From positions 405,015 to 469,014 of the forward strand of contig CAWDSG010000002.1 in the NCBI GenBank assembly GCA_963804975.1: a DNA stretch of 64,000 nt. The letters are read 5' to 3'. Positions within the stretch are counted from its first letter, which is position 1, and every line of letters begins with the position of its first letter. The notes under the pieces were generated by a model that did not search any database, had not been told where the DNA came from, and saw nothing but the letters and a program-made list of their open reading frames with translations. The translations under genes were made by a program, and so were the position numbers. This DNA comes from an uncultured bacterium. GTDB lineage: Bacteria > Patescibacteriota > Minisyncoccia > Phycocordibacterales > GWA1-40-21. Below, one piece after another: positions 1 through 64,000 of the stretch.

Positions 1-246
1 AGGAACATCAATTTTTGCTGAAGAAATGCGATGGCGAATAAGCTCTTCCACTATTTCCGCCCTAGCACTTCCAAATTCGAACTGAGAACGAAAATGAAGC
101 AGTTCTTCAAGTGTTTTTATCGAATAGAGAGTGTCTTTAAATGATCCAATATCACAATCCCTCATAGGAAAGGTTGTGGGGCTTGGTAGTTCCGGAAACG
201 TAAAAACCATTTCAACAAATTCAACTTTCTTCTCTTTTTTAGCCAT
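1..246 (-). CDS. hypothetical protein, N-terminal part (gene runs off the window start)
   Basis: ATG at 246..244 on minus strand preceded by AAGGAGA SD; frame open to position 1 (MAKKEKKVEFVEMVFTFPELPSP...). Absent from ORF track because truncated. Confidence 0.4.
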   Translation of the reverse strand, partial: MAKKEKKVEFVEMVFTFPELPSPTTFPMRDCDIGSFKDTLYSIKTLEELLHFRSQFEFGSARAEIVEELIRHRISSAKIDVP

Positions 247-339
247 AATCTGTCTCCTTAAAATCCAAGTTAAAGAACCATCTTGTTTGTACTTCAAACT
301 GCTGATACAAATTTAACGCAAATTATTAAAATAGTCAAA

Positions 340-945
340 TTAAATAGGAAAACCAATGTAAGCTTTGAGAATTTTCTTGCCGCTGATTGCTAGCGCAATT
401 GATCTCATGGAACCATCGTCAATATCCCCTTTAAGTTTTTTCTTCAAGCCCTTTCTGCCATTTGTGCCTGTGCCGCCTTTAAAAATAATCGGCAGTAAAT
501 ACTTTTCCTTTTGCAAAAGGTGTATATTTGTTTTCAGCATATTGGAAATGCCATATCGTGATCTTTTTTTAAGAAGCTCGGGATTATGATTTAAAGCATA
601 TTTCACTTTTTGTGCTGTTTCAGAAAGTGAACCATTCGTCCATGATAAAGGCAGACTGCCGGCTTTTTTCCAAACCCCGACTTCGCTAATTTTTACTTCT
701 CCTAAATACCATCTGCTATTATTATAGGCAACTAATCTTTTCCTCCATAGGCCCGCTATAATCTTATTTAACTGAGATTCTTTTAATTTAATTGTTTTAA
801 TTTTAACGAGTCGTAATTTTTGTTTAAAAATCTTTTCTGGAACAAAATTCAGATGTTTCCTCCTATTTTTCTTTGTACCGATAAAATCGGAAATTACATA
901 GGCGCGTTTTACTTCAATTATTCTTACTGGTTTGAGAATTTTCAT
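340..945 (-). CDS. hypothetical basic protein (201 aa)
   Basis: ORF track. Start abuts stop of upstream GH130 gene, suggesting translational coupling. No motif I can name with confidence. Confidence 0.45.
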   Translation of the reverse strand: MKILKPVRIIEVKRAYVISDFIGTKKNRRKHLNFVPEKIFKQKLRLVKIKTIKLKESQLNKIIAGLWRKRLVAYNNSRWYLGEVKISEVGVWKKAGSLPLSWTNGSLSETAQKVKYALNHNPELLKKRSRYGISNMLKTNIHLLQKEKYLLPIIFKGGTGTNGRKGLKKKLKGDIDDGSMRSIALAISGKKILKAYIGFPI

Positions 946-948
946 ATA

Positions 949-2868
949 TTACAGCAAAGAATCCAACAATTTTTTTATCGGCACGGTTGCAACACATACG
1001 ACATCATCAGCTCCGCCATAATAAATGAACAGTGTGTCACCTCGCAAAACCGTACCGCATGGAAAAACAACTCCTGATGTTACGCCTACTTTTTCATACG
1101 GCATTTCCGGATCAAAAATCGGAGGGCTTGTTCTAGCAAGCACATTTCTTGGATTTTTCAAATCAAGCAAAGCGAGACCGATGCGATAAGTGTGATGGTT
1201 TGAAGAGACGCCATGATACAAAAGCAGCCAGCCCTTTTTTGTTTTTATCGGAGGAGCGGTGATTCCGACCTTGTCACTGTCCCAATTCCCAGGCCTTGGC
1301 AGCATGATCGGCGTGCCGCGCGTAAGCAAGAGATTGGAAAAATCAAATGAACTGAATTTATCGGCGCAGATATCCGAATTTATCCGATGGAGAATCATAT
1401 AGTCATCCCCCACTTTTTCAGGAAATATGCATGCATCCTTGTCATCCACGCCATATGGCGAAATCAAAAACGGTTTTGTCCAATTCCATAGTTTATTCAA
1501 AAAATCATTCAAATATATGGAGGTAAGCGCCACACGAGGAGGATTTACTCCGTCATACGCCGTATAACACATATAAATTGTGTTCCCAATGAGCGTCAAC
1601 CGAGGATCCTCGCAACCGGAATTTCCGGGACGGTTTTTCATTTCAAACGGCTCTCGCGGAACATATATCGGTTTTTCACTTCTATTTTTGATCGTAAATC
1701 CATCATCACTTTCGGCATACCCGATAGTTGAAGTGCTGTCATTTGACATCGCCCGATAAAGAATACAGGTTGTATTCTCGATTTGAATTGCTGCAGGATT
1801 GAAAACGCCGTTCTTTTCCCAATCATATCCTTTTCTTGACATAAGGATCGGATTTTTGTCATATCTTGTAATAAAGGTATTCAAAGCATCCGGTTTCAAA
1901 GAAAACAGAAGATTATCCAAATTTACCGTTGCTTTGCAGCATACTGTATCAGCAGCGCCATAAAAAATTTCCAGATTATCTTTGTTTAAAAGAGCACCGG
2001 AAGGAAACACGACGTCCGACACTTGTCCGTATTTTTCATAAATTTCAGTCGGCGCAAACATAGGCCCTTTAGTTTTTCCGATAATTTTCTTTGGATTATT
2101 CGGATCCAAAAGCAATGTCTCCACTCCAAAAACCTTCACAAAAGGATTATTTTCCTTGAAATAGTTTTCAATATGTCCGTAAACGAGAAGCCATCCGTCT
2201 TTTGTTTTTACCGGAGGCGCGCCGACTTCAACCTGGTCCGCAGACGATCTGCGCGGATCAATCGTATGAGAATCGATTTCCGAATACCATTTTTTCCAGA
2301 ATTTTTCGCTATACATATCTTCGATTGCATCAAATTCTGCAATGCAGATTTTTGCCGGTGTCGGAGGAATATCCGTGTCAACTGATAAAATCGCAACTAT
2401 TTTACCATTGATTCTTTCCGGAAAAAGCGCCATTGCTTTGGAATTAAACGGTGTGATCAGACGCTTGCTTTCGATTTTTTGAAAATCTTTTGTAGTGGCA
2501 ACCGCAATTTTTATTCCGCTTGCGGAAAATGGATATGTTGAAAGCGCTGTATAAAAGATATAATATTTTCCTTCAAATTTTGTGACTCTTGGATCCTCGC
2601 AGCCATATCTTTCCCAGTCATATTCGGGGAATATCAGTTGCTTTCTGTCATGAAAATCAATGCCGTTTTTACTGTATGCATAGCCGATTGAGGAGATGCT
2701 TATATTTGCCCCATAATAATTTTCGGTTGAAGACATTGCCCTGTAAACATAATGCGTTGTCTCGCCATCTTTCACCGGACACCAGTTAAATACGGCTTTT
2801 TCCTCCCAAGGTTCATTGGTATTCGGATAAAGAATAGGATTATATAAAGATCTTTTTACAATAAACAT
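949..2868 (-). CDS. GH130-family glycoside hydrolase/phosphorylase with two tandem GH130 domains (beta-mannoside phosphorylase-like)
   Basis: Two repeats of the GH130 signature (NPIL..EPWE..VFNWCPV..YRAMS..IGYA and YDKNPILMSRKGYDWEKNGVFNPAAIQIENTTCILYRAMS). 639 aa. Confidence 0.8.
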   Translation of the reverse strand: MFIVKRSLYNPILYPNTNEPWEEKAVFNWCPVKDGETTHYVYRAMSSTENYYGANISISSIGYAYSKNGIDFHDRKQLIFPEYDWERYGCEDPRVTKFEGKYYIFYTALSTYPFSASGIKIAVATTKDFQKIESKRLITPFNSKAMALFPERINGKIVAILSVDTDIPPTPAKICIAEFDAIEDMYSEKFWKKWYSEIDSHTIDPRRSSADQVEVGAPPVKTKDGWLLVYGHIENYFKENNPFVKVFGVETLLLDPNNPKKIIGKTKGPMFAPTEIYEKYGQVSDVVFPSGALLNKDNLEIFYGAADTVCCKATVNLDNLLFSLKPDALNTFITRYDKNPILMSRKGYDWEKNGVFNPAAIQIENTTCILYRAMSNDSTSTIGYAESDDGFTIKNRSEKPIYVPREPFEMKNRPGNSGCEDPRLTLIGNTIYMCYTAYDGVNPPRVALTSIYLNDFLNKLWNWTKPFLISPYGVDDKDACIFPEKVGDDYMILHRINSDICADKFSSFDFSNLLLTRGTPIMLPRPGNWDSDKVGITAPPIKTKKGWLLLYHGVSSNHHTYRIGLALLDLKNPRNVLARTSPPIFDPEMPYEKVGVTSGVVFPCGTVLRGDTLFIYYGGADDVVCVATVPIKKLLDSLL

Positions 2869-4755
2869 TTAAGAAATAATTACTTTATTAATAGTCGGAA
2901 CTACTGCCATATCGTTTTTCAAACTCTCAAGAAGAATATTGAGCGGAACAGTTGCAACACAGACATACTTGTCTCCTCCGCCATAATAAATGAATAATTT
3001 TTCATTTTTTACCACAGCTCCGCAAGCATATACTATTCCCGGTTTCCAATCGTTTTCATACCACATATCGGGAGTAAGGATCGGAATGGACAATCTGGCT
3101 ATAATTTTTGTCGGATCATTCAAATCCAGAAGTATTGCGCCGATTTTGTATCTGCCTATTTCCGCGTCGTGAGCATGATAAAGAACAAGCCAGCCGTCTT
3201 TTGTTTTTACCGGAGCTGGACCGATGCTTCTCATACGGATATGCCATGCTATCTGCTTATTTGGCATAGCTTGAGGATCAGGACTTTCAAAATCAACATT
3301 TTCGGTATTCAAAGAATCAATATTTTCAACATATTCAATTAGAACATGGTCCGCTTCATCGGCGTGAAGATTATGAAGAATCGCGTACTTGCCGTTTATT
3401 TTTTCCGGAAACAAAACCCAGTTTTTGTGCCTTCCGATCGGCGAAATAAATTTCATCTCGCTCCATTTCCACACTTTATTGAGAAAATCCTGAACGGATA
3501 TGGAAATCATTCCGACTCTGATATTATCCCAATTATCAAAAGCATTGAATGTTACATAAATCCTATCATCGATCCTGACCATCCGCTGATCTTCGCATCC
3601 GCCCCAGCTTCCGCCGGAAGGATACATCACAGGATCAAATCTTTTTTCCACCGGCCGCAAGCCGAATTTTGAATATTCCAAAGCAAATACGGGATTCGGA
3701 TATATTTCATCAATATGTATTCCGTCCTTTGTTTTTGCATAGCCGATTCTTGAGATGCCGTCTTTTCCCATCGCCCTGAAAAGCAGATGTATTGTTCCGT
3801 CAATATTAACCGCTGTCGGGTTAAGCGTAGCAGCAGAGCTCCACCAGGATTCCGGTTTTGGCCCGATAATCGGATTATTTTTGTTTTTTTTGATTTTATC
3901 GAACGGTTTTAAAATAGATGGCCGGCTGAAAGGTATAAGCATTGAGGAAGAAATGGTGCCTTCTTTTTGCGAATGCCAATATATGGAAACCGTATCGCCA
4001 AAAAACAAGACGCCGATACATTTAAGATCAGATTCATATTTGATTTTCTTTTCAAAAATAGGGAAATCCGACCTCCAGATGACTTTTTTCGGATCAAGCG
4101 GCGAAATCAGCGCAGCGCCAATCTGCAATTTAATATGCTGATCAGCTCTGACGGAAGCGTCATAAAAAACCAAAATTCCTTTTTCGCAAGGTTTTGATGC
4201 AACGAATTTCAAATTGCCATTGTCAAAAAATCCAGGCCTTGATTTCAATATCGGTTCTTTTGCTTTTCCCCATTTTTTCAAATCTCCCGAAAATGCCAGA
4301 TTAATTGACGATTCCCCGTAATATAAAGCGTATTTGCCGCCGGAAAGCTCGGAAACTATTCCTCCTCTTTCCTTTATAGAAAGGTTATCGCTTATAACAG
4401 ACCATTTATTTACACCTCTTGAAATCGCAATAATAAGTTTTTTTGTCTTACCGGTTTTATAAGTAAAAGCAATGAGTTCTTTTTTCCCTATTTTAGATGA
4501 AACAATACTGTCTATTTTTTCCAATTTTATATTTTTCCCTGTTCCGGAATCAATAGTTATATTCTTCCTGATTTTTGAAAAAACAATGGATGATTTCCCT
4601 TTATTTGAAATTAAGAATATTTTTTTCGGATTTTCTTCAGATCTGCAAAAAATGAAGGATTTTTTATCACTGTTCAAAAAACCTACGGGATAAATCTTTT
4701 CTTCTTTTATGGTTTTTTTAATCATTTTAAAATATAAAAAACACAAAAAATGCAC
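2869..4755 (-). CDS. GH130-family glycoside hydrolase/phosphorylase (paralog)
   Basis: NPIIGPKPESWWSSAATLNPTAVNIDGTIHLLFRAMGKDGISRIGYAKTKDG and GCEDQRMVRIDDRIYVTF motifs typical of GH130. Directly adjacent to the first GH130 gene. Confidence 0.75.
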   Translation of the reverse strand: MHFLCFLYFKMIKKTIKEEKIYPVGFLNSDKKSFIFCRSEENPKKIFLISNKGKSSIVFSKIRKNITIDSGTGKNIKLEKIDSIVSSKIGKKELIAFTYKTGKTKKLIIAISRGVNKWSVISDNLSIKERGGIVSELSGGKYALYYGESSINLAFSGDLKKWGKAKEPILKSRPGFFDNGNLKFVASKPCEKGILVFYDASVRADQHIKLQIGAALISPLDPKKVIWRSDFPIFEKKIKYESDLKCIGVLFFGDTVSIYWHSQKEGTISSSMLIPFSRPSILKPFDKIKKNKNNPIIGPKPESWWSSAATLNPTAVNIDGTIHLLFRAMGKDGISRIGYAKTKDGIHIDEIYPNPVFALEYSKFGLRPVEKRFDPVMYPSGGSWGGCEDQRMVRIDDRIYVTFNAFDNWDNIRVGMISISVQDFLNKVWKWSEMKFISPIGRHKNWVLFPEKINGKYAILHNLHADEADHVLIEYVENIDSLNTENVDFESPDPQAMPNKQIAWHIRMRSIGPAPVKTKDGWLVLYHAHDAEIGRYKIGAILLDLNDPTKIIARLSIPILTPDMWYENDWKPGIVYACGAVVKNEKLFIYYGGGDKYVCVATVPLNILLESLKNDMAVVPTINKVIIS

Positions 4756-4854
4756 TAAGAACTTTAAGCTGTCAATATTATATTATCTTTAAAAATATCT
4801 TGCAATATCAGCATTAATTGGTATTTTAGGATAAAAATATATATAATAAGCAGG

Positions 4855-5610
4855 ATGACAAAAAAAGTAATTGTTTTTGATTTGGATGGGACTCTTGCCG
4901 AAAGCAAACAAAATTTGGACAGTGAAATGTCTGCTCTTCTTTACGATCTTTTATACGTTAAAATGGTCGGAATAGTTTCCGGCGGAGGAATGGCACAATT
5001 TCAAAAGCAAGTTATAGACAAACTGCCGCGAGATAACGAAAGATTGAAAAATCTCATTATTTTCCCGACGAAAGGCGCAATGATGTACAAATTTGACGGA
5101 GAAAAATGGAATAAAGTGTATGAAGAAAAATTAAATCCGACGGACAAGAAAAAAATAATAAGCGCTGTTGAAAAAGCAAAAAAAGAAGTTGATTTCCTGC
5201 CGCAAAAAACTTATGGGGATGCTCTGGAAGACAGAGAAACCGAATTTACTTTTTCTGCTTTGGGGCAAGATGCGCCGCTTGAACTGAAGAGAAATTGGGA
5301 TAAGGACGTAGTAAAACGGCAAAAATTAAAAACATTGATTAAGGATTATTTGCCGGAATTTGAAGTGGAAATAGGAGGAAGCACTTCAATAGATATCACA
5401 AAAAAAGGCATAGATAAGGCCTTTGCAATCAGGCAGATTTGCAAATATGAAAATATTGCAATTGACGAGATATTATTCGTTGGAGACGCTTTATTTATCG
5501 GCGGAAACGACAGCTCAGTCAAGAAAACAGGCGTGGACACTATTGCAGTCAAAGATTATAATGAAACAAAAGAAATTATAAAAAATATAATTGAAGGAAA
5601 AATACAATGA
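4855..5610 (+). CDS. phosphomannomutase, eukaryotic-type (HAD-IIB, PMM family)
   Basis: FDLDGTL DxDxT motif, LYVKMVGIVSGGG, C-terminal FVGDALFIGGNDSSV. Matches PMM (PF03332-like) architecture. TATAAT-like box about 12 nt upstream. Confidence 0.7.
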   Translation: MTKKVIVFDLDGTLAESKQNLDSEMSALLYDLLYVKMVGIVSGGGMAQFQKQVIDKLPRDNERLKNLIIFPTKGAMMYKFDGEKWNKVYEEKLNPTDKKKIISAVEKAKKEVDFLPQKTYGDALEDRETEFTFSALGQDAPLELKRNWDKDVVKRQKLKTLIKDYLPEFEVEIGGSTSIDITKKGIDKAFAIRQICKYENIAIDEILFVGDALFIGGNDSSVKKTGVDTIAVKDYNETKEIIKNIIEGKIQ

Positions 5611-5954
5611 AAATCAAATTAGACATGCGGCCGTGGGGAAAAGAAGAATGGTTCATCGCAAAAGAACCGATACGAATGGTAAAAATTCTTACTTTCAAAC
5701 CGAATCAGGAGTGCAGCTTGCAATATCATTATCACAGAAAGGAATTTTGGAGAATTCTGGAAGGCAGTGCAATAGTAACGATCGGAAAGAAAAAAATCAG
5801 AGCGAAAGTCGGCGACAATTTTGAAATCAAGAAAAAACAGATACATAGGATGCAAGGACTTTCAAAAGGAGCTAAAATCCTGGAAATCCATTTCGGAAAA
5901 TTTGACGAAAACGATATCGTGCGGCTGGAAGACGATTACGGCAGAGTGAAATAA
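5607..5954 (+). CDS. cupin-type mannose-6-phosphate isomerase (type II PMI cupin domain)
   Basis: RPWGKEEWF...KILTFKPNQECSLQYHYHRKEFWRILEGSA...VGDNFEIKKKQIHRM is the classic PMI/GMP cupin signature. ATGA overlap with the phosphomannomutase stop. Confidence 0.65.
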   Translation: MKIKLDMRPWGKEEWFIAKEPIRMVKILTFKPNQECSLQYHYHRKEFWRILEGSAIVTIGKKKIRAKVGDNFEIKKKQIHRMQGLSKGAKILEIHFGKFDENDIVRLEDDYGRVK

Positions 5955-5965
5955 AAAAATAAGCG

Positions 5966-6068
5966 AGCAAAACATTTCGTTTTAAAAAGCCTAGCGAACG
6001 CGTCGGCGCGAGCTCGAGGAATTTTTCAGCAGAAAAATATCCGTGCTTTTTAAACGAAATGTTTTGCT
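5966..6068. repeat. hairpin-embedded element, variant copy 1 (subfamily B): 24-bp IR AGCAAAACATTTCGTTTTAAAAAGC around core CTAGCGAACGCGTCGGCGCGAGCTCGAGGAATTTTTCAGCAGAAAAATATCCGT
   Basis: Between the convergent PMI-cupin and ackA genes. Shares GAACG..CGAGGAAATTTTT with the subfamily A cores. Confidence 0.55.
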
Positions 6069-6074
6069 AGCGAT

Positions 6075-7253
6075 TTATTTAAATTTTCTCACTCGTTCAG
6101 CCATATCGGACATTTCATCCGTACAAACGACAAAAACTTTGACCGGAGAAAAAGCCGAATTTATTTTTTTATCTATACCGACAGTATTGTTATTTACTTT
6201 TTTATTGATTTTTATTCCCAAGGGTTCAAGACCTTTGCAAATCCTTTCCCTTATGACAAATGACCTTTCCCCTATCGTTCCGGAAAATACCAAAGTATCC
6301 AATCCGCCCATTTCCGCCGCATACGAACCGATATATTTCTTGATGCTCAAGATAAATTTCTGCATCGCAAGTTTGGCGTCTTTATCGCCATTCTTTTCAA
6401 GTTCCAAAAGATCCCTGACATCAGAGCTTTTGCCGGAAAGTCCGAGGAGCCCGCACTCGTTGTTAAAATAAGCTTCAAGCTCTGTCGTATTTTTGTTTAA
6501 TTTTTGCCCAAGATACATTACAGCGACAGGATCAATATCGCCCACGCGTGTGGACATTATAAGCCCCTGAAGCGGAGTATAGCCCATAGAAGTATCAAAA
6601 CTTTTTCCATTCTTAACGGCAATCACACTCAAGCCGCCTCCAAGATGACAAATTATCAATTTTTCAGGGAGATTGCCTTTGGCAGACAGTTTATTTACGA
6701 TTGAACCTGCGGAAATGCCGTGATATCCAAAATGAAATATATCCAAATTTTCAGAAACTTTTTTCGGTATAGCATAATATTTAATAAAATCCGGAACATC
6801 TTTATGAAACGCGCTGTCCGAAATTCCCACAATCGGCGTATTTGAAAATATTTTCCTGATTTCGGTTATTTCTTTCAATGTTCCCGGAACATGGCGCGGA
6901 GCTTCTTCTTTTTCGTCCGTTATTTTTGAAATGAATGATTGGTCAACAATTCTATCCGATTGAAAATAAGTTCCCGGAGCCACAACTCTAATTCCAATTG
7001 ATGAAATATCATCTTTGCTTGCAATAATTTTCATATCAGTCGCTTTTTTTATGAAATACTCCAGTGAATCATTAAAGATCTCCGTTGTAATATTTTGTGT
7101 TGCATCTTTCCCTTTTCTGCCGGTATCAAAAAAACTGACAATCGGCTTATTCGCTTCAATTTCAAAATGACCAAAAAATAATTCCTCCTTTTCATTATAG
7201 ATGGAATATTTCGCCGACACGCTCCCCGTATTTACAATTAAGTATTTTTTCAT
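6075..7253 (-). CDS. ackA: acetate kinase
   Basis: MKKYLIVNTGSVSAKYSIY N-terminus and ICHLGGGLSVIAV...MGYTPLQGLIMSTRVGDIDP motifs of the acetate/propionate kinase family. Confidence 0.85.
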   Translation of the reverse strand: MKKYLIVNTGSVSAKYSIYNEKEELFFGHFEIEANKPIVSFFDTGRKGKDATQNITTEIFNDSLEYFIKKATDMKIIASKDDISSIGIRVVAPGTYFQSDRIVDQSFISKITDEKEEAPRHVPGTLKEITEIRKIFSNTPIVGISDSAFHKDVPDFIKYYAIPKKVSENLDIFHFGYHGISAGSIVNKLSAKGNLPEKLIICHLGGGLSVIAVKNGKSFDTSMGYTPLQGLIMSTRVGDIDPVAVMYLGQKLNKNTTELEAYFNNECGLLGLSGKSSDVRDLLELEKNGDKDAKLAMQKFILSIKKYIGSYAAEMGGLDTLVFSGTIGERSFVIRERICKGLEPLGIKINKKVNNNTVGIDKKINSAFSPVKVFVVCTDEMSDMAERVRKFK

Positions 7254-7258
7254 AATGA

Positions 7259-7525
7259 TTATTTCTTATTTGAAATACGCATCTTTTCCCTAAATTCTTG
7301 CTCTTTTTTTATTCTTTCCGCATCTTTATCAATTTCTTCTAATGATTTAATTGCATTTTCTTTGTGTTCTGAACAATAAAATGATCCTTCAATATAACAT
7401 TTAGCTTCAGAAAAACAGCTATCGTTATCGCATTGTGTCAATACATCTTTAACTGGTTCAATTATATAACCTTTTTCGCGAAGTTTTTCCTCCACACTTT
7501 TTTCAATTTTAGGTTCGGTTTCCAT
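7259..7525 (-). CDS. hypothetical small Cys-containing protein (88 aa)
   Basis: ORF track. Sits between xfp and ackA in the same orientation. Confidence 0.4.
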   Translation of the reverse strand: METEPKIEKSVEEKLREKGYIIEPVKDVLTQCDNDSCFSEAKCYIEGSFYCSEHKENAIKSLEEIDKDAERIKKEQEFREKMRISNKK

Positions 7526-7528
7526 ATT

Positions 7529-9928
7529 TTATTTCTTACCTTGCCACTTCCAATTCAAAATCTCTTCCGGATCGTCCCCCACTTTCAAAATATATTCTTT
7601 GTGCTCTTTGATTTTATTTTGATATTTTTCAATCAATTTTTTGGCTTTTTCTTTTTCAATTACTCCATTCTTTGCCATTTTTTCCACCGCTTCGATGAAC
7701 AGATTATATCTGTCCGCTTTATTCCTCATCAGAATATCAAGCGGAGTTGTGGTAGAGCCGCTTTCCATATAGCCATGCACCGAAAACCTGTCCAAGCTGT
7801 TCACATAATAAAACAAAATCTGCTGAAGAGTTTCCGGATATCCGTGAAAATTGAAAATAGCCGGCTTGTCCTTCGTAAAATATTTTTCAAATTCTCCTTC
7901 AGGAAGCTTATTGTAATGGCTGACCGTATTCGGAGAAATTTCCAGGATATTCACGAATCGTACTTTCACTTCAAGGGCTTCCTCTTTCAGTAATTGAACT
8001 GCCGCAAGAGCTTCTTTCACTAAGTACTGTCCGCAGCCGCATAAAACAACATCGGGATTTTCATCAGACGCAAAATCCCATATTGAAATTCCTTTCTCCA
8101 CTTCTTTTTTTGCCTGCTCAACAGTAAGCCATACCGGCTCAACACTCTTTTCGGAAACAATGACATTTATTTCATTTTTTGAAGACAAACATTTTTCGGC
8201 AATCAGAACAGCTTCGTTTTCGTCCGCAGGAAAATATACATTTATAAAATCGTGTTTTTTCAGCAATATATCCGCAATGAATCCGGGATTCTGATGTGAA
8301 AAACCGTTGTGCTCCTGCCGCCAACCGGTTGAAGAAATAATATAATTCAAAGACGGAATATCACCCCGCCATTTTGTCTCTCTCGCAATTTTCATAAATT
8401 TGCTGAATTGATCCGCCATGCTCGCTACGATCATAATAAACGACTCATACGAAGGAAAAACTGCAAACCTGCCCGAGAGCGCGTATCCTTGAGCGAGGCC
8501 TTGCAGGGAATTTTCCGAGAGTATTTCTATAACTCTGCCATCGCGAGCAAGGTCTATGTCCCACTCTTCTATTTTTCCGACAAAAGCACGGGGAGTGGCA
8601 TCAAAAATGTAATGCAGGCGATTTGAATAAGTTTCATCAGGAGAAAACATTCTGAAATTTCTTTTTTCTTTGTTTAATCGAACAACTTCGGCAAAATATT
8701 CGCCAATTTTTTGCATTGCGCCAACTGAGGTTTCGCCCGGAGCTTTTATTTTTGTTTCAAATTTTGAAATATCCGGCAAAATTAAATCCCGCGAATTATC
8801 TCCTTTTTTTATCCCGAATGCATGCTGATTGTCGCCCATTCTCAAACCTTCTTTAGGAATATTTTCTTCAATATCTTTTGAAAAACCGGTTTGTTGATTA
8901 AATAATTCATCAAATTTATAAGATTTCATCCATTTTTCCAGCGCTTTCAGCTCTTTTTTGTCCGTTTTCATTTCCCTGCCGACGATTTGATGAGAAAAAC
9001 AATTCCCCTCTACTTTCGCGTCAAATGCCTTGCCTCGTCCCTCAAGCGCCCAACTATTCAAATATTTGATGCCTGTCCAACCCTTCGGAGTTTTTAAAAC
9101 AATCATCGGGAATCTGTAATAATCTTCTCTCGGTTTGTCAGGATTTTCTCTTGCTTCCTTTTGAATCGCTCTGATGGACGCATAAGCAATGTCCAAAGCT
9201 TTAACCATTTTTTCATAAACTTTATCGTTGTGCCCTTCCACGATTATCGGCTTATATCCGTAACCTTTGAATAAAGATTTCAAATCCGAATTATTCATTC
9301 GGCCGAAAATTGTCGGTCCGGAAATTTTATATCCGTTCAAATGAAGTATCGGCAATACCGCGCCATTTTTTGCCGGGTCAATGAATTTATACAAATGCCA
9401 CGCGGTTGCCGCAGAAGCAGTTTCTGCTTCACCGTCGCCGACAAGACAGGCCACAATAAGGTCTGGATTGTCCAAAACTGCCCCGTAGGAAGTAGAAAGT
9501 GAGTATCCTAGTTCTCCACCCTCCAAGATAACTCCGGGCGTCGCTGGGCTTGAATGGCTTGGAAAACCGTAAGGCCAGCTGAAATTTTTTGTAATATAAG
9601 CAATGCCGTTTTCATCTTTTTTCGCTTCAGGATAATATTTTCCCAAAGTGCCTTCTAGAAAAACATTTGATTGGATTGCTGGAAAGCCATGACCGGGACC
9701 GAGCACGAACATCATATTGGCGCCTGTTTTGTTTATAAGATTATTCAGGCAAGCATATGTAAAATTGATTCCCGGACAAGTACCCCAGTGGCCGAGAAGC
9801 CGCGTTTTTATATCGTCAAAAGTAAGCTTATCATTTAATAAAAAATTGGATTGCAAATATATCTGCCCGACAGAAAGATAATTCGTTGCACGAACATATT
9901 TCTTGATTCGTTCGATTTCGTCTGACAT
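7529..9928 (-). CDS. xfp: xylulose-5-phosphate/fructose-6-phosphate phosphoketolase
   Basis: 799 aa. ATNYLSVGQIYL...LLGHWGTCPGINF N-terminal signature of XFP phosphoketolases. Confidence 0.9.
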   Translation of the reverse strand: MSDEIERIKKYVRATNYLSVGQIYLQSNFLLNDKLTFDDIKTRLLGHWGTCPGINFTYACLNNLINKTGANMMFVLGPGHGFPAIQSNVFLEGTLGKYYPEAKKDENGIAYITKNFSWPYGFPSHSSPATPGVILEGGELGYSLSTSYGAVLDNPDLIVACLVGDGEAETASAATAWHLYKFIDPAKNGAVLPILHLNGYKISGPTIFGRMNNSDLKSLFKGYGYKPIIVEGHNDKVYEKMVKALDIAYASIRAIQKEARENPDKPREDYYRFPMIVLKTPKGWTGIKYLNSWALEGRGKAFDAKVEGNCFSHQIVGREMKTDKKELKALEKWMKSYKFDELFNQQTGFSKDIEENIPKEGLRMGDNQHAFGIKKGDNSRDLILPDISKFETKIKAPGETSVGAMQKIGEYFAEVVRLNKEKRNFRMFSPDETYSNRLHYIFDATPRAFVGKIEEWDIDLARDGRVIEILSENSLQGLAQGYALSGRFAVFPSYESFIMIVASMADQFSKFMKIARETKWRGDIPSLNYIISSTGWRQEHNGFSHQNPGFIADILLKKHDFINVYFPADENEAVLIAEKCLSSKNEINVIVSEKSVEPVWLTVEQAKKEVEKGISIWDFASDENPDVVLCGCGQYLVKEALAAVQLLKEEALEVKVRFVNILEISPNTVSHYNKLPEGEFEKYFTKDKPAIFNFHGYPETLQQILFYYVNSLDRFSVHGYMESGSTTTPLDILMRNKADRYNLFIEAVEKMAKNGVIEKEKAKKLIEKYQNKIKEHKEYILKVGDDPEEILNWKWQGKK

Positions 9929-9939
9929 AGGGAAATTAT

Positions 9940-9970
9940 ATCAAGCTTTTTATAAATAAAAAAGCTTGAT
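9940..9970. promoter_or_regulatory. perfect 12-bp inverted repeat (ATCAAGCTTTTT-N6-AAAAAGCTTGAT) in the divergent xfp/typA promoter region; candidate operator
   Basis: Seen directly. Lies between two divergently transcribed genes, so it is not a terminator. Confidence 0.35.
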
Positions 9971-10029
9971 TTGATTTTAAATAAAAAAAATGTTTTAATA
10001 AGAATAGCGCGAGAGCGCTTTATTTCATT

Positions 10030-11856
10030 ATGGAAATTCGCAATATAGCAATAATCGCACACGTTGACCACGGTAAAACCACCCTCACAGACGCAATTTT
10101 GAGGCAAACGGGCATGGTGGAAGAAGGCGTGAGTATGGACAGCAATAAACTCGAACAAGAGCGCGGTATTACCATTTATGCCAAGAACACCTCCATTTTT
10201 TACAAGGATACAAAAATAAACATCGTTGATACTCCCGGTCACGCGGATTTCGGCTCAGAAGTTGAACGTGTTCTCCGCTCTATTGATACGGTACTTCTTG
10301 TGGTGGATGCGCAAGAAGGCCCGATGCCGCAAACTAGATTTGTCTTGAAAAAATCTCTTGAGCTCGGACTTAAACCGATTGTCGTTATAAATAAAATTGA
10401 CAAATCTGCCGCAAGACCGGAAGAAGCTCACGAAGAAGTGCTTGAACTTTTTATGGAACTTGGCGCAAATGACGAGCAACTGAACTTCCCTACTATTTAC
10501 GCTATCGGCAAAAAAGGCGTTGCGTGGAAAAACCTGCCTACCGGCCAGGCAGGTCTGAAAGATGAACGAAAAGACCTGCCTACCGGCCAGGCAGGTCTAA
10601 CTCCTCTTTTGGATCTGATTCTTGAAAAAATTCCGTCAGCTTCAACGCAGGAAAATCTCGCCGCTCCTTTTACGGCGCAAATTTTTAATCTCGCTTACGA
10701 TAATTTTCTCGGCAGAATGGGAATCGCCAGAATCTATACCGGAAAAGTAAAAGACGGACAGACAGTTTTTGTCAAAGACACAGACGAAAAAAGCAGACAA
10801 GCAAAAATCACAAAACTTTTCACTTTCAAAGGAATTCAAAGAGATGCCGTGCCGGAAGCCGCTGCCGGAGACATTGTTATGATTGCCGGAATTCCCGACG
10901 CTTACATCGGAGAAACTCTTTGCGAAAACACAGACCAAAAAGCTCTGCCTTCCATAAATATAGATGAGCCGACAATTTCTTTGAGTTTTTTGGTCAATGA
11001 TTCCCCGTTTGCAGGAAGAGAAGGAAAATTTGTTACAGGACGACAGATAAGAGAACGACTTGAAAAAGAATTGGAAGTAAATGTCGGGCTCAAAATAGAT
11101 TTTAATACCGATCCGATCACAGTTTACGGCAGAGGCGAACTTCACATCGCAATCTTGATAGAAAATATGCGCCGAGAAGGTTTTGAGCTTCAGGTTTCCC
11201 AACCGCAAGCAATTATTAAAGAAATTGACGGCGTAAGATCCGAACCGTTTGAAGAAGTCATCGTGGACGTGCCATCGGAATTCCAAGGAACGATCATTGA
11301 AAAACTCGGCAAAAGAAAAGGGATTATGAAAGATATGAAAATCAAAGACAACCAGGTCCGCATGGTCTTTGAAATTCCAACAAGAGGACTTCTTGGATAC
11401 AGAGGGGCTTTTATTATGGATACAAAAGGCCTTGGAATCCTTTCATCGCGATTTATCGGCTTCAAGCCATACACCGGAGAAATTCAGAAGCAAGAATTCG
11501 GCTCAATGACCTCAATGATTTCCGGAAAAGCTATGGCTTACTCGCTTTGGAACTTGCAGGAGCGCGGCGTGCTTTATATTGATCCTGCCATAGATATTTA
11601 TGAAGGAATGGTCATCGGACATGTTTTGAACGGCGAAAATCTTGAGGTAAACCCGATAAAAAATAAAAATCTTACGAACGTCCGCGCCTCGGCAAGCGAT
11701 GAAGCGCTTTATCTTGTTCCGCCATTTCGCCTTGATATTGAAAAAGGTTTGGAGATTATGCAAGACGATGAATATCTGGAAATCACTCCGAAATCCGTTC
11801 GTCTCCGAAAAAAGTTTTTGACTAAAAATGATAGATCAAAAGCCGGAAGAAAATAG
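10030..11856 (+). CDS. typA: translational GTPase TypA/BipA
   Basis: [20 protein letters not shown]-domain and overall BipA architecture. Carries a tandem 42-bp GC-rich palindromic insertion encoding [23 protein letters not shown]. Confidence 0.9.
10532..10596 (+). repeat. tandem duplication of GC-rich palindromic element ACCTGCCTACCGGCCAGGCAGGT, in frame inside typA
   Basis: Two copies (10532..10554 and 10574..10596) of a 23-bp near-palindrome, GC-rich against an AT-rich background. Confidence 0.8.
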
Positions 11857-11885
11857 GTTCCGGTTTCTAGGTTTTAGGTTCTAAT

Positions 11886-11922
11886 AAAAAATCATTCTCC
11901 AAACTTGGAGAATGATTTTTTG
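11886..11922. terminator. bidirectional rho-independent terminator hairpin (typA / LysE-family gene)
   Basis: AAAAATCATTCTCCAA-AC-TTGGAGAATGATTTTTT: perfect 12-bp stem with A-run and T-run on either side. Confidence 0.75.
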
Positions 11923-11924
11923 TT

Positions 11925-12524
11925 TTAAAATACGTTTAATAAAGTTTTTATACCTAGTATCATAAGTACAATGGCAAGAATTTTAAAAGTAATGCTTACC
12001 AGATTTTTCTTTTCTAAAACTGGACGGAATTTAAAGAATACAAAAGCCAGCAATGTAGTTGCTAAGAGCCAAGCAATTTCAAATATAAACAGAAAAATGA
12101 ATTTTCCGCCAATAAGAACGCTGTCCAGTATTAAGGCCTTCGGAATTCCCACGGCTATCCAAAAGATCCAATAACCGCTGTTTAGAGCCGTTAAAATTAT
12201 GATCTGATAAAAAGTGAGAATCTGTTTTGATTCGATATTTATTTTTTCTATTTTCCAAACCTTGGAAGCCAGCCAAAAAAGAACGATTGCCCCGCCAATT
12301 GAAATGATCTGTATGGCAATTTTTGACAGACCGATCTTGTAAACAATATAAATGGCCAAAAAAGCGCCGACAGTTTCGGCAATCAGAGCCAAAAAAACAA
12401 TCCTCATTCCCTTTCGGAAACTGCTATTTAAAATCTCAGCAAACGTTCCTGTAAGAATCGGGCCGGGAGTGGCTCCGCCGATCAATCCCAAAAGAAAAGC
12501 TTCAAATAATGAACCTATGACCAT
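11925..12524 (-). CDS. LysE/RhtB-family amino-acid exporter-like membrane protein
   Basis: Multi-TM protein with GPILTGTFAEILNSSFRKG segment resembling LysE translocators. Confidence 0.5.
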   Translation of the reverse strand: MVIGSLFEAFLLGLIGGATPGPILTGTFAEILNSSFRKGMRIVFLALIAETVGAFLAIYIVYKIGLSKIAIQIISIGGAIVLFWLASKVWKIEKINIESKQILTFYQIIILTALNSGYWIFWIAVGIPKALILDSVLIGGKFIFLFIFEIAWLLATTLLAFVFFKFRPVLEKKNLVSITFKILAIVLMILGIKTLLNVF

Positions 12525-12580
12525 GTTCGTATGATATCAATAATTTAACTAACTTTAAACTCCTTATTTATATTGATAAT

Positions 12581-12614
12581 AAAAATCATTCGCCAAGTTT
12601 GGCGAATGATTTTG
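12581..12614. terminator. terminator hairpin, near-identical paralog of the 11886 hairpin
   Basis: AAAAATCATTCGCCAA-GT-TTGGCGAATGATTTTG. Differs from the 11886 copy by compensatory stem changes (TCTCC/GGAGA to TCGCC/GGCGA). Confidence 0.7.
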
Positions 12615-12628
12615 ATGAAGCTCAATAT

Positions 12629-12856
12629 TTATTTTCTTGGATAAACCCTTTTAATGGTACGGCCCATAGCTTCAGCTATTGACTTACCGATATACCGTCG
12701 TCCACGAAGAACATCATTTAGATATTGTGGCGAAATATTTAATTCTTGAGCCGCTTTTTTCTGACCTCCTTTTGATTTTACAAACTCATTAATTTCCTCT
12801 AAAAAATCTTCTTCAGAAAGCGGTTCTTTTTGATTGCTTCCTATTTTATCAGTCAT
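12629..12856 (-). CDS. XRE-like helix-turn-helix DNA-binding protein (75 aa)
   Basis: GGQKKAAQELNISPQYLNDVLRGRRYIGKSIAEAMG fits an HTH_XRE pattern. Solitary, with no toxin partner seen. Confidence 0.5.
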   Translation of the reverse strand: MTDKIGSNQKEPLSEEDFLEEINEFVKSKGGQKKAAQELNISPQYLNDVLRGRRYIGKSIAEAMGRTIKRVYPRK

Positions 12857-12988
12857 GATGACCTCCAGAAAATGTTGAGAAACTAAGTTGTATCTGTAAA
12901 AAATCTTCCGATTATCAGCATAATGTTATTTAATAATTTGTCAAATCTTATTTGTTTTAAATACTAATTTTGATACAATGTATAAGTT

Positions 12989-14083
12989 ATGCCAGAAAAT
13001 ATTAACAGAAACAAAGTTTCCACTGAACCTTACAAAGGCGTGAGGGATTTTTATCCTGAAGATATGGCCGTTCAAAACTATATTTTTGATGTCTGGAAAA
13101 AAACCGCGGAAAGCTTCGGATATCAGGAATACAACGCTTCGGTGCTAGAACCGGCAAGTTTGTATAAAGCAAAATCCGGCGATGAAATCGTAAACGAGCA
13201 AATGTATGTGTTTACCGATAAAGGCGACAGAGAAGTCGCCCTAAGGCCAGAAATGACGCCAACAGTAGCTAGAATGATAGCAGCTAAAAGAAAGGAGCTT
13301 AAATTCCCTATTCGTTGGTACTCAATACCGAATGCATTCAGATATGAAAAACCGCAGCGAGGCAGAACTAGAGAATTTTTTCAATTCAATGCAGATATTT
13401 TCGGCGTTGAAAATATTCAGGCCGATATAGAAATGATTTCTCTCGCCTACCAGATAATGAAAAACTTCGGATTCAAAGACGATCAATTTGAAATTAAAAT
13501 AAATGTTAGCGCCGGCGCAACGAAAAAAGACGCGGAATTCATGATGAAAGAGCTCGCAAAAATCGGCATCAAAAACACAAGCTTTGACGAAGGAATTGTG
13601 CGAGGAATGGAATATTACACAGGCATTGTTTTTGAAATATACGATACGGGAAAAGAAAATCCTCGAGCAATTTTCGGTGGCGGACGATATGACAATCTCC
13701 TTGATATTTTTGATGCGGAAAAGATCCCCGCTGTCGGTTTCGGCATGGGAGATGTCATTATGCGCGATATGCTTGGAACATACGGCCTATTGCCTAAAAT
13801 TGAGGCCCCTGCAAAGCTTTATGTTTGCGTCTTAAACCAAGATTCTATTGCCTATGCGCAAGATTTGGCACAAAAAACTAGAGATTCCGGTGTAAGCACG
13901 ATAGTGGATTATTCCGGAAAGAAAGTTGGAGAACAAATACAATACGCCGATAAAAACAATATTCCGTATGTTGTTATTATTGGAGAAAATGAAATTAAAA
14001 CCGGCAAATTAAAGGTAAAAGAACTTTCCACAGGAAAAGAAACGGAGGTCACGAAAGATACGATAGCTAATGCAATAAAATAA
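12989..14083 (+). CDS. hisS: histidyl-tRNA synthetase (compact form)
   Basis: Class II motifs RPEMTPTVARM, FRYEKPQRGRTREFFQFNADIFG, GGGRYDNL and a C-terminal anticodon-binding domain. 364 aa, lacks the insertion domain. Confidence 0.8.
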   Translation: MPENINRNKVSTEPYKGVRDFYPEDMAVQNYIFDVWKKTAESFGYQEYNASVLEPASLYKAKSGDEIVNEQMYVFTDKGDREVALRPEMTPTVARMIAAKRKELKFPIRWYSIPNAFRYEKPQRGRTREFFQFNADIFGVENIQADIEMISLAYQIMKNFGFKDDQFEIKINVSAGATKKDAEFMMKELAKIGIKNTSFDEGIVRGMEYYTGIVFEIYDTGKENPRAIFGGGRYDNLLDIFDAEKIPAVGFGMGDVIMRDMLGTYGLLPKIEAPAKLYVCVLNQDSIAYAQDLAQKTRDSGVSTIVDYSGKKVGEQIQYADKNNIPYVVIIGENEIKTGKLKVKELSTGKETEVTKDTIANAIK

Positions 14084-14084
14084 A

Positions 14085-14690
14085 ATGCGCAAAATAGTTT
14101 TTGATATTGAAACAAGCAATGATTTCTTGTATGTCGGACTAGGCGATCTATCCAAGCTGGATTTGTCCGTTGTCTGCATTTACGATTACGAAACCGGCAA
14201 ATATTCCAGTTTCACGGAGGGTACACTGAAGGACCTCTGGCCGATTTTAGAAAAAGCGGAATTGCTTATCGGCTACAATAGCGATCATTTTGATATTCCA
14301 ATTTTAAATAAATATTATTCCGGAGACCTTTCAAAAATCAAAAGTTTGGATCTGATGAAAGAAATAAAGAAATCCCTGGGCAGAAGAATTAAGCTTGATA
14401 CTATCGCGGAAGCAACGCTTGGCAGGAATAAAACCGGAAGCGGAATAGATGCGATTAATTGGTGGAAGGCCGGAGAAAAGCAAAAAGTCATTGATTATTG
14501 CATTGAGGATGTGAAAATAACAAAAGAAGTTTACGAATACGCTCTGAAAAACGGCTTTCTCAAATACAAAGACGGACTTGGCCGCCTGCCCGGCCAAGGA
14601 TCAGGCAAAGAAATAAAAGAAATCCCGATTGATACTTCAAAATGGCAAGATATTGATAATTCAAAAATGACTTTCACCTTGCCGTTTTAA
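14085..14690 (+). CDS. DEDD-family 3'-5' exonuclease (DnaQ/RNase D-like)
   Basis: FDIETSN (Exo I), YNSDHFDIPIL (Exo II), YCIEDV (Exo III) motifs. Contains a GC-rich palindrome insertion near the C-terminus (LPGQGSG). Confidence 0.55.
   Translation: MRKIVFDIETSNDFLYVGLGDLSKLDLSVVCIYDYETGKYSSFTEGTLKDLWPILEKAELLIGYNSDHFDIPILNKYYSGDLSKIKSLDLMKEIKKSLGRRIKLDTIAEATLGRNKTGSGIDAINWWKAGEKQKVIDYCIEDVKITKEVYEYALKNGFLKYKDGLGRLPGQGSGKEIKEIPIDTSKWQDIDNSKMTFTLPF
14585..14599 (+). repeat. GC-rich palindromic element copy (CCTGCCCGGCCAAGG), in frame in the exonuclease gene
   Basis: Same motif family as in typA, leuS, rsmH, lysS, greA and priA. Confidence 0.6.
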
Positions 14691-14693
14691 TAA

Positions 14694-14772
14694 CTCACAT
14701 TCGGTAAAAATTTTAGCTCAAAAACTCGCTTCGCTCAAACAGTTCTCGCTGAAAATTTTTACCGAATGTGAG
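14694..14772. repeat. hairpin-embedded conserved-core element, copy 2: 18-bp IR flanking core GCTCAAAAACTCGCTTCGCTCAAACAGTTCTCGC (reverse orientation)
   Basis: Sits exactly between the convergent stop codons of the exonuclease gene and mltG. Core is identical to the 57934 copy. Confidence 0.8.
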
Positions 14773-14773
14773 T

Positions 14774-15763
14774 TTACTTCAAATATTTCGCGATGTTCGT
14801 GTCCTGTTCTTCCAATGTCTTTGCATAATGTATATTTCCTTCGCTGTCGCTCAAAAAGTAGAGATACGGCGTTGCGGTCGGCTCTATCGCATCCTCTATC
14901 GCGGAAAGTCCGGGATTTGAAATCGGGGTTGGCGGCAAGCCGGAATGATTGTAAGAATTGTACAGCGAATCGGATTTCAGATCATGCGTTGTTGTGCTGT
15001 AAAGATAGTCAATATACTTAAATGAAGAATCCACCTGAAGAGCCATCCCGAGCTTGATGCGCTTCCATAAAATGCCCGCGATGATTTTTCTCGATTCGTC
15101 GGTGTTGGCCTCATCTTCAAGTATTGAGGCCATTTTGATGACATCGGATTCCGGTTTGCCGAAGGTTTTGATGCCGCTTTCAGCCATTTTTATTTTTTCA
15201 TCGAAATTGCCTTTCATAATTTTAATTATGTCGTTTTCATCCGTATTCGGCAAAAGAAGATAGGTATCCGGAAAAAGATAACCCTCAAGATTCTGGCTTT
15301 TAATCAGATTTAAAAATATCTGCTTATTGAAAGTCGGGATGTATTTCGCGTAAATATCGGCAATCTGATATGAATTAAGGCCTTCCGGAATCGTTATTTT
15401 CAGCGGCTTGACATCGAAATCGCCGTGAGAAATTCTCCATGCGAGCTCAATTGCATTTTGCCGCGCATACAAAGCGTAATCTCCGGCGATCGTTTTCCGT
15501 TCACCGAATGAAAAAAGATATATGAATGTCTTGAACCAAAACGGAGAACGTATCACCCCCATATTAAGCAGATTATAAGCGGTTTTTGCGTACACTTCTC
15601 CTGATTTCAAATCGTATGCCGAACCGGCCGGAAATGCCGCAGGCGCCGACCAAAAAAAAGCGTTGAACGACACGGCAACAACCGCTAAAAAAAGCAAAAA
15701 AAATTGCTTCGTAAAAAATCTTTTGTATGGCTTGAACCATTCAAGTAAGGCCTGGTATCGCAT
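14774..15763 (-). CDS. mltG: endolytic murein transglycosylase MltG (YceG-like)
   Basis: N-terminal TM; C-terminal GLPPTPISNPGLSAIEDAIEPTATPYLYF signature of the YceG/MltG family. Confidence 0.8.
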   Translation of the reverse strand: MRYQALLEWFKPYKRFFTKQFFLLFLAVVAVSFNAFFWSAPAAFPAGSAYDLKSGEVYAKTAYNLLNMGVIRSPFWFKTFIYLFSFGERKTIAGDYALYARQNAIELAWRISHGDFDVKPLKITIPEGLNSYQIADIYAKYIPTFNKQIFLNLIKSQNLEGYLFPDTYLLLPNTDENDIIKIMKGNFDEKIKMAESGIKTFGKPESDVIKMASILEDEANTDESRKIIAGILWKRIKLGMALQVDSSFKYIDYLYSTTTHDLKSDSLYNSYNHSGLPPTPISNPGLSAIEDAIEPTATPYLYFLSDSEGNIHYAKTLEEQDTNIAKYLK

Positions 15764-15768
15764 AATAA

Positions 15769-17160
15769 TTATACGGGAAGGTTTGCCGGGGCTTCCGATT
15801 TCTTTGAAGGAACTCTTTTGAGAGTAGGCGTCTGGGAAACAATTCCGCTCGGAAAATGGAATATGGTGGCAAGCTCTTCCGTGTTCATAATAAACGGTTT
15901 TTGGTGATAAAAATGCTTATACGGCCACTGGAAAAATGATCTAAGCTTATAAGCGTGGAAAATACCGCTTTTGTATTCAAGTATTTTGGCTTTGTTTGAT
16001 TTAAAAGAATCAAAAATATCAAAAGAAAAGTGATTTTCAAAAAATGGAAATATCCTTGTAAAATCTTTTCTTGTATCGCCAATATCGGTTAAAAAACTAA
16101 ACATTAAACCATTAAGATTCTTTGAATTATACTGTCGCAAACATCCGATTATGCCGCTTATGCGGACAGAATTAAATGCGTCTTTTTCCGCAATATACAT
16201 GCTTCGTATCATGCAATCAAAAGGCACCTTGCCCGCGCTTCTCTCAAGCGCCGCTATAACTTCCGTCTGGCCTTTTGTCGGATTCGGAAATTTAAAAATC
16301 TTTTCTTCATCTTCGCCTTCTTTCGGTTTTGGAACCGCAGCTTGCCTGACTTTTTCCACTTCAATTTCATGTTCCTCTTTGATATCCCTTGCTCTTCCAA
16401 ACAAAGAAATCCAGAATTTTTGAAAAATATTAGCTTTTTTAATATCTTTTACTTTTATAGCAAGAGTGCCGTGATGCCAAGCTTCTGGTTCATGCTTTTG
16501 CACCAATATCTGGATCCAAACATTTTCGCCTGCTTTTATTGAACCCAAAAATTCCAAAACCGATGTCAATGGATCTATTTTGTATTCTTCTTTTGCATCC
16601 TGATCAAGCCCGTAATCAATGTATGTCTTTATGGGATACGGATCAGGCTGGATGAATTTATACTGGACTCCGTACATAAAATATTTTTCCATATCAAAAT
16701 GCACAGAGGCCGTATAATCGTCTTTTTCGGAAACCTCGTAGATTTCAAGATTTGGATATTGGGCATAAAGCTGCGCCTCAATGACATTTTTATATTTTGC
16801 CTGGCTGCACCATATGAAAAATTTCACTTCCCCGCCGATGGAAACAAGCTCGCACGAAAACCACGGCCTTGTCTTGCCTTCAATGAACGCTTCTCCGTAA
16901 TTTGACGCTCCGGTTTGGGCAAGATGCGAAAAAAATATTTCCATTCCGGCCGGCGACTTCAGAATCTCTTTCGGCAATTTGATTTCAAGAAGGCAGGTCT
17001 TTTGGGCTTCAACAAATTTTAACGTAATCCATCTGTAGCGCAAAATCCAAAACGCGACAATAAGCATCAAAGGCAAAAATATCGGCAGCAAAATTATCAA
17101 CGATTTGATAACCACCGGGAAAAGCCCCTGATTAAATGATTTTATTAATATTTGGATCAC
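15769..17160 (-). CDS. hypothetical membrane-anchored protein (463 aa)
   Basis: ORF track. Two N-terminal TM helices. No recognisable motif. Confidence 0.45.
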   Translation of the reverse strand: MIQILIKSFNQGLFPVVIKSLIILLPIFLPLMLIVAFWILRYRWITLKFVEAQKTCLLEIKLPKEILKSPAGMEIFFSHLAQTGASNYGEAFIEGKTRPWFSCELVSIGGEVKFFIWCSQAKYKNVIEAQLYAQYPNLEIYEVSEKDDYTASVHFDMEKYFMYGVQYKFIQPDPYPIKTYIDYGLDQDAKEEYKIDPLTSVLEFLGSIKAGENVWIQILVQKHEPEAWHHGTLAIKVKDIKKANIFQKFWISLFGRARDIKEEHEIEVEKVRQAAVPKPKEGEDEEKIFKFPNPTKGQTEVIAALERSAGKVPFDCMIRSMYIAEKDAFNSVRISGIIGCLRQYNSKNLNGLMFSFLTDIGDTRKDFTRIFPFFENHFSFDIFDSFKSNKAKILEYKSGIFHAYKLRSFFQWPYKHFYHQKPFIMNTEELATIFHFPSGIVSQTPTLKRVPSKKSEAPANLPV

Positions 17161-17197
17161 GAGTTAATTATAACAAAATAAAAAACAAAAAGAAAAT

Positions 17198-17274
17198 CCG
17201 TTCATAATAAATTTTATACGAGAAACTGTCCGAGCGAAGCGGGTTTTTCCGAGAAGAAAATTTATTATGAGCGG
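17198..17274. repeat. hairpin-embedded conserved-core element, copy 3 (core CGAGAAACTGTCCGAGCGAAGCGGGTTTTTCCGAGAAG inside an 18-bp IR)
   Basis: IR CCGTTCATAATAAATTTT / AAAATTTATTATGAGCGG. Lies between two minus-strand genes, downstream of 17279..18313. Confidence 0.7.
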
Positions 17275-17278
17275 ATTT

Positions 17279-18313
17279 TTACTTTACCACTTCATACTTG
17301 CCATCCTTATTTTTTCTGAAATATTTTTTGTTCTGGAGATTGATGACAATAGTGTTTTCCTTGACGTATCTTTCCTTCATTACTTTGTCGATAATGTCTT
17401 TTTTCGTCATCGGACCGTTCTTTTCTATGATTTTTCGTATGACATCTTTCACCACTCCGCTCATATAGCCCCATTCCGAAAGAGCGTACAAACCTCTGCC
17501 GACAAGCACAAATCTAGGATCTTTTATAAGTTCATTATGAGTTGTAGCTATGTGCGCTTTTTTATTAAATACGGCGGTAATTGCTTTTGCAACCTCTCTG
17601 AAATGGATCGGCGAACCATGCTTTCTGATGACCAGATATGCATAATCCCTCACGCCTTTTGTGCTGATATTCGGAGATTTTGTCCGGCCCCATTCGCCAA
17701 GGGGATTTTTTGAGACCTTCTTCGAAATGTTCATCCATCTTTTTGCAATCTCTTCGGTTTTATACTGTTCGGAAATATTTTCTATATAGCTTAAAAATCT
17801 TTTTATCATTTCCGGCTCTGATACAAGCTCGTCGTCTTTTAAGCTTTCATAAAGTTTTTTTAGCGATCCTTCTATTTTTTCTCTGAGATCTTTGTCGATA
17901 AACCATCGATGTTTGAAATCTTCATCTTCTTTCATCCTATTGAACGGATGGCCGATGACAAGCAAAAAATTCATCTGATTTTGCGTACCCTTGTCTTTTG
18001 AGACATGATTGAGCAGATCATGTTCCACGACAATTCCGCCCAAACTGTGAATGAGTTTTTCTATTTCATCAAATGTGGATTTTTCTTCCGTATAGTTTTT
18101 TGATTTTCGTATGACTCCAATAGCATGGTTTTCTATCTGCCTTACCCTTTCTCTCGTAATGCCGTAAGTTTTTCCGATAGCATCTAGCGTCATATGCTCG
18201 GGATTTTTTCCCAAACCGTATCGCTTGGTAATTACGTCTCTTGACCTTTCGTGGAGTGCGAGCAGTAATTTCTTGACCGACTGCTTCGGCTTAAAACTTA
18301 TTGTGTTCTTCAT
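17279..18313 (-). CDS. sigma-70 region-4 domain protein with C-terminal HARE-HTH-like domain
   Basis: N-terminal ALHERSRDVITKRYGLG..TLDAIGKTYGITRERVRQIENHAI is sigma-70 region 4. C-terminal IHFREVAKAI...DPRFVLVGRGLYALSEWGY matches the HARE-HTH pattern of RpoE/delta. Confidence 0.5.
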   Translation of the reverse strand: MKNTISFKPKQSVKKLLLALHERSRDVITKRYGLGKNPEHMTLDAIGKTYGITRERVRQIENHAIGVIRKSKNYTEEKSTFDEIEKLIHSLGGIVVEHDLLNHVSKDKGTQNQMNFLLVIGHPFNRMKEDEDFKHRWFIDKDLREKIEGSLKKLYESLKDDELVSEPEMIKRFLSYIENISEQYKTEEIAKRWMNISKKVSKNPLGEWGRTKSPNISTKGVRDYAYLVIRKHGSPIHFREVAKAITAVFNKKAHIATTHNELIKDPRFVLVGRGLYALSEWGYMSGVVKDVIRKIIEKNGPMTKKDIIDKVMKERYVKENTIVINLQNKKYFRKNKDGKYEVVK

Positions 18314-18408
18314 ACTTTAATAATGATTAATAATGCCTAATATTTGATGAACGTCTTGTCAAGGCATATTAGCACCCCCCATAAATAAAGTCAACAGCCC
18401 CTTGACCT

Positions 18409-21276
18409 TTATACAACAAAGTTGATTACTTTGTTTTTAACGAAGATTTTTTTAATAATTCTCTTGCCGGAGAGCCACTTGACAATATCTTGATTGTTTA
18501 AAGCTGATTTTTCCACTTTATCCTCCGAAGAATCTGCCGGTACGTCAAGAGTTGCCCGAACTTTGCCGTTTATCTGCACAACGATTTTCACATTTCCCGA
18601 TTTTAATTTGCTTTCATTATATTTCGGCCAGCTTTCCAAAGCAATCATTTTTTTACCACCAAAGTTTGCCCAAATCTCTTCACAGATATGCGGAGCAAAA
18701 GGAGAAAGAATTTTTATCAAGGATAAATATGATTCCTTGCTTATCTTGTCCTCTCCTTCAAAATTATTCGCCAAAATCATCATTGCAGAGACCGCAGTGT
18801 TTGCATTGAATGATGCGATATCGTCTCCGACTTTTTTTATCGTTTGATTCAATAATATTTTCGTTTCCTCGCTGTCGGTAAAATTTTCGGCAACTTTTTC
18901 CTGAAGCTTCCAGACCTTGTCCAAAAATCTTCTTGAGCCAACCATGCTATCGGTGCTCCAAGCAATCTCCTGTTCAAACGGTCCCATAAACGACTCATAA
19001 ACCCTGAGTGTGTCGGCGCCTACATTTTTTACCACCTCATCGGGATTGACCACATTTCCCCATCTTTTTGACATTTTCCTGTTATCCGAGCCGAGTATCA
19101 TTCCCTGATTTCTAAGCTGTTTAAAGGGCTCTTTTGTGCTTACTATGCCTATATCAAAGAGAAACTTGTGCCAAAAACGAACATAAATAAGATGTCTTGT
19201 GGCATGCTCCGTACCTCCGACATACATGTCCACCGGAGCCCAATATTTTTCTTTTTTCGGATCAACCAAGGCCTTATCGTTTTTTGGATCCATATAGCGT
19301 AAATAATACCAAGATGAGCCGGCCCATTGCGGCATCGTGTTTGTTTCTCTTTTACCGGCACCGCCGCATTTCGGACACTTCACGTTTACCCATTTTGTCA
19401 TGGCGGCAAGCGGCGACTCTCCGGTTCCTGTCGGTTCGTAAAATCTGACCTTTGGAAGCATAACAGGCAGATCTTTTTCCGGAACTGCAACTGTCCCGCA
19501 TTTTTCACAATGCACTATCGGGAATGGCTCGCCCCAATATCTCTGACGCGAAAAAACCCAATCCTGAAGTTTGTATGTGACTGTCATTTTTCCGCCGGCA
19601 AATTCTGTGATTTCTTTCATTATTTCCGTATTTTTCTTGCCGTCAAATTTTCCGGAATTGATCATTATTCCATTGCCGATAAATGCATGTGGTCCTTTTT
19701 CCAAATGAGCAATAATTTCAGGGAGTTCCGAAACAGGCCAAAAAATTTTATTTATTTCTGAAATCGGCACCCATACAACAGTGTGCTTCTCCGATTCTTC
19801 ATCTGAAAGTTCATTTTTTTCGAGATTCGCTAGTTCCACAACAAAAACTTGAGTAAATGCCTGGCGATTGACATTCTTATGTGCTGCATAAAAATGCGTT
19901 TCCATTTGCCAGCCAAGTTTCTCCACTTTTTTAAAATTTTTATAGCCGGTTTCTTCTTTCACTTCCCGTGCGATAGCATCTTCGCGCGATTCGTTTTCAT
20001 CAACGCCACCGATAACAAGTGTTTTCCATGGAACTTTTTTCCATTGGATTTGAATGATCTTATCTTCGGTAGGATGCTTCACAATTGCCTGCACATTGGC
20101 TCTCGGACTCCATTGTTTATCATTTTTGGGAAGATTATCTTTATCAATAAAAAACGGTGCAATAACCTGTTTTATCGGCAAATTATATTTCTTTGCAAAA
20201 GCAAAATCGCGGTCATCATGTGCCGGCACAGCCATTACTGCCCCCGTGCCATAATTCGCCAAAACATAATCCGCGATAAATACGGGAATTTCTTCCTTGT
20301 TTACTGGATTTACGGCTTTCACTCCGTCAAGTTTAACGCCGGTTTTTTCCTTGCCTTCCGCAGTCCTTTCTATTTCCGTCCTGTTTTTTATTTCCTTCCT
20401 GTATTTCTCAACTTCAGCCCAATTTTTTATCTGCGGCTTCAATTCATCAATCAAACTATTTTCCGGAGCAATAACGACATAAGAAAGGCCGAATAAAGTA
20501 TCAGGTCTTGTAGTGAATACTTTTATTTCTTTTCCTGCCTGCGCAGGCAGGTTTGAATCCTTAATTTTAAAAGTAATTTCCGCGCCTTCCGAACGGCCAA
20601 TCCAATTCCTCTGCAATTCCTTGATGTGTTCCGGCCAGGCAAGCTCATCCAAATCATTCAAAAGCCGATCGGCATAATCGCGGATTTTCAAAACCCATTG
20701 TTTCATCTGTTTTTTCTCTACCACAGTCCCGCACTGTTCGCATTTTCCGTTCTCTATATCTTCATTTGCCAATCCGGTCTTGCAGGAAGGGCACCAATTT
20801 ATCGGCGCAAATGACTCATAAGCCAGACCTTTTTTGAACATCTGCAAGAATATCCATTGCGTCCATTTGTAATATTTCGGATCTGTTGTGTTTATTTCCC
20901 TATCCCAATCATAATCCAGACCTATAATACTTAACTGTTCTTTGTATCTTTTGACATTTTTCTTTACTGCAATTTCAGGATTTATTTTATTTTTTAAGGC
21001 GTACTGTTCTGCCGGCAAGCCAAAAGCGTCCCAACCCATCGGATGAAGAACATTAAAACCATTCATTCTTTTGAATCTTGAATAAATATCAGTAGCGACA
21101 TAACCTCGCGGATGGCCGACATGAAGGCCTTCTCCCGACGGATACGGGAACATATCAAGCACGTAACATTTCGGCTTGTCGCTCTTCTCGGTGGTCTTGT
21201 AGATTTTTTCCGCAGCCCATTTCTTTTGCCATTTCTTCTCAATCTTTATGTGGTCGTATTTGCCGGTTTTATTCAT
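18409..21276 (-). CDS. leuS: leucyl-tRNA synthetase with inserted Nudix-like domain
   Basis: HVGH, editing domain, KMSKR, anticodon-binding domains. Likely start MNKTGKYDHIKIEKKWQKKW at 21276 (ORF track extends to 21342). About 160 extra residues between the AHDDRDF..IKQVI and GIMINSGKFDG blocks contain a perfect Nudix box. Confidence 0.93.
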   Translation of the reverse strand: MNKTGKYDHIKIEKKWQKKWAAEKIYKTTEKSDKPKCYVLDMFPYPSGEGLHVGHPRGYVATDIYSRFKRMNGFNVLHPMGWDAFGLPAEQYALKNKINPEIAVKKNVKRYKEQLSIIGLDYDWDREINTTDPKYYKWTQWIFLQMFKKGLAYESFAPINWCPSCKTGLANEDIENGKCEQCGTVVEKKQMKQWVLKIRDYADRLLNDLDELAWPEHIKELQRNWIGRSEGAEITFKIKDSNLPAQAGKEIKVFTTRPDTLFGLSYVVIAPENSLIDELKPQIKNWAEVEKYRKEIKNRTEIERTAEGKEKTGVKLDGVKAVNPVNKEEIPVFIADYVLANYGTGAVMAVPAHDDRDFAFAKKYNLPIKQVIAPFFIDKDNLPKNDKQWSPRANVQAIVKHPTEDKIIQIQWKKVPWKTLVIGGVDENESREDAIAREVKEETGYKNFKKVEKLGWQMETHFYAAHKNVNRQAFTQVFVVELANLEKNELSDEESEKHTVVWVPISEINKIFWPVSELPEIIAHLEKGPHAFIGNGIMINSGKFDGKKNTEIMKEITEFAGGKMTVTYKLQDWVFSRQRYWGEPFPIVHCEKCGTVAVPEKDLPVMLPKVRFYEPTGTGESPLAAMTKWVNVKCPKCGGAGKRETNTMPQWAGSSWYYLRYMDPKNDKALVDPKKEKYWAPVDMYVGGTEHATRHLIYVRFWHKFLFDIGIVSTKEPFKQLRNQGMILGSDNRKMSKRWGNVVNPDEVVKNVGADTLRVYESFMGPFEQEIAWSTDSMVGSRRFLDKVWKLQEKVAENFTDSEETKILLNQTIKKVGDDIASFNANTAVSAMMILANNFEGEDKISKESYLSLIKILSPFAPHICEEIWANFGGKKMIALESWPKYNESKLKSGNVKIVVQINGKVRATLDVPADSSEDKVEKSALNNQDIVKWLSGKRIIKKIFVKNKVINFVV
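19678..20160 (-). other. Nudix hydrolase-like domain inserted within LeuS (Nudix box GGVDENESREDAIAREVKEETGY at about 19942..20010)
   Basis: Matches Gx5Ex7REUxEExGU exactly. Flanking beta-strand-like segments ANVQAIVKHPTEDKIIQIQ and VVWVPISEINK. Confidence 0.65.
20534..20551 (-). repeat. GC-rich palindromic element copy (CCTGCCTGCGCAGGCAGG, perfect palindrome), in frame in leuS
   Basis: Encodes NLPAQAGKE in LeuS. Confidence 0.7.
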
Positions 21277-21408
21277 ATTAAAACATAATATAACAAAAAT
21301 AGTCGGAAATAAAGAGTTCTTTGGCTTGACATAATCCGTCATTTAATTAAGATAGGACCAGAACAGGCAAGTCCGTTCCTTTCCAAAAAAATCTGTCAGG
21401 AGAGAAAA

Positions 21409-21741
21409 ATGATCAAAATTACGAAGAAATTTACAGAAAAATTTAAGGTTTTTTCGTCAAGCTTTTCAAAAGAGAAAATCTCGGAGGTTCCCGGAAAAAT
21501 TTTGGAGACTATTCTGACTCTTTTGACCGAGATAGGCAGTTTCCTGATTGGGATCGTAATCTATGCCGATGCAGTAGGTCTCCTTTTGCTGGCTGCAGGT
21601 ATGGATAAATTCCCCGTTTCTAAATTCATTTTCATTGTAGCGGCTTTTACAATGGTGGTGTCGTATCACTACGCCATGAAAACACCTCAGAAAGCGCCCC
21701 AGAAAGTGCTTCAAGAGGTGCAAGAAAAAAAGAAGAGGTAA
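21409..21741 (+). CDS. hypothetical small membrane protein (110 aa)
   Basis: ORF track. TTGACA-like box and GGAGAG SD upstream. Confidence 0.4.
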   Translation: MIKITKKFTEKFKVFSSSFSKEKISEVPGKILETILTLLTEIGSFLIGIVIYADAVGLLLLAAGMDKFPVSKFIFIVAAFTMVVSYHYAMKTPQKAPQKVLQEVQEKKKR

Positions 21742-21757
21742 GAGGCAATACATTATA

Positions 21758-21790
21758 AAGGCCCGAACACGGAAGTGTTCGGGCCTGATT
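21758..21790. terminator. bidirectional terminator hairpin GGCCCGAACAC-GGAA-GTGTTCGGGCC
   Basis: Perfect 11-bp GC-rich stem followed by a T-run, between convergent genes. Confidence 0.7.
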
Positions 21791-22987
21791 TTATTCTTCT
21801 GATTCCAGTCGTGTTATTTCCAAAATTTTTGATTTGGATTTTTTACCCACAATCTTTATTGTACGAGGTTCAATATCTATTTGGTTTGCTGAAGCATCTA
21901 TTTGTATTTTTCCGCCCAAATTATTAATATCTTTTATTTTTGGATAAACTCTTGAATCTAATGAAGCACACGCAGCATTAAATTTTTTTGTTGCTCCTTC
22001 AAGTGAGGCACCTATACCTGCAAAATGTCCAAAAAAAGTATTAATCCGATCTCCTAAATCAGTAATTTCTTCAGCAAGTTTAGAAGCATTTTCTATAGTT
22101 TTCTGTTGCCTCCACGCATGAGCAATTAAAGATAAGAGGGGCATTATTATTGCTGGACTTGCTAACATTACTTTTTTATCTTGAGCTTCTGTGTATAAAT
22201 TCATGTCTTCTTCAACGACTGCTCGTATAGCAGCTTCGCTCGGGATAAACATAACAACGTATGGTACTCTAGGATCTACATACTTCTGATATTCTTTGCT
22301 TGAAAGTTCTTTTATGCGTTCTTTTATATGTTGAGTAAATTTTACTATATGTTCTTTTCTTTTTTCAGCATTTTTTTCTACAACAGCTTTATCAAATTCT
22401 TCCAAACTAGCCTTGCTATCAATGGCAAGTTTTAATCCATCGGGAAGAGTAATAATCACGTCTGGACGTAGGTTAGCATTGTCCCCGGTAACAGTTTCTT
22501 GAGTTTGAAAAACAACACCTTCATTCAAGTCTGATTTTTCTAAAATTGTTTTCAAAAGCAATTCCCCCCATTTTCCTCTAACGGCACTGGCTGAGGATAA
22601 TAAGTTTTTAACGGTACCAACTTCCTCTTGCATTTTTGCTCCGGCGTTTAATACGGTTTCAATACTCTTTCCAAGAGATCCTGTTTGTTCTGCTCTCATT
22701 TTTTCAAAATCAGAAATTTTTTCATCAACGGCTTTCATTGACTTATTTATTTCTTGTGCAATTCTATCAAAATTTTTTTCTTTACTTTCAAGATTAATGG
22801 AAAAATCTTTTGATTGATTACGAAGAACATCACCAGCAACAGCTTTAAAACGTGATTCTAGTTGATCTATATCCTTGCCTCTTTCTTCAAGCTGGACCTT
22901 TTTAATATCTAATTCCTTATTTTTTATATAGGATGCAAGAAAAAAACCTATAATTCCTCCTAAAATTATTGTGATAATATAAATCAT
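21791..22987 (-). CDS. rmuC: DNA recombination protein RmuC
   Basis: N-terminal TM, coiled-coil, conserved RmuC C-terminal region (VMFIPSEAAIRAVVEED...ASPAIIMPLLSLIAHAWRQQ). Start set at MIYIITIILGG (22987). The longer ORF-track N-terminus overlaps yqeY and is unlikely. Confidence 0.8.
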   Translation of the reverse strand: MIYIITIILGGIIGFFLASYIKNKELDIKKVQLEERGKDIDQLESRFKAVAGDVLRNQSKDFSINLESKEKNFDRIAQEINKSMKAVDEKISDFEKMRAEQTGSLGKSIETVLNAGAKMQEEVGTVKNLLSSASAVRGKWGELLLKTILEKSDLNEGVVFQTQETVTGDNANLRPDVIITLPDGLKLAIDSKASLEEFDKAVVEKNAEKRKEHIVKFTQHIKERIKELSSKEYQKYVDPRVPYVVMFIPSEAAIRAVVEEDMNLYTEAQDKKVMLASPAIIMPLLSLIAHAWRQQKTIENASKLAEEITDLGDRINTFFGHFAGIGASLEGATKKFNAACASLDSRVYPKIKDINNLGGKIQIDASANQIDIEPRTIKIVGKKSKSKILEITRLESEE

Positions 22988-23035
22988 ATATCTATTGTAC
23001 CAAAAAAATTTGAAATATGCTAAAATAATTCCATT

Positions 23036-23488
23036 ATGACAATACAAAAACAAATCAATGACGGGATAAAAGATGCGATGATTAAAAAGGACACTGTCCG
23101 CCTCACGGCGCTTCGCGGGGTCCTCGCGACTTTTACAAATGAAATGCTTGCCAAAAAACCTGCCGTACAGGAACTTCCGGATGAAGATGCCATCGCAATA
23201 ATCAGAAGATTGGTAAAGCAAAGGAAGGACTCCATTGAACAATTCACGAAAGGCGGAAGGATGGATTTGGTGAAAAACGAAGAGGCCGAAATGAAAATTC
23301 TGGATGAATTCCTGCCCCAAATGATGAGCAAGGAAGAAATCGTGAAAGTTGTGAAAGCTAAAGTTGCCGCAGCAGGAGAAATAGACAAAACCAAACTTGG
23401 CCAATTTATGGGCGGAATTATGAAAGAATTGAAAGGAAAAGCCGATGGCGCCATTGTGAAAGAAGTGATTGAAGAGATTGTAAAATAG
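23036..23488 (+). CDS. yqeY: GatB/YqeY domain protein
   Basis: Typical YqeY sequence (IKDAMIKKDTVRLTALRGVLA...LDEFLPQMMSKEEI). Confidence 0.8.
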   Translation: MTIQKQINDGIKDAMIKKDTVRLTALRGVLATFTNEMLAKKPAVQELPDEDAIAIIRRLVKQRKDSIEQFTKGGRMDLVKNEEAEMKILDEFLPQMMSKEEIVKVVKAKVAAAGEIDKTKLGQFMGGIMKELKGKADGAIVKEVIEEIVK

Positions 23489-23561
23489 TTGACTAAATAC
23501 CTTAAATATTGCTATTATACAGACCAGAATGTTCCAAAATTAATTTTGATCGGAGAATTCC

Positions 23562-23885
23562 ATGGATTTTGATTTTCAACCAGCTTTAGATTTTTATTCT
23601 TCTCTGCGCAAAAAAGGAAAAAATCGCAAAGAAGCTTTGGAATTGGCATTGAATAAGTTTGATTTAATGCGTCCCGGTATTCACAATGAATTTGAAAAGC
23701 TTATTGAAGAAGAAATTGAACCCGGTATTGAAGCAAGAGAATGGGTTGCCAAAGAACAAAAAGAAATTCATAGGCATGATTTGACACCACCTGCAATTAC
23801 TGAAGTTTTGACCGAGAAAGAAGAAGTGGAAGATAAGATGGAACCGTGGTGTAAAGGAGCATGGGATAGCTGGAAAAAAAGATGA
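23562..23885 (+). CDS. hypothetical acidic protein (107 aa)
   Basis: ORF track only. Confidence 0.4.
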   Translation: MDFDFQPALDFYSSLRKKGKNRKEALELALNKFDLMRPGIHNEFEKLIEEEIEPGIEAREWVAKEQKEIHRHDLTPPAITEVLTEKEEVEDKMEPWCKGAWDSWKKR

Positions 23886-23951
23886 TCCGTCTAAACAATG
23901 GGTCATTTTTTCTTTATCTTAAATCCAAAAAATGATATATTTGCTTCGTAT

Positions 23952-23990
23952 GGCTCCATCGTCTAACGGTTAGGACATGCCTTCGAGAGG
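23952..23990 (+). other. tRNA 5'-half-like fragment (duplicate of the 5' half of the downstream tRNA-Glu-like gene), followed by a 10-bp perfect hairpin 23991..24023
   Basis: GGCTCCATCGTCTAACGGTTAGGACATGCCTTCGAGAGG against GGCCTTATCGTCTAACGGTTAGGACATAGCCTTCTCAAGCG. No T-arm or 3' acceptor follows. Confidence 0.4.
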
Positions 23991-24139
23991 TTAAAGTTGG
24001 AGTAAGGATCCAACTTTAAGACTTGTGATAATCTTTATACGAGCAAAGCGAAGTAGAAAGTAGAACAAGTGTACAGCTTCTGTAAGAAGAGAAATTCGGG
24101 GTTTGATATAAATTAAGTTAAAAATTGAATAGTAATGTT

Positions 24140-24215
24140 TGGCCTTATCGTCTAACGGTTAGGACATAGCCTTCTCAAGCGTTAGAATCGGGGTTCGATT
24201 CCCCGTAAGGTCACC
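24140..24215 (+). tRNA. tRNA-Glu(CUC)-like; all arms canonical except a poorly paired anticodon stem (possible pseudo-tRNA or unusual tRNA)
   Basis: Acceptor GGCCTTA/TAAGGTC, D-arm GTCT..GGAC, loop TTCTCAA with U33 and anticodon CTC, T-arm CGGGGTTCGATTCCCCG, encoded CCA. Anticodon stem TAGCC/GCGTT pairs at only 2 of 5 positions. Confidence 0.5.
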
Positions 24216-24239
24216 ATTTCGTGCTAGCACGAGATATAT

Positions 24240-24761
24240 ATGGGATATATAATCACAAACATTTCACTTCCTATACTAATTCAAGACACAGCAGCACTGG
24301 TAGTTTCTGTTTCAATAGGATTTTTTATTTGGATAATTAAGCAGTCCTATGACAAACATGAGCAAGAACTTAAATCACTAAAAAAATTAGAGATATGTTT
24401 AAGTGGTGATTTAGCCACAAATAAACATAATGAGGAATATCTAAATGATTGGATGGATAATTTAAAGAAAAATAAACTTTTTTCGTGTGCATTTAGAACA
24501 TACGAATTAGATAATTCTGAACTTGTGTATATAACAAATTTAGAACTTATAAATAAGATCAACACCCTAAGTTATGGATTAAATATTTTATTTAATGATT
24601 TAAAAAATAATTATGATGTATATACATCTAACTCGCTTAGATTTTTAGATAAAGATCTTGTTAATAATTGGAAAGAAATGAATATTAATACATTAGTGCA
24701 ATTAAACATTCCAAAAAATAACTTTTATGATTTCAAAAGACAAAAGTATTTGCGTAATTAG
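24240..24761 (+). CDS. hypothetical protein, AT-rich ORFan with N-terminal TM
   Basis: ORF track. Markedly lower GC than neighbours. Lies immediately downstream of the tRNA. Confidence 0.4.
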   Translation: MGYIITNISLPILIQDTAALVVSVSIGFFIWIIKQSYDKHEQELKSLKKLEICLSGDLATNKHNEEYLNDWMDNLKKNKLFSCAFRTYELDNSELVYITNLELINKINTLSYGLNILFNDLKNNYDVYTSNSLRFLDKDLVNNWKEMNINTLVQLNIPKNNFYDFKRQKYLRN

Positions 24762-24770
24762 AAACAAGAA

Positions 24771-24810
24771 AGACGGAGCGCGTCGGCTCAGTCGAGTTCG
24801 CGCAAAATTT
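24771..24810. repeat. variant copy (subfamily B) of the conserved-core element: GGAGCGCGTCGGCTCAGTCGAGTTCGCGCAAAATTTCAG
   Basis: Shares GCGCGTCGGC..TCGAG..AATTTCAG with the 5991..6044 core. Confidence 0.45.
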
Positions 24811-25157
24811 CAGAAATTATCTTGCATGACATTTTTTGTGCAGTCACAATTATATGCTGCCACTTTAATCCCCGACATCTCAATAATTTGTTGAGCAACG
24901 TTCCAATATTTTTTCCCTTCATAACTGCATGATATAAATCCATATTATTATTAATAAGCTCGCTAAATTTTCGCCATGTTCCACATATAAATTTGCCTAA
25001 TCTATCCCTTTCTTCTTTCCGCTCACCATAATTTTTTCAGGTTTTTTAACCAATAATTTCTTTAATATATAAAATTCCACTGCTAAACAAATTTTGCGTT
25101 TTCCATGTTTTTCTTTTTTTACATTTTCCTCATACACAATTATATTATCAAATTATT

Positions 25158-26450
25158 TTATTTCTTCTTTAGCCATTCTTCCTCCTGCCTCACCAGCAAT
25201 TCCCCTGCTTTTTCCGGCTCTGCCATTATTTCCTCCACTGTCCGCTCCATTCTCATTGATTGTGAGCCCTTCACAAGGATTATATCGTTTTCCGCAATCA
25301 TATTCTGAATTTCTTCGCCTGCTCCGACAGAATCTTCAAATTGGAAAATGTTGCTTTCATCCATTCCGGCATCAAGCGCGCCTTCGGCAATTTTTCTTGA
25401 CCTCAAGCCGACGGTTGCCAAAATATCACAGGATTTTGCTGAGAGCTTCCCCGCTTCGTAATGCTCTTTTACCGAATGTTTGCCGAGCTCCATCATATCG
25501 CCAAGAACTGCAAATTTTTTACCTTTTGCTTTAATATTTCCCAAAGTATTAAGCGCCAAAGTGACTGCAACCGGCGAGGAATTGTAAGTATCGTCGATTA
25601 TCATGGAATTTTTTATTCCGGGAATTATTTTCATCCTTCCTTTCGGCGTCTCATGGTTCAAAAGCGCCTCGCCGGCTTTCACCAAATTCACTTTGGCCGA
25701 TATGCCAACGGCAAGCGCCGCCAAAGTCGCATAAATATTTTTCATCCCAAGCGAACCATAGACCACAATCGGCACGATATTATTTTCATACTGCACTTTG
25801 AATGTCATTCCTGCCGGCTTTTCGTTCTCGTAATATATCTGTTCGTCGGATGCAACAAGATTTGACATGTTGTCCGTGCCGTAAACAATCGATAAATTTT
25901 TGGATTCATCTTTCATTTTCATCGCGTCGGCGTCATCGCCGTTGACTATAAGCGTGCCGTTATGCTTCAGGGCGTCAACCAGATATTTTTTTTCGCGCAC
26001 AATCGCGTCTCTTGTCGGAAAAAATTCAATATGAACGGGCACTTTTGCGAATGCGGTAATAACCACTGCATCGGGCTTGAGCCATTTGGCTATATTTTTT
26101 ATGTCCTTTGGCTTGTCGGCGCCGACTTCAAGCACCAGCCACTGCGGATAATTGACTCTGAAAAAAAGTTCTGAAAAACCGATCCAAATATTGTAAAGCC
26201 AAAGCAGCGGATCATTCCATGCGTTTTGACAGCCAATGACAGTGAGCGGAATGCCGATATCGCTATTGAAACTTTTTTCGCTTTTTCGAATGTAGAAAAA
26301 TTTTGACATTACCGAAAAAATCGCATCTTTTGCAGATGTTTTTCCGACGCTTCCGGTAATCGCAATTATTTTGGGCTTATATTTATTTATTATAAGCTTT
26401 GCCTGCCATTGTATTATTGAAGAAATTATTTTTTTAAATATCCGTTTCAT
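25158..26450 (-). CDS. murF: UDP-N-acetylmuramoyl-tripeptide--D-alanyl-D-alanine ligase
   Basis: ITGSVGKTSAKD P-loop and Mur ligase domain order. Sits in the division-cluster position after ftsI. Confidence 0.85.
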   Translation of the reverse strand: MKRIFKKIISSIIQWQAKLIINKYKPKIIAITGSVGKTSAKDAIFSVMSKFFYIRKSEKSFNSDIGIPLTVIGCQNAWNDPLLWLYNIWIGFSELFFRVNYPQWLVLEVGADKPKDIKNIAKWLKPDAVVITAFAKVPVHIEFFPTRDAIVREKKYLVDALKHNGTLIVNGDDADAMKMKDESKNLSIVYGTDNMSNLVASDEQIYYENEKPAGMTFKVQYENNIVPIVVYGSLGMKNIYATLAALAVGISAKVNLVKAGEALLNHETPKGRMKIIPGIKNSMIIDDTYNSSPVAVTLALNTLGNIKAKGKKFAVLGDMMELGKHSVKEHYEAGKLSAKSCDILATVGLRSRKIAEGALDAGMDESNIFQFEDSVGAGEEIQNMIAENDIILVKGSQSMRMERTVEEIMAEPEKAGELLVRQEEEWLKKK

Positions 26451-26468
26451 TTTTTATTTTTATATTTT

Positions 26469-28214
26469 TTATCTGTCCGGCGGTATCTCGTAATAATTTA
26501 TCAGAAAATTTGTGACGTCAAAAAAAGGTGCTGTTAGAGTTTGGGAAGCATAATTGACGCCCTGCGGCTCATAAGTGTAAAGGAAAACCAGAAATCTCGG
26601 GTTGTAAGCGGGAAAATAGCCGAAAAAAGAGTGCAAATACTGGTCCGTGTAATAGCCTCCTCCCTCGCTTGCCAGCCGCGCTATTTGGGCTGTTCCTGTT
26701 TTTGCGGCAATACTGTAATTTTTCATTTTCAATGTCCCGCCGGCAAGGGACTGATCCACCACATTCACAAGCATCTGTGTAATTTTCTCGCTTGTGCCCG
26801 ATTTAATAACTTGTTTCGCTTCATCGGTATAATCGATTGTCTTTGAAAGTCCCGTTATGTAATTAATTTTATCCGCCACATGCGGAGTGATCAGTTTTCC
26901 TCCGTTTGCAAGCACCGAGAGCGCGCGTGCAGTAATGATCGGCGTCATTGAAATGCCCTGTCCGAAAGATGCGGTGTCATATTCAATTTGTTTTTGATTA
27001 TTGAGATTATCCAATAAATTGCTGATATCGCCGGCTGCTTCATCCGGCAAATCTATGCCGGTTTCCGAACCGATGCCGAAATTTTCAAAACATTTCAGCA
27101 TTGTCGGTTTGCCGATTTTCGTTGCGATAAAAGATGCGCCGACATTCAGCGATTGATTTAAAATTTGCTGCATAGGAATTATACCTCTCGCTTTTCCGTC
27201 AAAATTATGTATTGTGTTTCCGTCAACATTGATAAAACCTGTGTCATTGTAAGTAGTTGTGGCGGTTATTGCTCCGCTGTCAAGGCCGGCGGCCATAGTG
27301 AGAGGTTTAATTATGGAACCCATTTCGTAAGCATCGCTTACCAAAGGATTTGAATAAATACTGGCATCTTTTTGGCTGCCGAAGCTATTCAGATTAAAAT
27401 TCGGATACATTGCCATTGCATAAATTTCGCCTGTATTCGGATCCATAACGATTGCCCCGGTCATTTGGGAATTCCATTTTTTATTCGCATCCGCAACCAC
27501 TTTTTCAACATATTCCTGCACCTCAGGATCTATTGTCGTGACAACATCTCCTTCTTTTCCGTTATTCTCTATAAAATTGATTTTGATATCGGAAAATAAT
27601 TCCGCAAAAGTATTCACATACATAGGACTGTTATTCCTGCTTAATACGTCATTGTAATATGCTTCAAGGCCGTATCTGCCTGTCAAATTTTTACCCGTGT
27701 CATCATAACCCACAAAACCGATGATACGCGACGCAAGATCGTTCCCCGGATAATATCTCCACTTCTCATTTTCAATTATAATTCCCTGCAAATTCAAAAC
27801 GCTGATTTTTTTAATCTCTTCTTCAGGCACTTCCCTTGCAATTTCTTCGTACGAATCGTCTTTTTTTAATATTTTTGAATAAAAATCCGCCTCATCAAGC
27901 GGAATTATATTCGAAATTTCCTTGTAATATTCGTCCGTATCGGTCGCCATAACTTTGACATTGAGCGCCAAAATATAGCCGGTCTTCAGGCCTGCCGCGG
28001 ATATCAACGACCCGTTTTTATCCTGAAAATAAATGGATCCGCGATCGAACGTGTCGTTTGAGACGCTTACATATTGGTTATCCGCTTTTTCGCTGTAATT
28101 ATCGCCATATACCACCTGCAAAAAATAGAGGCGGACGGCCACAATCAAGGCAAAAAAAACAATCAGGCAAAAAATTAATCTTACTCTGTTTTGAAAATAA
28201 TTAGTAATTTTCAT
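26469..28214 (-). CDS. ftsI: penicillin-binding protein (class B transpeptidase, FtsI-like)
   Basis: N-terminal TM; SIIKP (SxxK), SFGQG-type and KTGTAQ motifs. Division-cluster context. Confidence 0.85.
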   Translation of the reverse strand: MKITNYFQNRVRLIFCLIVFFALIVAVRLYFLQVVYGDNYSEKADNQYVSVSNDTFDRGSIYFQDKNGSLISAAGLKTGYILALNVKVMATDTDEYYKEISNIIPLDEADFYSKILKKDDSYEEIAREVPEEEIKKISVLNLQGIIIENEKWRYYPGNDLASRIIGFVGYDDTGKNLTGRYGLEAYYNDVLSRNNSPMYVNTFAELFSDIKINFIENNGKEGDVVTTIDPEVQEYVEKVVADANKKWNSQMTGAIVMDPNTGEIYAMAMYPNFNLNSFGSQKDASIYSNPLVSDAYEMGSIIKPLTMAAGLDSGAITATTTYNDTGFINVDGNTIHNFDGKARGIIPMQQILNQSLNVGASFIATKIGKPTMLKCFENFGIGSETGIDLPDEAAGDISNLLDNLNNQKQIEYDTASFGQGISMTPIITARALSVLANGGKLITPHVADKINYITGLSKTIDYTDEAKQVIKSGTSEKITQMLVNVVDQSLAGGTLKMKNYSIAAKTGTAQIARLASEGGGYYTDQYLHSFFGYFPAYNPRFLVFLYTYEPQGVNYASQTLTAPFFDVTNFLINYYEIPPDR

Positions 28215-28542
28215 TGAAAGACAATGCTAAGCCGCTCTCGGCTGGGGTAATGACGGCAAAATCATTTTCCGAAACGGCGACATATCCCTTTGACAATGCA
28301 AGATCCATGGTAATATTTTTTTCCATCGAAAGATATGAAAATTCCAGGGAATCAACATTTGAATTCAAAGATGACATCTGTCCTTCCAAATTTTGCTCGG
28401 CAACGGCATTTTGAAATGTTCTTTCCACCAAAAAGCCGTATAAAATAATGAGCAATGAAAATAAAGAAAAAAGAATCCAGAAAATCTTTTTTTCTCTGTA
28501 TCCTATTTTTTCTATTTGATTTTTGATTATTTGTGCCACCAT
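28201..28542 (-). CDS. ftsL: FtsL-like cell division protein (by position and topology)
   Basis: Small bitopic protein between rsmH and ftsI. Confidence 0.45.
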   Translation of the reverse strand: MVAQIIKNQIEKIGYREKKIFWILFSLFSLLIILYGFLVERTFQNAVAEQNLEGQMSSLNSNVDSLEFSYLSMEKNITMDLALSKGYVAVSENDFAVITPAESGLALSFNENY

Positions 28543-28549
28543 TTTATTT

Positions 28550-29458
28550 TCAAATTTTTTCTATGATTCTTAATTTTGCGCTTCTTGACCGAGGATTCTC
28601 TTTTAATTCATATTCACTTGGCGTAATTGGTTTTTTATTTATAAGCTTTCCTTCTTTTGATTTTGACTTGTCCCTGAAAAAATTCTTGACTTCCCTGTCC
28701 TCAACGCTGTGAAATGAAATTATTGCCATTCGTCCTTCTTTATTCAGCAAATTCCATCCTTTCTCCATTCCTTCTTTGAGAGCGCTGATCTCGTCATTGA
28801 CCGCAATCCTCAAGGCCTGGAATGTTTTTGTGGCAAAATGAATCTTTCCTTTCCTGTAAGATGCCGGAACTGCGTTTCTGATTATTTCCACTAATTCGTC
28901 CGTGGTCTTGATTTCTTTTTTCAATCTTTCTTCCACAATCGCCTTTGCGATTCTTCTTGCATATCTTTCGTCTGAATATCCGTAAAGAATGTCGGCAATG
29001 GTTTCTTCTTTCCAATTATTCAGGATTATTTCGGCCGTCAATATATTTTTTGCCGGACTTTCAGAAAAAGTCATCTGGAGAGGTTCGTTGTTTTTGAAAG
29101 TAAATCCTCTGCCGGAATTTTCTAACTGATCGCTTGAAAGCCCAAGATCCAAAAGTATCGCGTCCACTTTTTGAATATTTAAATCTTTTAGAACCACATC
29201 GATATTTCTGTAATCTGAAAGTACAAGTTTGTAATCGCATCCGATTTTTGCCTGCCCGGCCAGGGAAAGAATTTTTTCGGCATTTTTTATGGCAGACAAA
29301 TCTTTATCTACTGCAATGACCTTCACTTTGCCGCCGAATTCGGAACAGACCTTTGCAGAATGCCCCGCGCGCCCCAAAGTCCCGTCAAAAAATATTGATC
29401 CGGACTTAAGATTTAAATTTTCTATTGCTTCATTTAAAAGAACTGTCTTATGTATCAT
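28550..29458 (-). CDS. rsmH: 16S rRNA m4C1402 methyltransferase RsmH (MraW)
   Basis: MIHKTVLLNEAIENL...DGTLGRAGHS N-terminal signature. Confidence 0.9.
   Translation of the reverse strand: MIHKTVLLNEAIENLNLKSGSIFFDGTLGRAGHSAKVCSEFGGKVKVIAVDKDLSAIKNAEKILSLAGQAKIGCDYKLVLSDYRNIDVVLKDLNIQKVDAILLDLGLSSDQLENSGRGFTFKNNEPLQMTFSESPAKNILTAEIILNNWKEETIADILYGYSDERYARRIAKAIVEERLKKEIKTTDELVEIIRNAVPASYRKGKIHFATKTFQALRIAVNDEISALKEGMEKGWNLLNKEGRMAIISFHSVEDREVKNFFRDKSKSKEGKLINKKPITPSEYELKENPRSRSAKLRIIEKI
29241..29255 (-). repeat. GC-rich palindromic element copy (CCTGCCCGGCCAGGG), in frame in rsmH
   Basis: Encodes LSLAGQAKI. Confidence 0.65.
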
Positions 29459-29462
29459 ATTT

Positions 29463-29897
29463 TTATAACGCGCCCGCCTGTCCGAGTTTCTCCGCCAATT
29501 GGTCTGCTCTCTTTTCCACTCCGCCTTTGTATTCTTTCCAGGCCTCCTCGTTCCAGATTTCCACTCTGTCCTGCACGCCGACTACCGAGACCTTGTTTTT
29601 CAAATCTGCGCGCTTGACCAAGAATTCAGGCAGAAGAATCCTGCCAATAGCGTCCACTTCCACTTCGGTGGCGCTTCCGAACATATAGCGGTTGAAGCTT
29701 CTGTTGTCCGCCTGGAGCATTGAAAAGTTTGAAAGCTTTGATGAAATATTTTTCCACTGCGCGAGAGTAAAAAGCCAAAGGCAGTTATCAAGTCCGGCAG
29801 TCACGATGATTTTCTTGCCGATTTCCTTTCTGAATTTCACAGGCAAAGACACTCTTTTCTTCTCGTCCAGTGTATGTATGTATTCGCCGATTAACAT
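29463..29897 (-). CDS. mraZ: transcriptional regulator MraZ
   Basis: MLIGEYIHTLDEKKRVSLPVKFRKE; duplicated MraZ fold. Confidence 0.9.
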   Translation of the reverse strand: MLIGEYIHTLDEKKRVSLPVKFRKEIGKKIIVTAGLDNCLWLFTLAQWKNISSKLSNFSMLQADNRSFNRYMFGSATEVEVDAIGRILLPEFLVKRADLKNKVSVVGVQDRVEIWNEEAWKEYKGGVEKRADQLAEKLGQAGAL

Positions 29898-30016
29898 GAT
29901 AGATTTTTTTAAGCGAGCAAAGCGAGATTTTTAAAAATCATCACCCTGTGAAATATTTTGATTTATCAAAATCAAATCGTGGAAGATTTATATTTCACTG
30001 AGGTAAATTTTCGTAT

Positions 30017-30066
30017 CTTCCCACTTCTTCCCACCTGATGTATATTTTATTACACTTTATCCCACA
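30017..30066 (-). promoter_or_regulatory. putative MraZ operator: GTGGG direct repeats (GTGGGAAGAAGTGGG plus a third GTGGG 31 nt away) about 120 nt upstream of mraZ
   Basis: On the minus strand GGTGGGAAGAAGTGGGAAGA gives two GTGGG boxes with a 5-nt spacer, as described for MraZ-binding repeats in other bacteria. Confidence 0.45.
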
Positions 30067-30235
30067 ATACAACAAGTCATCTCACTTCTCTTCCGCTATG
30101 ATTCCGGCTGATTATTCAAAAAATATGAATAGAAAAAATACGGCTCAAAATAAGCTTATAAAAATAAAAACGAACAAAAAAGTCATTTGAAACTTTTCCG
30201 CTCGTTTTAAGTTATCAACAGGTTATGAATAGTTC

Positions 30236-30504
30236 AAAAATAAAAGGGTTCCGCACGGAACCCTTTCGGTCAAGCCACAATTTGTTAATTGGCGCGTGGT
30301 ATTTCACTTATGCTTCATTTTCGACTCCAGAATTACTGGCATAATTCTTTCAGTGTCTCCCACGTATTCTACTCAACCAAATAACTCTTATAGGCCCAGT
30401 AACGGGGATCGAACCCGTCCCACCAAAGTTCCTACTCCCATGATGCCTTTCATGAAGGAACCCGACAACTTGGTAGTGCCATGAGAACTTACTGTTGTTA
30501 TCCC
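30236..30504 (-). ncRNA. candidate ~270-nt small RNA of unknown class, with its own promoter and terminator; contains a tRNA-like T-arm
   Basis: Minus strand: TTGACT-N17-TAATAT promoter right after the lysS stop, and the intrinsic terminator GAAAGGGTTCCGTGCGGAACCCTTT + T-run at the 3' end. Internal GGGACGGGTTCGATCCCCGTTACTGGGCC T-arm/acceptor-like element. CCAGTAATTCTGGAGTCGAAA resembles a tmRNA 5' end, but no plausible tag ORF. Confidence 0.35.
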
Positions 30505-30559
30505 AAAAATATATTAATATTTTAAAATAATAAAGTCAAGAAAAAAAATAGTTTTTATT

Positions 30560-32032
30560 TTATCCCCTTGGTCGCATAAACGGAAAAATTTGGCATTCGC
30601 GGGCGGATTTGTCCATAAGAAAAATAAAGAGCAGTTCTGAAAAACCAAATCCGAATGTCGGCGGCATTCCATACTCAAGCGCTTCCACAAAATCGCTATC
30701 CATCATCTGCGCTTCCTCGTCCCCTTCTGCGCGAAGCTTTGCCTGCTCTTCAAACCTTTGCATCTGATCAATCGGGTCATTCAATTCGCTGAAACCCTTG
30801 CCCATTTCATTTCCGGCAAGTATCACTTGGAATCTTTCCACTAGATTTTTATTTTTCTCCATTCTCTTTGCAAGCGGTTCCATTATTACCGGGACATTCA
30901 CAAGAAATCCCGGGCCGGCAATCTGCTTTCTGCAATATTTCCAAAGTGCGTCAATGCCGCGATTCATATTGAATCCTTTCCTGTCATATTCCACTTTCAA
31001 ACTCTGCAATTTCTTTTCTATTTCTTTCATATCTGTTTTTAGCACATCAATATCGGTCGTTTTTTTGATCGTTTCAACATAATCATACTTTTCCCATTTC
31101 TTTCCTAAATCTATATCAAATCCTTTTATCTTGAATTTCAGCGTGCCGAATATTTCTTCCGCGATATATTTATACAAATCCTGTACAAATTTCATACCCT
31201 CGTTGTAATCGGAATATGCCTGATAAAATTCCACCTGCGTATAATCCTGCAAATGCTCGGCATCAACACCCTCATTTCTGAAAATTCTGCCGACTTCATA
31301 AACCTTCGGAAAACCGGCAACAATGAGACGCTTGAGCCAAAGCTCCAGAGAAATTCTTAAATAAACATCCGTGTCATACGCGTTATAATGCGTGATGAAC
31401 GGCTTGGCTTCCGCTCCGCCTGCGGTATTTTCAAGAACTGGTGTCTGTACTTCCATAAAACCTGATTTTTCAAGAAATTTTCGAATTGCGACGAAAAATT
31501 TTGCTTTTTTCTCAATCATATCTTTGACTTTCGGATTGAATATGATGTCCAGATATCTTTTTCTCAATCTTTCTTCTTCATCGGCAAGGCCATGCCATTT
31601 CTCCGGAAGCGGGCGCAAAGATTTGGCAAGCATTTTCCAATCCGCGACTTGCAAAGTTTTTTCTCCTCGCTTCGTCACAAAAAGTTTTCCGGAAATTTCC
31701 ACAAAATCCCCGATATCTGCCGTATCGGAAAATAAATCAAAAAGTTTGCCTGACCGGCCAGGTTCATCCATTTCGTCGCGTTTCAAAAGCCCCTGAAAAG
31801 TTCCTGTGCCGTCATTTATATTAAAAAATACAAGTCCGCCCTGCCCCCTGATGGACATTATTCTACCAACAAGATGAATATCTTTTTCTTTTTTGGATAT
31901 TTTTTCAAAATCAGAAACAACTTCAGCGAGCAAATAATCTTTTTTGGAAACTGCCGGGTAAGGATTTATACCGAGCTTCTCAAGCTTTTTCAGTTTTTCT
32001 ATTCTGGTATTTCTTAATTCTTCAAAAGCCAT
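30560..32032 (-). CDS. lysS: lysyl-tRNA synthetase (class II)
   Basis: N-terminal OB anticodon-binding domain plus class II catalytic core, 490 aa. Confidence 0.9.
   Translation of the reverse strand: MAFEELRNTRIEKLKKLEKLGINPYPAVSKKDYLLAEVVSDFEKISKKEKDIHLVGRIMSIRGQGGLVFFNINDGTGTFQGLLKRDEMDEPGRSGKLFDLFSDTADIGDFVEISGKLFVTKRGEKTLQVADWKMLAKSLRPLPEKWHGLADEEERLRKRYLDIIFNPKVKDMIEKKAKFFVAIRKFLEKSGFMEVQTPVLENTAGGAEAKPFITHYNAYDTDVYLRISLELWLKRLIVAGFPKVYEVGRIFRNEGVDAEHLQDYTQVEFYQAYSDYNEGMKFVQDLYKYIAEEIFGTLKFKIKGFDIDLGKKWEKYDYVETIKKTTDIDVLKTDMKEIEKKLQSLKVEYDRKGFNMNRGIDALWKYCRKQIAGPGFLVNVPVIMEPLAKRMEKNKNLVERFQVILAGNEMGKGFSELNDPIDQMQRFEEQAKLRAEGDEEAQMMDSDFVEALEYGMPPTFGFGFSELLFIFLMDKSARECQIFPFMRPRG
31748..31761 (-). 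repeat. GC-rich palindromic element copy (CCTGACCGGCCAGG), in frame in lysS
   Basis: Encodes EPGRSGK. Confidence 0.55.
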
Positions 32033-32043
32033 TATTTAATATT

Positions 32044-32526
32044 TTATTTTACATCAACAACTTTATATTCCATTTTCCCGCTTGGAGAATTAAAAGAAAA
32101 CGATTCGCCTTTCTTTTTGCCGAGCACCGCTGCGCCGATCGGAGATTTGTTTGATATCTTGCCGCCTGACATATTTGACTCGGCCGAACCAACAATCATA
32201 AAAGTTCTTTTTGTTCCCTGGCCGGGCAGGCCGTCATTTTTCTCCACAGTCACCGTGCTGCCTATCATCGCATGGTCGCCGTGCCTGTCTTCCACCACAA
32301 TGGAATTCTTCAATATTGATTCAAGTTTGGAAATCCTCTCTTCTATATCCGCTTGCTGGGCCCGCGCTTCATGATATTCGGCATTTTCCGAAAGATCACC
32401 GAGCCCGCGCGCATAATCAAGCGCTTCGGCAACTTCTTTTCTTTTTACATTCTTAAGTTCTTTGAGCTCGGCTGCCAATTCATCATACTTCTGTTTCGTA
32501 AGATACTCTCTTTGTACATCGGCCAT
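32044..32526 (-). CDS. greA: transcription elongation factor GreA
   Basis: LTKQKYDELAAELKELKNVKRKEVAEALDYARGLGDLSENAEYHEARAQQADIEERISKLE signature. Confidence 0.9.
   Translation of the reverse strand: MADVQREYLTKQKYDELAAELKELKNVKRKEVAEALDYARGLGDLSENAEYHEARAQQADIEERISKLESILKNSIVVEDRHGDHAMIGSTVTVEKNDGLPGQGTKRTFMIVGSAESNMSGGKISNKSPIGAAVLGKKKGESFSFNSPSGKMEYKVVDVK
32217..32230 (-). repeat. GC-rich palindromic element copy (CCTGGCCGGGCAGG), in frame in greA
   Basis: Encodes the extra loop residues GLPGQG, which are absent from E. coli GreA at this position. Confidence 0.65.
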
Positions 32527-32717
32527 CCCAGTTGTAAAATTTTAAAGCTACTAATGTTTATTTTGACCTTTATAATGATTTAAACTCACTCAAACTCTTG
32601 CTTTGTTATTGTCCTATCGGAATTTACAACGGGACAAGTGATATTAGATTTTGTTATATTTATAAACTTGCGCAAATTCTAGCAATTTTAAGGCGGAAAG
32701 TAAAGGATTTTTTATTC
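32527..32717 (-). promoter_or_regulatory. greA promoter/leader module, copy A of a duplicated element (box1 CACTTGTCCCGTTGTAAATTCCGA; box2 AGCTTTAAAATTTTACAACTGGG-ATG)
   Basis: Box2 matches 26/26 and box1 22/23 with the module in front of mrdA. Candidate -35 TTGTCC, 17-nt spacer, -10 GACAAT. Confidence 0.5.
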
Positions 32718-34421
32718 TTATTTCAGATACTCCGGTTTGTTCGCATTCATCCAGTCAAAAACCTGCCTCATCACATAAACGCCTCCGAGAGTATTCGCCG
32801 CCGGGCCTTTTTCCATAACCACGGCAAAAGCGTATTTCGGATTACCATACGGGAAAAATCCTGTCACCCAAGAATTGGTAAATTGGTTATTAACGCCAAG
32901 CTGAGCCGTGCCTGTTTTTGCGGCAATTGCCACATAAGGAACATTGAGGCCGACCGCCACGCCGCCCTCCACATCCATTCTCATGCCGGCGCGCACGATG
33001 TTAAAATAATTTTTGTCAAAATTTAATTGTGTGAAATCATTCGGATTTCCGCCTGAAATTATAGACGGCGCCAAAAGTTTTCCGCTATTTGCAATGCTTG
33101 CAATCGCCCTTGCCATCTGGATCGGAGTGACTTGCCAGCCGTATTGCCCTATCGCCGTATGATACGTGTCACCGATAAGCCAGCTTTCATTATTGAAATT
33201 TTCCGCTTTCCATTCCGGGTTCGGAACAGTGCCGGCGCTGCCATTGAAAAATCCTTCAGGCAAATCTTTTCCAAAACCGAACATATCCATATATTTGTCT
33301 ATCATATTTATGCCGAGGCCTTTCTGGTTTTCATATCCTCCGCCGATTTCATAAAAATAAACGTCTGAAGAAACGGCGATGGCCTGCTCCATATCAACCC
33401 ATCCTTGCGGCCTCCAATCTTTGAATATTGAAGGATGATTCGGATCATACGGATTGGGAACGGAAATTGAACCTGTACTTAAAATCTTGGTTTTCGGATC
33501 AATAATTTTTTCGGAAAGAGCGGCAAGAGCTATAAAAGGTTTTACGATTGAACCCGGCGTGTAGAGGCCGTTGATCGCCCTGTTCAGAAATGGATTGTTT
33601 TTATCGCTAAGAAATCGGTTGATCGCTTTTGTGTTTGTCTTATCGGTCAAAATCTGGGAATCATATTCCGGAAAGCTTGTCATGGCTATTACCTCGCCTG
33701 TGTTTGCATCCATTATGACTCCTGCGCCGCCCGTAAATCCGGTTTGCGCCGTGAGGCCGGCAATAATATTATAAAGCTCGGTTTGTACATCGGAATCTAT
33801 TGAAAGAGTGATATTTTCACCGTCAATCGGCTTTTGTTCAACGCTTTGCGACTCTATATTTCCGTTTGCATCCGTTTCAACGATGCGGAGGCCGTTTGCT
33901 CCGGCAAGCTCTCCATTAAAAAATTTTTCCACCCCGTCCTCGCCGACAAAATCCTCATTATAATAAAAACCGGAATTATCTTTCTGCGGATATTTCAAAT
34001 AACCGACGAGATCGGATAAACCCGGCGCGTCATCGTAAATTCTTAGCGAAAATTCCGGAGTGCTTGAGCCGGCAATGTTCCAAGCGAGTTCTTCGCCGTT
34101 TCTGTCGTAAATAACGCCTCTTTGCGGAAAAAGAATCGTGTATCTGAGCATGTTATTGTTGCTTTTTTCGAGATATTCGCTGCCATGAACCGCCTGCAAT
34201 AAAAAAGATTTGATAAAAAAAAGGCAAAAAATCAAAACACAGAATATGCCGAAAGAAATGAATGTTTTTGAGGAAATTGTTTTTTCAAGCCGCCCTTCAA
34301 ACTGGTTTACGTCGAATTTCGGCAGATTTTCCGAATCCAAAAAAATCTCGTCAGGATCGATATCTTTTATCCTGCTCTCGTACCGATTATTTCTGAATTT
34401 TCTCTTGAATTTATTGAACAT
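32718..34421 (-). CDS. mrdA: penicillin-binding protein 2 (elongation transpeptidase)
   Basis: SxxK (GSIVKP), SSD, KTGTAQ motifs. Follows mreBCD. Confidence 0.85.
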   Translation of the reverse strand: MFNKFKRKFRNNRYESRIKDIDPDEIFLDSENLPKFDVNQFEGRLEKTISSKTFISFGIFCVLIFCLFFIKSFLLQAVHGSEYLEKSNNNMLRYTILFPQRGVIYDRNGEELAWNIAGSSTPEFSLRIYDDAPGLSDLVGYLKYPQKDNSGFYYNEDFVGEDGVEKFFNGELAGANGLRIVETDANGNIESQSVEQKPIDGENITLSIDSDVQTELYNIIAGLTAQTGFTGGAGVIMDANTGEVIAMTSFPEYDSQILTDKTNTKAINRFLSDKNNPFLNRAINGLYTPGSIVKPFIALAALSEKIIDPKTKILSTGSISVPNPYDPNHPSIFKDWRPQGWVDMEQAIAVSSDVYFYEIGGGYENQKGLGINMIDKYMDMFGFGKDLPEGFFNGSAGTVPNPEWKAENFNNESWLIGDTYHTAIGQYGWQVTPIQMARAIASIANSGKLLAPSIISGGNPNDFTQLNFDKNYFNIVRAGMRMDVEGGVAVGLNVPYVAIAAKTGTAQLGVNNQFTNSWVTGFFPYGNPKYAFAVVMEKGPAANTLGGVYVMRQVFDWMNANKPEYLK

Positions 34422-34543
34422 CCCAGTTGTAAAATTTTAAAGCTGTTAATATTTGGTTTTATTTTTATATTAATTTTTAATTTTTCTATATTTTTCTTCG
34501 TCATTATCAGTTCGGAATTTACAACTGGACAAGTGGTTGATTT
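34422..34543 (-). promoter_or_regulatory. mrdA promoter/leader module, copy B of the duplicated element
   Basis: CACTTGTCCAGTTGTAAATTCCGA ... AGCTTTAAAATTTTACAACTGGG-ATG. Box1 and box2 contain 11-nt inverted repeats (CCAGTTGTAAA / TTTACAACTGG). Candidate -10 is TGATAAT. Confidence 0.5.
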
Positions 34544-34807
34544 TTAAATTCGGTAAAATTTTATTATTTTTTTCAATGGGAAAGACAAAATAAATATAAT
34601 GATCGCAAGCGCGGTGAAAACATAATGGAAATGGATTCCCATGAATCCTCCGCCGCCATAGAGGATATCCAGAATGAAAGCCCAGACGATTGATTCAACG
34701 AATATATGGAAAATAAAAATAAACGCGAAAATCAGAAAAAAAGTGAGATATGGCGGAAGAAGAAAAACCGACAGGATAAGTATGCAGTTTGAAAAAATCC
34801 GCGTCAT
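34544..34807 (-). CDS. mreD: rod shape-determining protein MreD-like small membrane protein
   Basis: Position after mreC; about 3 TM segments in 87 aa. Confidence 0.45.
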   Translation of the reverse strand: MTRIFSNCILILSVFLLPPYLTFFLIFAFIFIFHIFVESIVWAFILDILYGGGGFMGIHFHYVFTALAIIIFILSFPLKKIIKFYRI

Positions 34808-34809
34808 GG

Positions 34810-35616
34810 TTATTTGGTCTTATCGCCCGGCAAGACTTCCACATATTGGAGCTCCGAAATATTTACCGGATTTTTGAATAAAATTGTTTCAAAAGAATCG
34901 GCAGGCTTTGATTCTATTTTTTCCACTGCGCTGAAAACATTGTATGAAATCGACGGAACAACGATTGGATCTCCGATTTTAATATCGGAGCCGGCCGGCG
35001 TTTTGGCAACGAAATTTCCTCCTCCCATTCCATTAGCTTCTTTTTCAATTTTATCGCTGCCTATAAGCACATTCATTTTTTCTCCGGACGAAGAATATAA
35101 GACGACTTTTGACGAATAATCATACAATTCGGCGACATAGCCGATATAAATATTTCCGTTTGCCAAAACCTGATCTCCAGCCGATATGTCGTCTTCGCTC
35201 CCGGCATCGATTATCAGAGTATCATACGGCGATAAAAACGGTTTAGTTAAAATTGCCGCAAGAATTTCCTTTTGGCTGTTATTTTTCCTGCCAAGAATAT
35301 TTTTCAGGTTGTCATTCTCATTTTTTATCGCTTCAAAAAGAAGTTGATTCTCCCGGTCATTTTCCAGCGATTTTTTCAGCAGATTATTCTCGGCAATGAG
35401 CGAAGATTTGGAACGCATAAGCTCTATGCTTTCGGAAAAGAAAACTGTGATGGAATTTCTGATATTCCAAAAAGGCGAAGCAACGCCGAATAAAATATTC
35501 CTCGGCGCATAAAAAGAGAAAATCACTATGAAAAAAACAACGAAAAAACTTGCAAGAATAAATTTCTTTTTGCCGCTTCTTTGTCCAAAATTGTCATTTC
35601 TTAGGCGGAAGTTCAT
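34810..35616 (-). CDS. mreC: rod shape-determining protein MreC
   Basis: N-terminal TM, coiled-coil, C-terminal beta domain. Sits in the mreB-mreC-mreD position. Confidence 0.8.
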   Translation of the reverse strand: MNFRLRNDNFGQRSGKKKFILASFFVVFFIVIFSFYAPRNILFGVASPFWNIRNSITVFFSESIELMRSKSSLIAENNLLKKSLENDRENQLLFEAIKNENDNLKNILGRKNNSQKEILAAILTKPFLSPYDTLIIDAGSEDDISAGDQVLANGNIYIGYVAELYDYSSKVVLYSSSGEKMNVLIGSDKIEKEANGMGGGNFVAKTPAGSDIKIGDPIVVPSISYNVFSAVEKIESKPADSFETILFKNPVNISELQYVEVLPGDKTK

Positions 35617-36685
35617 CTTCTTTCTGTATTAATACATCCTTATACGTTTCCATATTTTCAAGGATGATTCCTGCTCCTCTCGCTACGGCAGTAAGCGGAT
35701 CATCGGCAATTCTCACGGGAATTTTCAGATAATTGCTCAAAAGATTGTCAAATCCTTTTATAAGCGCTCCTCCGCCGAAAAGATATATGCCGCGTTGCAT
35801 TATATCGGAAAGAATTTCCGGAGGCGTGGTTTCAAGAACTTCTTTCGTGCCTTCAACCAAACTTTCAATGGATCCCGACATTGCTTCCCTCACATCGGAA
35901 TCCGTAAGAATAACTTCTCGAGGCAGACCGGTTATCAAGTCCCTTCCTTTTATAGGAGCTTCAAGTATCTCGCATGGAACAACCGAACCGATGCATATTT
36001 TTATATTTTCAGCGGTTTTTTCTCCTATCAATATTTTAAATTCGCTTCTGATGTAGCTTATAATGTCGTTGTTCAATTTATCTCCGGCGATTCTTAAATT
36101 TTTTGACCTGACAATTCCCCCAAGCGATATGACCGCAATATCCGAAGTTCCTCCGCCGATATCTATAACCATATTTCCAACCGGATCGTGTATGGGCAAA
36201 CGAATGCCGATCGCCCCCGCCATCGGCTCTTCGACGATATGAACTTCACGTGCGCCGGCATTCCTTGCGGCATCGCGGACCGCGCGAATCTCAACATTTG
36301 TCACACCGCTTGGCACACCGACTACAACTCTCGGTCCGAGTATTTTAGGGGAAAGTTCCTCAGCTTTTTTGATGAGGTATGCGATCATTTCTTCAGTTAC
36401 TTCAAAATCAGAAATTACGCCGTCAACTAACGGCCTGACAGCCGCAATATGTGGAGGAGTTCTGCCGAGCATTTCTCTTGCTTGCGCTCCGACTGCTACT
36501 ACTTGTCCTGTTTTTTGATTCAGGGCAACTACCGACGGCTCGTTTATGACAATTCCCTTTCCGGCCAAATAAACCAGGGTATTTGCCGTACCCAGATCAA
36601 TCCCAATGTCATTGGAAAGATATTTGTCTATTTTTTTTCTGAGATTTTTAAACATTTTTTTATTTATATTTCTTAACAAAATCAA
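35594..36685 (-). CDS. mreB: rod shape-determining protein MreB
   Basis: DIGIDLGTANTLVY, actin-like ATPase motifs. True start may be the MFKNLRKK Met at 36655. Confidence 0.9.
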   Translation of the reverse strand: MILLRNINKKMFKNLRKKIDKYLSNDIGIDLGTANTLVYLAGKGIVINEPSVVALNQKTGQVVAVGAQAREMLGRTPPHIAAVRPLVDGVISDFEVTEEMIAYLIKKAEELSPKILGPRVVVGVPSGVTNVEIRAVRDAARNAGAREVHIVEEPMAGAIGIRLPIHDPVGNMVIDIGGGTSDIAVISLGGIVRSKNLRIAGDKLNNDIISYIRSEFKILIGEKTAENIKICIGSVVPCEILEAPIKGRDLITGLPREVILTDSDVREAMSGSIESLVEGTKEVLETTPPEILSDIMQRGIYLFGGGALIKGFDNLLSNYLKIPVRIADDPLTAVARGAGIILENMETYKDVLIQKEDELPPKK

Positions 36686-37925
36686 AAAGCTCTTTTTCTT
36701 TCAGCATTGAGACCTTTTCGGTTTTTCTTTCTTTGATCTCAAGCTCTCCCTTTTCCAAACCTTTTTCAGAAACGACAATTCTCAAAGGAATTCCTATCAA
36801 GTCAGAATCGGCAAATTTTTCTCCAGCGCGGGCATCTCTGTCGTCATACAAAACTTCTACGCCGACTTTTTCAAGCTCGTTGTAAATTTTTTCCGCTTCT
36901 TTTTTAACTTTTGAATTTTCCGATGGTAACTCAATCAGATGAACTTTGAAAGGCGCGACAGATACCGGCCAAACCATTCCTTTTTCATCGCAAAGTATTT
37001 CCACTATGGCACCCATTAATCTTCCAAGACCTATGCCATAACTGCCCATTATCACCAATTTATTTTCGCCTTTTTCATTATTATATTTCAAATCAAACGG
37101 CTCCGAAAATCTTGTTCCAAGAGAGAATATATTGCCAACTTCAATGGCTCTTTTCTCCGTCAAATTATCTTTTTTGAAACCCAAACTCTTTAAAATTTCA
37201 TCTGTATAAATCTCCTTATTTACAGCCATTCCTTTCTTTTCATCAAGATAAATAGTGTCTTCTCCTGCATCAGTTATAGCTTGAAATTCGTGTGAAAATT
37301 TTGAAAAGGAACCGCCAGAAGCAAAAGTGAAATAAGTCAAATCACCTATACCAACTCTTTCAAAAATTCTTTTGTAGGCCTTTTTAGCTTTTTCATAAAA
37401 ATCATTGTGTTCTTTCTCGTCTTTTGAAAAAGAATACAGCGCTTTCCAATAAAATTCCCTTCCCCGCAAAAGGCCTGATTTGCTTCTTTCCTCGTTCCTG
37501 AAAATTTCCTTGAAATCATACGGATACATCGGCAAATCTTTATAAGAACTTATGTATTGTTTCAATATGTTTGAATACGCCTCTTCGTTTGTAAAAGACA
37601 ATCCGACGTCTGTGCCGTTTTTTAATTTTGTTTTAAACCAGTTATCAACGACCTCGTCGTTCCATCTTCCCGATTTTTCCCAAACTTCTTTGCTCTGGAT
37701 GATGGATGTCTTCATTTCTTGCCCACCGATTGCATTCATTTCTTCACGGATGATAGCTTCGAGTTTTTTCATAACTCGCAGTCCAAGCGGCAAATAAGAA
37801 TAAATTCCGGCCATTTCTTTATTTATAAATCCGGCGCGAATAAGGAGATTTGCGTTTTTTGACACCTCGTCTTTTGGCCCTTCCTTGCGGGTCTTGCTAA
37901 GCAGCTCTGATTGTCTCATAAGCAA
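36660..37925 (-). CDS. proS: prolyl-tRNA synthetase (short form without editing insertion)
   Basis: LLIRAGFINKEMAGIYSYLPLGLRVMKKLEAIIREEMN N-terminus, class II motifs, C-terminal anticodon-binding domain. Confidence 0.85.
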   Translation of the reverse strand: MLMRQSELLSKTRKEGPKDEVSKNANLLIRAGFINKEMAGIYSYLPLGLRVMKKLEAIIREEMNAIGGQEMKTSIIQSKEVWEKSGRWNDEVVDNWFKTKLKNGTDVGLSFTNEEAYSNILKQYISSYKDLPMYPYDFKEIFRNEERSKSGLLRGREFYWKALYSFSKDEKEHNDFYEKAKKAYKRIFERVGIGDLTYFTFASGGSFSKFSHEFQAITDAGEDTIYLDEKKGMAVNKEIYTDEILKSLGFKKDNLTEKRAIEVGNIFSLGTRFSEPFDLKYNNEKGENKLVIMGSYGIGLGRLMGAIVEILCDEKGMVWPVSVAPFKVHLIELPSENSKVKKEAEKIYNELEKVGVEVLYDDRDARAGEKFADSDLIGIPLRIVVSEKGLEKGELEIKERKTEKVSMLKEKELFDFVKKYK

Positions 37926-37984
37926 AATGATAGCTTAATTCCATATAAAAAACAAATGTTTGACAAAAAGAAAAGTTGGTTCCA

Positions 37985-39244
37985 TTATCTAACATAACCT
38001 TTTTTATAGACCTCATCTAAAATATAAGGTAATAGTAATTTTGTTTTTCGTATAGCCATGGATAAAGCCTGTTTAACTTCTTCGTAAGTGCCAACGCAGT
38101 CAAAAGGTTTATGCCCAGATATTCCCAATAATTCTTTTGCTGTTTTTAATAAGCTTCGTTTTTCAAAAAGATTTTCTCCAAAAATTTTGATTAAATCTTT
38201 CTTATTTAAAAATGGATAAAGAATAATAAATGCAAATAAGCATTTTGAGCAATTATTGCACCATATATCTTTTTTTGAACCTTTATTACAGCTTCTGAAA
38301 ACAGAAAAATATTTTGGATATTTTGAAAATAATTTTGCAATTTGCAATTCATTCAGTGATCTCAAAAAGCTGAAATAGTTAATGTATTTTGCTAAATATT
38401 TTTTAGAATAATCATTAAATGACCTCTCAAATTGTATGGATTTTGAATATTGATGATTGATTGTGTGATTATGAAATCGAACATTGCCTTGACTAGCGCT
38501 TTTTTCATTTGAAAGAGCTATTTCACTATAATCATATAGAACTGCTACTGTGACACTGACAAAAGCCAAATAAGCGGAAAAAGGAGTATGCCCGTTTAAA
38601 TAACCTTGTTTGTTTAATTTAAGCAATTTCTTATCAAGATACCGTTTAATGATGATGGGACTTTCGCAGCCAGCAATTTTTACAACACGTAATGATGCTT
38701 TTGTCGGATTAAGCAGAAGGCAGTTATATTTTTTGACTTTCTTTTTAAATGTTTCCAAAGTTACTATTGAATCTTTGCCTCCACCAATGGGGATTAATGT
38801 ATTTTTACTTTGTTTCTTTGTATAAACAAAGTGAGAAAAGTCTTGAATAGATTTATTAATAATCTTAACAAAATTCTTCTTGGTAAAATCTATTTTGTTT
38901 ATATAAAAGAATTCTCCGAGACCTTTAGTCAAAAGATTCTTCCAGAAACGAATTTGTTCGCTGTTAAGTTTTCCTGCTTCTATGATAATTTCCGGTGAGC
39001 AAGTAGATTTCCAATAGCTTGGTATTTCCGTCAAACCTAAATAAAATGCTAAATTGTTGAGAACCTTTTTGTCTAAGTTTTTAAAGTGCCTATCTGAATC
39101 CAAAAAAACTATTTTAGGTTTAAATATAATATTCGGTTCAATTTCAAAAACAAAAGATATTGATAATTTATTTCTAGTTTGCTTTATGGAATAACTTTTA
39201 TAAATAAATCTTTGGTGCTTCTTGATAAGTTCCGATCTTTTCAT
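37985..39244 (-). CDS. PP-loop ATP pyrophosphatase superfamily protein (QueC/TtcA-like) with C-terminal Cys cluster; AT-rich
   Basis: IPIGGGKDSIVTLE PP-loop (SGGxDS-like); C-terminal WCNNCSKC and CVG cysteines. Roughly 28 percent GC, much lower than neighbours. About 150 aa of unknown N-terminal domain. Confidence 0.45.
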   Translation of the reverse strand: MKRSELIKKHQRFIYKSYSIKQTRNKLSISFVFEIEPNIIFKPKIVFLDSDRHFKNLDKKVLNNLAFYLGLTEIPSYWKSTCSPEIIIEAGKLNSEQIRFWKNLLTKGLGEFFYINKIDFTKKNFVKIINKSIQDFSHFVYTKKQSKNTLIPIGGGKDSIVTLETFKKKVKKYNCLLLNPTKASLRVVKIAGCESPIIIKRYLDKKLLKLNKQGYLNGHTPFSAYLAFVSVTVAVLYDYSEIALSNEKSASQGNVRFHNHTINHQYSKSIQFERSFNDYSKKYLAKYINYFSFLRSLNELQIAKLFSKYPKYFSVFRSCNKGSKKDIWCNNCSKCLFAFIILYPFLNKKDLIKIFGENLFEKRSLLKTAKELLGISGHKPFDCVGTYEEVKQALSMAIRKTKLLLPYILDEVYKKGYVR

Positions 39245-39272
39245 AAAGAAAGTATACCAAAAAATTCAAAGT

Positions 39273-40367
39273 TTAATGAATCAACCTCAAAATATCCTTG
39301 TAAGTTATAAAAATCATCAGTGCGATAAGAAGGACAAAACCCACCATATTTATCCAATTCAATATGACTGGTTTTATTTTTCTTCTGATAATTGTTTCAA
39401 TTATTACAAACAAAGCTCTCCCGCCATCAAGCGCCGGAAATGGAATCAGATTCAAAACCGCCAGATTTATTGAAATCATTGCAACAAAACCCAAAAGATA
39501 TGAGATGCCCAAACTGCTCGCTTGCCCTACCATTACCGCAATCCCCACCGGTCCGGCAATCTGAGAAAGAAAACCGCCATCGCCTCTGAACGCCGCACCG
39601 ATAAAACCAATTATTCCTTTTGCAATATTTCCCGTCTCTATTACCGTAAGTTTTGCTCCCTCATAAAATGACTGGAAGAAACCAAATTTAACCGTGCCGA
39701 CAAGCGCCATTGATATTCCTATGGCTTTTCTTCCGTCAACAAGACCGCTCGCCGCTATGACTTTTGCTGTGCCGGTGGCATTACCTCTTTTGTATCCTAT
39801 ATTTATTATTCCTTTGCTTCCGGCAATTATATTTTGAACATCTGAAATCCCGGGATTCAGCACTTGCGCTTTATCGGATACGATTGAGAGAATATCATCG
39901 CCTTCCTGCATTCCGGCTTTATCAGACGGAGAATCTTTTTCAACTGAAAGAACCATTACCGAGACATTTTGAGCCTTGTCCTTATACTGATCTTCAATGG
40001 AAGTCAAAAGCCCGATATTGAATGAGATTGAAATCAAAACCCAGGCAAAAACAAAGTTCATCAGGATTCCGGACAAAAGAATGACAATTTGCTTCCATTT
40101 TGAGGCATTTACCAAACTCCTCGCGCTATCAATGCCGTTCATGGATTCTTCGTCTGGATTTTCCCCGAAAATTTTCACATAACCGCCAAAAGGAATCAAA
40201 TTTAAGGAATAAACCGTCTCGCCTCTTTTCCAACTGAAAACTGTCGGCGGAAATCCGATGGCAAATTCATCCACTCTTATGCCGAATATTTTCGCCATCG
40301 TAAAATGGCCAAGCTCGTGGACGAAAACAAGAATCGCCAGAATTATCAAAAAAAGTATGACGGTCAT
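39273..40367 (-). CDS. rseP: RIP site-2 zinc metalloprotease RseP
   Basis: HELGH zinc motif in TM1, PDZ domain, C-terminal TMs. Confidence 0.85.
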   Translation of the reverse strand: MTVILFLIILAILVFVHELGHFTMAKIFGIRVDEFAIGFPPTVFSWKRGETVYSLNLIPFGGYVKIFGENPDEESMNGIDSARSLVNASKWKQIVILLSGILMNFVFAWVLISISFNIGLLTSIEDQYKDKAQNVSVMVLSVEKDSPSDKAGMQEGDDILSIVSDKAQVLNPGISDVQNIIAGSKGIINIGYKRGNATGTAKVIAASGLVDGRKAIGISMALVGTVKFGFFQSFYEGAKLTVIETGNIAKGIIGFIGAAFRGDGGFLSQIAGPVGIAVMVGQASSLGISYLLGFVAMISINLAVLNLIPFPALDGGRALFVIIETIIRRKIKPVILNWINMVGFVLLIALMIFITYKDILRLIH

Positions 40368-40369
40368 TT

Positions 40370-40921
40370 TTAACTATTTATCTCTTTTTCTTTCTTTCCA
40401 AACAAAACTTCCAGATTTTTATTCGCATCGTCTATTATTTTCTGCATCTCGTTCTTGTATCTGAATTTATCATCCTCGCCCATTCCGCCCTTTTTTTCTT
40501 GCGCCTGGATATCATTCCAGATTTCATCGCGGATAGTACGGACATTCACTCTTGCATCTTCAAGCTTCGCCTTTGCCGCCTTTACCATAAGATCTCTTTT
40601 ATCGCCTGTGAGCTCCGGGAAAAATATTCTTACTCCTTTGTCATCCACGCCGACCGAAACTCCGAGATTTGCCGCTGTTATGGCTTTTTCAATTTCTTTT
40701 GCCTGCGATTTATCGTAAGGTGAAACTCTGATGACTCTCGCATCCTCAATCCCGATGCTTGCGACTTGGTTTAAATGCATTCTTGAACCATACGCTTCTA
40801 CCTGTACACCATCCAAAATCGCTGGGCTTGCTATGCCGGTGCGCAAAGTCGTGTATTCTTTAACGAGCCAGTCCTGCGCTCCTTTTATTTTTTCTTTTAG
40901 AATATTAAAATTATACGCCAT
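40370..40921 (-). CDS. frr: ribosome recycling factor
   Basis: Full-length match to the RRF pattern (VEAYGSRMHLNQVASIGIEDARVIRVSPYD...). Confidence 0.9.
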   Translation of the reverse strand: MAYNFNILKEKIKGAQDWLVKEYTTLRTGIASPAILDGVQVEAYGSRMHLNQVASIGIEDARVIRVSPYDKSQAKEIEKAITAANLGVSVGVDDKGVRIFFPELTGDKRDLMVKAAKAKLEDARVNVRTIRDEIWNDIQAQEKKGGMGEDDKFRYKNEMQKIIDDANKNLEVLFGKKEKEINS

Positions 40922-41330
40922 GTTGTTTTTTATCTTTTTCTTTTTTTTCAGTTGAGTTCCTTTTTAATTTAGGCAGGAGTTCCTCTGCTTGTTTAAGACC
41001 AATCTCAATATGAAGATGCCTCAATGCTATTTTTAGGAGAATAGGCGTAACATTTATTCCTTCTATCATTTCCGCATGACCTTCGCGAGTTAGGCCTCCT
41101 TCTGCTCTCAAATTGTCAGCAATATCTTCAAGGGTCGCTGTTTCAAGATCTTTCAATCCTAAAATTTTTTTGAAAGCTTTTTTTTCCTGATTTGACACTT
41201 TTTCTTCTTTTGCTTTTGACACCAGCGATCTCTCTTTCCCTTCTGTTTCCAGAAATTCATTTAATTCTTTTATTTTATCTTCCGGTCGTATTGGTGATTG
41301 TTCTTTCATAATAGTCATATTATATCCCAA
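40911..41330 (-). CDS. hypothetical protein (139 aa)
   Basis: ORF track only. Confidence 0.4.
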   Translation of the reverse strand: MGYNMTIMKEQSPIRPEDKIKELNEFLETEGKERSLVSKAKEEKVSNQEKKAFKKILGLKDLETATLEDIADNLRAEGGLTREGHAEMIEGINVTPILLKIALRHLHIEIGLKQAEELLPKLKRNSTEKKEKDKKQHGV

Positions 41331-41356
41331 AATAAATATAAAAACAAAAACCCGAA

Positions 41357-42046
41357 TTATTCCGCCGGCAAAACCAGTGCCAAATACTCCAAAAGCATTT
41401 TGAGCGATGGGGATTGCTCGCTTGCATATTGGCGGACCTTTTCCATTCTTTCAAACATTTCGGTTTTTGATTTTCCTTCCTTTGAAAAATCGGTTTTATT
41501 TTTCAGTTCCGATTCCAAAGCATTGATAAATTTGGAAACTTCAATTTTAGATTTCTCTTCGTCCGTAATACTTTCCATAAGATTTTTAATCTCTTCCATT
41601 TTCTCGCCCATCGGCATCTTGATGAATTTTTTTACATCAATCGCCGAATCGCTTTTGCCAGAATGTTCAATGATGTTCATTCTTGATTTCAATGTCGCAA
41701 TAAGTCCGTTTGCGGAAGGAATTATCAGAAAAAAGTGCGTGTCGCCTCTCGGCTCTTCAAAAAGTTTCAACATCGCGTTCTGTGCTTTCTCTGTAATAAA
41801 GTTTGCGCTTACGATAAATATTTTTTTATCCGATAATACCGGCTTGTTTCCGTGAAGGTTTTTTATGGTTCTTGAATCCTCAATATCCATTACATCATAA
41901 ACTCCTCGCCAAAAATCCGGATTGCCTTCCGTTTTAAAACCAAGTTCCTTTTTCAAAAAATTTTCAAGTTCGGAAACAATCTCATCCGCATTGCCGACAA
42001 TGCAATATGCGTGATGCAGATTTTTGTCTTTAATATACAAATCCAT
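41357..42046 (-). CDS. holB: DNA polymerase III delta-prime-like subunit (short HolB-like)
   Basis: HAYCIVGN...KIFIVSANFITEKAQNAMLKLFEEPRGDTHFFLIIPSANGLIATLKSRMNII matches the delta' clamp-loader pattern without an intact Walker A. Confidence 0.55.
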   Translation of the reverse strand: MDLYIKDKNLHHAYCIVGNADEIVSELENFLKKELGFKTEGNPDFWRGVYDVMDIEDSRTIKNLHGNKPVLSDKKIFIVSANFITEKAQNAMLKLFEEPRGDTHFFLIIPSANGLIATLKSRMNIIEHSGKSDSAIDVKKFIKMPMGEKMEEIKNLMESITDEEKSKIEVSKFINALESELKNKTDFSKEGKSKTEMFERMEKVRQYASEQSPSLKMLLEYLALVLPAE

Positions 42047-42063
42047 ATCAATATCAATTTGTA

Positions 42064-43077
42064 TTACCTTTTAGCTATAATAGATTTCTTATACGTATCC
42101 AAATGCTCCAGTGCAATTCCCGTCCCTTTTGCCACACAGTAAAGCGGTTCGTCCGCAACCTGCGCTTTCACTCCAGTTCTTCTGAAAACAAGCTCTGTCA
42201 TATTTCTAAGCTGGCTTGAACCACCAGTCATTATTATTCCGTTGTCAATAATATCCGCGGCAAGTTCAGGTGGAGTTTCCTGCAAAACATCTTTTATCGC
42301 TTTCACCATATCTTTCAATTCTTTTGAAATAGCTTTGACAACTTCATTGGTTTTGAGTTCTGTAGAGCGAGGAAGTCCGGTCATAAAGTCCCTGCCTTTT
42401 ACAATCATAACCAGTTCTTCTTCCACGGGAACGGCACTTCCGATTTTTATCTTGATATCTTCCGCGGTCTTGTCTCCCACAGCAAGATTGAAAGTTTTTT
42501 TCAAATAATCTGCGATAGCAGCATCAATTTTATTTCCTGCGCATTTCACGGAAGTTGAAGATACGATTCCTCCCAAAGAAATGACTGCAACATCCGTCGT
42601 TCCCCCGCCAATATCCACCACCATGTGCCCCATTGCTTCATAAATGGGAATGCCGGCTCCGATAGCAGCTAAAATGGGCTCCTTGACCACGTAAGCGTTT
42701 TTTGCTCCGGCTCTTATCGCCGCCTCAACTACTGCCCTTCTTTCCGTTGATGTGATTCCCGCGGGTACGGAGACCATGACTTCCGGTTTGAAAATATTCC
42801 ATTTGCCGAGAGCTTTGTCTATAAAATATCTGAGCATTGCTTCGGTAATTCTGTAATCGGCAATGACGCCGTCTTTCATCGGACGATAAGCGATAATGGA
42901 ATCCGGAGTCCTTCCGATCATGCTTTTTGCTTCAATCCCGACTGCAAGAATTTTGTTGTCCTGCTCGGCTATGGCAACGACGGATGGCTCAAAGAGAACC
43001 ACTCCTTTATTCGGCAAAAAAACCAGCGTATTCGCCGTTCCCAGATCTATCCCCAATTTGCGAATGAATATGCTCAT
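42064..43077 (-). CDS. MreB/Mbl-like actin homolog (second paralog)
   Basis: LGIDLGTANTLVFLPNKGVVLFEPSVVAI and the full actin-fold motifs. Confidence 0.85.
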   Translation of the reverse strand: MSIFIRKLGIDLGTANTLVFLPNKGVVLFEPSVVAIAEQDNKILAVGIEAKSMIGRTPDSIIAYRPMKDGVIADYRITEAMLRYFIDKALGKWNIFKPEVMVSVPAGITSTERRAVVEAAIRAGAKNAYVVKEPILAAIGAGIPIYEAMGHMVVDIGGGTTDVAVISLGGIVSSTSVKCAGNKIDAAIADYLKKTFNLAVGDKTAEDIKIKIGSAVPVEEELVMIVKGRDFMTGLPRSTELKTNEVVKAISKELKDMVKAIKDVLQETPPELAADIIDNGIIMTGGSSQLRNMTELVFRRTGVKAQVADEPLYCVAKGTGIALEHLDTYKKSIIAKR

Positions 43078-43129
43078 TAAAGTTATATTATATCTTTTTT
43101 AAGTAATTGCAAATTAAAAATACCAGAGG

Positions 43130-43321
43130 TTGACAAAATAGTTTGTTTTGGTAGTATACTGATTAAGTGCGCTCACAAATGGTTACCGTGCTTGTGACCT
43201 GAGAACCTTATGGTAATGCACACCAAGAGGTTGGAGGTTAGATTCTTAATCTCTATGAGCGTCACCAAAACACCCATAAAAAATATTGGGTCAGCCATCT
43301 CTTCGGGGATGGCTTTTTTTA
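43130..43321 (+). ncRNA. candidate structured leader or small RNA upstream of murA: consensus sigma-70 promoter plus ~150 nt plus intrinsic terminator
   Basis: TTGACA at 43130 and TAGTAT/TATACT at about 43152..43160. Closing helix GCGCTCA...TGAGCGT encloses about 110 nt. Terminator GCCATCTCTTCGGGGATGGC + T7 ends at 43321, 45 nt before the murA ATG. Confidence 0.4.
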
Positions 43322-43366
43322 TGTTTCATTTATACAAAAAATCTATAAATATGCTAGAATCTTTTT

Positions 43367-44674
43367 ATGACCGACAAAGGACCGATGAATTTCGAGATAG
43401 ACGGCGGGAAAAAACTTTCCGGCACCGTCATAACCAAAACATCAAAAAACGGCGCGATGGGCATTATTTCCGCATCACTATTGAACAAAGGAAAAACGCT
43501 TCTCAAAAATGTTCCTAAAATCGAAGAGGTTTACAGGATGGTGGAAGTGCTTCAAAGCATCGGTGTATCGGTGCGATGGATCGACAGCAACCTTGAAATC
43601 AAAGCGGATAAAATAAATCTGAAAAATATCAACAAAGAATCTGCGGAAAAAACAAGAAGTATCATCATGCTCATCGGCCCGCTTGCCCATAGATTCAAAA
43701 AATTTTCGCTTCCGCATTCCGGCGGATGTAAGCTAGGAAGTCGCACCGTAATGCCTCATTTCTTTGCGCTAGAAAATTTAGGCATCAGTATCAAAACAAG
43801 GCATGATAGCTACAGTATTTCGCATAAAAAACTTTCGCCCAGCGAATTCACGCTCTATGAGTCCGGAGATACCGTCACAGAAAATGCAATTATGGCCGCA
43901 TCGCTTATTCCCGGAAAAACAAAGATTAAATTCGCCTCCGCAAATTATCAGGTGCAGGATTTATGCTTCTTTCTGCAGAAATTCGGCGTCAAAATTGACG
44001 GAATCGGCACAACCACGATTGCAGTCCATGGCGTCAAAAAAATAAATAAAAATATCACGTATTATCTTGCCGAAGATCCGATAGACAGCATGTTTTTTAT
44101 CGCAGTTTCAGCTGTGACCAAATCCGGCATCATTATCAAGCGTTGCCCTATTGATTTCCTTGAAATAGAACTATTGAAACTCAAAAAAATGGGTTTTAAA
44201 TATAAAATTTTGAAAAAATATAAAGCGCTGAATAGAAAAACAAATCTGGTTGATATCAAAACATTTCCGTCAAATCTTGTCGCTCTCGGCGACAAAATAG
44301 AATCCCGGCCGTATCCGGGGCTCAATATAGACAATCTTCCCTTTTTTGCTGTCATTGCCACGCAAGCAAAAGGCCAGACGCTCATCCACGACTGGGTTTA
44401 TGAAAAAAGAGCGATACATTATAAAGAGCTGGATCGGTTGGGCGCTGATACAATCCTTGCCGATCCGCACAGATTTTACGTAAACGGAAAAACGAAGCTC
44501 AAGCCCGCAGAAATTATTTCCCCTTCCGCTCTCCGTCCTGCAGCTGTTGTGCTTATCGGAATGCTGGCCGCACACGGAAAATCCATCTTGAGAAATGTTT
44601 ACAACATCAACCGCGGGTATGAGGATATCGCGAAAAGATTGAATGAGCTCGGAGCAAAAATAAAGATTCTCTAG
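43367..44674 (+). CDS. murA: UDP-N-acetylglucosamine 1-carboxyvinyltransferase
   Basis: 435 aa EPT-fold sequence (LSGTVITKTSKNGAMGIISASLL...). Confidence 0.9.
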   Translation: MTDKGPMNFEIDGGKKLSGTVITKTSKNGAMGIISASLLNKGKTLLKNVPKIEEVYRMVEVLQSIGVSVRWIDSNLEIKADKINLKNINKESAEKTRSIIMLIGPLAHRFKKFSLPHSGGCKLGSRTVMPHFFALENLGISIKTRHDSYSISHKKLSPSEFTLYESGDTVTENAIMAASLIPGKTKIKFASANYQVQDLCFFLQKFGVKIDGIGTTTIAVHGVKKINKNITYYLAEDPIDSMFFIAVSAVTKSGIIIKRCPIDFLEIELLKLKKMGFKYKILKKYKALNRKTNLVDIKTFPSNLVALGDKIESRPYPGLNIDNLPFFAVIATQAKGQTLIHDWVYEKRAIHYKELDRLGADTILADPHRFYVNGKTKLKPAEIISPSALRPAAVVLIGMLAAHGKSILRNVYNINRGYEDIAKRLNELGAKIKIL

Positions 44675-44677
44675 AAA

Positions 44678-44881
44678 TTAATCCGTACCTAATATTTCGG
44701 AATGATTTTCCTTTGCTAATTTTCTTAATTTTATAACAGCTTCAATTTCTTTAATATCTTTCTCAGTAATAGGATGTACACCTTTTTCTTCTACCTTTTT
44801 TAGAATTTCTTTCCAAGACATATCATCAGTTAACTGAAGTATAAATTCTTTTGTATTTTCTGGATTTGCTGGTAATTCCAT
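44678..44881 (-). CDS. hypothetical small protein (67 aa)
   Basis: ORF track. Immediately downstream of the GNAT gene. Confidence 0.35.
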   Translation of the reverse strand: MELPANPENTKEFILQLTDDMSWKEILKKVEEKGVHPITEKDIKEIEAVIKLRKLAKENHSEILGTD

Positions 44882-44913
44882 ATAATTTTATATTAATCAT
44901 TAATAAGTTAAAG

Positions 44914-45405
44914 TCAACCAACGAACATTTCTAAAGTTAAATCATGATCTTTAAATCCGATTTTTTTGTAAAAACTTATTCCTTCTCTATTTTTTGCAGA
45001 AGCTTTAACAGTAATGCGATAAACTCTGTTTTTCCTACACCAATTCATAAAATTTTTCGCTAATTTCGTACCTATTCCTCTGCCTCTAAAACTTTTTTCG
45101 ATAGACATGTTTTCCAATTCGGCATATTTTGCTTTTTTGAGAAAAAATTCTCTTTCAGAAATTCCACCGCATAAATAGCCAATAATTTTACCTTTTAGTT
45201 CTGCTATTTCTACAAAGCTGTTTTTCCCCATAATTCTATTTTTAAAATACTTTTTTCCTTCATTGTAAGTCCATTTTAAATTTAAACTCTTGTCATACTC
45301 CTTGTATTCTTTTTTAAATAAATTAAAATTTAATTTCAAAATACCGCCAAGATCTTCAATTTTTGCCTTTTTAATTAAAATATCGTTTTTTATGAAGGAT
45401 TCCAT
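44914..45405 (-). CDS. GNAT family N-acetyltransferase
   Basis: ENMSIEKSFRGRGIGTKLAKNF acetyl-CoA binding motif (R/QxxGxG/A). Confidence 0.75.
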   Translation of the reverse strand: MESFIKNDILIKKAKIEDLGGILKLNFNLFKKEYKEYDKSLNLKWTYNEGKKYFKNRIMGKNSFVEIAELKGKIIGYLCGGISEREFFLKKAKYAELENMSIEKSFRGRGIGTKLAKNFMNWCRKNRVYRITVKASAKNREGISFYKKIGFKDHDLTLEMFVG

Positions 45406-45468
45406 AAATTCATTATATCAGATTTTGAAAAGTTGAAAAACCGCCTATTTTCTGTCATTATACAGCTA

Positions 45469-47400
45469 ATGAAAATTCTGGAAGTTATTCCAATTTCAAA
45501 AGGAATCACAATGGAAACGCTTACGTATTTTACCGGAAGCGATGTTCCCGCTGGTTCCGTGGTAAAAGTTCCGCTCAGGAAAAAAGCGATTTCGGCAATC
45601 GTCCTGTCCGTCAGAGAGGCGGAAATCATGAAGTCGGAAATAAAAAAATCAGCATTTTCGCTGAAAAAAATCGAAAAGATAAAACATTCAAATTTGCTTA
45701 GAAAAGAATTTGTGGAAGCATCGGTGGATACGGCCGAATATTATGCCGGCTTTACCGGAGCTGTACTTGGTTCAATGATTCCTAAGGTTTTTTTCGAAAA
45801 TCTGGACAAGCTTAAAATCCCAAAAAGTGAAGTTTTAGCCGAAACGCCAAAAGCTGCGGAAAAATTCGCCATCCAATCAAATGACGAAGACAGATACGCC
45901 CATTATAAAAGCATTATTCGGGAAGAATTCGCAAAAAACTATTCCGTGTTTTTCTGTCTGCCGACAATTCAGGATATTAAAAAAGCAACTGAGACCTTGA
46001 AAAAAGGAATTGAACATTACACCTTTACGCTTCATGGACTGATGAAAAAGAAAGAAATCATAGAAATTACAAATAAAATCCTCAAAGAAAAACATCCTAT
46101 TTTGATAATCGCCACAGGCGCATTTTTGAGCATTCCAAAAGAAAAAATCGGCACGATAATAATAGACAAGGAAAATTCGCGGGCTTACAAGCAGCAGACA
46201 AGACCATACATTGACATCAGAAATTTCGCTGAAGCATTCGCAAATAAAATAAAAGCAAAAATAATTTTCGGCGACCTGCTTCTGCGCGCAGAAACGATAT
46301 ACCGATACAAAAAAGGAGAGCTGATAGAAATCGCTCCGCTCAAATTCCGTTCGCTCACTACTTCAAATGAAGTGCTTATAGATATGAAGCAAAAAAAGAC
46401 GGGCAAAAATGATGAGAAAGAAACAAAAAAAGACGAATTCAGGATATTCAGTCCGGAGCTTGAGAAAAAAATAAAGGAAAATATCGAGAATAACGAGCAT
46501 ATGTTCATTTTCACCGCAAGGCGAGGCCTTTCCCCTTCCACACTCTGCTCCGATTGCGGAAATATAGTCAAATGCAATTCTTGCGGAGCTCATGTAGTTT
46601 TGCACCTACCTAGCCGGCAGGCAGGTAAAGCGACGGAGAATTTCTTTTTGTGCCACAGATGCGGAGAAAGAAGAAGTGCAAATGAAAAATGCGTAAACTG
46701 CGGAGGATGGAAGCTTGCAACGCTTGGAATCGGCGCAGAACTGATTGAAGAAAAATTGAAGGAAATGTGCCCAAAATGCAAAATCTGGAGATTGGATGCC
46801 GATGTTGCCAAAACCCACAAAAAAGCCGGAGAGATTGCGGAAAAATTTTACAATTCTCCGGAAAGCATTCTGATCGGAACGGAAATGGCGCTTCTTTATC
46901 TTTCAAAAAAAGTTGAAAATTCCGCCGTGGTTTCCATGGATACTTTTTTCTCAATCCCCGATTTCAGGGTAAACGAAAAGGTTCTGAATATTCTGCTGAA
47001 AATACGCGCTATTACGGACAGAAGTCTGATAATACAGACCCGCGACAGCTCGCAGAAAGTTTTCAACTACGCTTTGACCGGGAATTTGATTGACTTCTTC
47101 AAAGATGAAATTGACGATAGGAAAGCTCTCGGCTATCCGCCATTTTCAACTCTCATAAAAATATCCGTTTCAGGTTCCAAAGAAGACGTTTTGAAATCCG
47201 CGGAAGATTTGCAAAAAACTATAGAACCGTACGAAATGGATGTATTCCCCGCGTTTATTCCGCAGAAAAAAGGAAAATGCGGCATAAATGGAATAATAAA
47301 AATCCCAGGAGGAAAATGGCCCGACAAAAATATTTCCGAAAAACTGAAATATCTTCCGATGAATTTCTCCGTGAATGTGGATCCGGATAGTTTATTGTAA
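45469..47400 (+). CDS. priA: primosomal protein N' (PriA) with degenerate helicase motifs
   Basis: N-terminal 3'-binding domain, Cys-rich zinc-binding region (CSDCGN..CNSCGAH..CHRCGE..CVNCGG), RRG and GTEM motifs. Walker A is absent and the DEEH box reads IIIDKENSRAYKQ. ORF track start at 45433; the Met at 45469 is more likely. Confidence 0.8.
   Translation: MKILEVIPISKGITMETLTYFTGSDVPAGSVVKVPLRKKAISAIVLSVREAEIMKSEIKKSAFSLKKIEKIKHSNLLRKEFVEASVDTAEYYAGFTGAVLGSMIPKVFFENLDKLKIPKSEVLAETPKAAEKFAIQSNDEDRYAHYKSIIREEFAKNYSVFFCLPTIQDIKKATETLKKGIEHYTFTLHGLMKKKEIIEITNKILKEKHPILIIATGAFLSIPKEKIGTIIIDKENSRAYKQQTRPYIDIRNFAEAFANKIKAKIIFGDLLLRAETIYRYKKGELIEIAPLKFRSLTTSNEVLIDMKQKKTGKNDEKETKKDEFRIFSPELEKKIKENIENNEHMFIFTARRGLSPSTLCSDCGNIVKCNSCGAHVVLHLPSRQAGKATENFFLCHRCGERRSANEKCVNCGGWKLATLGIGAELIEEKLKEMCPKCKIWRLDADVAKTHKKAGEIAEKFYNSPESILIGTEMALLYLSKKVENSAVVSMDTFFSIPDFRVNEKVLNILLKIRAITDRSLIIQTRDSSQKVFNYALTGNLIDFFKDEIDDRKALGYPPFSTLIKISVSGSKEDVLKSAEDLQKTIEPYEMDVFPAFIPQKKGKCGINGIIKIPGGKWPDKNISEKLKYLPMNFSVNVDPDSLL
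46605..46626 (+). repeat. GC-rich palindromic element copy (CCTACCTAGCCGGCAGGCAGGT), in frame in priA between zinc-finger cysteines
   Basis: Encodes HLPSRQAGKA. Confidence 0.6.
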
Positions 47401-47403
47401 AAA

Positions 47404-47476
47404 AACAAGCGCAATTAAAAAAATTCTCCGAGAACTGTTTGAACGAAGTGAGTTTTCGAGGAGAAATTTTTTAATT
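47404..47476. repeat. hairpin-embedded conserved-core element, copy 5 (22-bp IR around core GAGAACTGTTTGAACGAAGTGAGTTTTCGAG)
   Basis: AACAAGCGCAATTAAAAAAATT ... AATTTTTTAATTGCGCTTGTT, between the convergent priA and ftsQ stops. Confidence 0.8.
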
Positions 47477-47493
47477 GCGCTTGTTTATATTAA

Positions 47494-48345
47494 TTAATTT
47501 TTACACACTGCAGCAGGACTGCATACAACCCTGTTTCCGTAACGCAAATCAACATAATTTATTTTTGCAAGCGATGCTTTGTCCATTTTGATAAATCCGT
47601 CATTTACAAGCGCCTGCAAATTTATCAATGATTGTCCGAATGTTTTTTCGTCATTGAGCAAAATCTTGCCTCCATTTTGCAAATAAACTTGATATGTATG
47701 AGCATCAACCGCATAAAAATACTCCGGATAAAAATCAAGCTGGCTCAAAGCTCCGATAAAAGCTGAGATTTCGGCAAATCTATGGCTGTCAAAATAAAAT
47801 TCTCCTATCGGATTTTGATTCGTTATCATGCCGAAATATTCAGGAAACGCGCTTATCACCGTTGAACTTGCAAACACAAAACCTGTCTTATCCATCAGAA
47901 AACAATTTCCCGGCACATCCGGAGTGCCTCCGCACCAATGATTTTGGGCAACCCGCTCGGACACTTTAATTTCTATATCATTTAAATTTTTGAATGATAT
48001 TTTTACCGAATTTATTGTTTTTATATCGCTCAAAATCTGATTTTTAATATCATTTCTTTCCAAAAGCAAATAATTATCTGTCGGAATAATCAGCAGATAT
48101 CTTTTGTTAAGCTCCGCATTCACAATCGCCGAAATTTCACTGCTTGATACGGATGAATTGCCGGCAATGGAAACATTCCGTATCCGCACCTTATCCGAGG
48201 TAAGTCCGAGAATGCACAGCGAAATGAGAAATAAAATATAAAGAGCCGAGAGGCCGATTTTTCTTATGCGGCTCAATCTCCTCTTTTTCCTCAAGGATTG
48301 GTTTATATTTGATCGCTGCTGCATAGCGAATTTATTTCTTTCCAA
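47494..48345 (-). CDS. ftsQ: FtsQ/DivIB-like cell division protein (POTRA domain)
   Basis: N-terminal basic region plus TM, POTRA-like segment; typical bitopic layout. Confidence 0.5.
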   Translation of the reverse strand: MERNKFAMQQRSNINQSLRKKRRLSRIRKIGLSALYILFLISLCILGLTSDKVRIRNVSIAGNSSVSSSEISAIVNAELNKRYLLIIPTDNYLLLERNDIKNQILSDIKTINSVKISFKNLNDIEIKVSERVAQNHWCGGTPDVPGNCFLMDKTGFVFASSTVISAFPEYFGMITNQNPIGEFYFDSHRFAEISAFIGALSQLDFYPEYFYAVDAHTYQVYLQNGGKILLNDEKTFGQSLINLQALVNDGFIKMDKASLAKINYVDLRYGNRVVCSPAAVCKN

Positions 48346-49609
48346 TAACTTCTTTTCCGCCCATGTATTTTTGCAAACCTTTTGGAATTTTTATGCTTCC
48401 GTCCGCCTGCTGATTATTTTCCAAAATCTGGATCAATATTCTCGGAGTGGCAATAGCGGTGTTATTCAAAGAATGGACGAATTTTGATTTGCCGTCCGCA
48501 TCTTTGTATTTTATATTCAATCTTCTCGCCTGAAAATCATGGAAATACGAGCAAGAATGCGTTTCGCCATATTTATTCTTTGACGGCATCCATGTCTCAA
48601 TATCATATTTTTTCACCTGCCCTTGGCCGAGATCGCCTCCGCAATTTACAACCACTCTGTAAGGCAAATCCATCGCCTGCAAAATTTCTTCGGCATTTTT
48701 CAAAAGTTCCTCGTGAAATTTCACGGATACCTCGTGCGACGCTTCGCAAAGTATCACTTGTTCAAATTTCATAAATTCGTGCAAGCGATAAAGACCTTTG
48801 ACATCCTTGCTGTAGCTTCCCGCTTCCCTTCTGAATGCCGGAGAAAACGCGAATTTTTTCATTGGCAAATCTTTTTTATTCAAAACTTTGTCTGCAAAAT
48901 AACCCATTGTGGCAACTTCCGCCGTGCCGGCAAGATAATCGTTATCTTGTGTTTTATACAAATCATCTTCTCCTTGCGGCAGATATCCTGTACCAAATAA
49001 TGTTTCTTTTCTGACAAGCGACGGGACCATCATAAATCCATAATCGCTTTTTTTCTCCCTGAAAATATCTATCGCAAGCTGCCAGACGGCAAATGCAAGC
49101 TCAGCTCCTTCGTTTTTCAAAAAATATCCGCGGAATCCGGCTACTTTTGTCCCCGCTTCAAAATCGGCAAGGTCGTGCTTTTCCATGAGTTCAATATGGT
49201 CTTTCGGCTTGAAATCGAATTTTGGAATCTTGCCCCAAACTTTTATTTCCTTGTTGTCGGCATCGGAATCGCCTTTAGGCACGGATACATCCGGAATATT
49301 CGGAACTTGAAGCATCAGCATTTGCCAGTTTTTCATCACTTCTTTGAGTTTTTCTTCCTCTTTCTGAAGTGCTTCTTTCAGAATTTTCATCTGGCTAAGC
49401 AATTCTTTTTTTTGTCCTTCGTCTTTTAAATCAGGCAAACGGAAAGAAACCTCATTCTGCTCAGCTCTCTTTTTTTCTATTGAAGTCAGCAATTCCCTTC
49501 TTTTGTCGTCTACGGAAATCAAATCGTCCACATTAAACTTAATGTGCTTTTTCCTGGCGCCTTCCGTGATTAATTCTTTGTTTTCTCTGATGAATTTGAT
49601 ATCAAGCAT
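48332..49609 (-). CDS. serS: seryl-tRNA synthetase
   Basis: N-terminal coiled-coil arm (MLDIKFIRENKELI...) plus class II core, 425 aa. Confidence 0.9.
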   Translation of the reverse strand: MLDIKFIRENKELITEGARKKHIKFNVDDLISVDDKRRELLTSIEKKRAEQNEVSFRLPDLKDEGQKKELLSQMKILKEALQKEEEKLKEVMKNWQMLMLQVPNIPDVSVPKGDSDADNKEIKVWGKIPKFDFKPKDHIELMEKHDLADFEAGTKVAGFRGYFLKNEGAELAFAVWQLAIDIFREKKSDYGFMMVPSLVRKETLFGTGYLPQGEDDLYKTQDNDYLAGTAEVATMGYFADKVLNKKDLPMKKFAFSPAFRREAGSYSKDVKGLYRLHEFMKFEQVILCEASHEVSVKFHEELLKNAEEILQAMDLPYRVVVNCGGDLGQGQVKKYDIETWMPSKNKYGETHSCSYFHDFQARRLNIKYKDADGKSKFVHSLNNTAIATPRILIQILENNQQADGSIKIPKGLQKYMGGKEVIGKK

Positions 49610-49663
49610 AAAATATTTGATTCGTATATATTATATTAACAATAAATGTTAGAATAAACAACA

Positions 49664-50536
49664 ATGCTCAATAATTTTAAAACGGAGACACTCATCGGCA
49701 AAAATATTCCGAAAAAACTCCGTGAAATTTCCGATGCTCCGAAGAAATTATATCTGCAAGGAAAACTTCCCTCGCCGGATACCAAAATCCTCTGCGTCGT
49801 TGGTTCCCGCAACTATACATCCTATGGCAAAGATGCGTGCGAAAAACTCATTGCCGGGCTTGCCGGATATGATATCTGCATTGTTTCAGGTCTTGCGCTT
49901 GGAATAGACGCTATTTCGCATAAAGCCGCGCTTCTCGCAGGATTAAAAACTGTTGCAATTCCCGGTTCCGGACTTGATCCGTCCGTTTTGTACCCAATTA
50001 CGAATAAAAATCTCGCGGAAAAAATCCTTGAGGCCGGCGGAGCGCTGCTTAGCGAATTTGAACCGACTTTCCGCGCCACCCCATATAGCTTCCCTCAAAG
50101 AAACAGGATTATGGCCGGGATATCCGACGCCACGCTTGTTGTGGAAGCCGAACTTAAATCCGGGACTTTAATCACTTCAAAATACGCGACCGAATACAAT
50201 CGCGATGTGCTCGCCGTCCCTGGTTCTATCTTTTCCAAAAATTCTGACGGACCGCATATGCTCATCCGCCTTGGCGCCACTCCGGTGCGGACGAGCGAAG
50301 ATATTTTGGAAGCTCTTGGCTTTAAAGTGGAACAGAAAATAGAAAATCTGAAATTGAAATATGCCGATTGCTCGGATGAAGAAATGCTTATCGTCAAACT
50401 TTTGGCAGAGCCGCTTCAAAAAGACGAGCTTATCCGCCAATCAAAAATGCCGATTTCCAAAGTTAGCGGAGTGCTTTCAATAATGGAAATTAAAGGTTTG
50501 ATAAAAGAAAGTATGGGAGAGATAAGATTAGTTTAG
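49664..50536 (+). CDS. dprA: DNA processing protein DprA (Smf)
   Basis: VVGSRNYTSYGKDACEKLIAGLAGYDICIVSGLALGIDAISHKAALLAG Rossmann-like DprA signature. Confidence 0.85.
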   Translation: MLNNFKTETLIGKNIPKKLREISDAPKKLYLQGKLPSPDTKILCVVGSRNYTSYGKDACEKLIAGLAGYDICIVSGLALGIDAISHKAALLAGLKTVAIPGSGLDPSVLYPITNKNLAEKILEAGGALLSEFEPTFRATPYSFPQRNRIMAGISDATLVVEAELKSGTLITSKYATEYNRDVLAVPGSIFSKNSDGPHMLIRLGATPVRTSEDILEALGFKVEQKIENLKLKYADCSDEEMLIVKLLAEPLQKDELIRQSKMPISKVSGVLSIMEIKGLIKESMGEIRLV

Positions 50537-50787
50537 AAACTAAAAGTTTTTAAAGCAATAACGACCCACAAAATAAAAAATAATATTGCTAGTTCTCCAA
50601 TAAAAAACATGACTGTTTTAAAACTAATTATTTTCCCTTCTTTCTTTACTTGTTTTATATGTCCAGAAATAAGACTCACGAATAAATATATAAGAATTAA
50701 ACCTATCAATAAAATAATTGGCATTGTTTTTAAAATTATTATAAATACTAATAAGTTAATTATACCAAAATTTGCATAAAATAACAT
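50533..50787 (-). CDS. hypothetical small membrane protein (84 aa)
   Basis: ORF track; two predicted TMs. Confidence 0.35.
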   Translation of the reverse strand: MLFYANFGIINLLVFIIILKTMPIILLIGLILIYLFVSLISGHIKQVKKEGKIISFKTVMFFIGELAILFFILWVVIALKTFSF

Positions 50788-50809
50788 TTATGTGTAATAC
50801 TAGGGTGCA

Positions 50810-52978
50810 ATGAAACTTTTAATTGTAGAATCACCGTCGAAAGCGAAGACGATAGAAAAATATTTGGATGGAAAATATACCGTCAAAGCGTCTGTCGGAC
50901 ATATTCGGGATTTGCCAAAATCCAACAAGAAAGCCATTGATATAGAAGGCGGTTTTATTCCTCATTACGAAATCAGCCCAGGCAAAGAGAAAATCGTTTC
51001 CGAAATAAAAAGCTTGGCAAATAAAGCCGATGAGGTCTTGCTTGCAACCGACCCTGACCGAGAAGGAGAAGCTATAGCTTGGCATATCAAAGAAGCCGTC
51101 GGACTGAAGAATCCGAAAAGAATCCGTTTCCATGAAATTACAAAAGATGCGATAAAAGAAGCGATTCAGAATCCTACCGAAATAGACGACAACCTAAGAA
51201 AAGCGCAGGAAGCAAGAAGGGTTTTAGACCGCCTTGTCGGATATGACCTTTCCGGACTTATTTGGAAAAAAATCCGCTACGGACTTTCCGCGGGGCGCGT
51301 ACAATCACCTGCACTTCGCATCGTAATGGAACGCGAGAGAGAAATCCGCGCATTCAAACCGGAACAGTTCTGGGTTATTGAAGCCGATACCGAAACAAAA
51401 AAAAGAGAAAAAATAACTTTGACCTGCGATAAAGAACCTCGCGACATAAAAGAAGTTGAAAAAATACTTGAAATCGGAAATAAAGAAACTTGGACTGTAA
51501 AAGACGTTACAGAAACCGAGACAAAAAGAACTCCAAAAGCGCCGTTCACCACTTCCACTCTCCAGCAAGCGGCAAGCACCCGCCTCGGCTACGCTCCGTC
51601 AAATACTATGCGCATAGCGCAAAAACTTTACGAAGCCGGACTTATCACTTATATGAGAACCGACAGCACAAACTTGGGCGCTACAGCACTGGATCAGATC
51701 GGCGCAGTTGTCTCCAAAAAATACGGGGTAAATTATGCAAAAAGAAATATTTATATTACAAAAAGCAAAAACGCGCAGGAAGCGCACGAAGCGATAAGGC
51801 CGACAGATGCGAGCCGTGAAATCGCCGGACACGCAGATGACCAGAAAAAGCTTTACCGCCTTATTTGGCAAAGAGCTGTTGCATCGCAAATGTCTGATGC
51901 AAAAATATTGAGGACAAAAATTATCGCTCAAGCCGGCGTTGACAAAGAAATTCCCACTTTTTCAATAAACGGTTCACGCACGCTTTTTGACGGATGGCTT
52001 AAAGCGGATCCGGATGCCCGCGGAGAGGATGTTGAATTGCCAAAAGTGGAAATCAATGAGATTTTGAAGCTTTTGGATATTCGTTCGGCAGAAAAATTCA
52101 CAGAACCTCCTTCAAGATACACCGAGGCCGGGCTCATCAAAGAACTTGAAAAAAGAGGAATCGGCAGACCTTCAACATACGCCACGATTATGAAAACTCT
52201 TGATGAGAGGGGTTATACGACAAAAGAAGGAAAAACTCTGATACCGACGGACACGGGCGATGTGGTAAGCACTTTCCTTGAAAATAATTTTGCAAATTAT
52301 ATAAGCGACACTTTCACGGCAGAAATGGAAGACGAGCTTGACGATATCGCAACCGGCAAGCGAGAATACGTAAAAACCTTGAAAGATTTTTACGGGCCAT
52401 TTTCAAAAGATATAAAAGCAAAAGACAAGATCGCAAAAGTGACAAACTTGGGTGAAGCCGATAAAAAATATAAATGTCCTGTCTGCGGCGGCCCGATGGT
52501 CATCAAACTTTCAAAGAACGGGAAATTCTTGAGCTGCAAGAAATACCCGAAATGCATGGGCGCGAGAACAATCACCGGTGAAGAGCTTGAAGGGCCGAAA
52601 GAAACCGGCGAGATGTGCCCGGAATGTAAAGACGGCAAACTCATAGAACGAGAAGGAAAATTCGGCAGATTCGTGGCTTGTTCAAATTATCCGAAATGCA
52701 AATATATAAAAAAAGACGCGATTACGCAAAATACCACGGGAATAAAGTGTCCTGTCTGTAAAGCTGGAGAGATGACGGAGCGAAAAGGAAGATTTGGAGT
52801 ATTTTACAGCTGTACGAATTACCCGAAATGCAAATATACCATAAAAGCAAAACCGACCGGCAAACTCTGCCCTACTTGCGGAAGTTTGATGATGGAAGGC
52901 ACAAAAACAATTCCTGAAAGATGCAGTGATGTAAAATGTTCGAACAATAGACCGGACAAGATTGAAAAGAAAAATTAA
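50810..52978 (+). CDS. topA: DNA topoisomerase I
   Basis: MKLLIVESPSKAKTIEKYLDG TOPRIM start and C-terminal tandem zinc ribbons (CPVCGG..CKKYPKC, etc.). Confidence 0.9.
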   Translation: MKLLIVESPSKAKTIEKYLDGKYTVKASVGHIRDLPKSNKKAIDIEGGFIPHYEISPGKEKIVSEIKSLANKADEVLLATDPDREGEAIAWHIKEAVGLKNPKRIRFHEITKDAIKEAIQNPTEIDDNLRKAQEARRVLDRLVGYDLSGLIWKKIRYGLSAGRVQSPALRIVMEREREIRAFKPEQFWVIEADTETKKREKITLTCDKEPRDIKEVEKILEIGNKETWTVKDVTETETKRTPKAPFTTSTLQQAASTRLGYAPSNTMRIAQKLYEAGLITYMRTDSTNLGATALDQIGAVVSKKYGVNYAKRNIYITKSKNAQEAHEAIRPTDASREIAGHADDQKKLYRLIWQRAVASQMSDAKILRTKIIAQAGVDKEIPTFSINGSRTLFDGWLKADPDARGEDVELPKVEINEILKLLDIRSAEKFTEPPSRYTEAGLIKELEKRGIGRPSTYATIMKTLDERGYTTKEGKTLIPTDTGDVVSTFLENNFANYISDTFTAEMEDELDDIATGKREYVKTLKDFYGPFSKDIKAKDKIAKVTNLGEADKKYKCPVCGGPMVIKLSKNGKFLSCKKYPKCMGARTITGEELEGPKETGEMCPECKDGKLIEREGKFGRFVACSNYPKCKYIKKDAITQNTTGIKCPVCKAGEMTERKGRFGVFYSCTNYPKCKYTIKAKPTGKLCPTCGSLMMEGTKTIPERCSDVKCSNNRPDKIEKKN

Positions 52979-53003
52979 AAAACCGCCTGAAAGCGGTTTT
53001 TTA
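52979..53003 (+). terminator. rho-independent terminator after topA (AAAACCGC-CTGAAA-GCGGTTTTTT)
   Basis: Seen directly. Confidence 0.7.
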
Positions 53004-53047
53004 ATTCCTTTATGGACTTTATGGATTTTTAATTTTATACTGATTAT

Positions 53048-54565
53048 ATGCCTTTGGAAGAAATCATAAAACTATTGGAATCGCCGCCGCAAAAAGACAA
53101 GGAGCTTATACAAAAAGCTTATGATTTTTCGCTGAAAGCTCACGAAGGACAGTTGCGAAAATCCGGAGATCCTTATTTCAGCCATGTGTTTGAAACAGTA
53201 AAAATTCTTGCCGAATTGAAGATGGATGCTCCCACTCTTGCTGCCGGATTTTTGCATGATGCGATAGAAGACGGTGTCGCTACGGAAGAACAGATACAAA
53301 AAGAATTTGGAGACGAGGTTTTGTTTCTGGTAAACGGCGTTACCAAGCTCGGCAAAGTCAGATACAAAGGCGCGGAAAAACACGTTGAATCCCTGCGAAA
53401 ATTTCTCGTGGCCACCGCGCAGGATATCCGCGTGCTTATCATAAAACTTGCGGACCGGCTTCACAATATGCGCACGCTTGAATTCGTGGACAAAGATAAA
53501 CAGAAAAAAATCGCTCTTGAAACATTGGAAATATACGCTCCCCTTGCTGACCGGCTTTCCATCAGGATGCTGTCCCGCGAACTTGAAGACCTGTCTTTCA
53601 AATATGTCCATCCGAAAGAATATGAGGAAACTTTCCAACTCATAAAAAGCAAAGAAAAAGAAGCTGCGCCGGTACTTGAAAAATTCCTTAAGACCGTCAA
53701 GAAAGCTTTAGCCGAAGAAAAAATCACCGACTTTAAAACGGATTACAGGCATAAAGGCATTTACAGCTTGTACAGGAAATTGATCAGGAAAGATTATCAG
53801 GTGGAAAAAGTTTATGACATTCTCGCGGCCAGAATAATGGTAAAAACAGTATCCGATTGCTACAAAGTTCTAGGAGTAATTCACAGCATTTTCAGGCCGA
53901 TACCGGGAAGAATCAAGGATTACATCGCTTATCCAAAACCGAATGGCTACCGAAGCTTGCATACGACTGTTCTTATCGGAGACGGTTCCTCGGTTGAAGT
54001 GCAGATAAGAACATATGAAATGCATTATGAATCGGAATATGGAATCGCTTCCCACATCTCTTATAAAAAATATGGTTCGAGAAATACCGCAGATTCGGAA
54101 AAAAGATGGTTTGCCAAATTTCTGCCGAAAATAATAAACTTTTCCAGAAATTCAAAAAATACCGATGAAAAAGAGACACCGAAATGGATAAAGGATCTGG
54201 CGGAATCCCAAAAAAACATCAAAACCGATTTGGAAAAAAACCAATTTATAAAAGATTTAAAATCAGATTTTTTCAGCGAAAGGATATTCGTCCTGACGCC
54301 CAAAGGCGACGTCATAGACCTGCCGATAGGATCAATGCCGGTTGATTTTGCTTATGCGATCCATTCAAATGTTGGAAACCATATGAGCGGAGTGAAAATA
54401 AACAATAAAATGGTCTCGCTTGATACGGAACTGAATAATGGCGATATCGTTCAAATAGTAACGAAGGAATCAGCGAAACCGTCTGCCAAATGGATGGATA
54501 TCGCCAAAACGAATATGGCAAAGCGCCATATAAGCAATTTTGTAGAAAAGAATCAAAGAAAATAG
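53048..54565 (+). CDS. rel: bifunctional (p)ppGpp synthetase/hydrolase Rel/SpoT homolog (short, no ACT domain)
   Basis: HD domain (HVFETVKILAELKMDAPTLAAGFLHDAIEDG), synthetase domain (YPKPNGYRSLHTTV), TGS domain. Confidence 0.85.
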   Translation: MPLEEIIKLLESPPQKDKELIQKAYDFSLKAHEGQLRKSGDPYFSHVFETVKILAELKMDAPTLAAGFLHDAIEDGVATEEQIQKEFGDEVLFLVNGVTKLGKVRYKGAEKHVESLRKFLVATAQDIRVLIIKLADRLHNMRTLEFVDKDKQKKIALETLEIYAPLADRLSIRMLSRELEDLSFKYVHPKEYEETFQLIKSKEKEAAPVLEKFLKTVKKALAEEKITDFKTDYRHKGIYSLYRKLIRKDYQVEKVYDILAARIMVKTVSDCYKVLGVIHSIFRPIPGRIKDYIAYPKPNGYRSLHTTVLIGDGSSVEVQIRTYEMHYESEYGIASHISYKKYGSRNTADSEKRWFAKFLPKIINFSRNSKNTDEKETPKWIKDLAESQKNIKTDLEKNQFIKDLKSDFFSERIFVLTPKGDVIDLPIGSMPVDFAYAIHSNVGNHMSGVKINNKMVSLDTELNNGDIVQIVTKESAKPSAKWMDIAKTNMAKRHISNFVEKNQRK

Positions 54566-54589
54566 CCGAGAATACATTTCGTACCCCGG

Positions 54590-54931
54590 CTATGATCGCT
54601 TCTCAGAGAAAAATCGTTTAATTTTTTTGTTTATTATTGTATCGATAAATTTTTCTTGTGCATCTATATCACCGTAAGGAATATTAAGATATTCTTTAAC
54701 AGTTTCTTCTCCATAAGATCTTTTTATTAAAGAAGTTATTGATTTTCTTGCATTAAGAAACTGATCTTGATAAAAAGACGCTGAAGAATATTCGAAAAAG
54801 CTTGAACGATTGGCTCTGTCTAAAAGATTCATGTATGTTTCCATATCCCAAACATACATTATAATTCTCATATCAATCAAACCCCGACAACGAAAAATCC
54901 ACACTAAATTCCATACCAAACATTTCATCAT
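54590..54931 (-). CDS. hypothetical protein (113 aa), AT-rich
   Basis: ORF track only. Confidence 0.3.
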   Translation of the reverse strand: MMKCLVWNLVWIFRCRGLIDMRIIMYVWDMETYMNLLDRANRSSFFEYSSASFYQDQFLNARKSITSLIKRSYGEETVKEYLNIPYGDIDAQEKFIDTIINKKIKRFFSEKRS

Positions 54932-55000
54932 TCTATACCCTCCAATTTAAAAGAGCTTTTTGCCAAGATTAATCTAGCACAATAATATATGTTCGTCTAT

Positions 55001-55996
55001 TTACAAGCTAAAATTCTTGACCGAATATAAGTCCTCGTCCTTTTTTTCCTGAATATCTTTTTCGTCGTTCATTTCAGTCGCTTCCTCATCATTAAGCTTC
55101 GGCTGCGATTCGACATTGCCGATTTCAGAAATATGCTTATCCAAAAGCTCGTCAACTTTTCTTTTTTTCTGGGAATTCAAAAGATCAAATATCGCCCTGA
55201 CATCGTCGTTTGAAAAGAAATCTATGATAATAGTCCCGCCGTTAAGGCCTTTCTCAATATGAACTCTTGTGCCGAGCGATTCGGCAAATTTTTCTTCAAG
55301 CGCGGTAAGCTCCGGATCAAACACGACTTCTTTTTTTCTGGCCTTCTCAACAGCGATTTTTCTGGCAATTATTTCCGCATCCCGCACGGTTATCTTTTTG
55401 TAAATAATTTCCTTGAATAAAGTTTCCTGCTCGTCCTTTCTGTCTATAAGCATCAGAAGCGGCCTTGTATGACCTTCAAGAATCTTGCCTTCGGAAATCG
55501 CCTGAAGCATGTGTTCCGGCAAAGACAAAATTCTCAAGCTGTTTGAAACATACTCCCTGCTTTTGCCGATTTTTTCCGCAATTTTGGTATGCTTCAAACC
55601 GAAATCATCCACAAGTTTCTGGAATGCTTTTGCCCTGTCCACGCAATTCAAATCTTCTCTCTGAAGATTTTCAATAATTGAAAGTTCAAGCTTCATCAGA
55701 TCGGATTCCTCGTTTGAGCGGATTACCACCGGAATTTGCGCTATACCCGCTATTTTTGACGCCCTTAATCTTCTTTCTCCGGAAATGAGCTCGTACTCGA
55801 CGGCAAGCCCGCCATCGGGTTTCTGAATTTCTTTTCTTGTGACGACTATCGGCTGAAGAACTCCGTATTGCCTGATGGATTCGGCAAGATCCCTTAATTT
55901 TGATTCGTCAAAATCTTTTCTCGGCTGAAAAGGGTTCGGTTTGACCTTATCAAGCTCAACCCAAAATATAGAATCGTTATAAAACTGTGAGGCCAT
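55001..55996 (-). CDS. parB: ParB/Spo0J-like partition protein
   Basis: KVKPNPFQPRKDFDESKLRDLAESIRQYGVLQPIVV...GERRLRASKIAG ParB box. Start Met ambiguous (55996 or 56014). No parA in window. Confidence 0.8.
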   Translation of the reverse strand: MASQFYNDSIFWVELDKVKPNPFQPRKDFDESKLRDLAESIRQYGVLQPIVVTRKEIQKPDGGLAVEYELISGERRLRASKIAGIAQIPVVIRSNEESDLMKLELSIIENLQREDLNCVDRAKAFQKLVDDFGLKHTKIAEKIGKSREYVSNSLRILSLPEHMLQAISEGKILEGHTRPLLMLIDRKDEQETLFKEIIYKKITVRDAEIIARKIAVEKARKKEVVFDPELTALEEKFAESLGTRVHIEKGLNGGTIIIDFFSNDDVRAIFDLLNSQKKRKVDELLDKHISEIGNVESQPKLNDEEATEMNDEKDIQEKKDEDLYSVKNFSL

Positions 55997-56072
55997 ATGG
56001 GAACATTTTATCACATAAAATAATTTAGTAAAAATTGATTTTTGTTAATAAATCGTATATTATTGGCCGGAA

Positions 56073-56154
56073 GCCAGAGTGATGAAATTGGCAAACATAC
56101 TCGACTCAAAATCGAGCGCCGAAAGGCTTGTGGGTTCAAGTCCCACCTCTGGCA
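56073..56154 (+). tRNA. tRNA-Leu(CAA), class II with long variable arm
   Basis: Acceptor GCCAGAG/CTCTGGC, anticodon stem CTCGA/TCGAG, loop CTCAAAA, variable hairpin GCCGAAAGGC, T-arm GTGGGTTCAAGTCCCAC, discriminator A. Confidence 0.8.
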
Positions 56155-56169
56155 CAAACAACACAAATT

Positions 56170-56448
56170 ATGAACTTAGAAAATATTAAAATAATTAAAT
56201 CTGATGATAGGGGTATTATTTATGATTGTGGCAAATCAAGTTTTATTGCAAGAAAAAAAGGTAGTATCAGTGCCAATCATATACATGAAGATGCTGAGAC
56301 TATTTATCTAGTTAAAGGAAAAATTGAGCTAACTATCGGCAAAGAAACTAAAATAGTTAAAGCTCCAATAAAATTTAGTTATACTTCGAATATCTACCAT
56401 AAATTAGTTGCTCTTACAGATATTGAACTTATCATAGATAGAGATTAG
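56170..56448 (+). CDS. small cupin-domain protein (92 aa)
   Basis: Start at MNLENIKIIKSDD (the ORF-track start overlaps the tRNA). Single cupin beta-barrel pattern. AT-rich. Confidence 0.4.
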   Translation: MNLENIKIIKSDDRGIIYDCGKSSFIARKKGSISANHIHEDAETIYLVKGKIELTIGKETKIVKAPIKFSYTSNIYHKLVALTDIELIIDRD

Positions 56449-56456
56449 TTAATTTT

Positions 56457-57353
56457 ATGAGATCAAAAGTTTTAGTTGTTCTTGGCCCTACTGCAACCGG
56501 TAAAAGCGATATTGCTATTCAAATCGCCAAAAAATGTAATGGTGAAATTATAAGTGCTGATTCACGGCAGGTTTATAAAAGAATGAACCTCGGTAGCGGT
56601 AAAATTACTAAAAAGGAAATGGTGGGTGTTCCTCACCATTTACTTGATGTAGTTAAACCAAGTACCAGATTTTCGGTTGCTCATTATAAAAAACTTGCCG
56701 AAAAAGCGATTGAAAAAATAATCTCGCACGGAAAATTACCAATTATCTGCGGAGGAACGGGTTTTTACATTGATAGCATTGCCAAAAATATATTGCTTCC
56801 GGAAGTTTCGCCAAATCAAAAATTAAGAAAAATTCTTGAGAAAAAATCCGCCGAAAAGCTTTTCAAAAAACTAAAAAAACTTTCTCCTTCCCGCGCCAAA
56901 TCCATTGACCGGCACAACAAAGTCCGCCTTATACGGGCAATTGAAATAGCAAAATCTCTCGGCAATATTCCGAAAATAAAAGAATTGCCGAGCAAATACG
57001 ATTTCATTTTTATCGGTCTTGATCTGCCTGATAAAGAATTGGAGAAAAGAATAGAAATTCGCCTGCTTGCGCGAATAAAAAAAGGAATGATAAAAGAAGT
57101 TGAAAATTTGCATAAGCAAGACGTGTCTCGGAGAAGATTGGAGTCATTCGGGCTTGAATACAGGCAAACTGCTTTATATTTACAAGGAAAAATTACTCTC
57201 AAACAAATGATTGAAAATATCAAAAATGAAAGCTGGCAATACGTGAAGCGTCAAAGGACTTGGTTTAAAAGGAATAAGCAAATTAAATGGTTTGAACCTA
57301 AAGAAATAAAGAAAATATTGAGTTTAATTAAAAATAAAATATTAAAATCCTAA
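56457..57353 (+). CDS. miaA: tRNA dimethylallyltransferase
   Basis: VLGPTATGKSDIAIQIA P-loop and SADSRQVYKRMNLGSGK motif. Confidence 0.9.
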   Translation: MRSKVLVVLGPTATGKSDIAIQIAKKCNGEIISADSRQVYKRMNLGSGKITKKEMVGVPHHLLDVVKPSTRFSVAHYKKLAEKAIEKIISHGKLPIICGGTGFYIDSIAKNILLPEVSPNQKLRKILEKKSAEKLFKKLKKLSPSRAKSIDRHNKVRLIRAIEIAKSLGNIPKIKELPSKYDFIFIGLDLPDKELEKRIEIRLLARIKKGMIKEVENLHKQDVSRRRLESFGLEYRQTALYLQGKITLKQMIENIKNESWQYVKRQRTWFKRNKQIKWFEPKEIKKILSLIKNKILKS

Positions 57354-57839
57354 AACTTTAATTTTATCCAGAGAACCTTTTTCTATATGTTTGAAACAGC
57401 CGGCAAGCTCCTTAAGCCACTTCTTTTTCTTCTCAACAATATCTTTAAAAGTGAATATAAAAATCTTATCAAAACCGTTGTAAGCGGATAAAACCTTTAC
57501 ATCGCCGTTCACATGACAAAGCACCGTGGCTATATCATCCACAGGAATAACAACTCTGGCGCTAATGCCCATATCGTCAAACATATCCTGAACAAGCTCC
57601 TGATTTTCTTCCAAAATATCCCTTGCCAGCTGTTTTTCTTTTAAAGTTTTTGTGACTCTTCCTAAAGGGCCGAATTTCACTTTCCACCCCTTTTTTCTGA
57701 AAGCTTTGTTTATTTTTTCTCCGCCGCCAATCAAAATCACCGTAAAATATTTTTTTGATATTTTTCTTATCTCTCCGATTGCTTTTTTATTCTTTAGCAA
57801 TGAACCGGAAATCTTGATTAGAGCGTTTTGTTTTATCAT
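57342..57839 (-). CDS. amino-acid kinase superfamily protein (UMP kinase-like, short)
   Basis: IKISGSLL and ILIGGGEKINKAF resemble the N-terminal motifs of the carbamate/UMP kinase fold. Only 165 aa. Confidence 0.35.
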   Translation of the reverse strand: MIKQNALIKISGSLLKNKKAIGEIRKISKKYFTVILIGGGEKINKAFRKKGWKVKFGPLGRVTKTLKEKQLARDILEENQELVQDMFDDMGISARVVIPVDDIATVLCHVNGDVKVLSAYNGFDKIFIFTFKDIVEKKKKWLKELAGCFKHIEKGSLDKIKVLGF

Positions 57840-57842
57840 ATG

Positions 57843-57913
57843 CGGGAGATGGAGGAATCGGACCTCCGACAGCGGTTTTGGAGACCGCAGTTATACCACT
57901 TAACTAATCTCCC
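57843..57913 (-). tRNA. tRNA-Trp(CCA)
   Basis: Minus strand GGGAGAT..GTTA-AGTGGTA-TAAC..GCGGT-CTCCAAA-ACCGC..GGAGGTCCGATTCCTCC..ATCTCCC-G. Confidence 0.85.
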
Positions 57914-57933
57914 CTATACAAACACTATACCAA

Positions 57934-58013
57934 AAAGGGCGGCATGGCGCAAAAATTTTCTTCGAGAACTGTTTGAGCGAAGCGAGTTTTTGAGAAGATA
58001 ATTTTTATGCCAT
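57934..58013. repeat. hairpin-embedded conserved-core element, copy 6 (20-bp IR AGGGCGGCATGGCGCAAAAATT around core CGAGAACTGTTTGAGCGAAGCGAGTTTTTGAG)
   Basis: Between rpmG and tRNA-Trp. Confidence 0.8.
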
Positions 58014-58031
58014 GCCGCCCTTACCCCGTTT

Positions 58032-58190
58032 TTATTTCTTGGCTTCTTTGTGCACTGTCTGTTTTCTGCACCATTTGCAAAATTTCTTAAGCTCTATTTT
58101 GCGCTCAACTTTCTTTTTATTTTTTCTCGTCCAATAATTGATCCTTCTACAATCCTTGCAGGCAAGTTTTATCAGTTGTGGCTGTGGCAT
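58032..58190 (-). CDS. rpmG: 50S ribosomal protein L33
   Basis: MPQPQLIKLACKDCRRINYWTRKNKKKVERKIELKKFCKWCRKQTVHKE: L33 zinc-ribbon pattern. The ORF-track ORF is longer; the true start is the internal Met. Confidence 0.75.
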   Translation of the reverse strand: MPQPQLIKLACKDCRRINYWTRKNKKKVERKIELKKFCKWCRKQTVHKEAKK

Positions 58191-58252
58191 ATATATTAAA
58201 TTAAGTTTTGAGAGTATATCGCAAACCGCCGGAAAATGCAATTGCAGGCGTA

Positions 58253-59932
58253 TTATTTGAGATCCGTAGTACTTGTATCCGGCACAATCGGCCTGACTTT
58301 CCAAAACTTCTCATGGAGCGTATGGACTGTTTCTTCAAATTCGCGGCTCTTCAAAAGCTTGAGGACAATTATAAGTGCGGCTATGCCTAGAATTCCGGCG
58401 CAAAAACCCTGCATAAAAATGCCTCCGGTTTTGTTCAGATTAAAAATATTATTGAACAGATTCAAGCCGAGATATGCCACAAAACCCATGATTACAGAAG
58501 CGGAAAAGGACTGGAAAAGTGTTTTAATAAGCGGAATCGAAAAACCTGAATGTTCCTTTTCAAACCATTTCCAGAGGATAATGCAATTGATGATCTGGGC
58601 GAGAGAAAACCCAAGCGCAAGCATCAGCACTTCGGTTCCGGCAATATCATCAACACGGAAAAGATGTTCTATAAAAAATCTGAAGAAATAAATATTATAA
58701 AATATTTTTATGAATGCGTAAGAAAGCCCGATTGACAAGATTCCTGTAATCAAGCTCGCATACAAAGATTTTTTCGTATTTCCCTTGGCGTAATATCCTC
58801 TGATAAAAATAAGCACCAGCGATTGAGCCATAACGGAAAAAGCGAATATGGCGAGAGATGCGGCGGTAAGCTTGGTGCCGTTCCAGCCAAATTTTCCCGC
58901 TCCGTATATCACTCTTACGATCTGGGCGCGAAGCACAATAAAGATGACGCTGATCGGTATGGACCAAAAAATGGTATGGCGAAGCGCAGCGGAAATATGC
59001 GAGAGAAATTCTTCTTTCAGATTTTTGGTGATGAATCGCGACAATGTGGGAAATGCGGCAAGCGAATAACTCATGCCGATTATTGAGAGCGGAACCCCTT
59101 GAAGATTGCTTGAAAAATTAAAAACCGAAATCGAACCGACAGTCATTAAAGACGCCATGCCGACAAGAGCAAGCATTGTAATCTGAGTCATGGCAAGCGT
59201 AATTGTACGCGGTATTGATGTGAGGAAAACATTTTTTATGATCGGCCAGTCAAAATGAAACGGCCACGCCCTGAAAAATCCGCTTTTGAAGACAAACGGA
59301 AGCTGAATGGAAAGATGCATAATCGTGCCGAGAATAACGCCGTAAGCAAGGCCATAAATGCCAAAAAACGGATAAAAAAACAATGCGCCTATTATAATGC
59401 CGACATTGTAGACAAGAGGACAAAGAGCGTAAACAAGAAATCTTTTTCCGACCTGTGTAATGCTTGCAAGAAAATTCGAGGTTCCCAGAAAAATCGGCGA
59501 TAAAAGCAGGATTCTGGCCATACGTATAAGGGCCGTCTTATCGGCAATTCCCGGAAAAATGTGCGGGGCGAGAAACGGTATTAAAAAGAATGTAATGATG
59601 CTTGCGCCGACAATAAGCAGCGAAAAAAACGAGAAAATCGTATTGATGAAAGATTTCGTCTCTTCGGTTGATTTTTCAAGCCGATTTGTAATGAAAGGCA
59701 CAAGAACCGAAATGGAAACGATTGAGCCGACCGTGGCAAAAATAAAATCCGGAATTTCAAAAGAAGAATAATAAATATCCAGCGTATGGCCGATGCCAAA
59801 AGAAGATGCCAGAACTCTATCCCTCAAAAGCGCAAGCACTTGTGATAAAATAGCGAAAAGGCCTAGAAGATACGCCGCTTCATGAAGGCCTTCTATTTTT
59901 TTATAGAAAATATTGAAAAAATTTTTAACCAT
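58253..59932 (-). CDS. murJ: lipid II flippase MurJ (MviN)
   Basis: 559 aa polytopic protein with MurJ-like N-terminus (AAYLLGLFAILSQVLALLRDRVLASSFG). Confidence 0.8.
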   Translation of the reverse strand: MVKNFFNIFYKKIEGLHEAAYLLGLFAILSQVLALLRDRVLASSFGIGHTLDIYYSSFEIPDFIFATVGSIVSISVLVPFITNRLEKSTEETKSFINTIFSFFSLLIVGASIITFFLIPFLAPHIFPGIADKTALIRMARILLLSPIFLGTSNFLASITQVGKRFLVYALCPLVYNVGIIIGALFFYPFFGIYGLAYGVILGTIMHLSIQLPFVFKSGFFRAWPFHFDWPIIKNVFLTSIPRTITLAMTQITMLALVGMASLMTVGSISVFNFSSNLQGVPLSIIGMSYSLAAFPTLSRFITKNLKEEFLSHISAALRHTIFWSIPISVIFIVLRAQIVRVIYGAGKFGWNGTKLTAASLAIFAFSVMAQSLVLIFIRGYYAKGNTKKSLYASLITGILSIGLSYAFIKIFYNIYFFRFFIEHLFRVDDIAGTEVLMLALGFSLAQIINCIILWKWFEKEHSGFSIPLIKTLFQSFSASVIMGFVAYLGLNLFNNIFNLNKTGGIFMQGFCAGILGIAALIIVLKLLKSREFEETVHTLHEKFWKVRPIVPDTSTTDLK

Positions 59933-59984
59933 GATAAATTCGCTTTTAGTATACAGTATTTTTTATGATATTCAATTCAAAAGA

Positions 59985-60011
59985 AAAGGGCCCGCTTTTC
60001 GCGGGCCCTTC
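59985..60011 (-). terminator. terminator hairpin for rnpB (AGGGCCCGC-GAAAA-GCGGGCCCT + T-run on minus strand)
   Basis: Seen directly. Confidence 0.7.
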
Positions 60012-60416
60012 CCATAAACCTTTCTACCTGTAAGCCGAATTCTGTTGATCATATTGCTATGATCAGATAGCCATCTGTCTGGGCCAACGATTGCTCACTG
60101 GCTCAAGCGGCGCTTCCGCACTGAAACGGACACGGCCTTGCATTCAAGTAAGGATTTTGCCGTTGCACTCTTTTAGTCGCCTAAAAGATTTATCCTGTCT
60201 TGCGGCAGGATAGATTTTTTCTTTCGAAAAAATCCGTCACTGTTCTCACCTCTCATATCGCTATGGACGGGCGTTACCCGCTACCTTTCCCAGCACTTTT
60301 ATACTACCAATGATGAATATTTTAATACCGATATAATTCGTAGTATAAAGGTGCTGGGTGAATGTTCGGACTTTCCTCCCCGATTAAAAACCGGAGTAAC
60401 TATCCGATAAAAAGGA
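60010..60416 (-). ncRNA. rnpB: RNase P RNA (bacterial type A)
   Basis: Minus strand contains GGAGGAAAGUCCGAACA (P4 5'), GGGUAACGCCCG, AGUGCAACGG, UGAGCCAGUGAGCAAUCGUUGGCCCAGACAGAUGGCUAUC, ACAGAAUUCGGCUUA (P4 3'). TTGATT-N17-TATAAT promoter at about 60452..60424. Confidence 0.85.
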
Positions 60417-60458
60417 TACTTGTATTATATAACAATATATAAATTAAATCAAGTAAAT

Positions 60459-60490
60459 AAAAATCCGCGCTTTTTAAGCGCGGATTTTTA
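60459..60490. terminator. hairpin AAATCCGCGC-TTTTTA-AGCGCGGATTT terminating the pilin-like operon
   Basis: Seen directly. Confidence 0.6.
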
Positions 60491-60507
60491 TTTACAAAAT
60501 TTTTCGG

Positions 60508-60810
60508 TTAAATGGTGGCAAGAATGATATTGATGATTCCAATTGCCGAAACCATAATGAATATGCCGATTACTCCCCATATCATATGCTGATAACCCTC
60601 TTTTCTTTTGTCGGGAACATCGGCATTCTGAATGAAAACCATCACGCCCCAGACAAAATAAACAACTGCAAGAGCAAATAAAAGATAAATAACCGGCTTG
60701 ACGATCTGATCCAACACATTCTGATATAACTTACTGAAGGTAATATTGGTATTAGTGCCGCTCGGAACAATAATGGCGGCATATGTTTTTTGGATTATAA
60801 AATCCAGCAT
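60508..60810 (-). CDS. TrbC/VirB2-like small 2-TM protein (paralog 5 of 5)
   Basis: C-terminal MIWGVIGIFIMVSAIGIINIILATI shared with the paralogs. Confidence 0.45.
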   Translation of the reverse strand: MLDFIIQKTYAAIIVPSGTNTNITFSKLYQNVLDQIVKPVIYLLFALAVVYFVWGVMVFIQNADVPDKRKEGYQHMIWGVIGIFIMVSAIGIINIILATI

Positions 60811-60816
60811 ATTGTT

Positions 60817-61173
60817 TTATATGGTTGGAATCTGGCTGCCGATATTTTCCTGTACGCCCGATGTGCCGAATGTCGCCTGAAGTATCGCCACAAGTCCCCA
60901 AACTGACACCATTATGAATATGCCGATAATTCCCCAGAGCATGCCTGATTTTGCCGCTTTTTTCTTTTCTTCATTTCCGGACATAACGTAAAGAATAACG
61001 TTCCAAATAAACCAGACTACCGCCAAACCTATAAGCAAAGGCACCAATCTGTTCAGTATCACACCGGCAAAACTAAACAATCCCATAATACCCTGATTTG
61101 GAGCATATCCTTGAGCGAGTGCCACAAGAGGAGAAACTCCAACCGAAGCGCTTGCTAATATTCTTTTCATCAT
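60817..61173 (-). CDS. TrbC/VirB2-like pilin paralog (4 of 5)
   Basis: Signal peptide plus two hydrophobic helices; LWGIIGIFIMVSVWGLVAILQATFG. Confidence 0.5.
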   Translation of the reverse strand: MMKRILASASVGVSPLVALAQGYAPNQGIMGLFSFAGVILNRLVPLLIGLAVVWFIWNVILYVMSGNEEKKKAAKSGMLWGIIGIFIMVSVWGLVAILQATFGTSGVQENIGSQIPTI

Positions 61174-61283
61174 AAATAAATTACTTTTAATGAATAAACT
61201 TCGCGACCTTAATTATAATATAAACATTATAAATCTTACAAAAGCAACAATCAAGTGGATAATTACGCCTAAAGATCCGTCAT

Positions 61284-61838
61284 TTATCTTGGCATATTGA
61301 TGCTGCTGGTATTCAATCTAAACGTAGATTGAAGAATATTTACGATTCCCATAACCGAAAAAATGACAAATAGGCCTATAATCCCCCATAAAATAAACTG
61401 TTTTCCCGTATCTTTGTCTTCTTTGCCGCTTGCGCGTATGATTTTGAATATTCCCCAAAGGAAAAAAACAAGAGCAAGGCCGATAATAATGCGAACCACC
61501 AGATAATAGAAGCATCCTACCACAAGGTTCATGATTAAGCTCTTAAAATCCGTTACCGCTCCGGGGTTGCAGCTGAAAGAATTTGTTGTTGCGGAGCCGT
61601 TTACAGCTGAACTAGCTCCGCCGCAAAAAGCCGGGTCGTTTCCGACATAAACATGATTGACGCAGCTTGGATCGTGGCCGTTCGGAAAAACCGCCAGATT
61701 CGGCTCGCAATAACAGCCGGTAGCCGCATAAGAAATACGAGCTCCGGCAAAAAAAGAAACGGAAACACTAAAAGCAACGAGTAGAGATAAAATAAAAACT
61801 GAAATTATTTTTTTATTTTCGATATTTGATCTTTGCAT
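61284..61838 (-). CDS. TrbC/VirB2-like pilin paralog with Cys-rich N-terminal extension (3 of 5)
   Basis: ILWGIIGLFVIFSVMGIVNILQSTF, compared with the NVMSTFFG C-terminus of TrbC as recalled. Eight Cys in the extracellular part. Confidence 0.5.
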   Translation of the reverse strand: MQRSNIENKKIISVFILSLLVAFSVSVSFFAGARISYAATGCYCEPNLAVFPNGHDPSCVNHVYVGNDPAFCGGASSAVNGSATTNSFSCNPGAVTDFKSLIMNLVVGCFYYLVVRIIIGLALVFFLWGIFKIIRASGKEDKDTGKQFILWGIIGLFVIFSVMGIVNILQSTFRLNTSSINMPR

Positions 61839-61846
61839 TTTGATTT

Positions 61847-62215
61847 TTACGATTGCAGATTCTTTATCGTGCTGATAATGATCGTTGCGATTATTTTTGC
61901 GCCAAGCAGGATGGCAACGCCAATGCAGGTATTGAAAAAAATATCTTTCGCTTTTTTAAGCCCTTCAGGATTTCCCCGCGCCGCCACAAACTTATATCCG
62001 GAATAAATAAAAGCAACAATCGCGACGACACTTCCCACTTCCAAAACATAACCCAGAATTGTATTCACGAGAGTCGGAACATCGGTAATGTTTTTTAAAG
62101 GATTCTGTATTACTCCGGCCTGCGCAGCGTAAGAAACCGAGGGAATAAAAATTGCCGAAGCGGAAACCAAAAACATAAAAATTGTTATTCTTATTTTTTT
62201 ACAATATTTTTTCAT
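61847..62215 (-). CDS. TrbC/VirB2-like pilin paralog (2 of 5)
   Basis: PTLVNTILGYVLEVGSVVAIVAFIYSGYKFVAARGNPEG resembles the TrbC core. Confidence 0.5.
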   Translation of the reverse strand: MKKYCKKIRITIFMFLVSASAIFIPSVSYAAQAGVIQNPLKNITDVPTLVNTILGYVLEVGSVVAIVAFIYSGYKFVAARGNPEGLKKAKDIFFNTCIGVAILLGAKIIATIIISTIKNLQS

Positions 62216-62235
62216 TTTTTTAATTTAATTGATAA

Positions 62236-62619
62236 TTAACTTCCTAAAAATCTCAATGCTCCCGTGCTTGAATTTACAAGCGCCGCGATAACCGTATGGA
62301 TAATAAGCCAAGCGCATAGCACGATAAGTATGCCGATAATGGTTTTCTTGAACATCCCGAGAGCTTCTTCTATTTTGACTGTATTGCCGGGATTGAAAAG
62401 CATTTCTCCGCCTGCAATCGCAAAAGTAATGGCTGCCACTGAAACAGATATTCCTAAAAACCAATTGATGATGTTATTTACAAGAGTCGCCAGAGAACTG
62501 AAATCGCAATCGGGACCGTTGCACGGAACAAGCCCGGCTGCAAGAGCGGCCATCGGAACACCAATGAATGCAAAAAATAAAAACGGAAGGATTTTATAAT
62601 AAAGATTGTTATTCTTCAT
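62236..62619 (-). CDS. TrbC/VirB2-like pilin paralog (1 of 5)
   Basis: Long signal peptide, then ATLVNNIINWFLGISVSVAAITFAIAGGEMLFNPGN, compared with VirB2 ATMVNNICTFILGPFGQSLAVLGIVAIG as recalled. Confidence 0.55.
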   Translation of the reverse strand: MKNNNLYYKILPFLFFAFIGVPMAALAAGLVPCNGPDCDFSSLATLVNNIINWFLGISVSVAAITFAIAGGEMLFNPGNTVKIEEALGMFKKTIIGILIVLCAWLIIHTVIAALVNSSTGALRFLGS

Positions 62620-62682
62620 AAAATATTTTTAAACCGATGTTCTCTTTATTTTCTCATATTTCAAGGACATTCTCAACATTAT

Positions 62683-63984
62683 TCACTGGAACAGATTATT
62701 CAATTCGGTATCGGCTTTTTGCACTGAATCGTCAACGCTGAGATTGCCTGTGGTTATATCCCTGATCATTCCTTTAAATATGCTGTTTGTGCCGTCAATA
62801 CTCGGGTCAACCCATCCTTTGGCAATAAGCGCTGAATTATAAAATACGGTTTTTTGCGGATCAGGCGTGCCGGCAGCGATCAGGTCTATCCTTGCCGGCG
62901 CCGCATCATAAACCTGCAAAAATTCGGAAACGCCGTCGGAATCGGCCAAAACGGAAATCAAGTTATACGCGGCAAGATTATTCGGCGAACTTTTCAAAAA
63001 AGCAAAGCCGTACAATTCTCCGAACGTCGTTTTGGCGGTTGCATTCAGCGTTTGCGGCATCATTGTCACGTCAAAATTGAGATTTGGATTTTTATCGGCG
63101 ATATCGGCCGCTTCCGAAGCAAAACCGAAATAAGTGGCGAGATTTCCGGAAAGGAAAAAGTTTTTTGACAGCGGAAGAGAGCTGTTCCACGAATAAACTG
63201 ATTTTTTCGGATTTGAATAATCGGTGAAGAATTGCACGGCCGAAACCGCCGGTATCATTGAGCTGTTTGCCAATTTTTGGTACAAGTTTGATATGAAAGA
63301 ACCGGTTGAACTATCATATGAAACTATCGGGCTTCCCGCCTGCATGATAAGCGCGCTCAAAAACGCTTTTGCGTTATTGATATTGTCGTACTCACCGAAA
63401 GATGCGATACTTTGATTGATATTTCCGTTCTGATCTATTTTGGTAAGCTTTTCTGCAAGCAGTGGAAATTCGGACCAGGCCGCCGGCGGATTTGCTATCA
63501 GCGCATTTGCAAAAATATCTTTGTTCCAGTACATAACCATCGGGTCAACAAAAAATGGGATAGCGAACATTCCGCTTGGCTGAATATAAATTTCCGCCTC
63601 TTGGATATAAGTGTCCAAAAATGTCCTTTGCGGAATTGAAGTGATAAAGGCAACCTTATCCAAATATCGGTCCATTAGCTCCTGCGGTATGAGTATGACA
63701 TCCGGCCCTTTGCCTGTGGCAATCGCTTCCACAAGATCGCTATCTATTGTAGAAATATTTTTTTCTACATAAGTAAGCTTGAATTGCAGATTCTTGTCCT
63801 GCTCGTATTTTGAAATAAAATTATCAAAAGTGGTTTTGGCCACCGTGCCCCAGATGGAAACATTCACCTGGCTGTTCGCGGAATTATTTGACCTGAACAA
63901 GGAAAACGAAAGGAGCCCGACAACGATAAAAAAACCGAATACCGACAAAAGAACCATTTTGAATTTATTGCTGCCTTTTTCCAT
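62683..63984 (-). CDS. ABC transporter extracellular solute-binding protein (family 1, sugar-binding-like), TM-anchored
   Basis: VSIWGTVAKTTFDNFISKYEQD...ATGKGPDVILIPQELMDRY: SBP_bac_1 pattern. N-terminal TM anchor. Confidence 0.7.
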   Translation of the reverse strand: MEKGSNKFKMVLLSVFGFFIVVGLLSFSLFRSNNSANSQVNVSIWGTVAKTTFDNFISKYEQDKNLQFKLTYVEKNISTIDSDLVEAIATGKGPDVILIPQELMDRYLDKVAFITSIPQRTFLDTYIQEAEIYIQPSGMFAIPFFVDPMVMYWNKDIFANALIANPPAAWSEFPLLAEKLTKIDQNGNINQSIASFGEYDNINNAKAFLSALIMQAGSPIVSYDSSTGSFISNLYQKLANSSMIPAVSAVQFFTDYSNPKKSVYSWNSSLPLSKNFFLSGNLATYFGFASEAADIADKNPNLNFDVTMMPQTLNATAKTTFGELYGFAFLKSSPNNLAAYNLISVLADSDGVSEFLQVYDAAPARIDLIAAGTPDPQKTVFYNSALIAKGWVDPSIDGTNSIFKGMIRDITTGNLSVDDSVQKADTELNNLFQ

Positions 63985-64000
63985 GATTGATTTTTAATGA

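Follow-up and report, generated by a model that had tools for sequence, protein, structure and literature searches.

Four gene ends in a 64,000-nt stretch of Patescibacteria DNA (hereafter the window) carry long hairpins that share a 20-nt apex, the tip, which also occurs in other bacteria belonging to the phyla Patescibacteria, Bacillota, Pseudomonadota and Fusobacteriota. Tentatively, and with less than even confidence, we favour the view that a non-autonomous hairpin element, non-coding and similar to REP sequences and MITEs, spreads within and between genomes and that these loci are copies of it. This reading rests on the patchiness of the tip, its presence, absence and inversion at orthologous sites, its occurrence in composites, paralogues that share stems, the lack of a linked gene and the sequence identity across phyla.

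The preliminary description had reported a nearly identical core of about 31 nt at four loci, and this count held. Scanning for the 31-nt core with up to 3 mismatches returned 14717–14747 (−), 47430–47460 (+) and 57964–57994 (+), and a gapped core pattern added a fourth site at 17220–17247 (+). The core thus occupies 14721–14747 (−), 17220–17247 (+), 47430–47456 (+) and 57964–57990 (+) of the window, for which dinucleotide shuffles give a chance expectation of 0 matches. A covariance model of the tip (R1), built from 30 copies and run over both strands with filters off, matched the window at exactly the same four copies (40.8–53.2 bits), with the next best match at 11.2 bits.

The window is a housekeeping region of Patescibacteria/Paceibacterota with a GC content of about 0.38; its HisRS and TopA are matched at 100% on a 606-kb contig, and their named homologues belong to Paceibacterota or Minisyncoccia. 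All four sites lie at gene 3′ ends, as originally noted. Copy 1 (hairpin at 14692..14774, −; R1 52.9 bits; z −8.7; tip CTGTTTGAGCGAAGCGAGTT at 14723–14742, −) has 23-nt arms (I5) that are 100% complementary and takes up the entire 83-nt spacer separating the stop codons of two convergent genes, an RNase_H_2-like gene (14085–14690, +) and YceG/MltG (14774–15763, −). Copy 2 (17193..17279, +; R1 40.8 bits; I7 arms of 23 nt, 96% complementary) is faced by the start of a DUF8128 gene (15769–17160, −) and by the end of a Sigma70_r4/HARE-HTH gene (17279–18313, −); its tip, CTGTCCGAGCGAAGCGGGTT at 17226–17245 (+), is the most diverged in the window, with 3 changes in 20 nt. Copy 3 (47392..47497, +; R1 52.7 bits; z −9.1; I1 arms of 43 nt, 81% complementary) contains a near-perfect stem at 47404–47485 and a tip, CTGTTTGAACGAAGTGAGTT at 47435–47454 (+), with the A-U allele of the mini-hairpin described below, and lies between a convergent PriA-like gene (45433–47400, +) and POTRA_1/FtsQ-like gene (47494–48345, −). 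Copy 4 (57935..58022, +; R1 53.2 bits; z −10.8; I3 arms of 29 nt, 90% complementary; tip at 57969–57988, +) is flanked by rpmG (approximately 58032–58190, −) and tRNA-Trp (57842–57913, −). Copies 2 and 4 both sit between minus-strand genes, so that the core-sense strand of each runs antisense to its neighbours. On that strand, all four copies fold far better than shuffled sequences (z −7.5 to −10.8). Long arms, 81–100% complementary, are present at every copy.

Two further loci that had been regarded as diverged relatives, 5966–6068 and 24771–24810, dropped out of the family. R1 matched neither at E ≤ 10, and their common sequence is confined to GCGTCGGC and TCGAG. At 5944–6090 there is a genuine long hairpin (z −5.5/−6.6) with an unrelated, branched 54-nt loop; 24755–24850 has no significant fold (z −0.7/−1.0).

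To define the conserved unit, the four window copies were aligned with five Paceibacterota-type copies from metagenomes. In this lineage the unit spans about 60 nt rather than 31 nt, in the order A5T4 box, 4–5 free bases, GAGAA, tip, TTYGAG, free bases and A4T5 box, and only the 8–16 bp beyond it are unrelated between loci. Because the unit is this long, part of what had been taken for variable stem is conserved: the idea that the flanking inverted repeats differ at each locus holds for the outer arms and fails for the inner part of the stem. The outer stems are GC-richer and are bordered by A- and T-tracts. Such outer stems resemble plain terminators of the window, for example at 60453–60495 and 52970–53009.

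Across the 33 copies collected, the invariant tip reads C-UGUYU-GA-RC-GAA-GY-GA-G-UU. In its fold, a C-G pair closes the tip; a bulge of 5 nt (UGUYU), tandem G·A/A·G pairs and the two base pairs of a GCGAAGC mini-hairpin follow, and UU forms a second bulge. The mini-hairpin pointed out earlier is present and covaries, its R8/Y14 pair being G-C in 25 distinct rows, A-U in 5 and mixed in none. Below the closing C0-G17 pair, with U18 and U19 bulged out, 29–30 of 30 copies are paired at each of the next three positions, and all three change on both sides (first pair, AU 26/GC 3; second, AU 26/GC 2/UA 1; third, GC 17/AU 7/CG 3/GU 2). G6, A7, G15 and A16 are constant (A16 in 32 of 33). This constancy is partly built in, since the search patterns behind most copies prescribe 17–23 of the tip bases. 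As independent checks, BLAST, which prescribes none, gave 26/26 identity to Ralstonia, copies found by synteny carry 2–3 changes (GAGCAACGCGAG in locus L042, 38 bits; GAGCGCAGTGAG in L043, 30 bits), and copy 2 of the window carries three.

This architecture raises the main alternative, a serious though somewhat unlikely one, namely that the tip is a structured RNA useful to the host: a kink-turn-like internal loop, capped by an ultra-stable mini-hairpin, that binds a protein, or one that nucleates or protects the hairpin at the 3′ end of a transcript. For some genomes, a free-standing small hairpin RNA is conceivable. Stem sequence would then be free to change as long as the strands pair, with duplication, recombination and horizontal transfer spreading the module. 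The layout follows the kink-turn rule of a C-G pair, a 5′-strand bulge, tandem trans G·A then A·G pairs and a short, non-canonical helix, and the covariation of R8-Y14 and of the three pairs next below the UU bulge speaks for it too. The tip differs from a kink-turn in its bulge of 5 nt, where 3 nt is canonical, and in the extra UU bulge one pair below. Nor is any bacterial kink-turn-binding protein known to be common to CPR, Ralstonia and Fusobacteria, which we count against this alternative.

Other readings of the tip were rejected. A promoter-like arrangement, TTGAGC-17/18-TAAAAT/GATAAT in copies 1 and 4, scores 9/12, no higher than dozens of matches that arise by chance; 9 of 33 copies have CTGAGC as the −35-like hexamer, and GC-rich versions have no −10. 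A hammerhead ribozyme was considered owing to the CUG..GA-[GC..GC]-GA layout, but the tip has CUGUYUGA...GAGU where the hammerhead core has CUGANGA...GAAA, forms two helices and not three, and gave no Rfam hammerhead match. An IHF-like site on the complement, TCAANNNNTT, is too loose to account for 20 invariant bases, and CPR bacteria are not known to have IHF. Searched with Rfam 15 at the gathering threshold, the whole window returned three tRNAs and nothing else. At E ≤ 10, copy 4 gave sub-threshold matches to microRNA precursors only, as a generic long hairpin would, and the Ralstonia, Ilyobacter and Variovorax loci had no Rfam match. Exact-sequence and keyword searches of the searchable literature found no description of the tip.

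Searching other genomes, we found the core well beyond the window, in Saccharibacteria, Minisyncoccia, Clostridia, metagenomes, Ralstonia, Variovorax and Ilyobacter. The CPR-type pattern matched 11 loci among GTDB representatives (8 in Saccharibacteria MAGs, four of them in one genome, and one each in Minisyncoccia, the Clostridia member Pelethocola and an unclassified MAG) and 9 loci in JGI metagenomes; in every one of these cases the core was flanked by inverted repeats of differing sequence. By BLAST against PLSDB, the tip was found in 128 Ralstonia megaplasmid records, at 9–17 places per record, as well as in Variovorax paradoxus and Ilyobacter polytropus DSM 2926. E. coli genomes gave no match. 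A phage origin was considered and rejected: the CPR-type pattern had 0 matches in IMG/VR, and GenBank phages gave only partial matches at chance level. A looser 17-base pattern, for which about 2 matches are expected by chance, hit six IMG/VR contigs, of which four form clear hairpins (two of them Ralstonia-type); the flanking repeats of the other two are poor, and these hits may be fortuitous.

It is barely credible that these matches reflect independent convergence on a stable GCGAAGC loop, chance similarity or an assembly artefact. Some enterobacterial REP loops do contain GCGAAGC (PMC2817692), as convergence would predict, yet the copies described here have 20–27 contiguous identical bases, the unpaired UGUYU and UU included, in at least 30 hairpins. 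Chance might explain the two viral contigs with poor flanking repeats; against it stand the 0 matches expected from shuffles. As for an artefact, one short-read assembly does break within a hairpin, but Ralstonia, Variovorax and Ilyobacter are cultured, their genomes are finished and these too contain the tip, which therefore does not arise from metagenome assembly.

How the tip is embedded differs between lineages. In Ralstonia it lies within a composite of about 220–290 nt that is repeated at ~85% identity and includes a long hairpin whose base is conserved and whose middle varies, with an A5 bulge and the tip; next come a second hairpin (TACTTTCTTT..AAAGAAAGT) and a GC-rich hairpin. In Variovorax, a central hairpin separates two composites that are inverted relative to each other. 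The second hairpin of the proteobacterial composites was found neither in the window nor at the CPR loci. A discrete module is seen where the tip caps unrelated outer stems; in Ralstonia and Variovorax it is part of longer repeats, composites of 220–330 nt whose stems are conserved. In one Saccharibacteria MAG, three loci (L007, L008 and L011) share their stems, as recent paralogues would. Copy density ranges from about 1 per 16 kb in the window to 9–17 per 1.8–2 Mb in Ralstonia.

The copies are not tied to one gene family. An all-against-all BLASTP comparison of 936 ORFs from 29 tip-bearing loci, made in search of a linked protein gene, recovered housekeeping synteny only, with no protein family recurring near the copies, and Pfam identified no transposase or nuclease gene among the genes of the window. 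The lack of a linked gene, together with a window made up of housekeeping genes, fits a non-autonomous element.

We then compared the window with about 120 kb of six syntenic relatives, comprising loci L022, L023 and L025/L026 around HisRS (69–82% identity) and L030–L032 around TopA (85–87%), and found no copy of the module there. These relatives share 70–88% identity in conserved proteins, so that among them no isogenic empty site was found for any of the four window loci. At site 1, the orthologous stop codons abut in L022, L023 and L025. At site 3, the spacers are 11 nt (L030) and 5 nt (L031) and hold no hairpin. Short plain terminators are present at site 2 and, directly after rpmG in L030, L031 and L032, at site 4. 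The site 2 terminator of L025 reads AAAGAAAATCCCGT-TTTC-ACGGGTTTTTCTTT, and the window has AAAGAAAATCCG-TTCATAATAAATTTT(tip)AAAATTTATTATGAG-CGGATTTTT at this position; the outer stem of copy 2 (AAAGAAAATCCG...CGGATTTTT) matches the terminator stem of L025. Given this apparent homology, copy 2 looks like an insertion of the ~60-nt unit plus 7 extra pairs into the loop of a terminator.

The proposal that the core enters pre-existing terminators therefore fares unevenly. It agrees with the plain hairpins at sites 2 and 4 and finds no such hairpin at sites 1 and 3; likewise, the check for the same stems without the core at orthologous sites yielded an apparently homologous stem at site 2 and no hairpin at sites 1 and 3. 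Terminators turn over quickly between the genomes compared, which is why the relatives speak neither for nor against an earlier hairpin at sites 1 and 3. That close relatives have no tip at the same sites also argues against a structured RNA of use to the host.

Presence, absence and inversion were also observed at a single orthologous site in Saccharibacteria. In six related genomes (prfA 77–85% identical at the nucleotide level), the rpmE–prfA spacer of L041 holds a plain terminator without the tip (GCCGCTCT..AGAGCGGC-TTTT), and that of the other five holds a long hairpin whose tip is sense in L001 and L043 and antisense in L010, L040 and L042. To align a sense with an antisense hairpin, one of the two has to be reverse-complemented (score 95 versus 34.5), and the orientation of the tip is incongruent with the prfA tree. 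Within one orientation class, the whole hairpin is ~90% conserved. Between L001 and L010, of opposite orientation, the 27-nt core is identical, the stems are ~64–70% alike and the flanks are 84–86% identical. A further example is the nasA spacer of Ralstonia, which contains a composite of ~290 nt in R. wenshanensis and measures 22 nt in R. solanacearum. MITE-style presence and absence at orthologous sites was thus seen in three comparisons, all of them between species and not between strains: the window with its six relatives, the rpmE–prfA spacer and the Ralstonia nasA spacer.

These orthologous hairpins bear on the structured-RNA alternative in both directions, since the tip is unchanged between copies with diverged stems, as selection on an RNA would have it, while its orientation flips. 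We sought to assign a strand by replacing the tip with GAAA and counting G·U pairs in the stems on both strands. Overall there was no bias (53 G·U pairs on the core-sense strand versus 49 on the other), and strand assignment by G·U versus A·C stem pairs was abandoned as a general test; the signal is strong in Saccharibacteria alone. There, the core-sense strand of L001 has 5 G·U pairs versus 0 on the other strand (−40.7 versus −20.1 kcal/mol) and that of L010 has 4 versus 0. This asymmetry moves with the tip when the hairpin is inverted, indicating that in Saccharibacteria a specific single strand, RNA or ssDNA, matters, whatever the direction of the neighbouring gene. The stems of the window copies are almost purely Watson–Crick with no G·U bias, which is what folding in transcripts from both directions needs.

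For a structured RNA, the restriction of G·U pairs to the core-sense strand in Saccharibacteria and the better folding of that strand in 4/4 window copies count in favour, as do the location at gene 3′ ends with U-tracts and, for Ralstonia, Variovorax and Ilyobacter, the shared direction of the core-sense strand and the upstream gene. The suggestion, made at the outset, of a conserved loop bound by a protein or RNA likewise gains from the tip structure and from the G·U-rich stems of Saccharibacteria. Counting against a structured RNA are the unbiased window stems and the antisense orientation of the core-sense strand relative to the flanking genes at the two tandem window sites and at L008 and L010.

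Orientation that is independent of the genes would suit a site acting at the level of DNA, whether an uptake or recombination signal, a hairpin for single-strand initiation or priming, or an HUH-type nick site, within terminator-like palindromes that are tolerated or that extrude as cruciforms. We consider this quite improbable. The near-perfect Watson–Crick palindromes of the window are compatible with it, and d(GCGAAGC) is an exceptionally stable DNA mini-hairpin. There are precedents, too: rolling-circle origins and ssoA sites place a conserved loop on a variable stem, uptake sequences often occur as inverted pairs in terminators, and CPR bacteria and Ralstonia are naturally competent. However, the density of copies is far below that of known uptake signals, and an uptake tag common to several phyla would fail to tell own from foreign DNA. 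Nor do the copies have a linked gene for a Rep, relaxase or recombinase, and the G·T strand asymmetry in Saccharibacteria argues for a single-stranded form and not for duplex DNA.

The window unit probably serves as a terminator hairpin. Directly after copies 2, 3 and 4, the strand of the upstream gene carries T5–T7 runs (for copy 4, a T5 run after the hairpin on the minus strand), and the run at copy 1 is weak. The flanking A- and T-tracts make a bidirectional terminator role, as put forward in the preliminary description, plausible for copies 2–4 and weak for copy 1. A terminator consensus scan misses all four hairpins because it allows loops of 3–8 nt only.

The nearest known kinds of element are REP/BIME/REPIN sequences and bacterial MITEs. 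Like REP sequences, the copies are short, dispersed, extragenic palindromic hairpins after genes or between convergent genes and are non-autonomous, and the composites of Variovorax and Ralstonia resemble the mosaic composites known as BIMEs. REP families have a conserved stem with a 5′ GTAG head and a single-copy RAYT, whereas here only the apex is shared and the outer stems are unrelated: in the nine-copy alignment, the A5T4 box and the tip align and the arms do not. No RAYT (Y1 transposase) was found among the window genes, nor does any family recur in the 29 loci. REP sequences are described as lineage-specific and mostly vertically inherited (10.1101/2022.05.22.493013). By contrast, the tip crosses phyla and is absent from close syntenic relatives.

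With MITEs such as Correia/CREE, RUP and ERIC, the copies have in common that they are small non-coding insertions present in some relatives and absent from others. Once transcribed, bacterial MITEs fold into hairpins through which a transcript can be terminated or stabilised. In MITEs, the terminal inverted repeats and indeed the whole length are conserved, and target-site duplications are present; here, no terminal inverted repeat or target-site duplication is definable, although the A5T4 and A4T5 boxes of the ~60-nt unit can be read as MITE-like terminal inverted repeats. TA as a target-site duplication was rejected, as it fits copies 1–3, L014, L016 and L018 and not copy 4, L012 and L013; the boundaries of the element are ambiguous because its ends pair with each other. 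GAGAA direct repeats were rejected in the same role, since they fit some copies only, are missing from the proteobacterial versions and can be explained as a by-product of purine-rich pairing.

Three other systems share part of the design. Insertion targeted to hairpins is known for IS1397 and ISKpn1 in REP loops, for group IIC introns at terminators and for IS1111-type elements in REP and attC sites. This is the mechanism envisaged in the preliminary description; such elements are kilobase-sized and encode their own enzyme, whereas the unit here is 60 nt (20 conserved) and non-coding. The nonanucleotide loop of CRESS-DNA replicons and the CS-6 loop of ssoA sites are invariant loops on free stems that are recognised on single-stranded DNA. 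Rolling-circle hairpins, however, are single-copy and lie beside Rep on a small replicon, whereas the tip is multi-copy on chromosomes at gene ends, with no Rep found. Integron attC sites are folded single-stranded hairpins of variable sequence recognised by their structure, as the tip may be, but they follow the opposite rule in keeping the stem base (R and L boxes), varying the tip and flanking cassettes beside an integrase.

Returning to the mobile element that we favour, it would be defined by its apex and not by its arms, with the tip as its sole sequence-specific part. We infer that a trans-acting enzyme recognises the 20-nt tip on a folded single strand; the sequence below the tip would be free to change so long as pairing holds. 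In the Paceibacterota lineage, the mobile unit would be the ~60 nt consisting of the A5T4 arm, the tip and the A4T5 arm. It may have landed, or been retained, at the apices of terminator hairpins and at gene ends, where long hairpins are tolerated, and would now itself form the terminator hairpin at such places.

Not all observations favour mobility. The analysis identified neither a transposase nor a target-site duplication or terminal inverted repeat for the element, and no outer stem recurs among the four window copies, although subfamilies of stems should result if the unit carried its stem along. Much of the seeming invariance of the tip also stems from the patterns used in the searches. 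Similarly, the identical cores of L001 and L010 on diverged stems look like selection in place and not like mere recency. A bolder generalisation, which we regard as fairly unlikely, is that the tip is the recognition module of a previously unrecognised class of loop-defined elements that would spread across phyla, from CPR to Proteobacteria and Fusobacteria, by inserting into, replacing or flipping the apex of terminator hairpins by way of a folded single strand and a putative enzyme, or else a new, widespread RNA motif with a dedicated partner.

Dispersed hairpin repeats of bacteria are normally defined by their arms and specific to a lineage; here, about 20 apex bases, unpaired ones among them, are the same across phyla, from ultra-small CPR bacteria and a Clostridia MAG to plant-pathogenic Ralstonia, Variovorax and a fusobacterium. 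A shared apex on free stems needs either a partner that is itself present across phyla (a protein, an RNA or an enzyme) or the horizontal spread of a non-coding 60-nt unit. Such hairpins break short-read assemblies, as seen in one case, and would be missed by terminator predictors that limit loop size. With 9–17 copies per megaplasmid in culturable Ralstonia, the question is directly testable. The non-coding DNA of CPR bacteria is almost unexplored, and whichever answer holds would add something new to terminator biology and to the CPR mobilome.

In Variovorax paradoxus (CP063167), the conserved apex sequence, or tip, that caps the four long hairpins of the window is part of a larger arrangement. 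At locus L029, positions 900–1700, a pair of composites, each about 330 nt long, is arranged in inverted orientation with a central GC-rich hairpin between them. Each composite contains a tip-bearing hairpin together with several small ones that have GA-GCGAAGC-GA as their loop sequence. This architecture is BIME-like and mosaic. In Ralstonia, Variovorax and Ilyobacter, the tip-bearing hairpin has a companion, a second hairpin whose stem, TACTTTCTTT..AAAGAAAGT, is conserved (L027 1592–1618, L028 1176–1203, L029 1606–1632, L036 and L038). None of the loci from the candidate phyla radiation (CPR) has this second hairpin.

A short-read assembly of the same organism as the window (Logan contig L021, 3637–3662) stops within the core of copy 1, the tip-bearing hairpin at 14692–14774 on the reverse strand. 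Because such hairpins break assemblies, their copy numbers in metagenome-assembled genomes are probably underestimated.

At 5944–6090 of the window, a long hairpin (stem of about 28 bp, branched loop of 54 nt, z −5.5/−6.6) separates the convergent genes for a mannose-6-phosphate isomerase-like protein and acetate kinase, which abut in the relatives L023 and L025. It is in the same situation as the core-bearing hairpins, but its loop is unrelated to the core according to the covariance model of the tip. The loop shares GCGTCGGC and TCGAG with a GC-rich patch at 24771–24810, 3′ of an unannotated 173-aa open reading frame; the patch has no significant fold, and GCGTCGGC occurs only three times within the window.

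Elsewhere, a tRNA gene at 24141–24216 has an unusual anticodon loop: ARAGORN reports the four-base anticodon CTCA without assigning an amino acid, and Rfam scores the gene as a tRNA at 45 bits. It may be a tRNA-Glu(CUC) whose stem is irregular, or else a tRNA of the frameshift type. The small-gene array at 60508–62619, in which at least one gene matches T4SS_pilin (PF18895), is also present in the relative L032; these are typical CPR surface-appendage genes and bear no relation to the tip-bearing hairpins.

Two further sites carry paired palindromes. Near-identical terminator-like hairpins, AAAAATCATTC[T/G]CCAATTGG[A/C]GAATGATTTT, at 11883–11924 and 12579–12616 differ by a single compensated pair and bracket a LysE-like gene (11925–12524), which is not at the corresponding position in the syntenic relatives L022, L023 and L025. 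The arrangement may represent a gene cassette with a copy of the same palindrome at either end. Within the BipA/TypA gene, the identical 21-nt GC-rich palindrome CCTGCCTACCGGCCAGGCAGG occurs twice in frame (10533–10553 and 10575–10595), each copy adding LPTGQAG to the protein, and both are missing from BipA in all three syntenic relatives compared. This genome therefore has small palindromic insertions of a second kind, in this case within conserved coding sequence.

Follow-up and report, generated by a model that had tools for sequence, protein, structure and literature searches.

A leucyl-tRNA synthetase from an uncultured patescibacterium with a predicted Nudix hydrolase nested in its editing domain

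Few enzymes are as conserved as the aminoacyl-tRNA synthetases, and additional domains in them have repeatedly revealed new functions such as editing, signalling and moonlighting. The synthetases make dinucleoside polyphosphates (ApnA), which Nudix enzymes cleave, and in the known Ap4A systems the synthetase that is the source and the hydrolase, either a Nudix enzyme (NUDT2, RppH/NudH) or ApaH, are separate proteins. Two NCBIfam families are precedents for combining such activities in one protein: NF040702 ('isoleucine--tRNA ligase, N-acetyltransferase domain-containing') for a synthetase with a second catalytic domain, and NF003786 ('bifunctional nicotinamide-nucleotide adenylyltransferase/Nudix') for a Nudix domain fused to a maker of adenylylated products; for neither do we know of multiple insertion sites or cassette exchange. 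The leucyl-tRNA synthetase (LeuS) described here, encoded in a 64,000-nucleotide stretch of DNA from an uncultured member of the Patescibacteriota (the window; contig CAWDSG010000002.1), differs from both in host, domain or position and matches both models weakly. It differs from free-standing Nudix proteins (PF00293; 2AZW, NudI/YfaO, RppH and DIPP1) in that a whole Nudix protein is nested in another enzyme. If the Ap4A idea weighed below is right, it would share both activities with the Ap4A metabolism that operates in trans, with a link that would here be covalent.

The LeuS gene occupies positions 18409..21276 of the minus strand (the strand of every feature given below), stop codon included, and encodes 955 residues from the likely start M23, an ATG at 21274-21276 where the N-termini of homologues align; the mechanical open reading frame (ORF; 18409..21342, minus strand) comprises 977 residues. 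The protein passes the equivalog model for bacterial LeuS (NCBIfam TIGR00396, leuS_bact) with 1023.8 bits against a cut-off of 548.4, and the nearest solved structure to the full protein is Thermus thermophilus LeuRS (1H3N, E = 1.3e-219). Its likeness to bacterial LeuRS enzymes with a CP1 domain (T. thermophilus 1H3N/2BYT; Escherichia coli 4AQ7/4ARC) extends to the HIGH, KMSKS, T-rich and editing-Asp motifs, the zinc-type Cys pairs and a full-length match. In the synthetic site, the HIGH-type motif HVGH (21112..21123; ORF aa 74-77) has H52, G54 and H55 invariant in the alignment, and the KMSKS motif (KMSKR; 19063..19077; ORF aa 756-760) is likewise conserved. The part of the CP1 editing domain that lies upstream of the insert (20161..20610; ORF aa 245-394) is recognized by PF13603 with a score of 211 bits, aa 245-397 matching positions 1-143 of the 185 in the profile, and includes the T-rich motif TTRPDT (20497-20514; ORF aa 277-282) and the editing-site Asp motif AHDDRD (ORF aa 374-379). 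The class I motifs (HIGH, KMSKS) and the CP1 editing motifs (T-rich, Asp) are all present; no canonical motif is missing from the LeuS part, and its charging and proofreading of tRNA-Leu are presumably normal. T. thermophilus residues ~582-637, which we take to be the leucine-specific domain, have no counterpart in the window LeuS. The gene lies among housekeeping genes in conserved order, with no defence island, and the order YqeY-RmuC-LeuS-sigma70_r4/HARE-HTH-DUF8128 is common to relatives with and without the insert.

A further difference from T. thermophilus LeuRS is a segment of 161 extra residues between the equivalents of its residues 363 and 375; the alignment with 1H3N runs through residue 363 before the insert and is taken up again from residue 375. 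The segment (19678..20160; ORF aa 395-555) is in frame between two conserved LeuS blocks, AHDDRDFAFAKKYNLPIKQVI (20161..20223; ORF aa 374-394), which holds the editing-site Asp motif, and GIMINSGKFDG (19639..19671; ORF aa 558-568), where the CP1 domain resumes, and both blocks are candidate homology arms for cassette exchange. The junctions read QVI|APFF and AFIGN|GIM. In insert-less orthologous LeuS the same loop has ~9 residues, '(EVI)S-GGNISE-KAY(TxDG)'. The original prediction had placed about 160 extra residues at these coordinates, as residues 373-533; those borders hold in the numbering from M23 of the 955-residue protein, and the excess is about 150 residues when counted against 1H3N and the insert-less orthologues.

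Searched alone, the insert matches Pfam NUDIX (PF00293) at E = 4.2e-14 and 53.1 bits, and the same match within the whole protein has E = 8.4e-13 and 48.9 bits, against a gathering threshold of 21.1 bits; on these profile scores, chance is excluded as the source of the match. The Nudix box, GGVDENESREDAIAREVKEETGY (19942..20010; ORF aa 445-467), had been called textbook: it fits GX5EX7REUXEEXGU with the qualification that its last position, normally aliphatic, is a Tyr, a residue kept there in 86% of family copies. Structure prediction returned a high-confidence, autonomous Nudix fold both in a full-length model, where the insert has a pLDDT of 92-95, and when the insert was modelled alone, as an alpha/beta/alpha sandwich with the box on a loop-helix-loop. 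As modelled, the segment is a complete Nudix pyrophosphohydrolase that occupies a loop at the surface of the LeuS CP1 domain, towards the C-terminal end of that domain. Its closest structural neighbour is the uncharacterised Enterococcus faecalis MutT/nudix protein 2AZW, followed by NudI/YfaO, RppH and DIPP1, which together cover many substrate classes, and it is at most 25% identical to any solved Nudix structure. None of the NCBIfam Nudix subfamily models reached its cut-off (the best was RppH NF001936, at 29.3 bits against 118), an Ap4A-hydrolase model was absent among the NCBIfam matches of the window protein, and the PDB sequence match to the Ap4A hydrolase 1f3y has E = 0.16.

Conservation in relatives points to an active site that has been maintained. 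Across 196 copies at the window's insertion site (site A), the box positions are retained at G51 (98%), G52 (97%), E57 (88%), R65 (91%), E66 (99%), E69 (97%), E70 (100%) and G72 (97%); the glutamates that bind metal are retained in 97-100% of copies, and 167 of the 196 keep the full canonical pattern. Further family-specific residues lie downstream of the box (19771..19893), in FYAAHKNVNR (19864-19893; F/Y90-F/Y91, H94, K95, N98, R99) and EESEKHTVVW (19771-19800; E122, H126, W130). K95 (98%), N98 (95%), R99 (93%), E122 (90%) and W130 (98%) are conserved in site-A copies, R20, K95 and W130 are invariant across 74 aligned LeuS, and these downstream residues probably bind the substrate. The insert is under purifying selection, with dN/dS about 0.055 at a dS of ~1.8, which is near saturation. 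The central claim of the original prediction, a Nudix domain inside LeuS, is thus backed by the profile match, the predicted fold and the catalytic box conserved in relatives. As a complete Nudix domain nested in LeuS with its catalytic residues kept, the insert would make the gene product a two-enzyme protein, and we consider it very likely that an active Nudix enzyme is nested in a functional LeuS.

This type of Nudix is present in at least 532 species-level genomes, mostly Patescibacteria/CPR. It sits inside LeuS at 78 of the 80 best genome loci, and about 245 of the 295 surveyed copies are tied to LeuS. With hundreds of database genomes carrying it, the architecture is not rare. The relatives came from an exhaustive representative search, a word-indexed homologue search with the insert only having yielded one 118-residue fragment, and the locus scan used a narrow 11-sequence Nudix alignment (A4), the diverse 31-sequence alignment (A3) being too variable. 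Full-text literature searches gave no paper on a LeuS-Nudix protein, in line with the earlier remark that no description was known; the mention of Nudix alongside 'tRNA ligase' in PMC9503650 concerns RNA-repair ligases only. The combination had already been flagged by precomputed Pfam matches. Proteins of this type are annotated merely as 'leucine--tRNA ligase' or 'class I tRNA ligase family protein', and because the annotation names LeuS alone, the hydrolase activity would be missed in metabolic reconstructions of the carrier organisms. Some carrier metagenome-assembled genomes are labelled Woesearchaeota, Pacearchaeota or archaeon; the flanking ArsR-type HTH, ScpB and RNase HII genes are non-diagnostic of archaeal origin.

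Among relatives, the same Nudix type occupies at least five different positions in LeuS, with up to three copies in one protein and, in one case (P0165), two copies at the window's insertion site. Copies within one LeuS are 22-46% identical to each other but 60-90% identical to their positional counterparts in other proteins, which rules out recent intragenic duplication as the origin of the multi-copy LeuS; on these identities the copies are old paralogues. Other LeuS loops of relatives carry further hydrolase inserts (HAD_2, E = 5e-12; Ser_hydrolase, E = 2.6e-20), and such proteins reach 1735 residues. The type is also found in other hosts, namely a prolyl-tRNA synthetase (ProRS), an M17 aminopeptidase and a fusion to Ser_hydrolase, and as free-standing relatives of 160-190 residues that belong to the same family. 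The N-terminal arm is present in these too, from which it follows that the insertion was of an entire protein. One free-standing copy (L079) has neighbours, read from translations, that include a DNA polymerase III subunit and housekeeping genes and give no functional clue.

The insert and the synthetase around it have different closest relatives. The LeuS core of the window protein is 80% identical to those of P0003 and P0005, the Nudix inserts of which are 31-42% identical to the window's; with P0028/P0029 the window protein shares 84% identity in the Nudix domain and 64% in the LeuS core. Sliding-window identity switches partner exactly at the insert borders, and core and insert identity are uncorrelated across 74 proteins (Spearman 0.04). 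At a core identity to the window of at least 76%, there are five or more insert types as well as the empty state, and syntenic, insert-less orthologous LeuS with the ordinary loop in place occur sporadically. Simple deletion is doubtful as the origin of most insert-less LeuS, which have the ordinary bacterial loop GGNISE-KAY and no insert remnants; the N-terminal arm of the insert is kept in P0043 only. By these comparisons the insert is dispensable to LeuS and has a history separate from that of the host gene, having been exchanged independently of it, and the exchanges are old (dS about 1.8, near saturation). Part of the discordance between core and insert could stem from differential loss of ancient tandem paralogues and not from exchange.

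The pattern resembles that of inteins and other in-frame insertions, which share the conserved site in an essential gene, the sporadic presence among close relatives and the history decoupled from the host. Unlike inteins, the window insert has no Hint fold, splicing residues or homing endonuclease, and is an enzyme under purifying selection. An intein was rejected on the same grounds: the Pfam scan showed no Hint or intein family, and the junctions QVI|APFF and IGN|GIM place no nucleophile after the insert. The Nudix insert most likely stays in the mature protein.

Our overall reading, that an active hydrolase is tethered to LeuS as an exchangeable module, is one to which we give roughly even credence, and we are similarly balanced on its specific form, in which tethering involves no geometric coupling. 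In this mechanism the Nudix part would cleave a nucleoside-diphosphate-linked or polyphosphate compound by means of the box glutamates that bind Mg. What joins it to LeuS would be co-expression and physical tethering, with no fixed channel between the active sites, against which the many LeuS insertion sites argue. LeuS itself would be a carrier with several insertion-tolerant loops, which in Patescibacteria may hold exchangeable Nudix, HAD phosphatase and serine hydrolase modules, and recombination through the two strongly conserved LeuS blocks on either side would replace or remove the Nudix module at this loop. As substrate we would guess first at an Ap4A/Ap3A-like (di)nucleoside polyphosphate or another adenine nucleotide related to these, although ApnA as such we hold to be an unlikely substrate. 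That the family is overwhelmingly LeuS-bound is something a mere carrier model fails to explain, and it hints at a role specific to LeuS or tRNA-Leu.

The alternative that survives best, though we still regard it as doubtful, is that LeuS has a hydrolase of its own built in, dedicated to the Ap4A, Ap3A or similar dinucleoside polyphosphates that LeuS makes from leucyl-adenylate; a side product or signalling nucleotide would thereby be limited at its source. Both the strong bias towards LeuS, which suggests a synthetase-linked role, and the occurrence of the family in a second synthetase, the ProRS, favour this idea, and the conserved basic residues R20, H94, K95, R99 and H126 would suit a polyphosphate chain. 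F90 and Y91 lie 17 and 18 residues past the box, with F or Y in >90% of copies; an aromatic residue ~17 residues downstream of the Nudix box marks ApnA hydrolases, although it is not specific to them. However, neither an Ap4A-hydrolase model nor an RppH model attained its cut-off, the closest structure is uncharacterised among neighbours of many substrate classes, and LeuRS is not known as a strong producer of Ap4A. Insert-less orthologues of this LeuS exist, and a single side product would hardly account for up to three divergent paralogues spread over five or more positions. The number of sites, the divergence of the copies, the other hosts, the absences and the exchange are together better accommodated by loose tethering than by a geometrically coupled side-product filter.

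An RNA-directed activity, in which LeuS would bring the Nudix domain to tRNA-Leu or nearby RNA for removal of a 5' pyrophosphate or nucleotide cap (RppH/NudC-like) or for repair of modified tRNA ends, we rate as improbable. Its hosts LeuS and ProRS are both tRNA binders and the insert is placed in the editing domain, the part of LeuS that deals with the 3' end of the tRNA, but all RppH scores are far under the cut-offs. An enzyme positioned on tRNA also does not accord with the diversity of insertion sites, with the free-standing relatives or with a host such as the M17 peptidase. Mature tRNA, moreover, begins with a 5' monophosphate, and its 3' end offers no diphosphate linkage.

We give little credence to a fast-turnover conflict module, a Nudix enzyme parked in an essential gene to destroy a nucleotide toxin or signal of phages, hosts or competitors, with the divergent replacements reflecting an arms race. 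The diversity of insert types and empty states among closely related cores, the lack of correlation between core and insert identity and the sporadic presence and absence speak for such a module. Among PADLOC defence-system models, however, nothing meaningful matched, the sole hit being a weak one (18.9 bits) to the candidate Nudix-type model PDC-S07, and viral contigs yielded just 20 weak, partial matches to distant, generic Nudix domains, mostly at 28-39% identity, so phage carriage of the cassette is unsupported. The conserved housekeeping neighbourhood, the strong purifying selection and the age of the exchanges count further against it.

Scarcely credible, even taken together, are three further readings: that the insert is a structural or regulatory domain without catalytic activity, that it is an artefact of assembly or a frameshift, or that it is a selfish element of the intein kind which is excised from the mature protein. 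The superficial likeness to an intein (in frame, in a conserved part of an essential gene, sporadically distributed) and the loss of the E57/R65 pair in a minority of copies at another LeuS site are set against a full box in the window copy, conserved metal-binding glutamates, the low dN/dS, an identical protein that NCBI and ENA list from a contig of 606 kb, and an architecture found in hundreds of genomes.

New here are a whole second enzyme inside the editing domain of what is probably the housekeeping LeuS, in a large, poorly understood and genome-reduced bacterial radiation, and the stacking of up to three Nudix domains with a phosphatase or esterase in the LeuS of relatives. If the Nudix domain is a passenger, these proteins would be a clear natural case of essential genes carrying exchangeable enzyme modules in minimal genomes, and would provide a map of insertion-tolerant LeuS loops usable by protein engineers. 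If it acts on synthetase products or tRNA, a new form of quality control or nucleotide signalling would be built into translation. A broader proposal, which we advance tentatively and think unlikely to hold, is that the Nudix and other hydrolase inserts are more than passengers and add to LeuS, in the Patescibacteria lineage specifically, an accessory layer of function in which swappable cassettes at defined loops, recombined between species via the conserved flanks, would act on aminoacylation products, tRNA-Leu or its aminoacyl or nucleotide adducts; were this true, it would be an unrecognised way to build and diversify a multi-enzyme translation factor inside one essential gene.

The LeuS reading frame occupies positions 18409..21342 of the window on the reverse strand (977 codons), and, judging from the aligned homologues, translation probably starts at M23 (ATG at 21274–21276), for a protein of 955 aa. 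The mechanical reading frame begins 22 codons upstream of M23 (21277–21342), and translation of the additional N-terminal peptide, MTDYVKPKNSLFPTIFVILCFN, is unlikely. Both conserved LeuS blocks named in the original prediction were found, the upstream block, AHDDRDFAFAKKYNLPIKQVI, at ORF residues 374–394 (20161–20223, reverse strand) and the downstream block, GIMINSGKFDG, at residues 558–568 (19639–19671, reverse strand). Between them, positions 19678–20160 (reverse strand) translate in frame to the proposed insert of 161 residues, including the Nudix box quoted for it (ORF residues 445–467, 19942–20010, reverse strand). The loop at this point comprises 11 residues in T. thermophilus LeuRS (between alignment points 363 and 375) and about 9 residues in insert-less orthologues. 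Searched alone, the insert scores 53.1 bits (E = 4.2e-14) against the Pfam NUDIX model PF00293, above the gathering score of 21.1. The presence of a Nudix domain inside LeuS is confirmed, and chance is excluded.

The host protein scores 1023.8 bits against the NCBIfam equivalog leuS_bact (cut-off 548.4), and its nearest solved structures are bacterial LeuRS (1H3N, E = 1.3e-219). The protein retains intact HIGH (HVGH) and KMSKS (KMSKR) motifs and, for editing, an intact T-rich motif (TTRPDT) and Asp block (AHDDRD). In the full protein the Pfam model of the LeuS editing domain is broken at profile position 143 of 185. Compared with the T. thermophilus enzyme, the window LeuS has no counterpart of residues ~582–637 (the alignment jumps from 581 to 638), a segment that we take to be the leucine-specific domain. 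Its gene neighborhood is of a conserved, housekeeping type, with RmuC upstream and a sigma70_r4/HARE-HTH protein and then a DUF8128 protein downstream, and relatives keep the same gene order whether or not they have the insert; on this basis the window LeuS appears to be the orthologous housekeeping copy and not a spare paralogue.

A full-length AlphaFold2 model (87 sequences) has a mean pLDDT of 90.1 and a pTM of 0.80, with pLDDT values of 92–95 in the insert. Modeled alone, the insert reaches a pLDDT of 95.7 and a pTM of 0.89 and adopts the expected strand–helix–strand layout, with the box on helix 59–71, and a Foldseek search returned 520 PDB matches at E ≤ 1e-3, all listed ones being of the Nudix fold. 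The insert is thus predicted to fold autonomously as a Nudix domain. Conservation was assessed on 295 copies of this Nudix type, including 196 at the insertion site of the window (site A). In the site-A copies the box residues (insert numbering) are retained at 98% (G51), 97% (G52), 88% (E57), 91% (R65), 99% (E66), 97% (E69) and 100% (E70), and the box is wholly canonical in 167 of the 196; outside it, the family-specific residues R20, W40, W45, K95, N98, R99, L110, E122, H126 and W130 are kept at 76–98%. Relative to the closest insert, that of the related LeuS P0029, dN is 0.10 and dS ~1.8, and the resulting dN/dS of ~0.055 indicates strong purifying selection. The insert is apparently a complete, folded Nudix enzyme that is predicted to be active. 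Two variants of the box were also observed. A subset of the second copies at another LeuS site, B1 (e.g. P0137, aa 244–368; patterns GGQAEEEG and GGQMEEEG), combine E57→Gln with R65→Ala/Met/Thr and retain all three metal-binding Glu residues; the paired change resembles co-variation within a salt bridge. In P0186 and two similar free-standing copies, the box glycines are written as Trp (pattern WWEREEEW), which suggests lineages that read UGA as Gly, translated with UGA as Trp; UGA is read as Gly in Gracilibacteria/Absconditabacteria.

Relatives retrieved with the full LeuS are annotated as Candidatus Paceibacterota, Pacebacteria or Vogelbacteria, and 105 of the 120 best carry a precomputed PF00293 match. 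An exhaustive search of the insert against 1.84 billion representative proteins yielded only 369 matches at E ≤ 1e-3, and the insert therefore belongs to a Nudix family that is small and distinct. When one genome per species was scanned, at least 532 occurrences of this Nudix type were confirmed, in genomes titled, among others, Paceibacterota, Berkelbacteria, Zambryskiibacteriota, Moraniibacteriota, Buchananbacteria, Taylorbacteria and Uhrbacteria, together with many automatically labeled metagenome-assembled genomes (MAGs). Among the 80 best loci of these, the domain lies inside LeuS in 78 and is free-standing in two. The 64-kb window itself holds no second copy of the family and no further Nudix-box motif. 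Four MAGs labeled 'archaeon', 'Pacearchaeota' or 'Woesearchaeota' (loci L025, L035, L047 and L050) encode a bacterial-type LeuS with the Nudix domain at the window's site and a divergent C-terminal end. Either the gene moved between CPR bacteria and DPANN archaea, or the MAGs were mis-binned or mislabeled; the genes flanking L025 do not tell the two apart.

LeuS segments and Nudix copies were mapped on 270 proteins. Site A, the one occupied in the window, accounts for 199 copies; a further 41 copies lie at site B1, just before the CP1 hinge and after '...LLNDLDE' (often two in tandem), five at site B2 in the first CP1 loop and five at C-terminal sites around the zinc-type motifs HCEKCG and CPKCGG, while 49 have no recognizable LeuS flanks. 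Some LeuS contain three Nudix domains. Since copies are 60–90% identical to their positional counterparts in other species and 22–46% identical within one protein, they represent old positional paralogues. Other LeuS loops carry further domains. A HAD-type phosphatase of 206–211 aa (HAD_2, E = 5e-12, motif FDFDGVLGDT) stands after CPKCGG, adjoining the second zinc-type Cys pair (window equivalent ~19360–19377), in P0015, P0078 and P0101; it is joined by a single Nudix domain in the first and by three in the other two (~1520 aa). An alpha/beta-fold serine hydrolase of 176–195 aa (PF06821, E down to 2.6e-20, nucleophile elbow GHSLG) occupies the first CP1 loop (window equivalent ~20530–20560) in P0074, P0089, P0097, P0112 and P0115 and follows HCEKCG in P0019; such an esterase in the editing domain might, as an idea, serve as an extra deacylase. 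A conserved insert of 129–135 aa ('...VW.a..dG.KT.ETRALNPEEK.RYFGD..VGDIL...'), without a significant Pfam family, follows HCEKCG (window equivalent ~19495) in P0013, P0023, P0041 and P0102 and by eye resembles a small PUA/ASCH-like beta-barrel. The largest LeuS found, L037 (Candidatus Taylorbacteria MAG, PLXZ01000004.1), spans 1735 codons stop-to-stop, about twice the normal length, with three Nudix domains and two unassigned stretches (~185 and ~205 aa) located where relatives have the serine hydrolase and HAD domains. Outside LeuS, the same Nudix type occurs between the anticodon-binding and C-terminal domains of a ProRS (P0233, 643 aa), as two copies in an M17 leucyl aminopeptidase with two GNAT domains (P0167, 1318 aa) and fused to a serine hydrolase (P0250, 393 aa). 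Free-standing members (160–190 aa, Met start) already possess the N-terminal arm 'P-x-F-I-D..NPPR.GK..VER', and an entire Nudix protein, not a fragment, was therefore inserted.

The insert and its host gene have different histories. The window core (LeuS without the insert) is 80–82% identical to those of P0003, P0005 and P0021, yet the Nudix domains of the first two match that of the window LeuS at only 31–42% identity. With P0028/P0029 the window's Nudix domain shares 84% identity (core identity 64%), and with P0045 and P0120 75% (cores 57–63%). In sliding windows at both protein and nucleotide level, the identity partner switches exactly at the insert borders, marking the window LeuS as a mosaic on sequence comparison. 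The 74 LeuS that bear an insert at site A show essentially no correlation between the identity of the core and that of the insert (Spearman 0.04), and LeuS whose cores match that of the window at 76% identity or more fall into five clusters of inserts, besides those with an empty site. Most simply, the insert would have been replaced by homologous recombination, with the highly conserved blocks on either side serving for the exchange. The two Nudix copies at site A of P0165 suggest that sorting of old tandem paralogues could add to the discordance, although this would need many ancestral copies. With dS close to saturation, the exchanges are not recent, and the Nudix matches in viral contigs are all weak and generic, giving no sign of transport by phages. 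The 13 insert-less close relatives (801–822 aa) are interspersed among insert-bearing LeuS in a neighbor-joining tree of the core (no bootstrap), and 12 of them have the ordinary bacterial loop 'S-GGNISE-KAY'. P0043 (815 aa) keeps the first ~22 insert residues (IPERIDKRNLPICDKAEVD) and has lost the Nudix core; this arm remnant identifies a true secondary (internal) deletion, so at least one insert-less state arose by deletion.

An active Nudix domain nested in a working LeuS is, in our judgment, very probable. The protein would be bifunctional, with the Nudix part cleaving a nucleoside-diphosphate-X or polyphosphate compound. All NCBIfam sub-family models fall well short of their cut-offs, the best being RNA pyrophosphohydrolase (29.3 bits against 118), followed by NadM–Nudix and the YffH/AdpP family, and PDB sequence matches are weak (best 2pqv, E = 1.8e-4). 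Structural neighbors comprise NTPases, RppH, diphosphoinositol and diadenosine polyphosphatases, ADP-ribose pyrophosphatases and MutT types. As a lead only, the conserved basic and aromatic residues may fit a nucleotide with a polyphosphate chain. A family that works from at least five attachment points, and also as a stand-alone protein, is unlikely to depend on a fixed channel into the active sites of LeuS; coupling would consist of co-expression and proximity. Divergent Nudix paralogues, HAD and esterase modules in one LeuS suggest LeuS as a carrier. Whether the domain is a tethered, exchangeable module without geometric coupling is, on balance, close to an even call. A carrier role does not account for the strong preference for LeuS, which leaves real room for a LeuS-linked function. 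Such a function could be the Ap4A control originally proposed; a conserved aromatic pair lies 17–18 residues past the box, an offset presumably marking ApnA hydrolases (again only a lead), and ApnA as the substrate is conceivable if rather doubtful. An RNA-end activity, the other candidate for a LeuS-linked role, is improbable, as, to the same degree, is a conflict-related function. That the insert is an inactive domain, an artefact or an intein is scarcely credible.

Nudix hydrolases, bacterial LeuRS and the gain of extra domains by synthetases in general are already known, and an IleRS with a GNAT domain and the NadM–Nudix fusion, both among the NCBIfam matches of the window protein, are NCBI-curated precedents. 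Full-text searches, mostly of literature outside subscription journals, found no description of a Nudix domain in the LeuS editing domain, of multi-site, multi-copy decoration of LeuS with hydrolases or of cassette-like exchange of LeuS inserts, in keeping with the original remark that no description of the architecture was known. The architecture is detectable in databases through precomputed Pfam matches, in proteins named only 'leucine--tRNA ligase'. LeuS would carry part of the small hydrolase repertoire in these minimal genomes, and the fusion, for which the sequence evidence is robust, should be of solid interest for synthetase and CPR biology.

Follow-up and report, generated by a model that had tools for sequence, protein, structure and literature searches.

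Genomic context and transcript boundaries

The spacer between lysS and mraZ in the window (the whole stretch of DNA analyzed, 64,000 nt) contains a putative RNA gene on the minus strand, with mreC, PBP2, greA, and lysS on one side and mraZ, rsmH, ftsL, ftsI, and mur genes on the other. The initial annotation of this region described a promoter-to-terminator RNA without a known class downstream of lysS, and the elements on which that description relied (a promoter-like site, a strong intrinsic terminator, and the lack of a credible ORF between them) were all recovered here (Table 1). The promoter had been called near-consensus; both the site and its position directly after the lysS stop were confirmed, but its 9/12 match is near chance frequency. 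Approximately 3.5 sites of TTGACT-17-TAATAT grade are expected by chance in 1.1 kb of such AT-rich sequence, and the promoter by itself is therefore weak evidence. No terminator belonging to lysS was found ahead of the promoter-like site, so that the RNA could also arise as a 3′ extension of the lysS transcript.

Sense ORFs within the RNA do not exceed 30 aa; the longest, at 26–30 aa, extend across structural helices or the terminator, and every sense frame is rich in stop codons, in agreement with the earlier observation that no credible tag-peptide frame is present. A 62-aa antisense ORF returned only spurious T-loop matches in a search of 1.84 billion proteins, and attempts to locate homologs of the RNA in protein databases via such spurious ORFs recovered only eukaryotic tRNA-repeat artefacts or nothing. 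Neither rplK nor rplA was detected in the scanned parts of the window, and smpB was absent from the window and from the compared loci. Querying the locus for mobile-element ends identified only AT-rich, low-complexity repeats. Shine–Dalgarno sequences were observed for none of 49 genes of the window genome.

Table 1 Features of the RNA gene in the lysS–mraZ spacer, in window coordinates
Feature	Position	Strand	Details
Promoter-like site TTGACT-17-TAATAT	30511..30539	(−)	9/12 matches; directly after lysS stop at 30560
Predicted transcript, ~269 nt	30236..30504	(−)	Ends predicted; RNA nt p = window coordinate 30505 − p
Long arm, RNA nt 29–85	30420..30476	(−)	MFE fold; stops 1 nt ahead of the T-arm
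tRNA-type T-arm ACGGG-UUCGAUC-CCCGU, RNA nt 87–103	30402..30418	(−)	5-bp stem; read from sequence
16-nt linker UACUGGGCCUAUAAGA, T-arm to H76-like helix	30386..30401	(−)	Contains the "acceptor 3′ strand" of the initial annotation
L1-stalk domain, copy of 23S rRNA H76 (top), H77, and H78; RNA nt 120–221	30284..30385	(−)	Covariance-model and Rfam matches
T-loop 1 AGAAUA (E. coli 2114–2119 equivalent), then H77 5′ strand CGUGG	30360..30370	(−)	Motif definition from PMC3664808
H78-like K-turn hairpin GAC/ACU/GAA, 8-bp stem, loop GCCA, GGA/GUC	30323..30357	(−)	Corresponds to Kt-77/78
J78/77 strand GAAAAUG... with ~10-nt insertion, T-loop 2 UGAAA+UA, H77 3′ strand CCACG	30295..30322	(−)	Covariance-model alignment
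Weak closing helix, 3′ strand AUUGU	30277..30281	(−)	MFE fold; pairs with RNA nt 10–14 (window 30491–30495); least certain part
Intrinsic terminator GAAAGGGUUCCGUGCGGAACCCUUUU, then U run	30236..30267	(−)	11-bp stem at 30267–30242 plus T run

A tRNA-type T-arm joined to a copy of the ribosomal L1 stalk

Within 23S rRNA, the L1 stalk is the element holding the tRNA elbow, on which its double T-loop platform stacks. The putative gene described here would encode a small stand-alone RNA of a Paceibacteria (candidate phyla radiation, CPR) bacterium, the 3′ two-fifths of which are a near-complete copy of the head of this stalk. Evidence for the copy comes from several searches. A covariance model built from E. 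coli 23S rRNA nt 2102–2187 alone, and not trained on the candidate, produced a single match in the 64 kb (30383–30286; 42.2 bits, E 6e-11; model positions 1–86 of 86), a full-length match at 45.4 bits in a second Paceibacteria contig (hereafter L098), and zero matches in 758 kb of relatives' loci. The Rfam LSU_rRNA_bacteria model matched 30385–30284 with its positions 2126–2215 (24.2 bits, E 5e-6). Local alignment against the whole E. coli 23S rRNA placed the RNA best at nt 2108–2180, with a score exceeding those of 100/100 shuffles, and gave the same result for L098. As no rRNA family reached threshold in the window and the flanking genes are lysS and mraZ, the domain is a copy or mimic of rRNA rather than rRNA itself.

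Sequence and secondary structure correspond to the ribosomal stalk helix by helix, including the 5-bp H77, the base of H78, a 3-nt bulge, the GAA/GGA K-turn with tandem G.A pairs, and a GCCA tip loop identical to that of E. coli H78. T-loop 2 is equivalent to E. coli 2167–2173; residues G133 (window 30372) and A201 correspond to platform residues G2112 and A2169, respectively. The double T-loop platform is intact. Its docking residues (all six core residues of the T-loops AG..(U)A and UG..A, with the G2112 and A2169 equivalents) are invariant among the window RNA, L098, two phage contigs (L224 and L223), and E. coli. Unlike the ribosomal stalk, however, the window copy is a domain of ~100 nt in a predicted 269-nt transcript, encoded in the lysS–mraZ spacer outside any 23S gene; its H76, cut to ~9 bp, closes on itself, the domain is preceded by a fused T-arm, and J78/77 carries an insertion of ~10 nt that is specific to the window RNA. 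Located beside T-loop 2, this insertion might disturb the docking platform.

Base pairing is retained in the five sequences compared (E. coli, L223, L224, L098, and the window): 98.2% of cells are paired, compared with 36–49% in slid controls, and 17/23 pairs show compensatory changes, although such differences in H76–H78 could partly be inherited from the 23S rRNA of each host (through independent origin or gene conversion) and would then not reflect selection on the small RNA. Between the window and L098, compensatory changes affect 12/30 pairs; three compensatory pairs lie in the H78-like hairpin. Among 2072 NGAGTC sites, the K-turn geometry was observed in these two RNAs only.

Upstream of the stalk domain, the canonical tRNA-like T-arm of the initial annotation (loop UUCGAUC) was confirmed, and both of the strings quoted there are present, GGGACGGGUUCGAUCCCCGUUACUGGGCC at 30421–30393 and CCAGUAAUUCUGGAGUCGAAA at 30339–30319. 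Two of the five T-arm stem pairs differ by compensatory change between the window and L098. The T-arm has no evident D-loop partner, so that a true G19:C56-like face would be hypothetical. The sequence of the long arm is not conserved in L098 or L224; an 11-bp, GAAA-capped hairpin occupies the corresponding position in L098. The linker to the H76-like helix, after which no CCA follows in the window RNA, is 16 nt in L098 as well, and the closing helix of L098 comprises 18 bp (fold z-score −4).

Distribution of the RNA

The layout of a T-arm, 26–27 nt, and an L1-stalk head was found in the window, in L098, and in the phage contig L224, with distances from the perfect T-arm to the stalk head of 26, 27, and 27 nt in these three unrelated contexts. 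The second phage contig, L223, contains a stalk copy without a T-arm; in total, three T-arm–stalk examples and one stalk-only example were identified. T-arm, linker, and stalk together cover 30418–30284 of the window, 1373–1500 of L098, and 6228–6353 of L224. Scanning metagenomes with a T-loop...CTGGAGTCGAA pattern returned 34 loci, of which 33 reflect chance tRNA-adjacent matches and one (L098) is real. A first comparison of the window RNA with L098 by sequence alone, scored beyond the search pattern, did not reach significance; homology between the two rests on structure-aware tests.

A comparison with the syntenic lysS–mraZ spacers of relatives, proposed earlier as a check, offered no aligned counterpart: the RNA is absent after lysS in all of at least 80 relatives (80 lysS loci of GTDB species plus closer LysS relatives), in which the lysS-downstream spacer carries other, unrelated insertions. 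It is likewise absent from the proS loci of relatives of L098, and BLAST against phages identified nothing. The gene is accessory, a self-contained promoter–RNA–terminator insertion in a variable spacer, with one version in phage. No description of such a stand-alone L1-stalk RNA was found in the literature.

Comparison with known RNA classes

A double T-loop module for elbow docking is known from the ribosomal L1 stalk, RNase P, and T-box leaders. The apex of T-box Stem I and the J11/12–J12/13 region of RNase P share this device for elbow stacking with the window RNA, and Stem I also has a K-turn; these are structural analogues without homology to H77/H78, whereas the window RNA is a homolog of the stalk at the sequence level and lacks a specifier, a T-box sequence, and a catalytic core.

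YrlA and other bacterial Y RNAs are similar in being small, stand-alone RNAs of bacteria and phages with a canonical T-arm, paired 5′ and 3′ ends, and a presumed origin from tRNA. However, YrlA has no rRNA-like domain, and the window RNA lacks both a canonical D-arm and a GNCGAAN0-1G motif near its 5′ end. No UAGCUCAAUGGUAGAGC-type D arm follows the T-arm (the candidate "D-like" string is a strand of H78); no rsr was found within 4 kb, and a Pfam scan of 10 neighboring genes revealed no TROVE domain.

Neither ARAGORN nor RF00005 recovered a tRNA cloverleaf, and ARAGORN gave implausible calls only when run at 60–80% of its thresholds. Group I intron, RNase P, SRP, hammerhead, and box C/D assignments have no Rfam support, the motifs in question being explained by H77/H78. 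A switch in which the strand following the T-arm changes pairing partners was also rejected; the positions involved are not conserved between the window and L098.

Proposed function

Our best explanation, which we hold to have about an even chance of being correct, is that this RNA, composed of an L1-stalk copy and a T-arm, acts through the contacts that the L1 stalk makes. It would function as a stalk mimic that docks a tRNA-type elbow (that of its own T-arm or those of tRNAs), binds uL1, or both. The stalk head would provide the elbow-docking platform, and the tethered T-arm a built-in, elbow-like ligand, which could dock on the platform of its own molecule or give way to tRNAs; docking in cis is a geometric guess. 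Such an RNA would then amount to a portable L1-stalk/elbow module. It could, for instance, hold tRNA elbows, or serve as a decoy for them, and could do the same with factors recognizing the surface formed by the stalk and the E-site tRNA.

Provided that the genome encodes uL1, this protein may be a further ligand, as its GGGAG/AUACC site is intact. It is probably not the main ligand, given that L098 lacks the G2125 equivalent and that the genome is devoid of Shine–Dalgarno sequences. The absence of Shine–Dalgarno use overlaps with the uL1-lacking Parcubacteria (PMC9297842, PMC5220378), and the window organism accordingly probably falls within the uL1-lacking group, judging from its own lack of these sequences together with the published work (PMC9297842).

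If the whole stalk head is indeed carried by a free small RNA at a fixed distance from a T-arm, this would represent a fourth setting for the double T-loop, and the first in which ligand-like and receptor-like parts reside on one molecule. CPR ribosomes are already unusual, with uL1 missing from many Parcubacteria and Shine–Dalgarno sequences from the window genome; occurrence in both CPR and phage contigs hints at accessory interference with, or compensation for, L1-stalk function. A broader proposal, that these RNAs form a mobile "portable L1 stalk" class shared by uL1-less CPR bacteria and phages and acting in trans on translation, appears improbable. Were it true, members could, for example, capture deacylated tRNAs or pass them on, vie with the L1 stalk of the ribosome for E-site tRNA, or insert into ribosomes or into factors that recognize the stalk–elbow surface. 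The size of the RNA, ~100–230 nt, is suited to tRNA and uL1 binding assays and to structure determination.

Alternative explanations

A possible but unlikely alternative is that the RNA serves as a high-affinity decoy for uL1, in effect an enlarged, trans-acting rplK/rplA operator that titrates free uL1 and so tunes L11/L1 synthesis or ribosome assembly, with the T-arm merely stabilizing or marking the molecule. The protein site (H77, the GA/AUA internal loop, and the first H78 pairs, GGGAG...GAAAUACC) is identical to E. coli 23S rRNA in the window, L224, and L223, and L1 recognizes one motif on both rRNA and mRNA (PMC3616713). When this operator motif was sought as a helix and an internal loop with a G.A pair and an unpaired A, flanked by conserved G–C pairs, GUGGGAGAC ... 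GAAAUACCAC of the window matched E. coli 23S rRNA at the junction nucleotides, and the GGGAG/AUACC nucleotides of the H77/H78 junction are kept, as in genuine uL1 operators. L098, however, is one G short at the protein site while retaining all elbow-docking residues. Known operators, which occur in E. coli, Firmicutes, and archaea, comprise 37–41 nt located directly before rplK/rplA and include neither the H78 tip nor the double T-loop head (PMC3616713); the window RNA, by contrast, would be transcribed separately, at a distance from r-protein genes and without rplK/rplA directly downstream, and it retains the whole head with the H78 tip and both T-loops. The fixed spacing of the T-arm would be unexplained by a uL1 sponge, and the organism probably belongs, as discussed above, to a uL1-lacking group.

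It is distinctly improbable that the locus is a non-functional relic, in which illegitimate recombination or a mobile element brought together a remnant of 23S rDNA and part of a tRNA or tmRNA, the region being transcribed only incidentally as the 3′ end of lysS. The sporadic distribution of the RNA, a spacer that gathers unrelated insertions, the chance-level promoter match, and the 10-nt insertion of the window copy are consistent with such an origin. However, three assemblies that are independent of one another, and that represent different lineages and a phage, share one layout of T-arm and stalk at 26/27 nt; pair retention stands at 98%, compensatory changes are numerous, and the core T-loop residues do not vary. 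The RNA additionally possesses a strong terminator of its own, and L098 has a long closing helix with the fold z-score given above.

Both CPR copies adjoin class II aaRS genes, and T-box Stem I shares the double T-loop module and K-turn with the RNA (PMC3664808). These data might suggest a cis-regulatory, T-box-like leader or aaRS-linked element, that is, a tRNA-binding RNA controlling a neighboring gene (proS, which follows the RNA in L098, or lysS or mraZ here), but we regard this as very unlikely. The window RNA lies downstream, not upstream, of lysS; no T-box sequence, specifier, or antiterminator alternative was identified, nor was an Rfam T-box match, and the terminators lie clear of the conserved helices. 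Moreover, proS in L098 is preceded by a separate promoter-like site located beyond the RNA terminator, mraZ in the window has its own conserved upstream region, and the phage copies have no nearby aaRS gene.

The initial annotation favored a reduced or permuted tmRNA, with the T-arm and UUACUGG as its acceptor piece and a coding piece that begins at its 5′ end with CCAGUAA-UUCUGGAGUCGA; this reading is scarcely credible, as ARAGORN and the tmRNA covariance models, permuted models included, match the T-arm only and neither a G3:U70 pair, a CCA, nor a tag frame is present. Rfam models, including RF00023, RF04321, RF01849–51, and the T-box, returned nothing at E ≤ 10 over 551 nt; in a 161-nt search, RF00023 and RF04321 matched the 17-nt T-arm alone at 7.4–7.8 bits, against a gathering score of 47. 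ARAGORN makes no call on the window RNA, yet it does call a genuine permuted tmRNA in another locus (L081).

The string read as a tmRNA 5′ end (UUCUGGAGUCGA) is in fact the tip and 3′ strand of the H78/K-turn 77/78 hairpin of the stalk copy. The proposed 7-nt pairing with the acceptor-like strand, UUACUGG/CCAGUAA, does exist in the window, but it is not conserved in L098, where the equivalent of the "5′ acceptor strand" is GUUAGAC; this segment, the 3′ strand of a covarying H78-like hairpin, is not complementary to the sequence downstream of the T-arm. Even in the window, this pairing yields A3–U70, or in the other register C3–G70 with a G1.G72 mismatch, and the strand after the T-arm continues as GCCU rather than NCCA. 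Patescibacteria, furthermore, normally carry a standard tmRNA, with 5252 recorded in 6765 genomes (PMC11915505, Supplementary Table 2).

A resemblance to the tRNA-like domain of tmRNA nonetheless exists in the T-arm with its UUCGAnn loop, to which the weak tmRNA-model matches are confined, and in the absence of a D stem. The window RNA differs from tmRNA in lacking the alanine identity pair, CCA, tag frame, and pseudoknots. The 5′ part of L224 contains seven acceptor-like base pairs, among them G3.U70, with an A next in the sequence, and L224 matches tmRNA at 16 bits; the 5′ domain could therefore trace back, at a distance, to a tRNA- or tmRNA-like gene. The fallback assignment to another tRNA-like regulatory RNA or a novel sRNA came closer, but missed the 23S L1-stalk domain that defines the RNA. 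For annotation more generally, a T-arm accompanied by "GGAnUCGA"-like strings can reflect rRNA mimicry rather than tmRNA.

Locus and transcript signals

The gene order around the locus, by Pfam, is mreC-PBP2-greA-lysS-RNA-mraZ-rsmH-ftsL-ftsI-mur, where the RNA is a predicted transcript of ~269 nt (30504-30236, minus strand; hereafter the window RNA). The initial annotation had described a near-consensus promoter after the lysS stop, a strong terminator ~270 nt downstream and no credible ORF between them. The promoter-like site is present, but it matches at only 9/12 positions, and chance alone would give the AT-rich 1.1 kb scanned ~3.5 matches of this quality, so the site by itself is weak evidence. 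lysS lacks a terminator of its own, so the window RNA would be transcribed anyway. The terminator was recovered as described, and ORFs on the sense strand reach at most 30 aa; the sole longer ORF (62 aa, antisense) has two matches among 1.84 billion representative proteins, both spurious tRNA-repeat artefacts.

Features of the window RNA and of related RNAs. Window RNA numbering: nt 1 = window 30504, nt p = window 30505-p, minus strand; equivalents are positions in E. coli 23S rRNA, with T-loop and docking-residue definitions from PMC3664808.
Feature	Position	Strand	Sequence or remark
lysS stop	30560	-	sequence reading
Promoter-like site	30539-30511	-	TTGACT-17-TAATAT; after lysS stop
Intrinsic terminator	30267-30242	-	11-bp GC-rich hairpin and U run; ~269 nt past promoter-like site
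T-arm	nt 87-103 (30418-30402)	-	ACGGG-UUCGAUC-CCCGU; canonical
H76 top	nt 120-128 / 213-221
G2112 equivalent	G133
T-loop 1 (2114-2119)	nt 135-140		AGAAUA
H77	nt 141-145 / 206-210
G2125 A2126 equivalents	nt 146-147		GA
H78 with Kt-77/78	nt 148-182		GCCA tip loop as in E. coli
T-loop 2 (2167-2173)	nt 199-205		UGAAAUA
A2169 equivalent	A201
L098 RNA	1275-1597		between paaX-like gene and proS
L224 RNA	6110-6360	+	phage contig IMGVR_UViG_3300037067_008077
L224 stalk copy	6265-6353	+	52 bits, E. coli model; 41.7 bits, Rfam LSU 2128-2213
L223 stalk copy	6905-6990	+	72 bits, E. coli model; IMGVR_UViG_3300033064_001671

Identity with the 23S L1 stalk

Part of the window RNA is a copy of the L1 stalk of 23S rRNA (H76-H78, which grips the tRNA elbow) and, since no rRNA gene lies within the window, not rRNA itself. 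Comparison with the RNA of L098, another Paceibacteria contig, showed that the string previously likened to a tmRNA 5' end forms one side of a hairpin (GAC/NNN/GAA, an 8-bp stem, a tetraloop, GGA/GUC), a K-turn of Kt-7 type. Three of its stem pairs are compensatorily changed between the two RNAs, and a search of 1.8 Mb of DNA with 2072 NGAGTC sites found this geometry in these two alone. The likeness sets GUAGAAUACGUGGGAGACACUGAAAG...CUGGAGUCGA...GUGAAAUACCACG in the window beside GUAGGAUAGGUGGGAGGCUUUGAAG...UGGAGCCGACCUUGAAAUACCACC in E. coli 2112-2178.

Three independent tests confirm this identity. The best local alignment to the whole E. coli 23S places both RNAs at nt 2106-2180 (scores 39 and 38, versus 24 +/- 2.9, maximum 36, for shuffles); their 5' domains have no match in that molecule. 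A covariance model built from E. coli nt 2102-2187 alone, with textbook H76/H77/H78 pairs, has exactly one match in the 64-kb window (30383-30286, minus strand; 42.2 bits, E 6e-11, full length), one in L098 (45.4 bits), and no match across 758 kb of loci from relatives. Positions 2126-2215 of Rfam LSU_rRNA_bacteria match window 30385-30284 (24.2 bits, E 5e-6). The window RNA has every structural feature tested for an L1-stalk module, with ~10 extra nt in J78/77, but lies outside a 23S gene.

Recurrence of the T-arm and stalk

Scanning IMG/VR for the stalk signature identified two more stand-alone copies outside rRNA genes, on phage contigs L224 and L223. Upstream of the L224 copy are two T-arm-like hairpins and an acceptor-like 7-bp pairing (GGGGGUG/CAUCUCC, with G3.U70, then A); the 5' part of this RNA gives a weak tmRNA match (16 bits). 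The L223 copy, with no T-arm and no rRNA gene, lies 18 nt past a 78-aa membrane-protein ORF, with a strong terminator after it. In the window RNA, L098, and L224, a perfect 5-bp T-arm (loop UUCRANN) precedes the stalk head, its end 26, 27, and 27 nt, respectively, short of the UGNGN that opens the head; E. coli 23S and L223 have no such T-arm.

Over these five sequences, 98.2% of L1-stalk pairs are formed (slid-partner controls, 36-49%) and 17/23 show compensatory changes. Between the window RNA and L098, the 30 pairs of the T-stem, H76, H77, and H78 include 12 compensatory, one one-sided, and one broken. Some of the covariation could, however, be a legacy of the 23S rRNA of the respective hosts. 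Full T-arm and stalk members number three, a small evidence base.

Distribution and insertion site

LysS places the window within Paceibacteria/Parcubacteria; the identical protein occurs only once in a 15-billion-protein collection, on a 606,401-bp contig, and no other relative exceeds 83% identity. Alignment of the syntenic lysS-mraZ spacers had been proposed as a check; across 80 lysS loci from related species, plus three closer ones, the RNA is absent. In one relative (L001), the conserved TTCAYAACCTGTTGATAAC and hairpin element comes directly after lysS, along with the upstream region of mraZ; elsewhere the site is taken by a small ORF (L070) or a tRNA-Thr_ED gene (L216/L217). This makes the gene for the window RNA a lineage-specific insertion, ~330 bp long, into a variable spacer. 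A pattern search of metagenomes returned 34 loci, of which 33 were chance matches and one, L098, a true relative (34% GC; ProRS best matches among Zambryskibacteria-like Parcubacteria); its RNA, too, is missing from the same spacer in its nearest relatives.

The conserved block of the lysS-mraZ spacer spans window 30232-30020 (minus strand), L001 5452-5700, and L070 5810-6000, and comprises the TTCAYAACCTGTTGATAAC box and hairpin, probably the ancestral lysS terminator, then GTGGGA repeats (MraZ boxes) before mraZ. The insertions differing by lineage (window RNA, L070 ORF, L216/L217 tRNA-Thr_ED) sit just upstream of it.

Possible mode of action

With an intact-looking L1-stalk head of the elbow-docking kind, a uL1 site, and a T-arm at fixed spacing, the window RNA is a self-contained, sporadic unit, one version of which is on a phage contig. 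The predicted RNA would act via L1-stalk-type contacts: either RNA-RNA elbow docking, in cis by the T-arm tethered to it or in trans by tRNAs, or titration of uL1, for which the uL1 site itself speaks. We favor elbow docking as the likelier mode, because every copy keeps the docking residues unchanged, whereas the G2125 equivalent of the protein site is missing from L098; because an RNA serving solely as a uL1 decoy would have no use for the fixed T-arm spacing; and because 37-41 nt suffice for the known uL1 operators, which are located ahead of rplK or rplA (PMC3616713). The window RNA contains no evident D-loop partner for the T-arm, so a true G19:C56-like face on it is putative.

Shine-Dalgarno (SD) usage may also weigh against titration. 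SD-like motifs (GGAG/GAGG/AGGA) precede 0/49 window ORFs of >=120 aa, versus a 7.7% background, and lack of SD usage reportedly overlaps the uL1-lacking OD1-L1 Parcubacteria (PMC9297842; PMC5220378), to which the source organism may belong. In many window genes, a TATAAT-like box lies 5-12 nt ahead of the ATG, suggestive of leaderless mRNAs; together with the missing SD motifs, these boxes fit the anti-SD-less, uL1-less Parcubacteria of PMC9297842.

Structurally, the window RNA is like the L1 stalk; its logic recalls rRNA-mimicking operators and tRNA-mimicking small RNAs, for instance YrlA and the tmRNA tRNA-like domain. Mimicry of rRNA modules and the double T-loop docking module are already known; new is their free-standing, T-arm-tethered setting. 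Full-text literature searches found no description of an L1-stalk mimic or L1-stalk-like RNA.

Alternative RNA classes

Both strings behind the initially suggested reduced or permuted tmRNA exist in the window RNA, and the T-arm is as described, but the tmRNA reading itself is rejected. ARAGORN calls three tRNAs in the window and no tmRNA or tRNA at the locus; it did call the true permuted tmRNA of viral contig L081, so the permuted form is detectable. Rfam returns only the three tRNAs across the whole window at gathering thresholds and, at E<=10, nothing meaningful in 551 nt around the locus, tRNA and tmRNA families included. With the laxest filters (161-nt search), RF00023 and RF04321 (tmRNA_permuted) match the 17-nt T-arm only, at 7-8 bits (gathering score, 47). 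In the proposed acceptor pairing, CCAGUAA/UUACUGG, position 3:70 is A-U rather than G-U, the 3' strand continues G-CC-U, and there is no tag reading frame, as had been noted from the outset. For 6765 Patescibacteria genomes, a published tmRNA census lists 5252 standard tmRNAs and only 20 permuted ones (PMC11915505 Supplementary Table 2), the latter probably misbinned. Further rivals are a relic and a T-box-like leader; tests of membership place the window RNA outside the tmRNA, tRNA, YrlA, T-box, and uL1 operator classes.

Other elements

The permuted two-piece tmRNA gene of L081, an IMG/VR contig, lies at 5915-6297 (minus strand), with tag AANDDYYGDVRLAA. At window 24141-24216 (plus strand), ARAGORN reports "tRNA-???" with a four-base anticodon, ctca (Rfam tRNA, 45 bits, inserted base); the likeliest reading is a tRNA-Glu(CUC)-like gene whose anticodon stem has a single bulged C in its 3' strand. 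In three further contigs (L087 ~750-1100, L091, L104), a T-arm-like hairpin is followed by CTGGAGTCGAAAAAG and a terminator, with a 21-nt inverted repeat (GGTGATGTCAGTAGGGGTTCG and its complement) on either side; the whole resembles a small mobile element and has no relation to the L1-stalk RNA.
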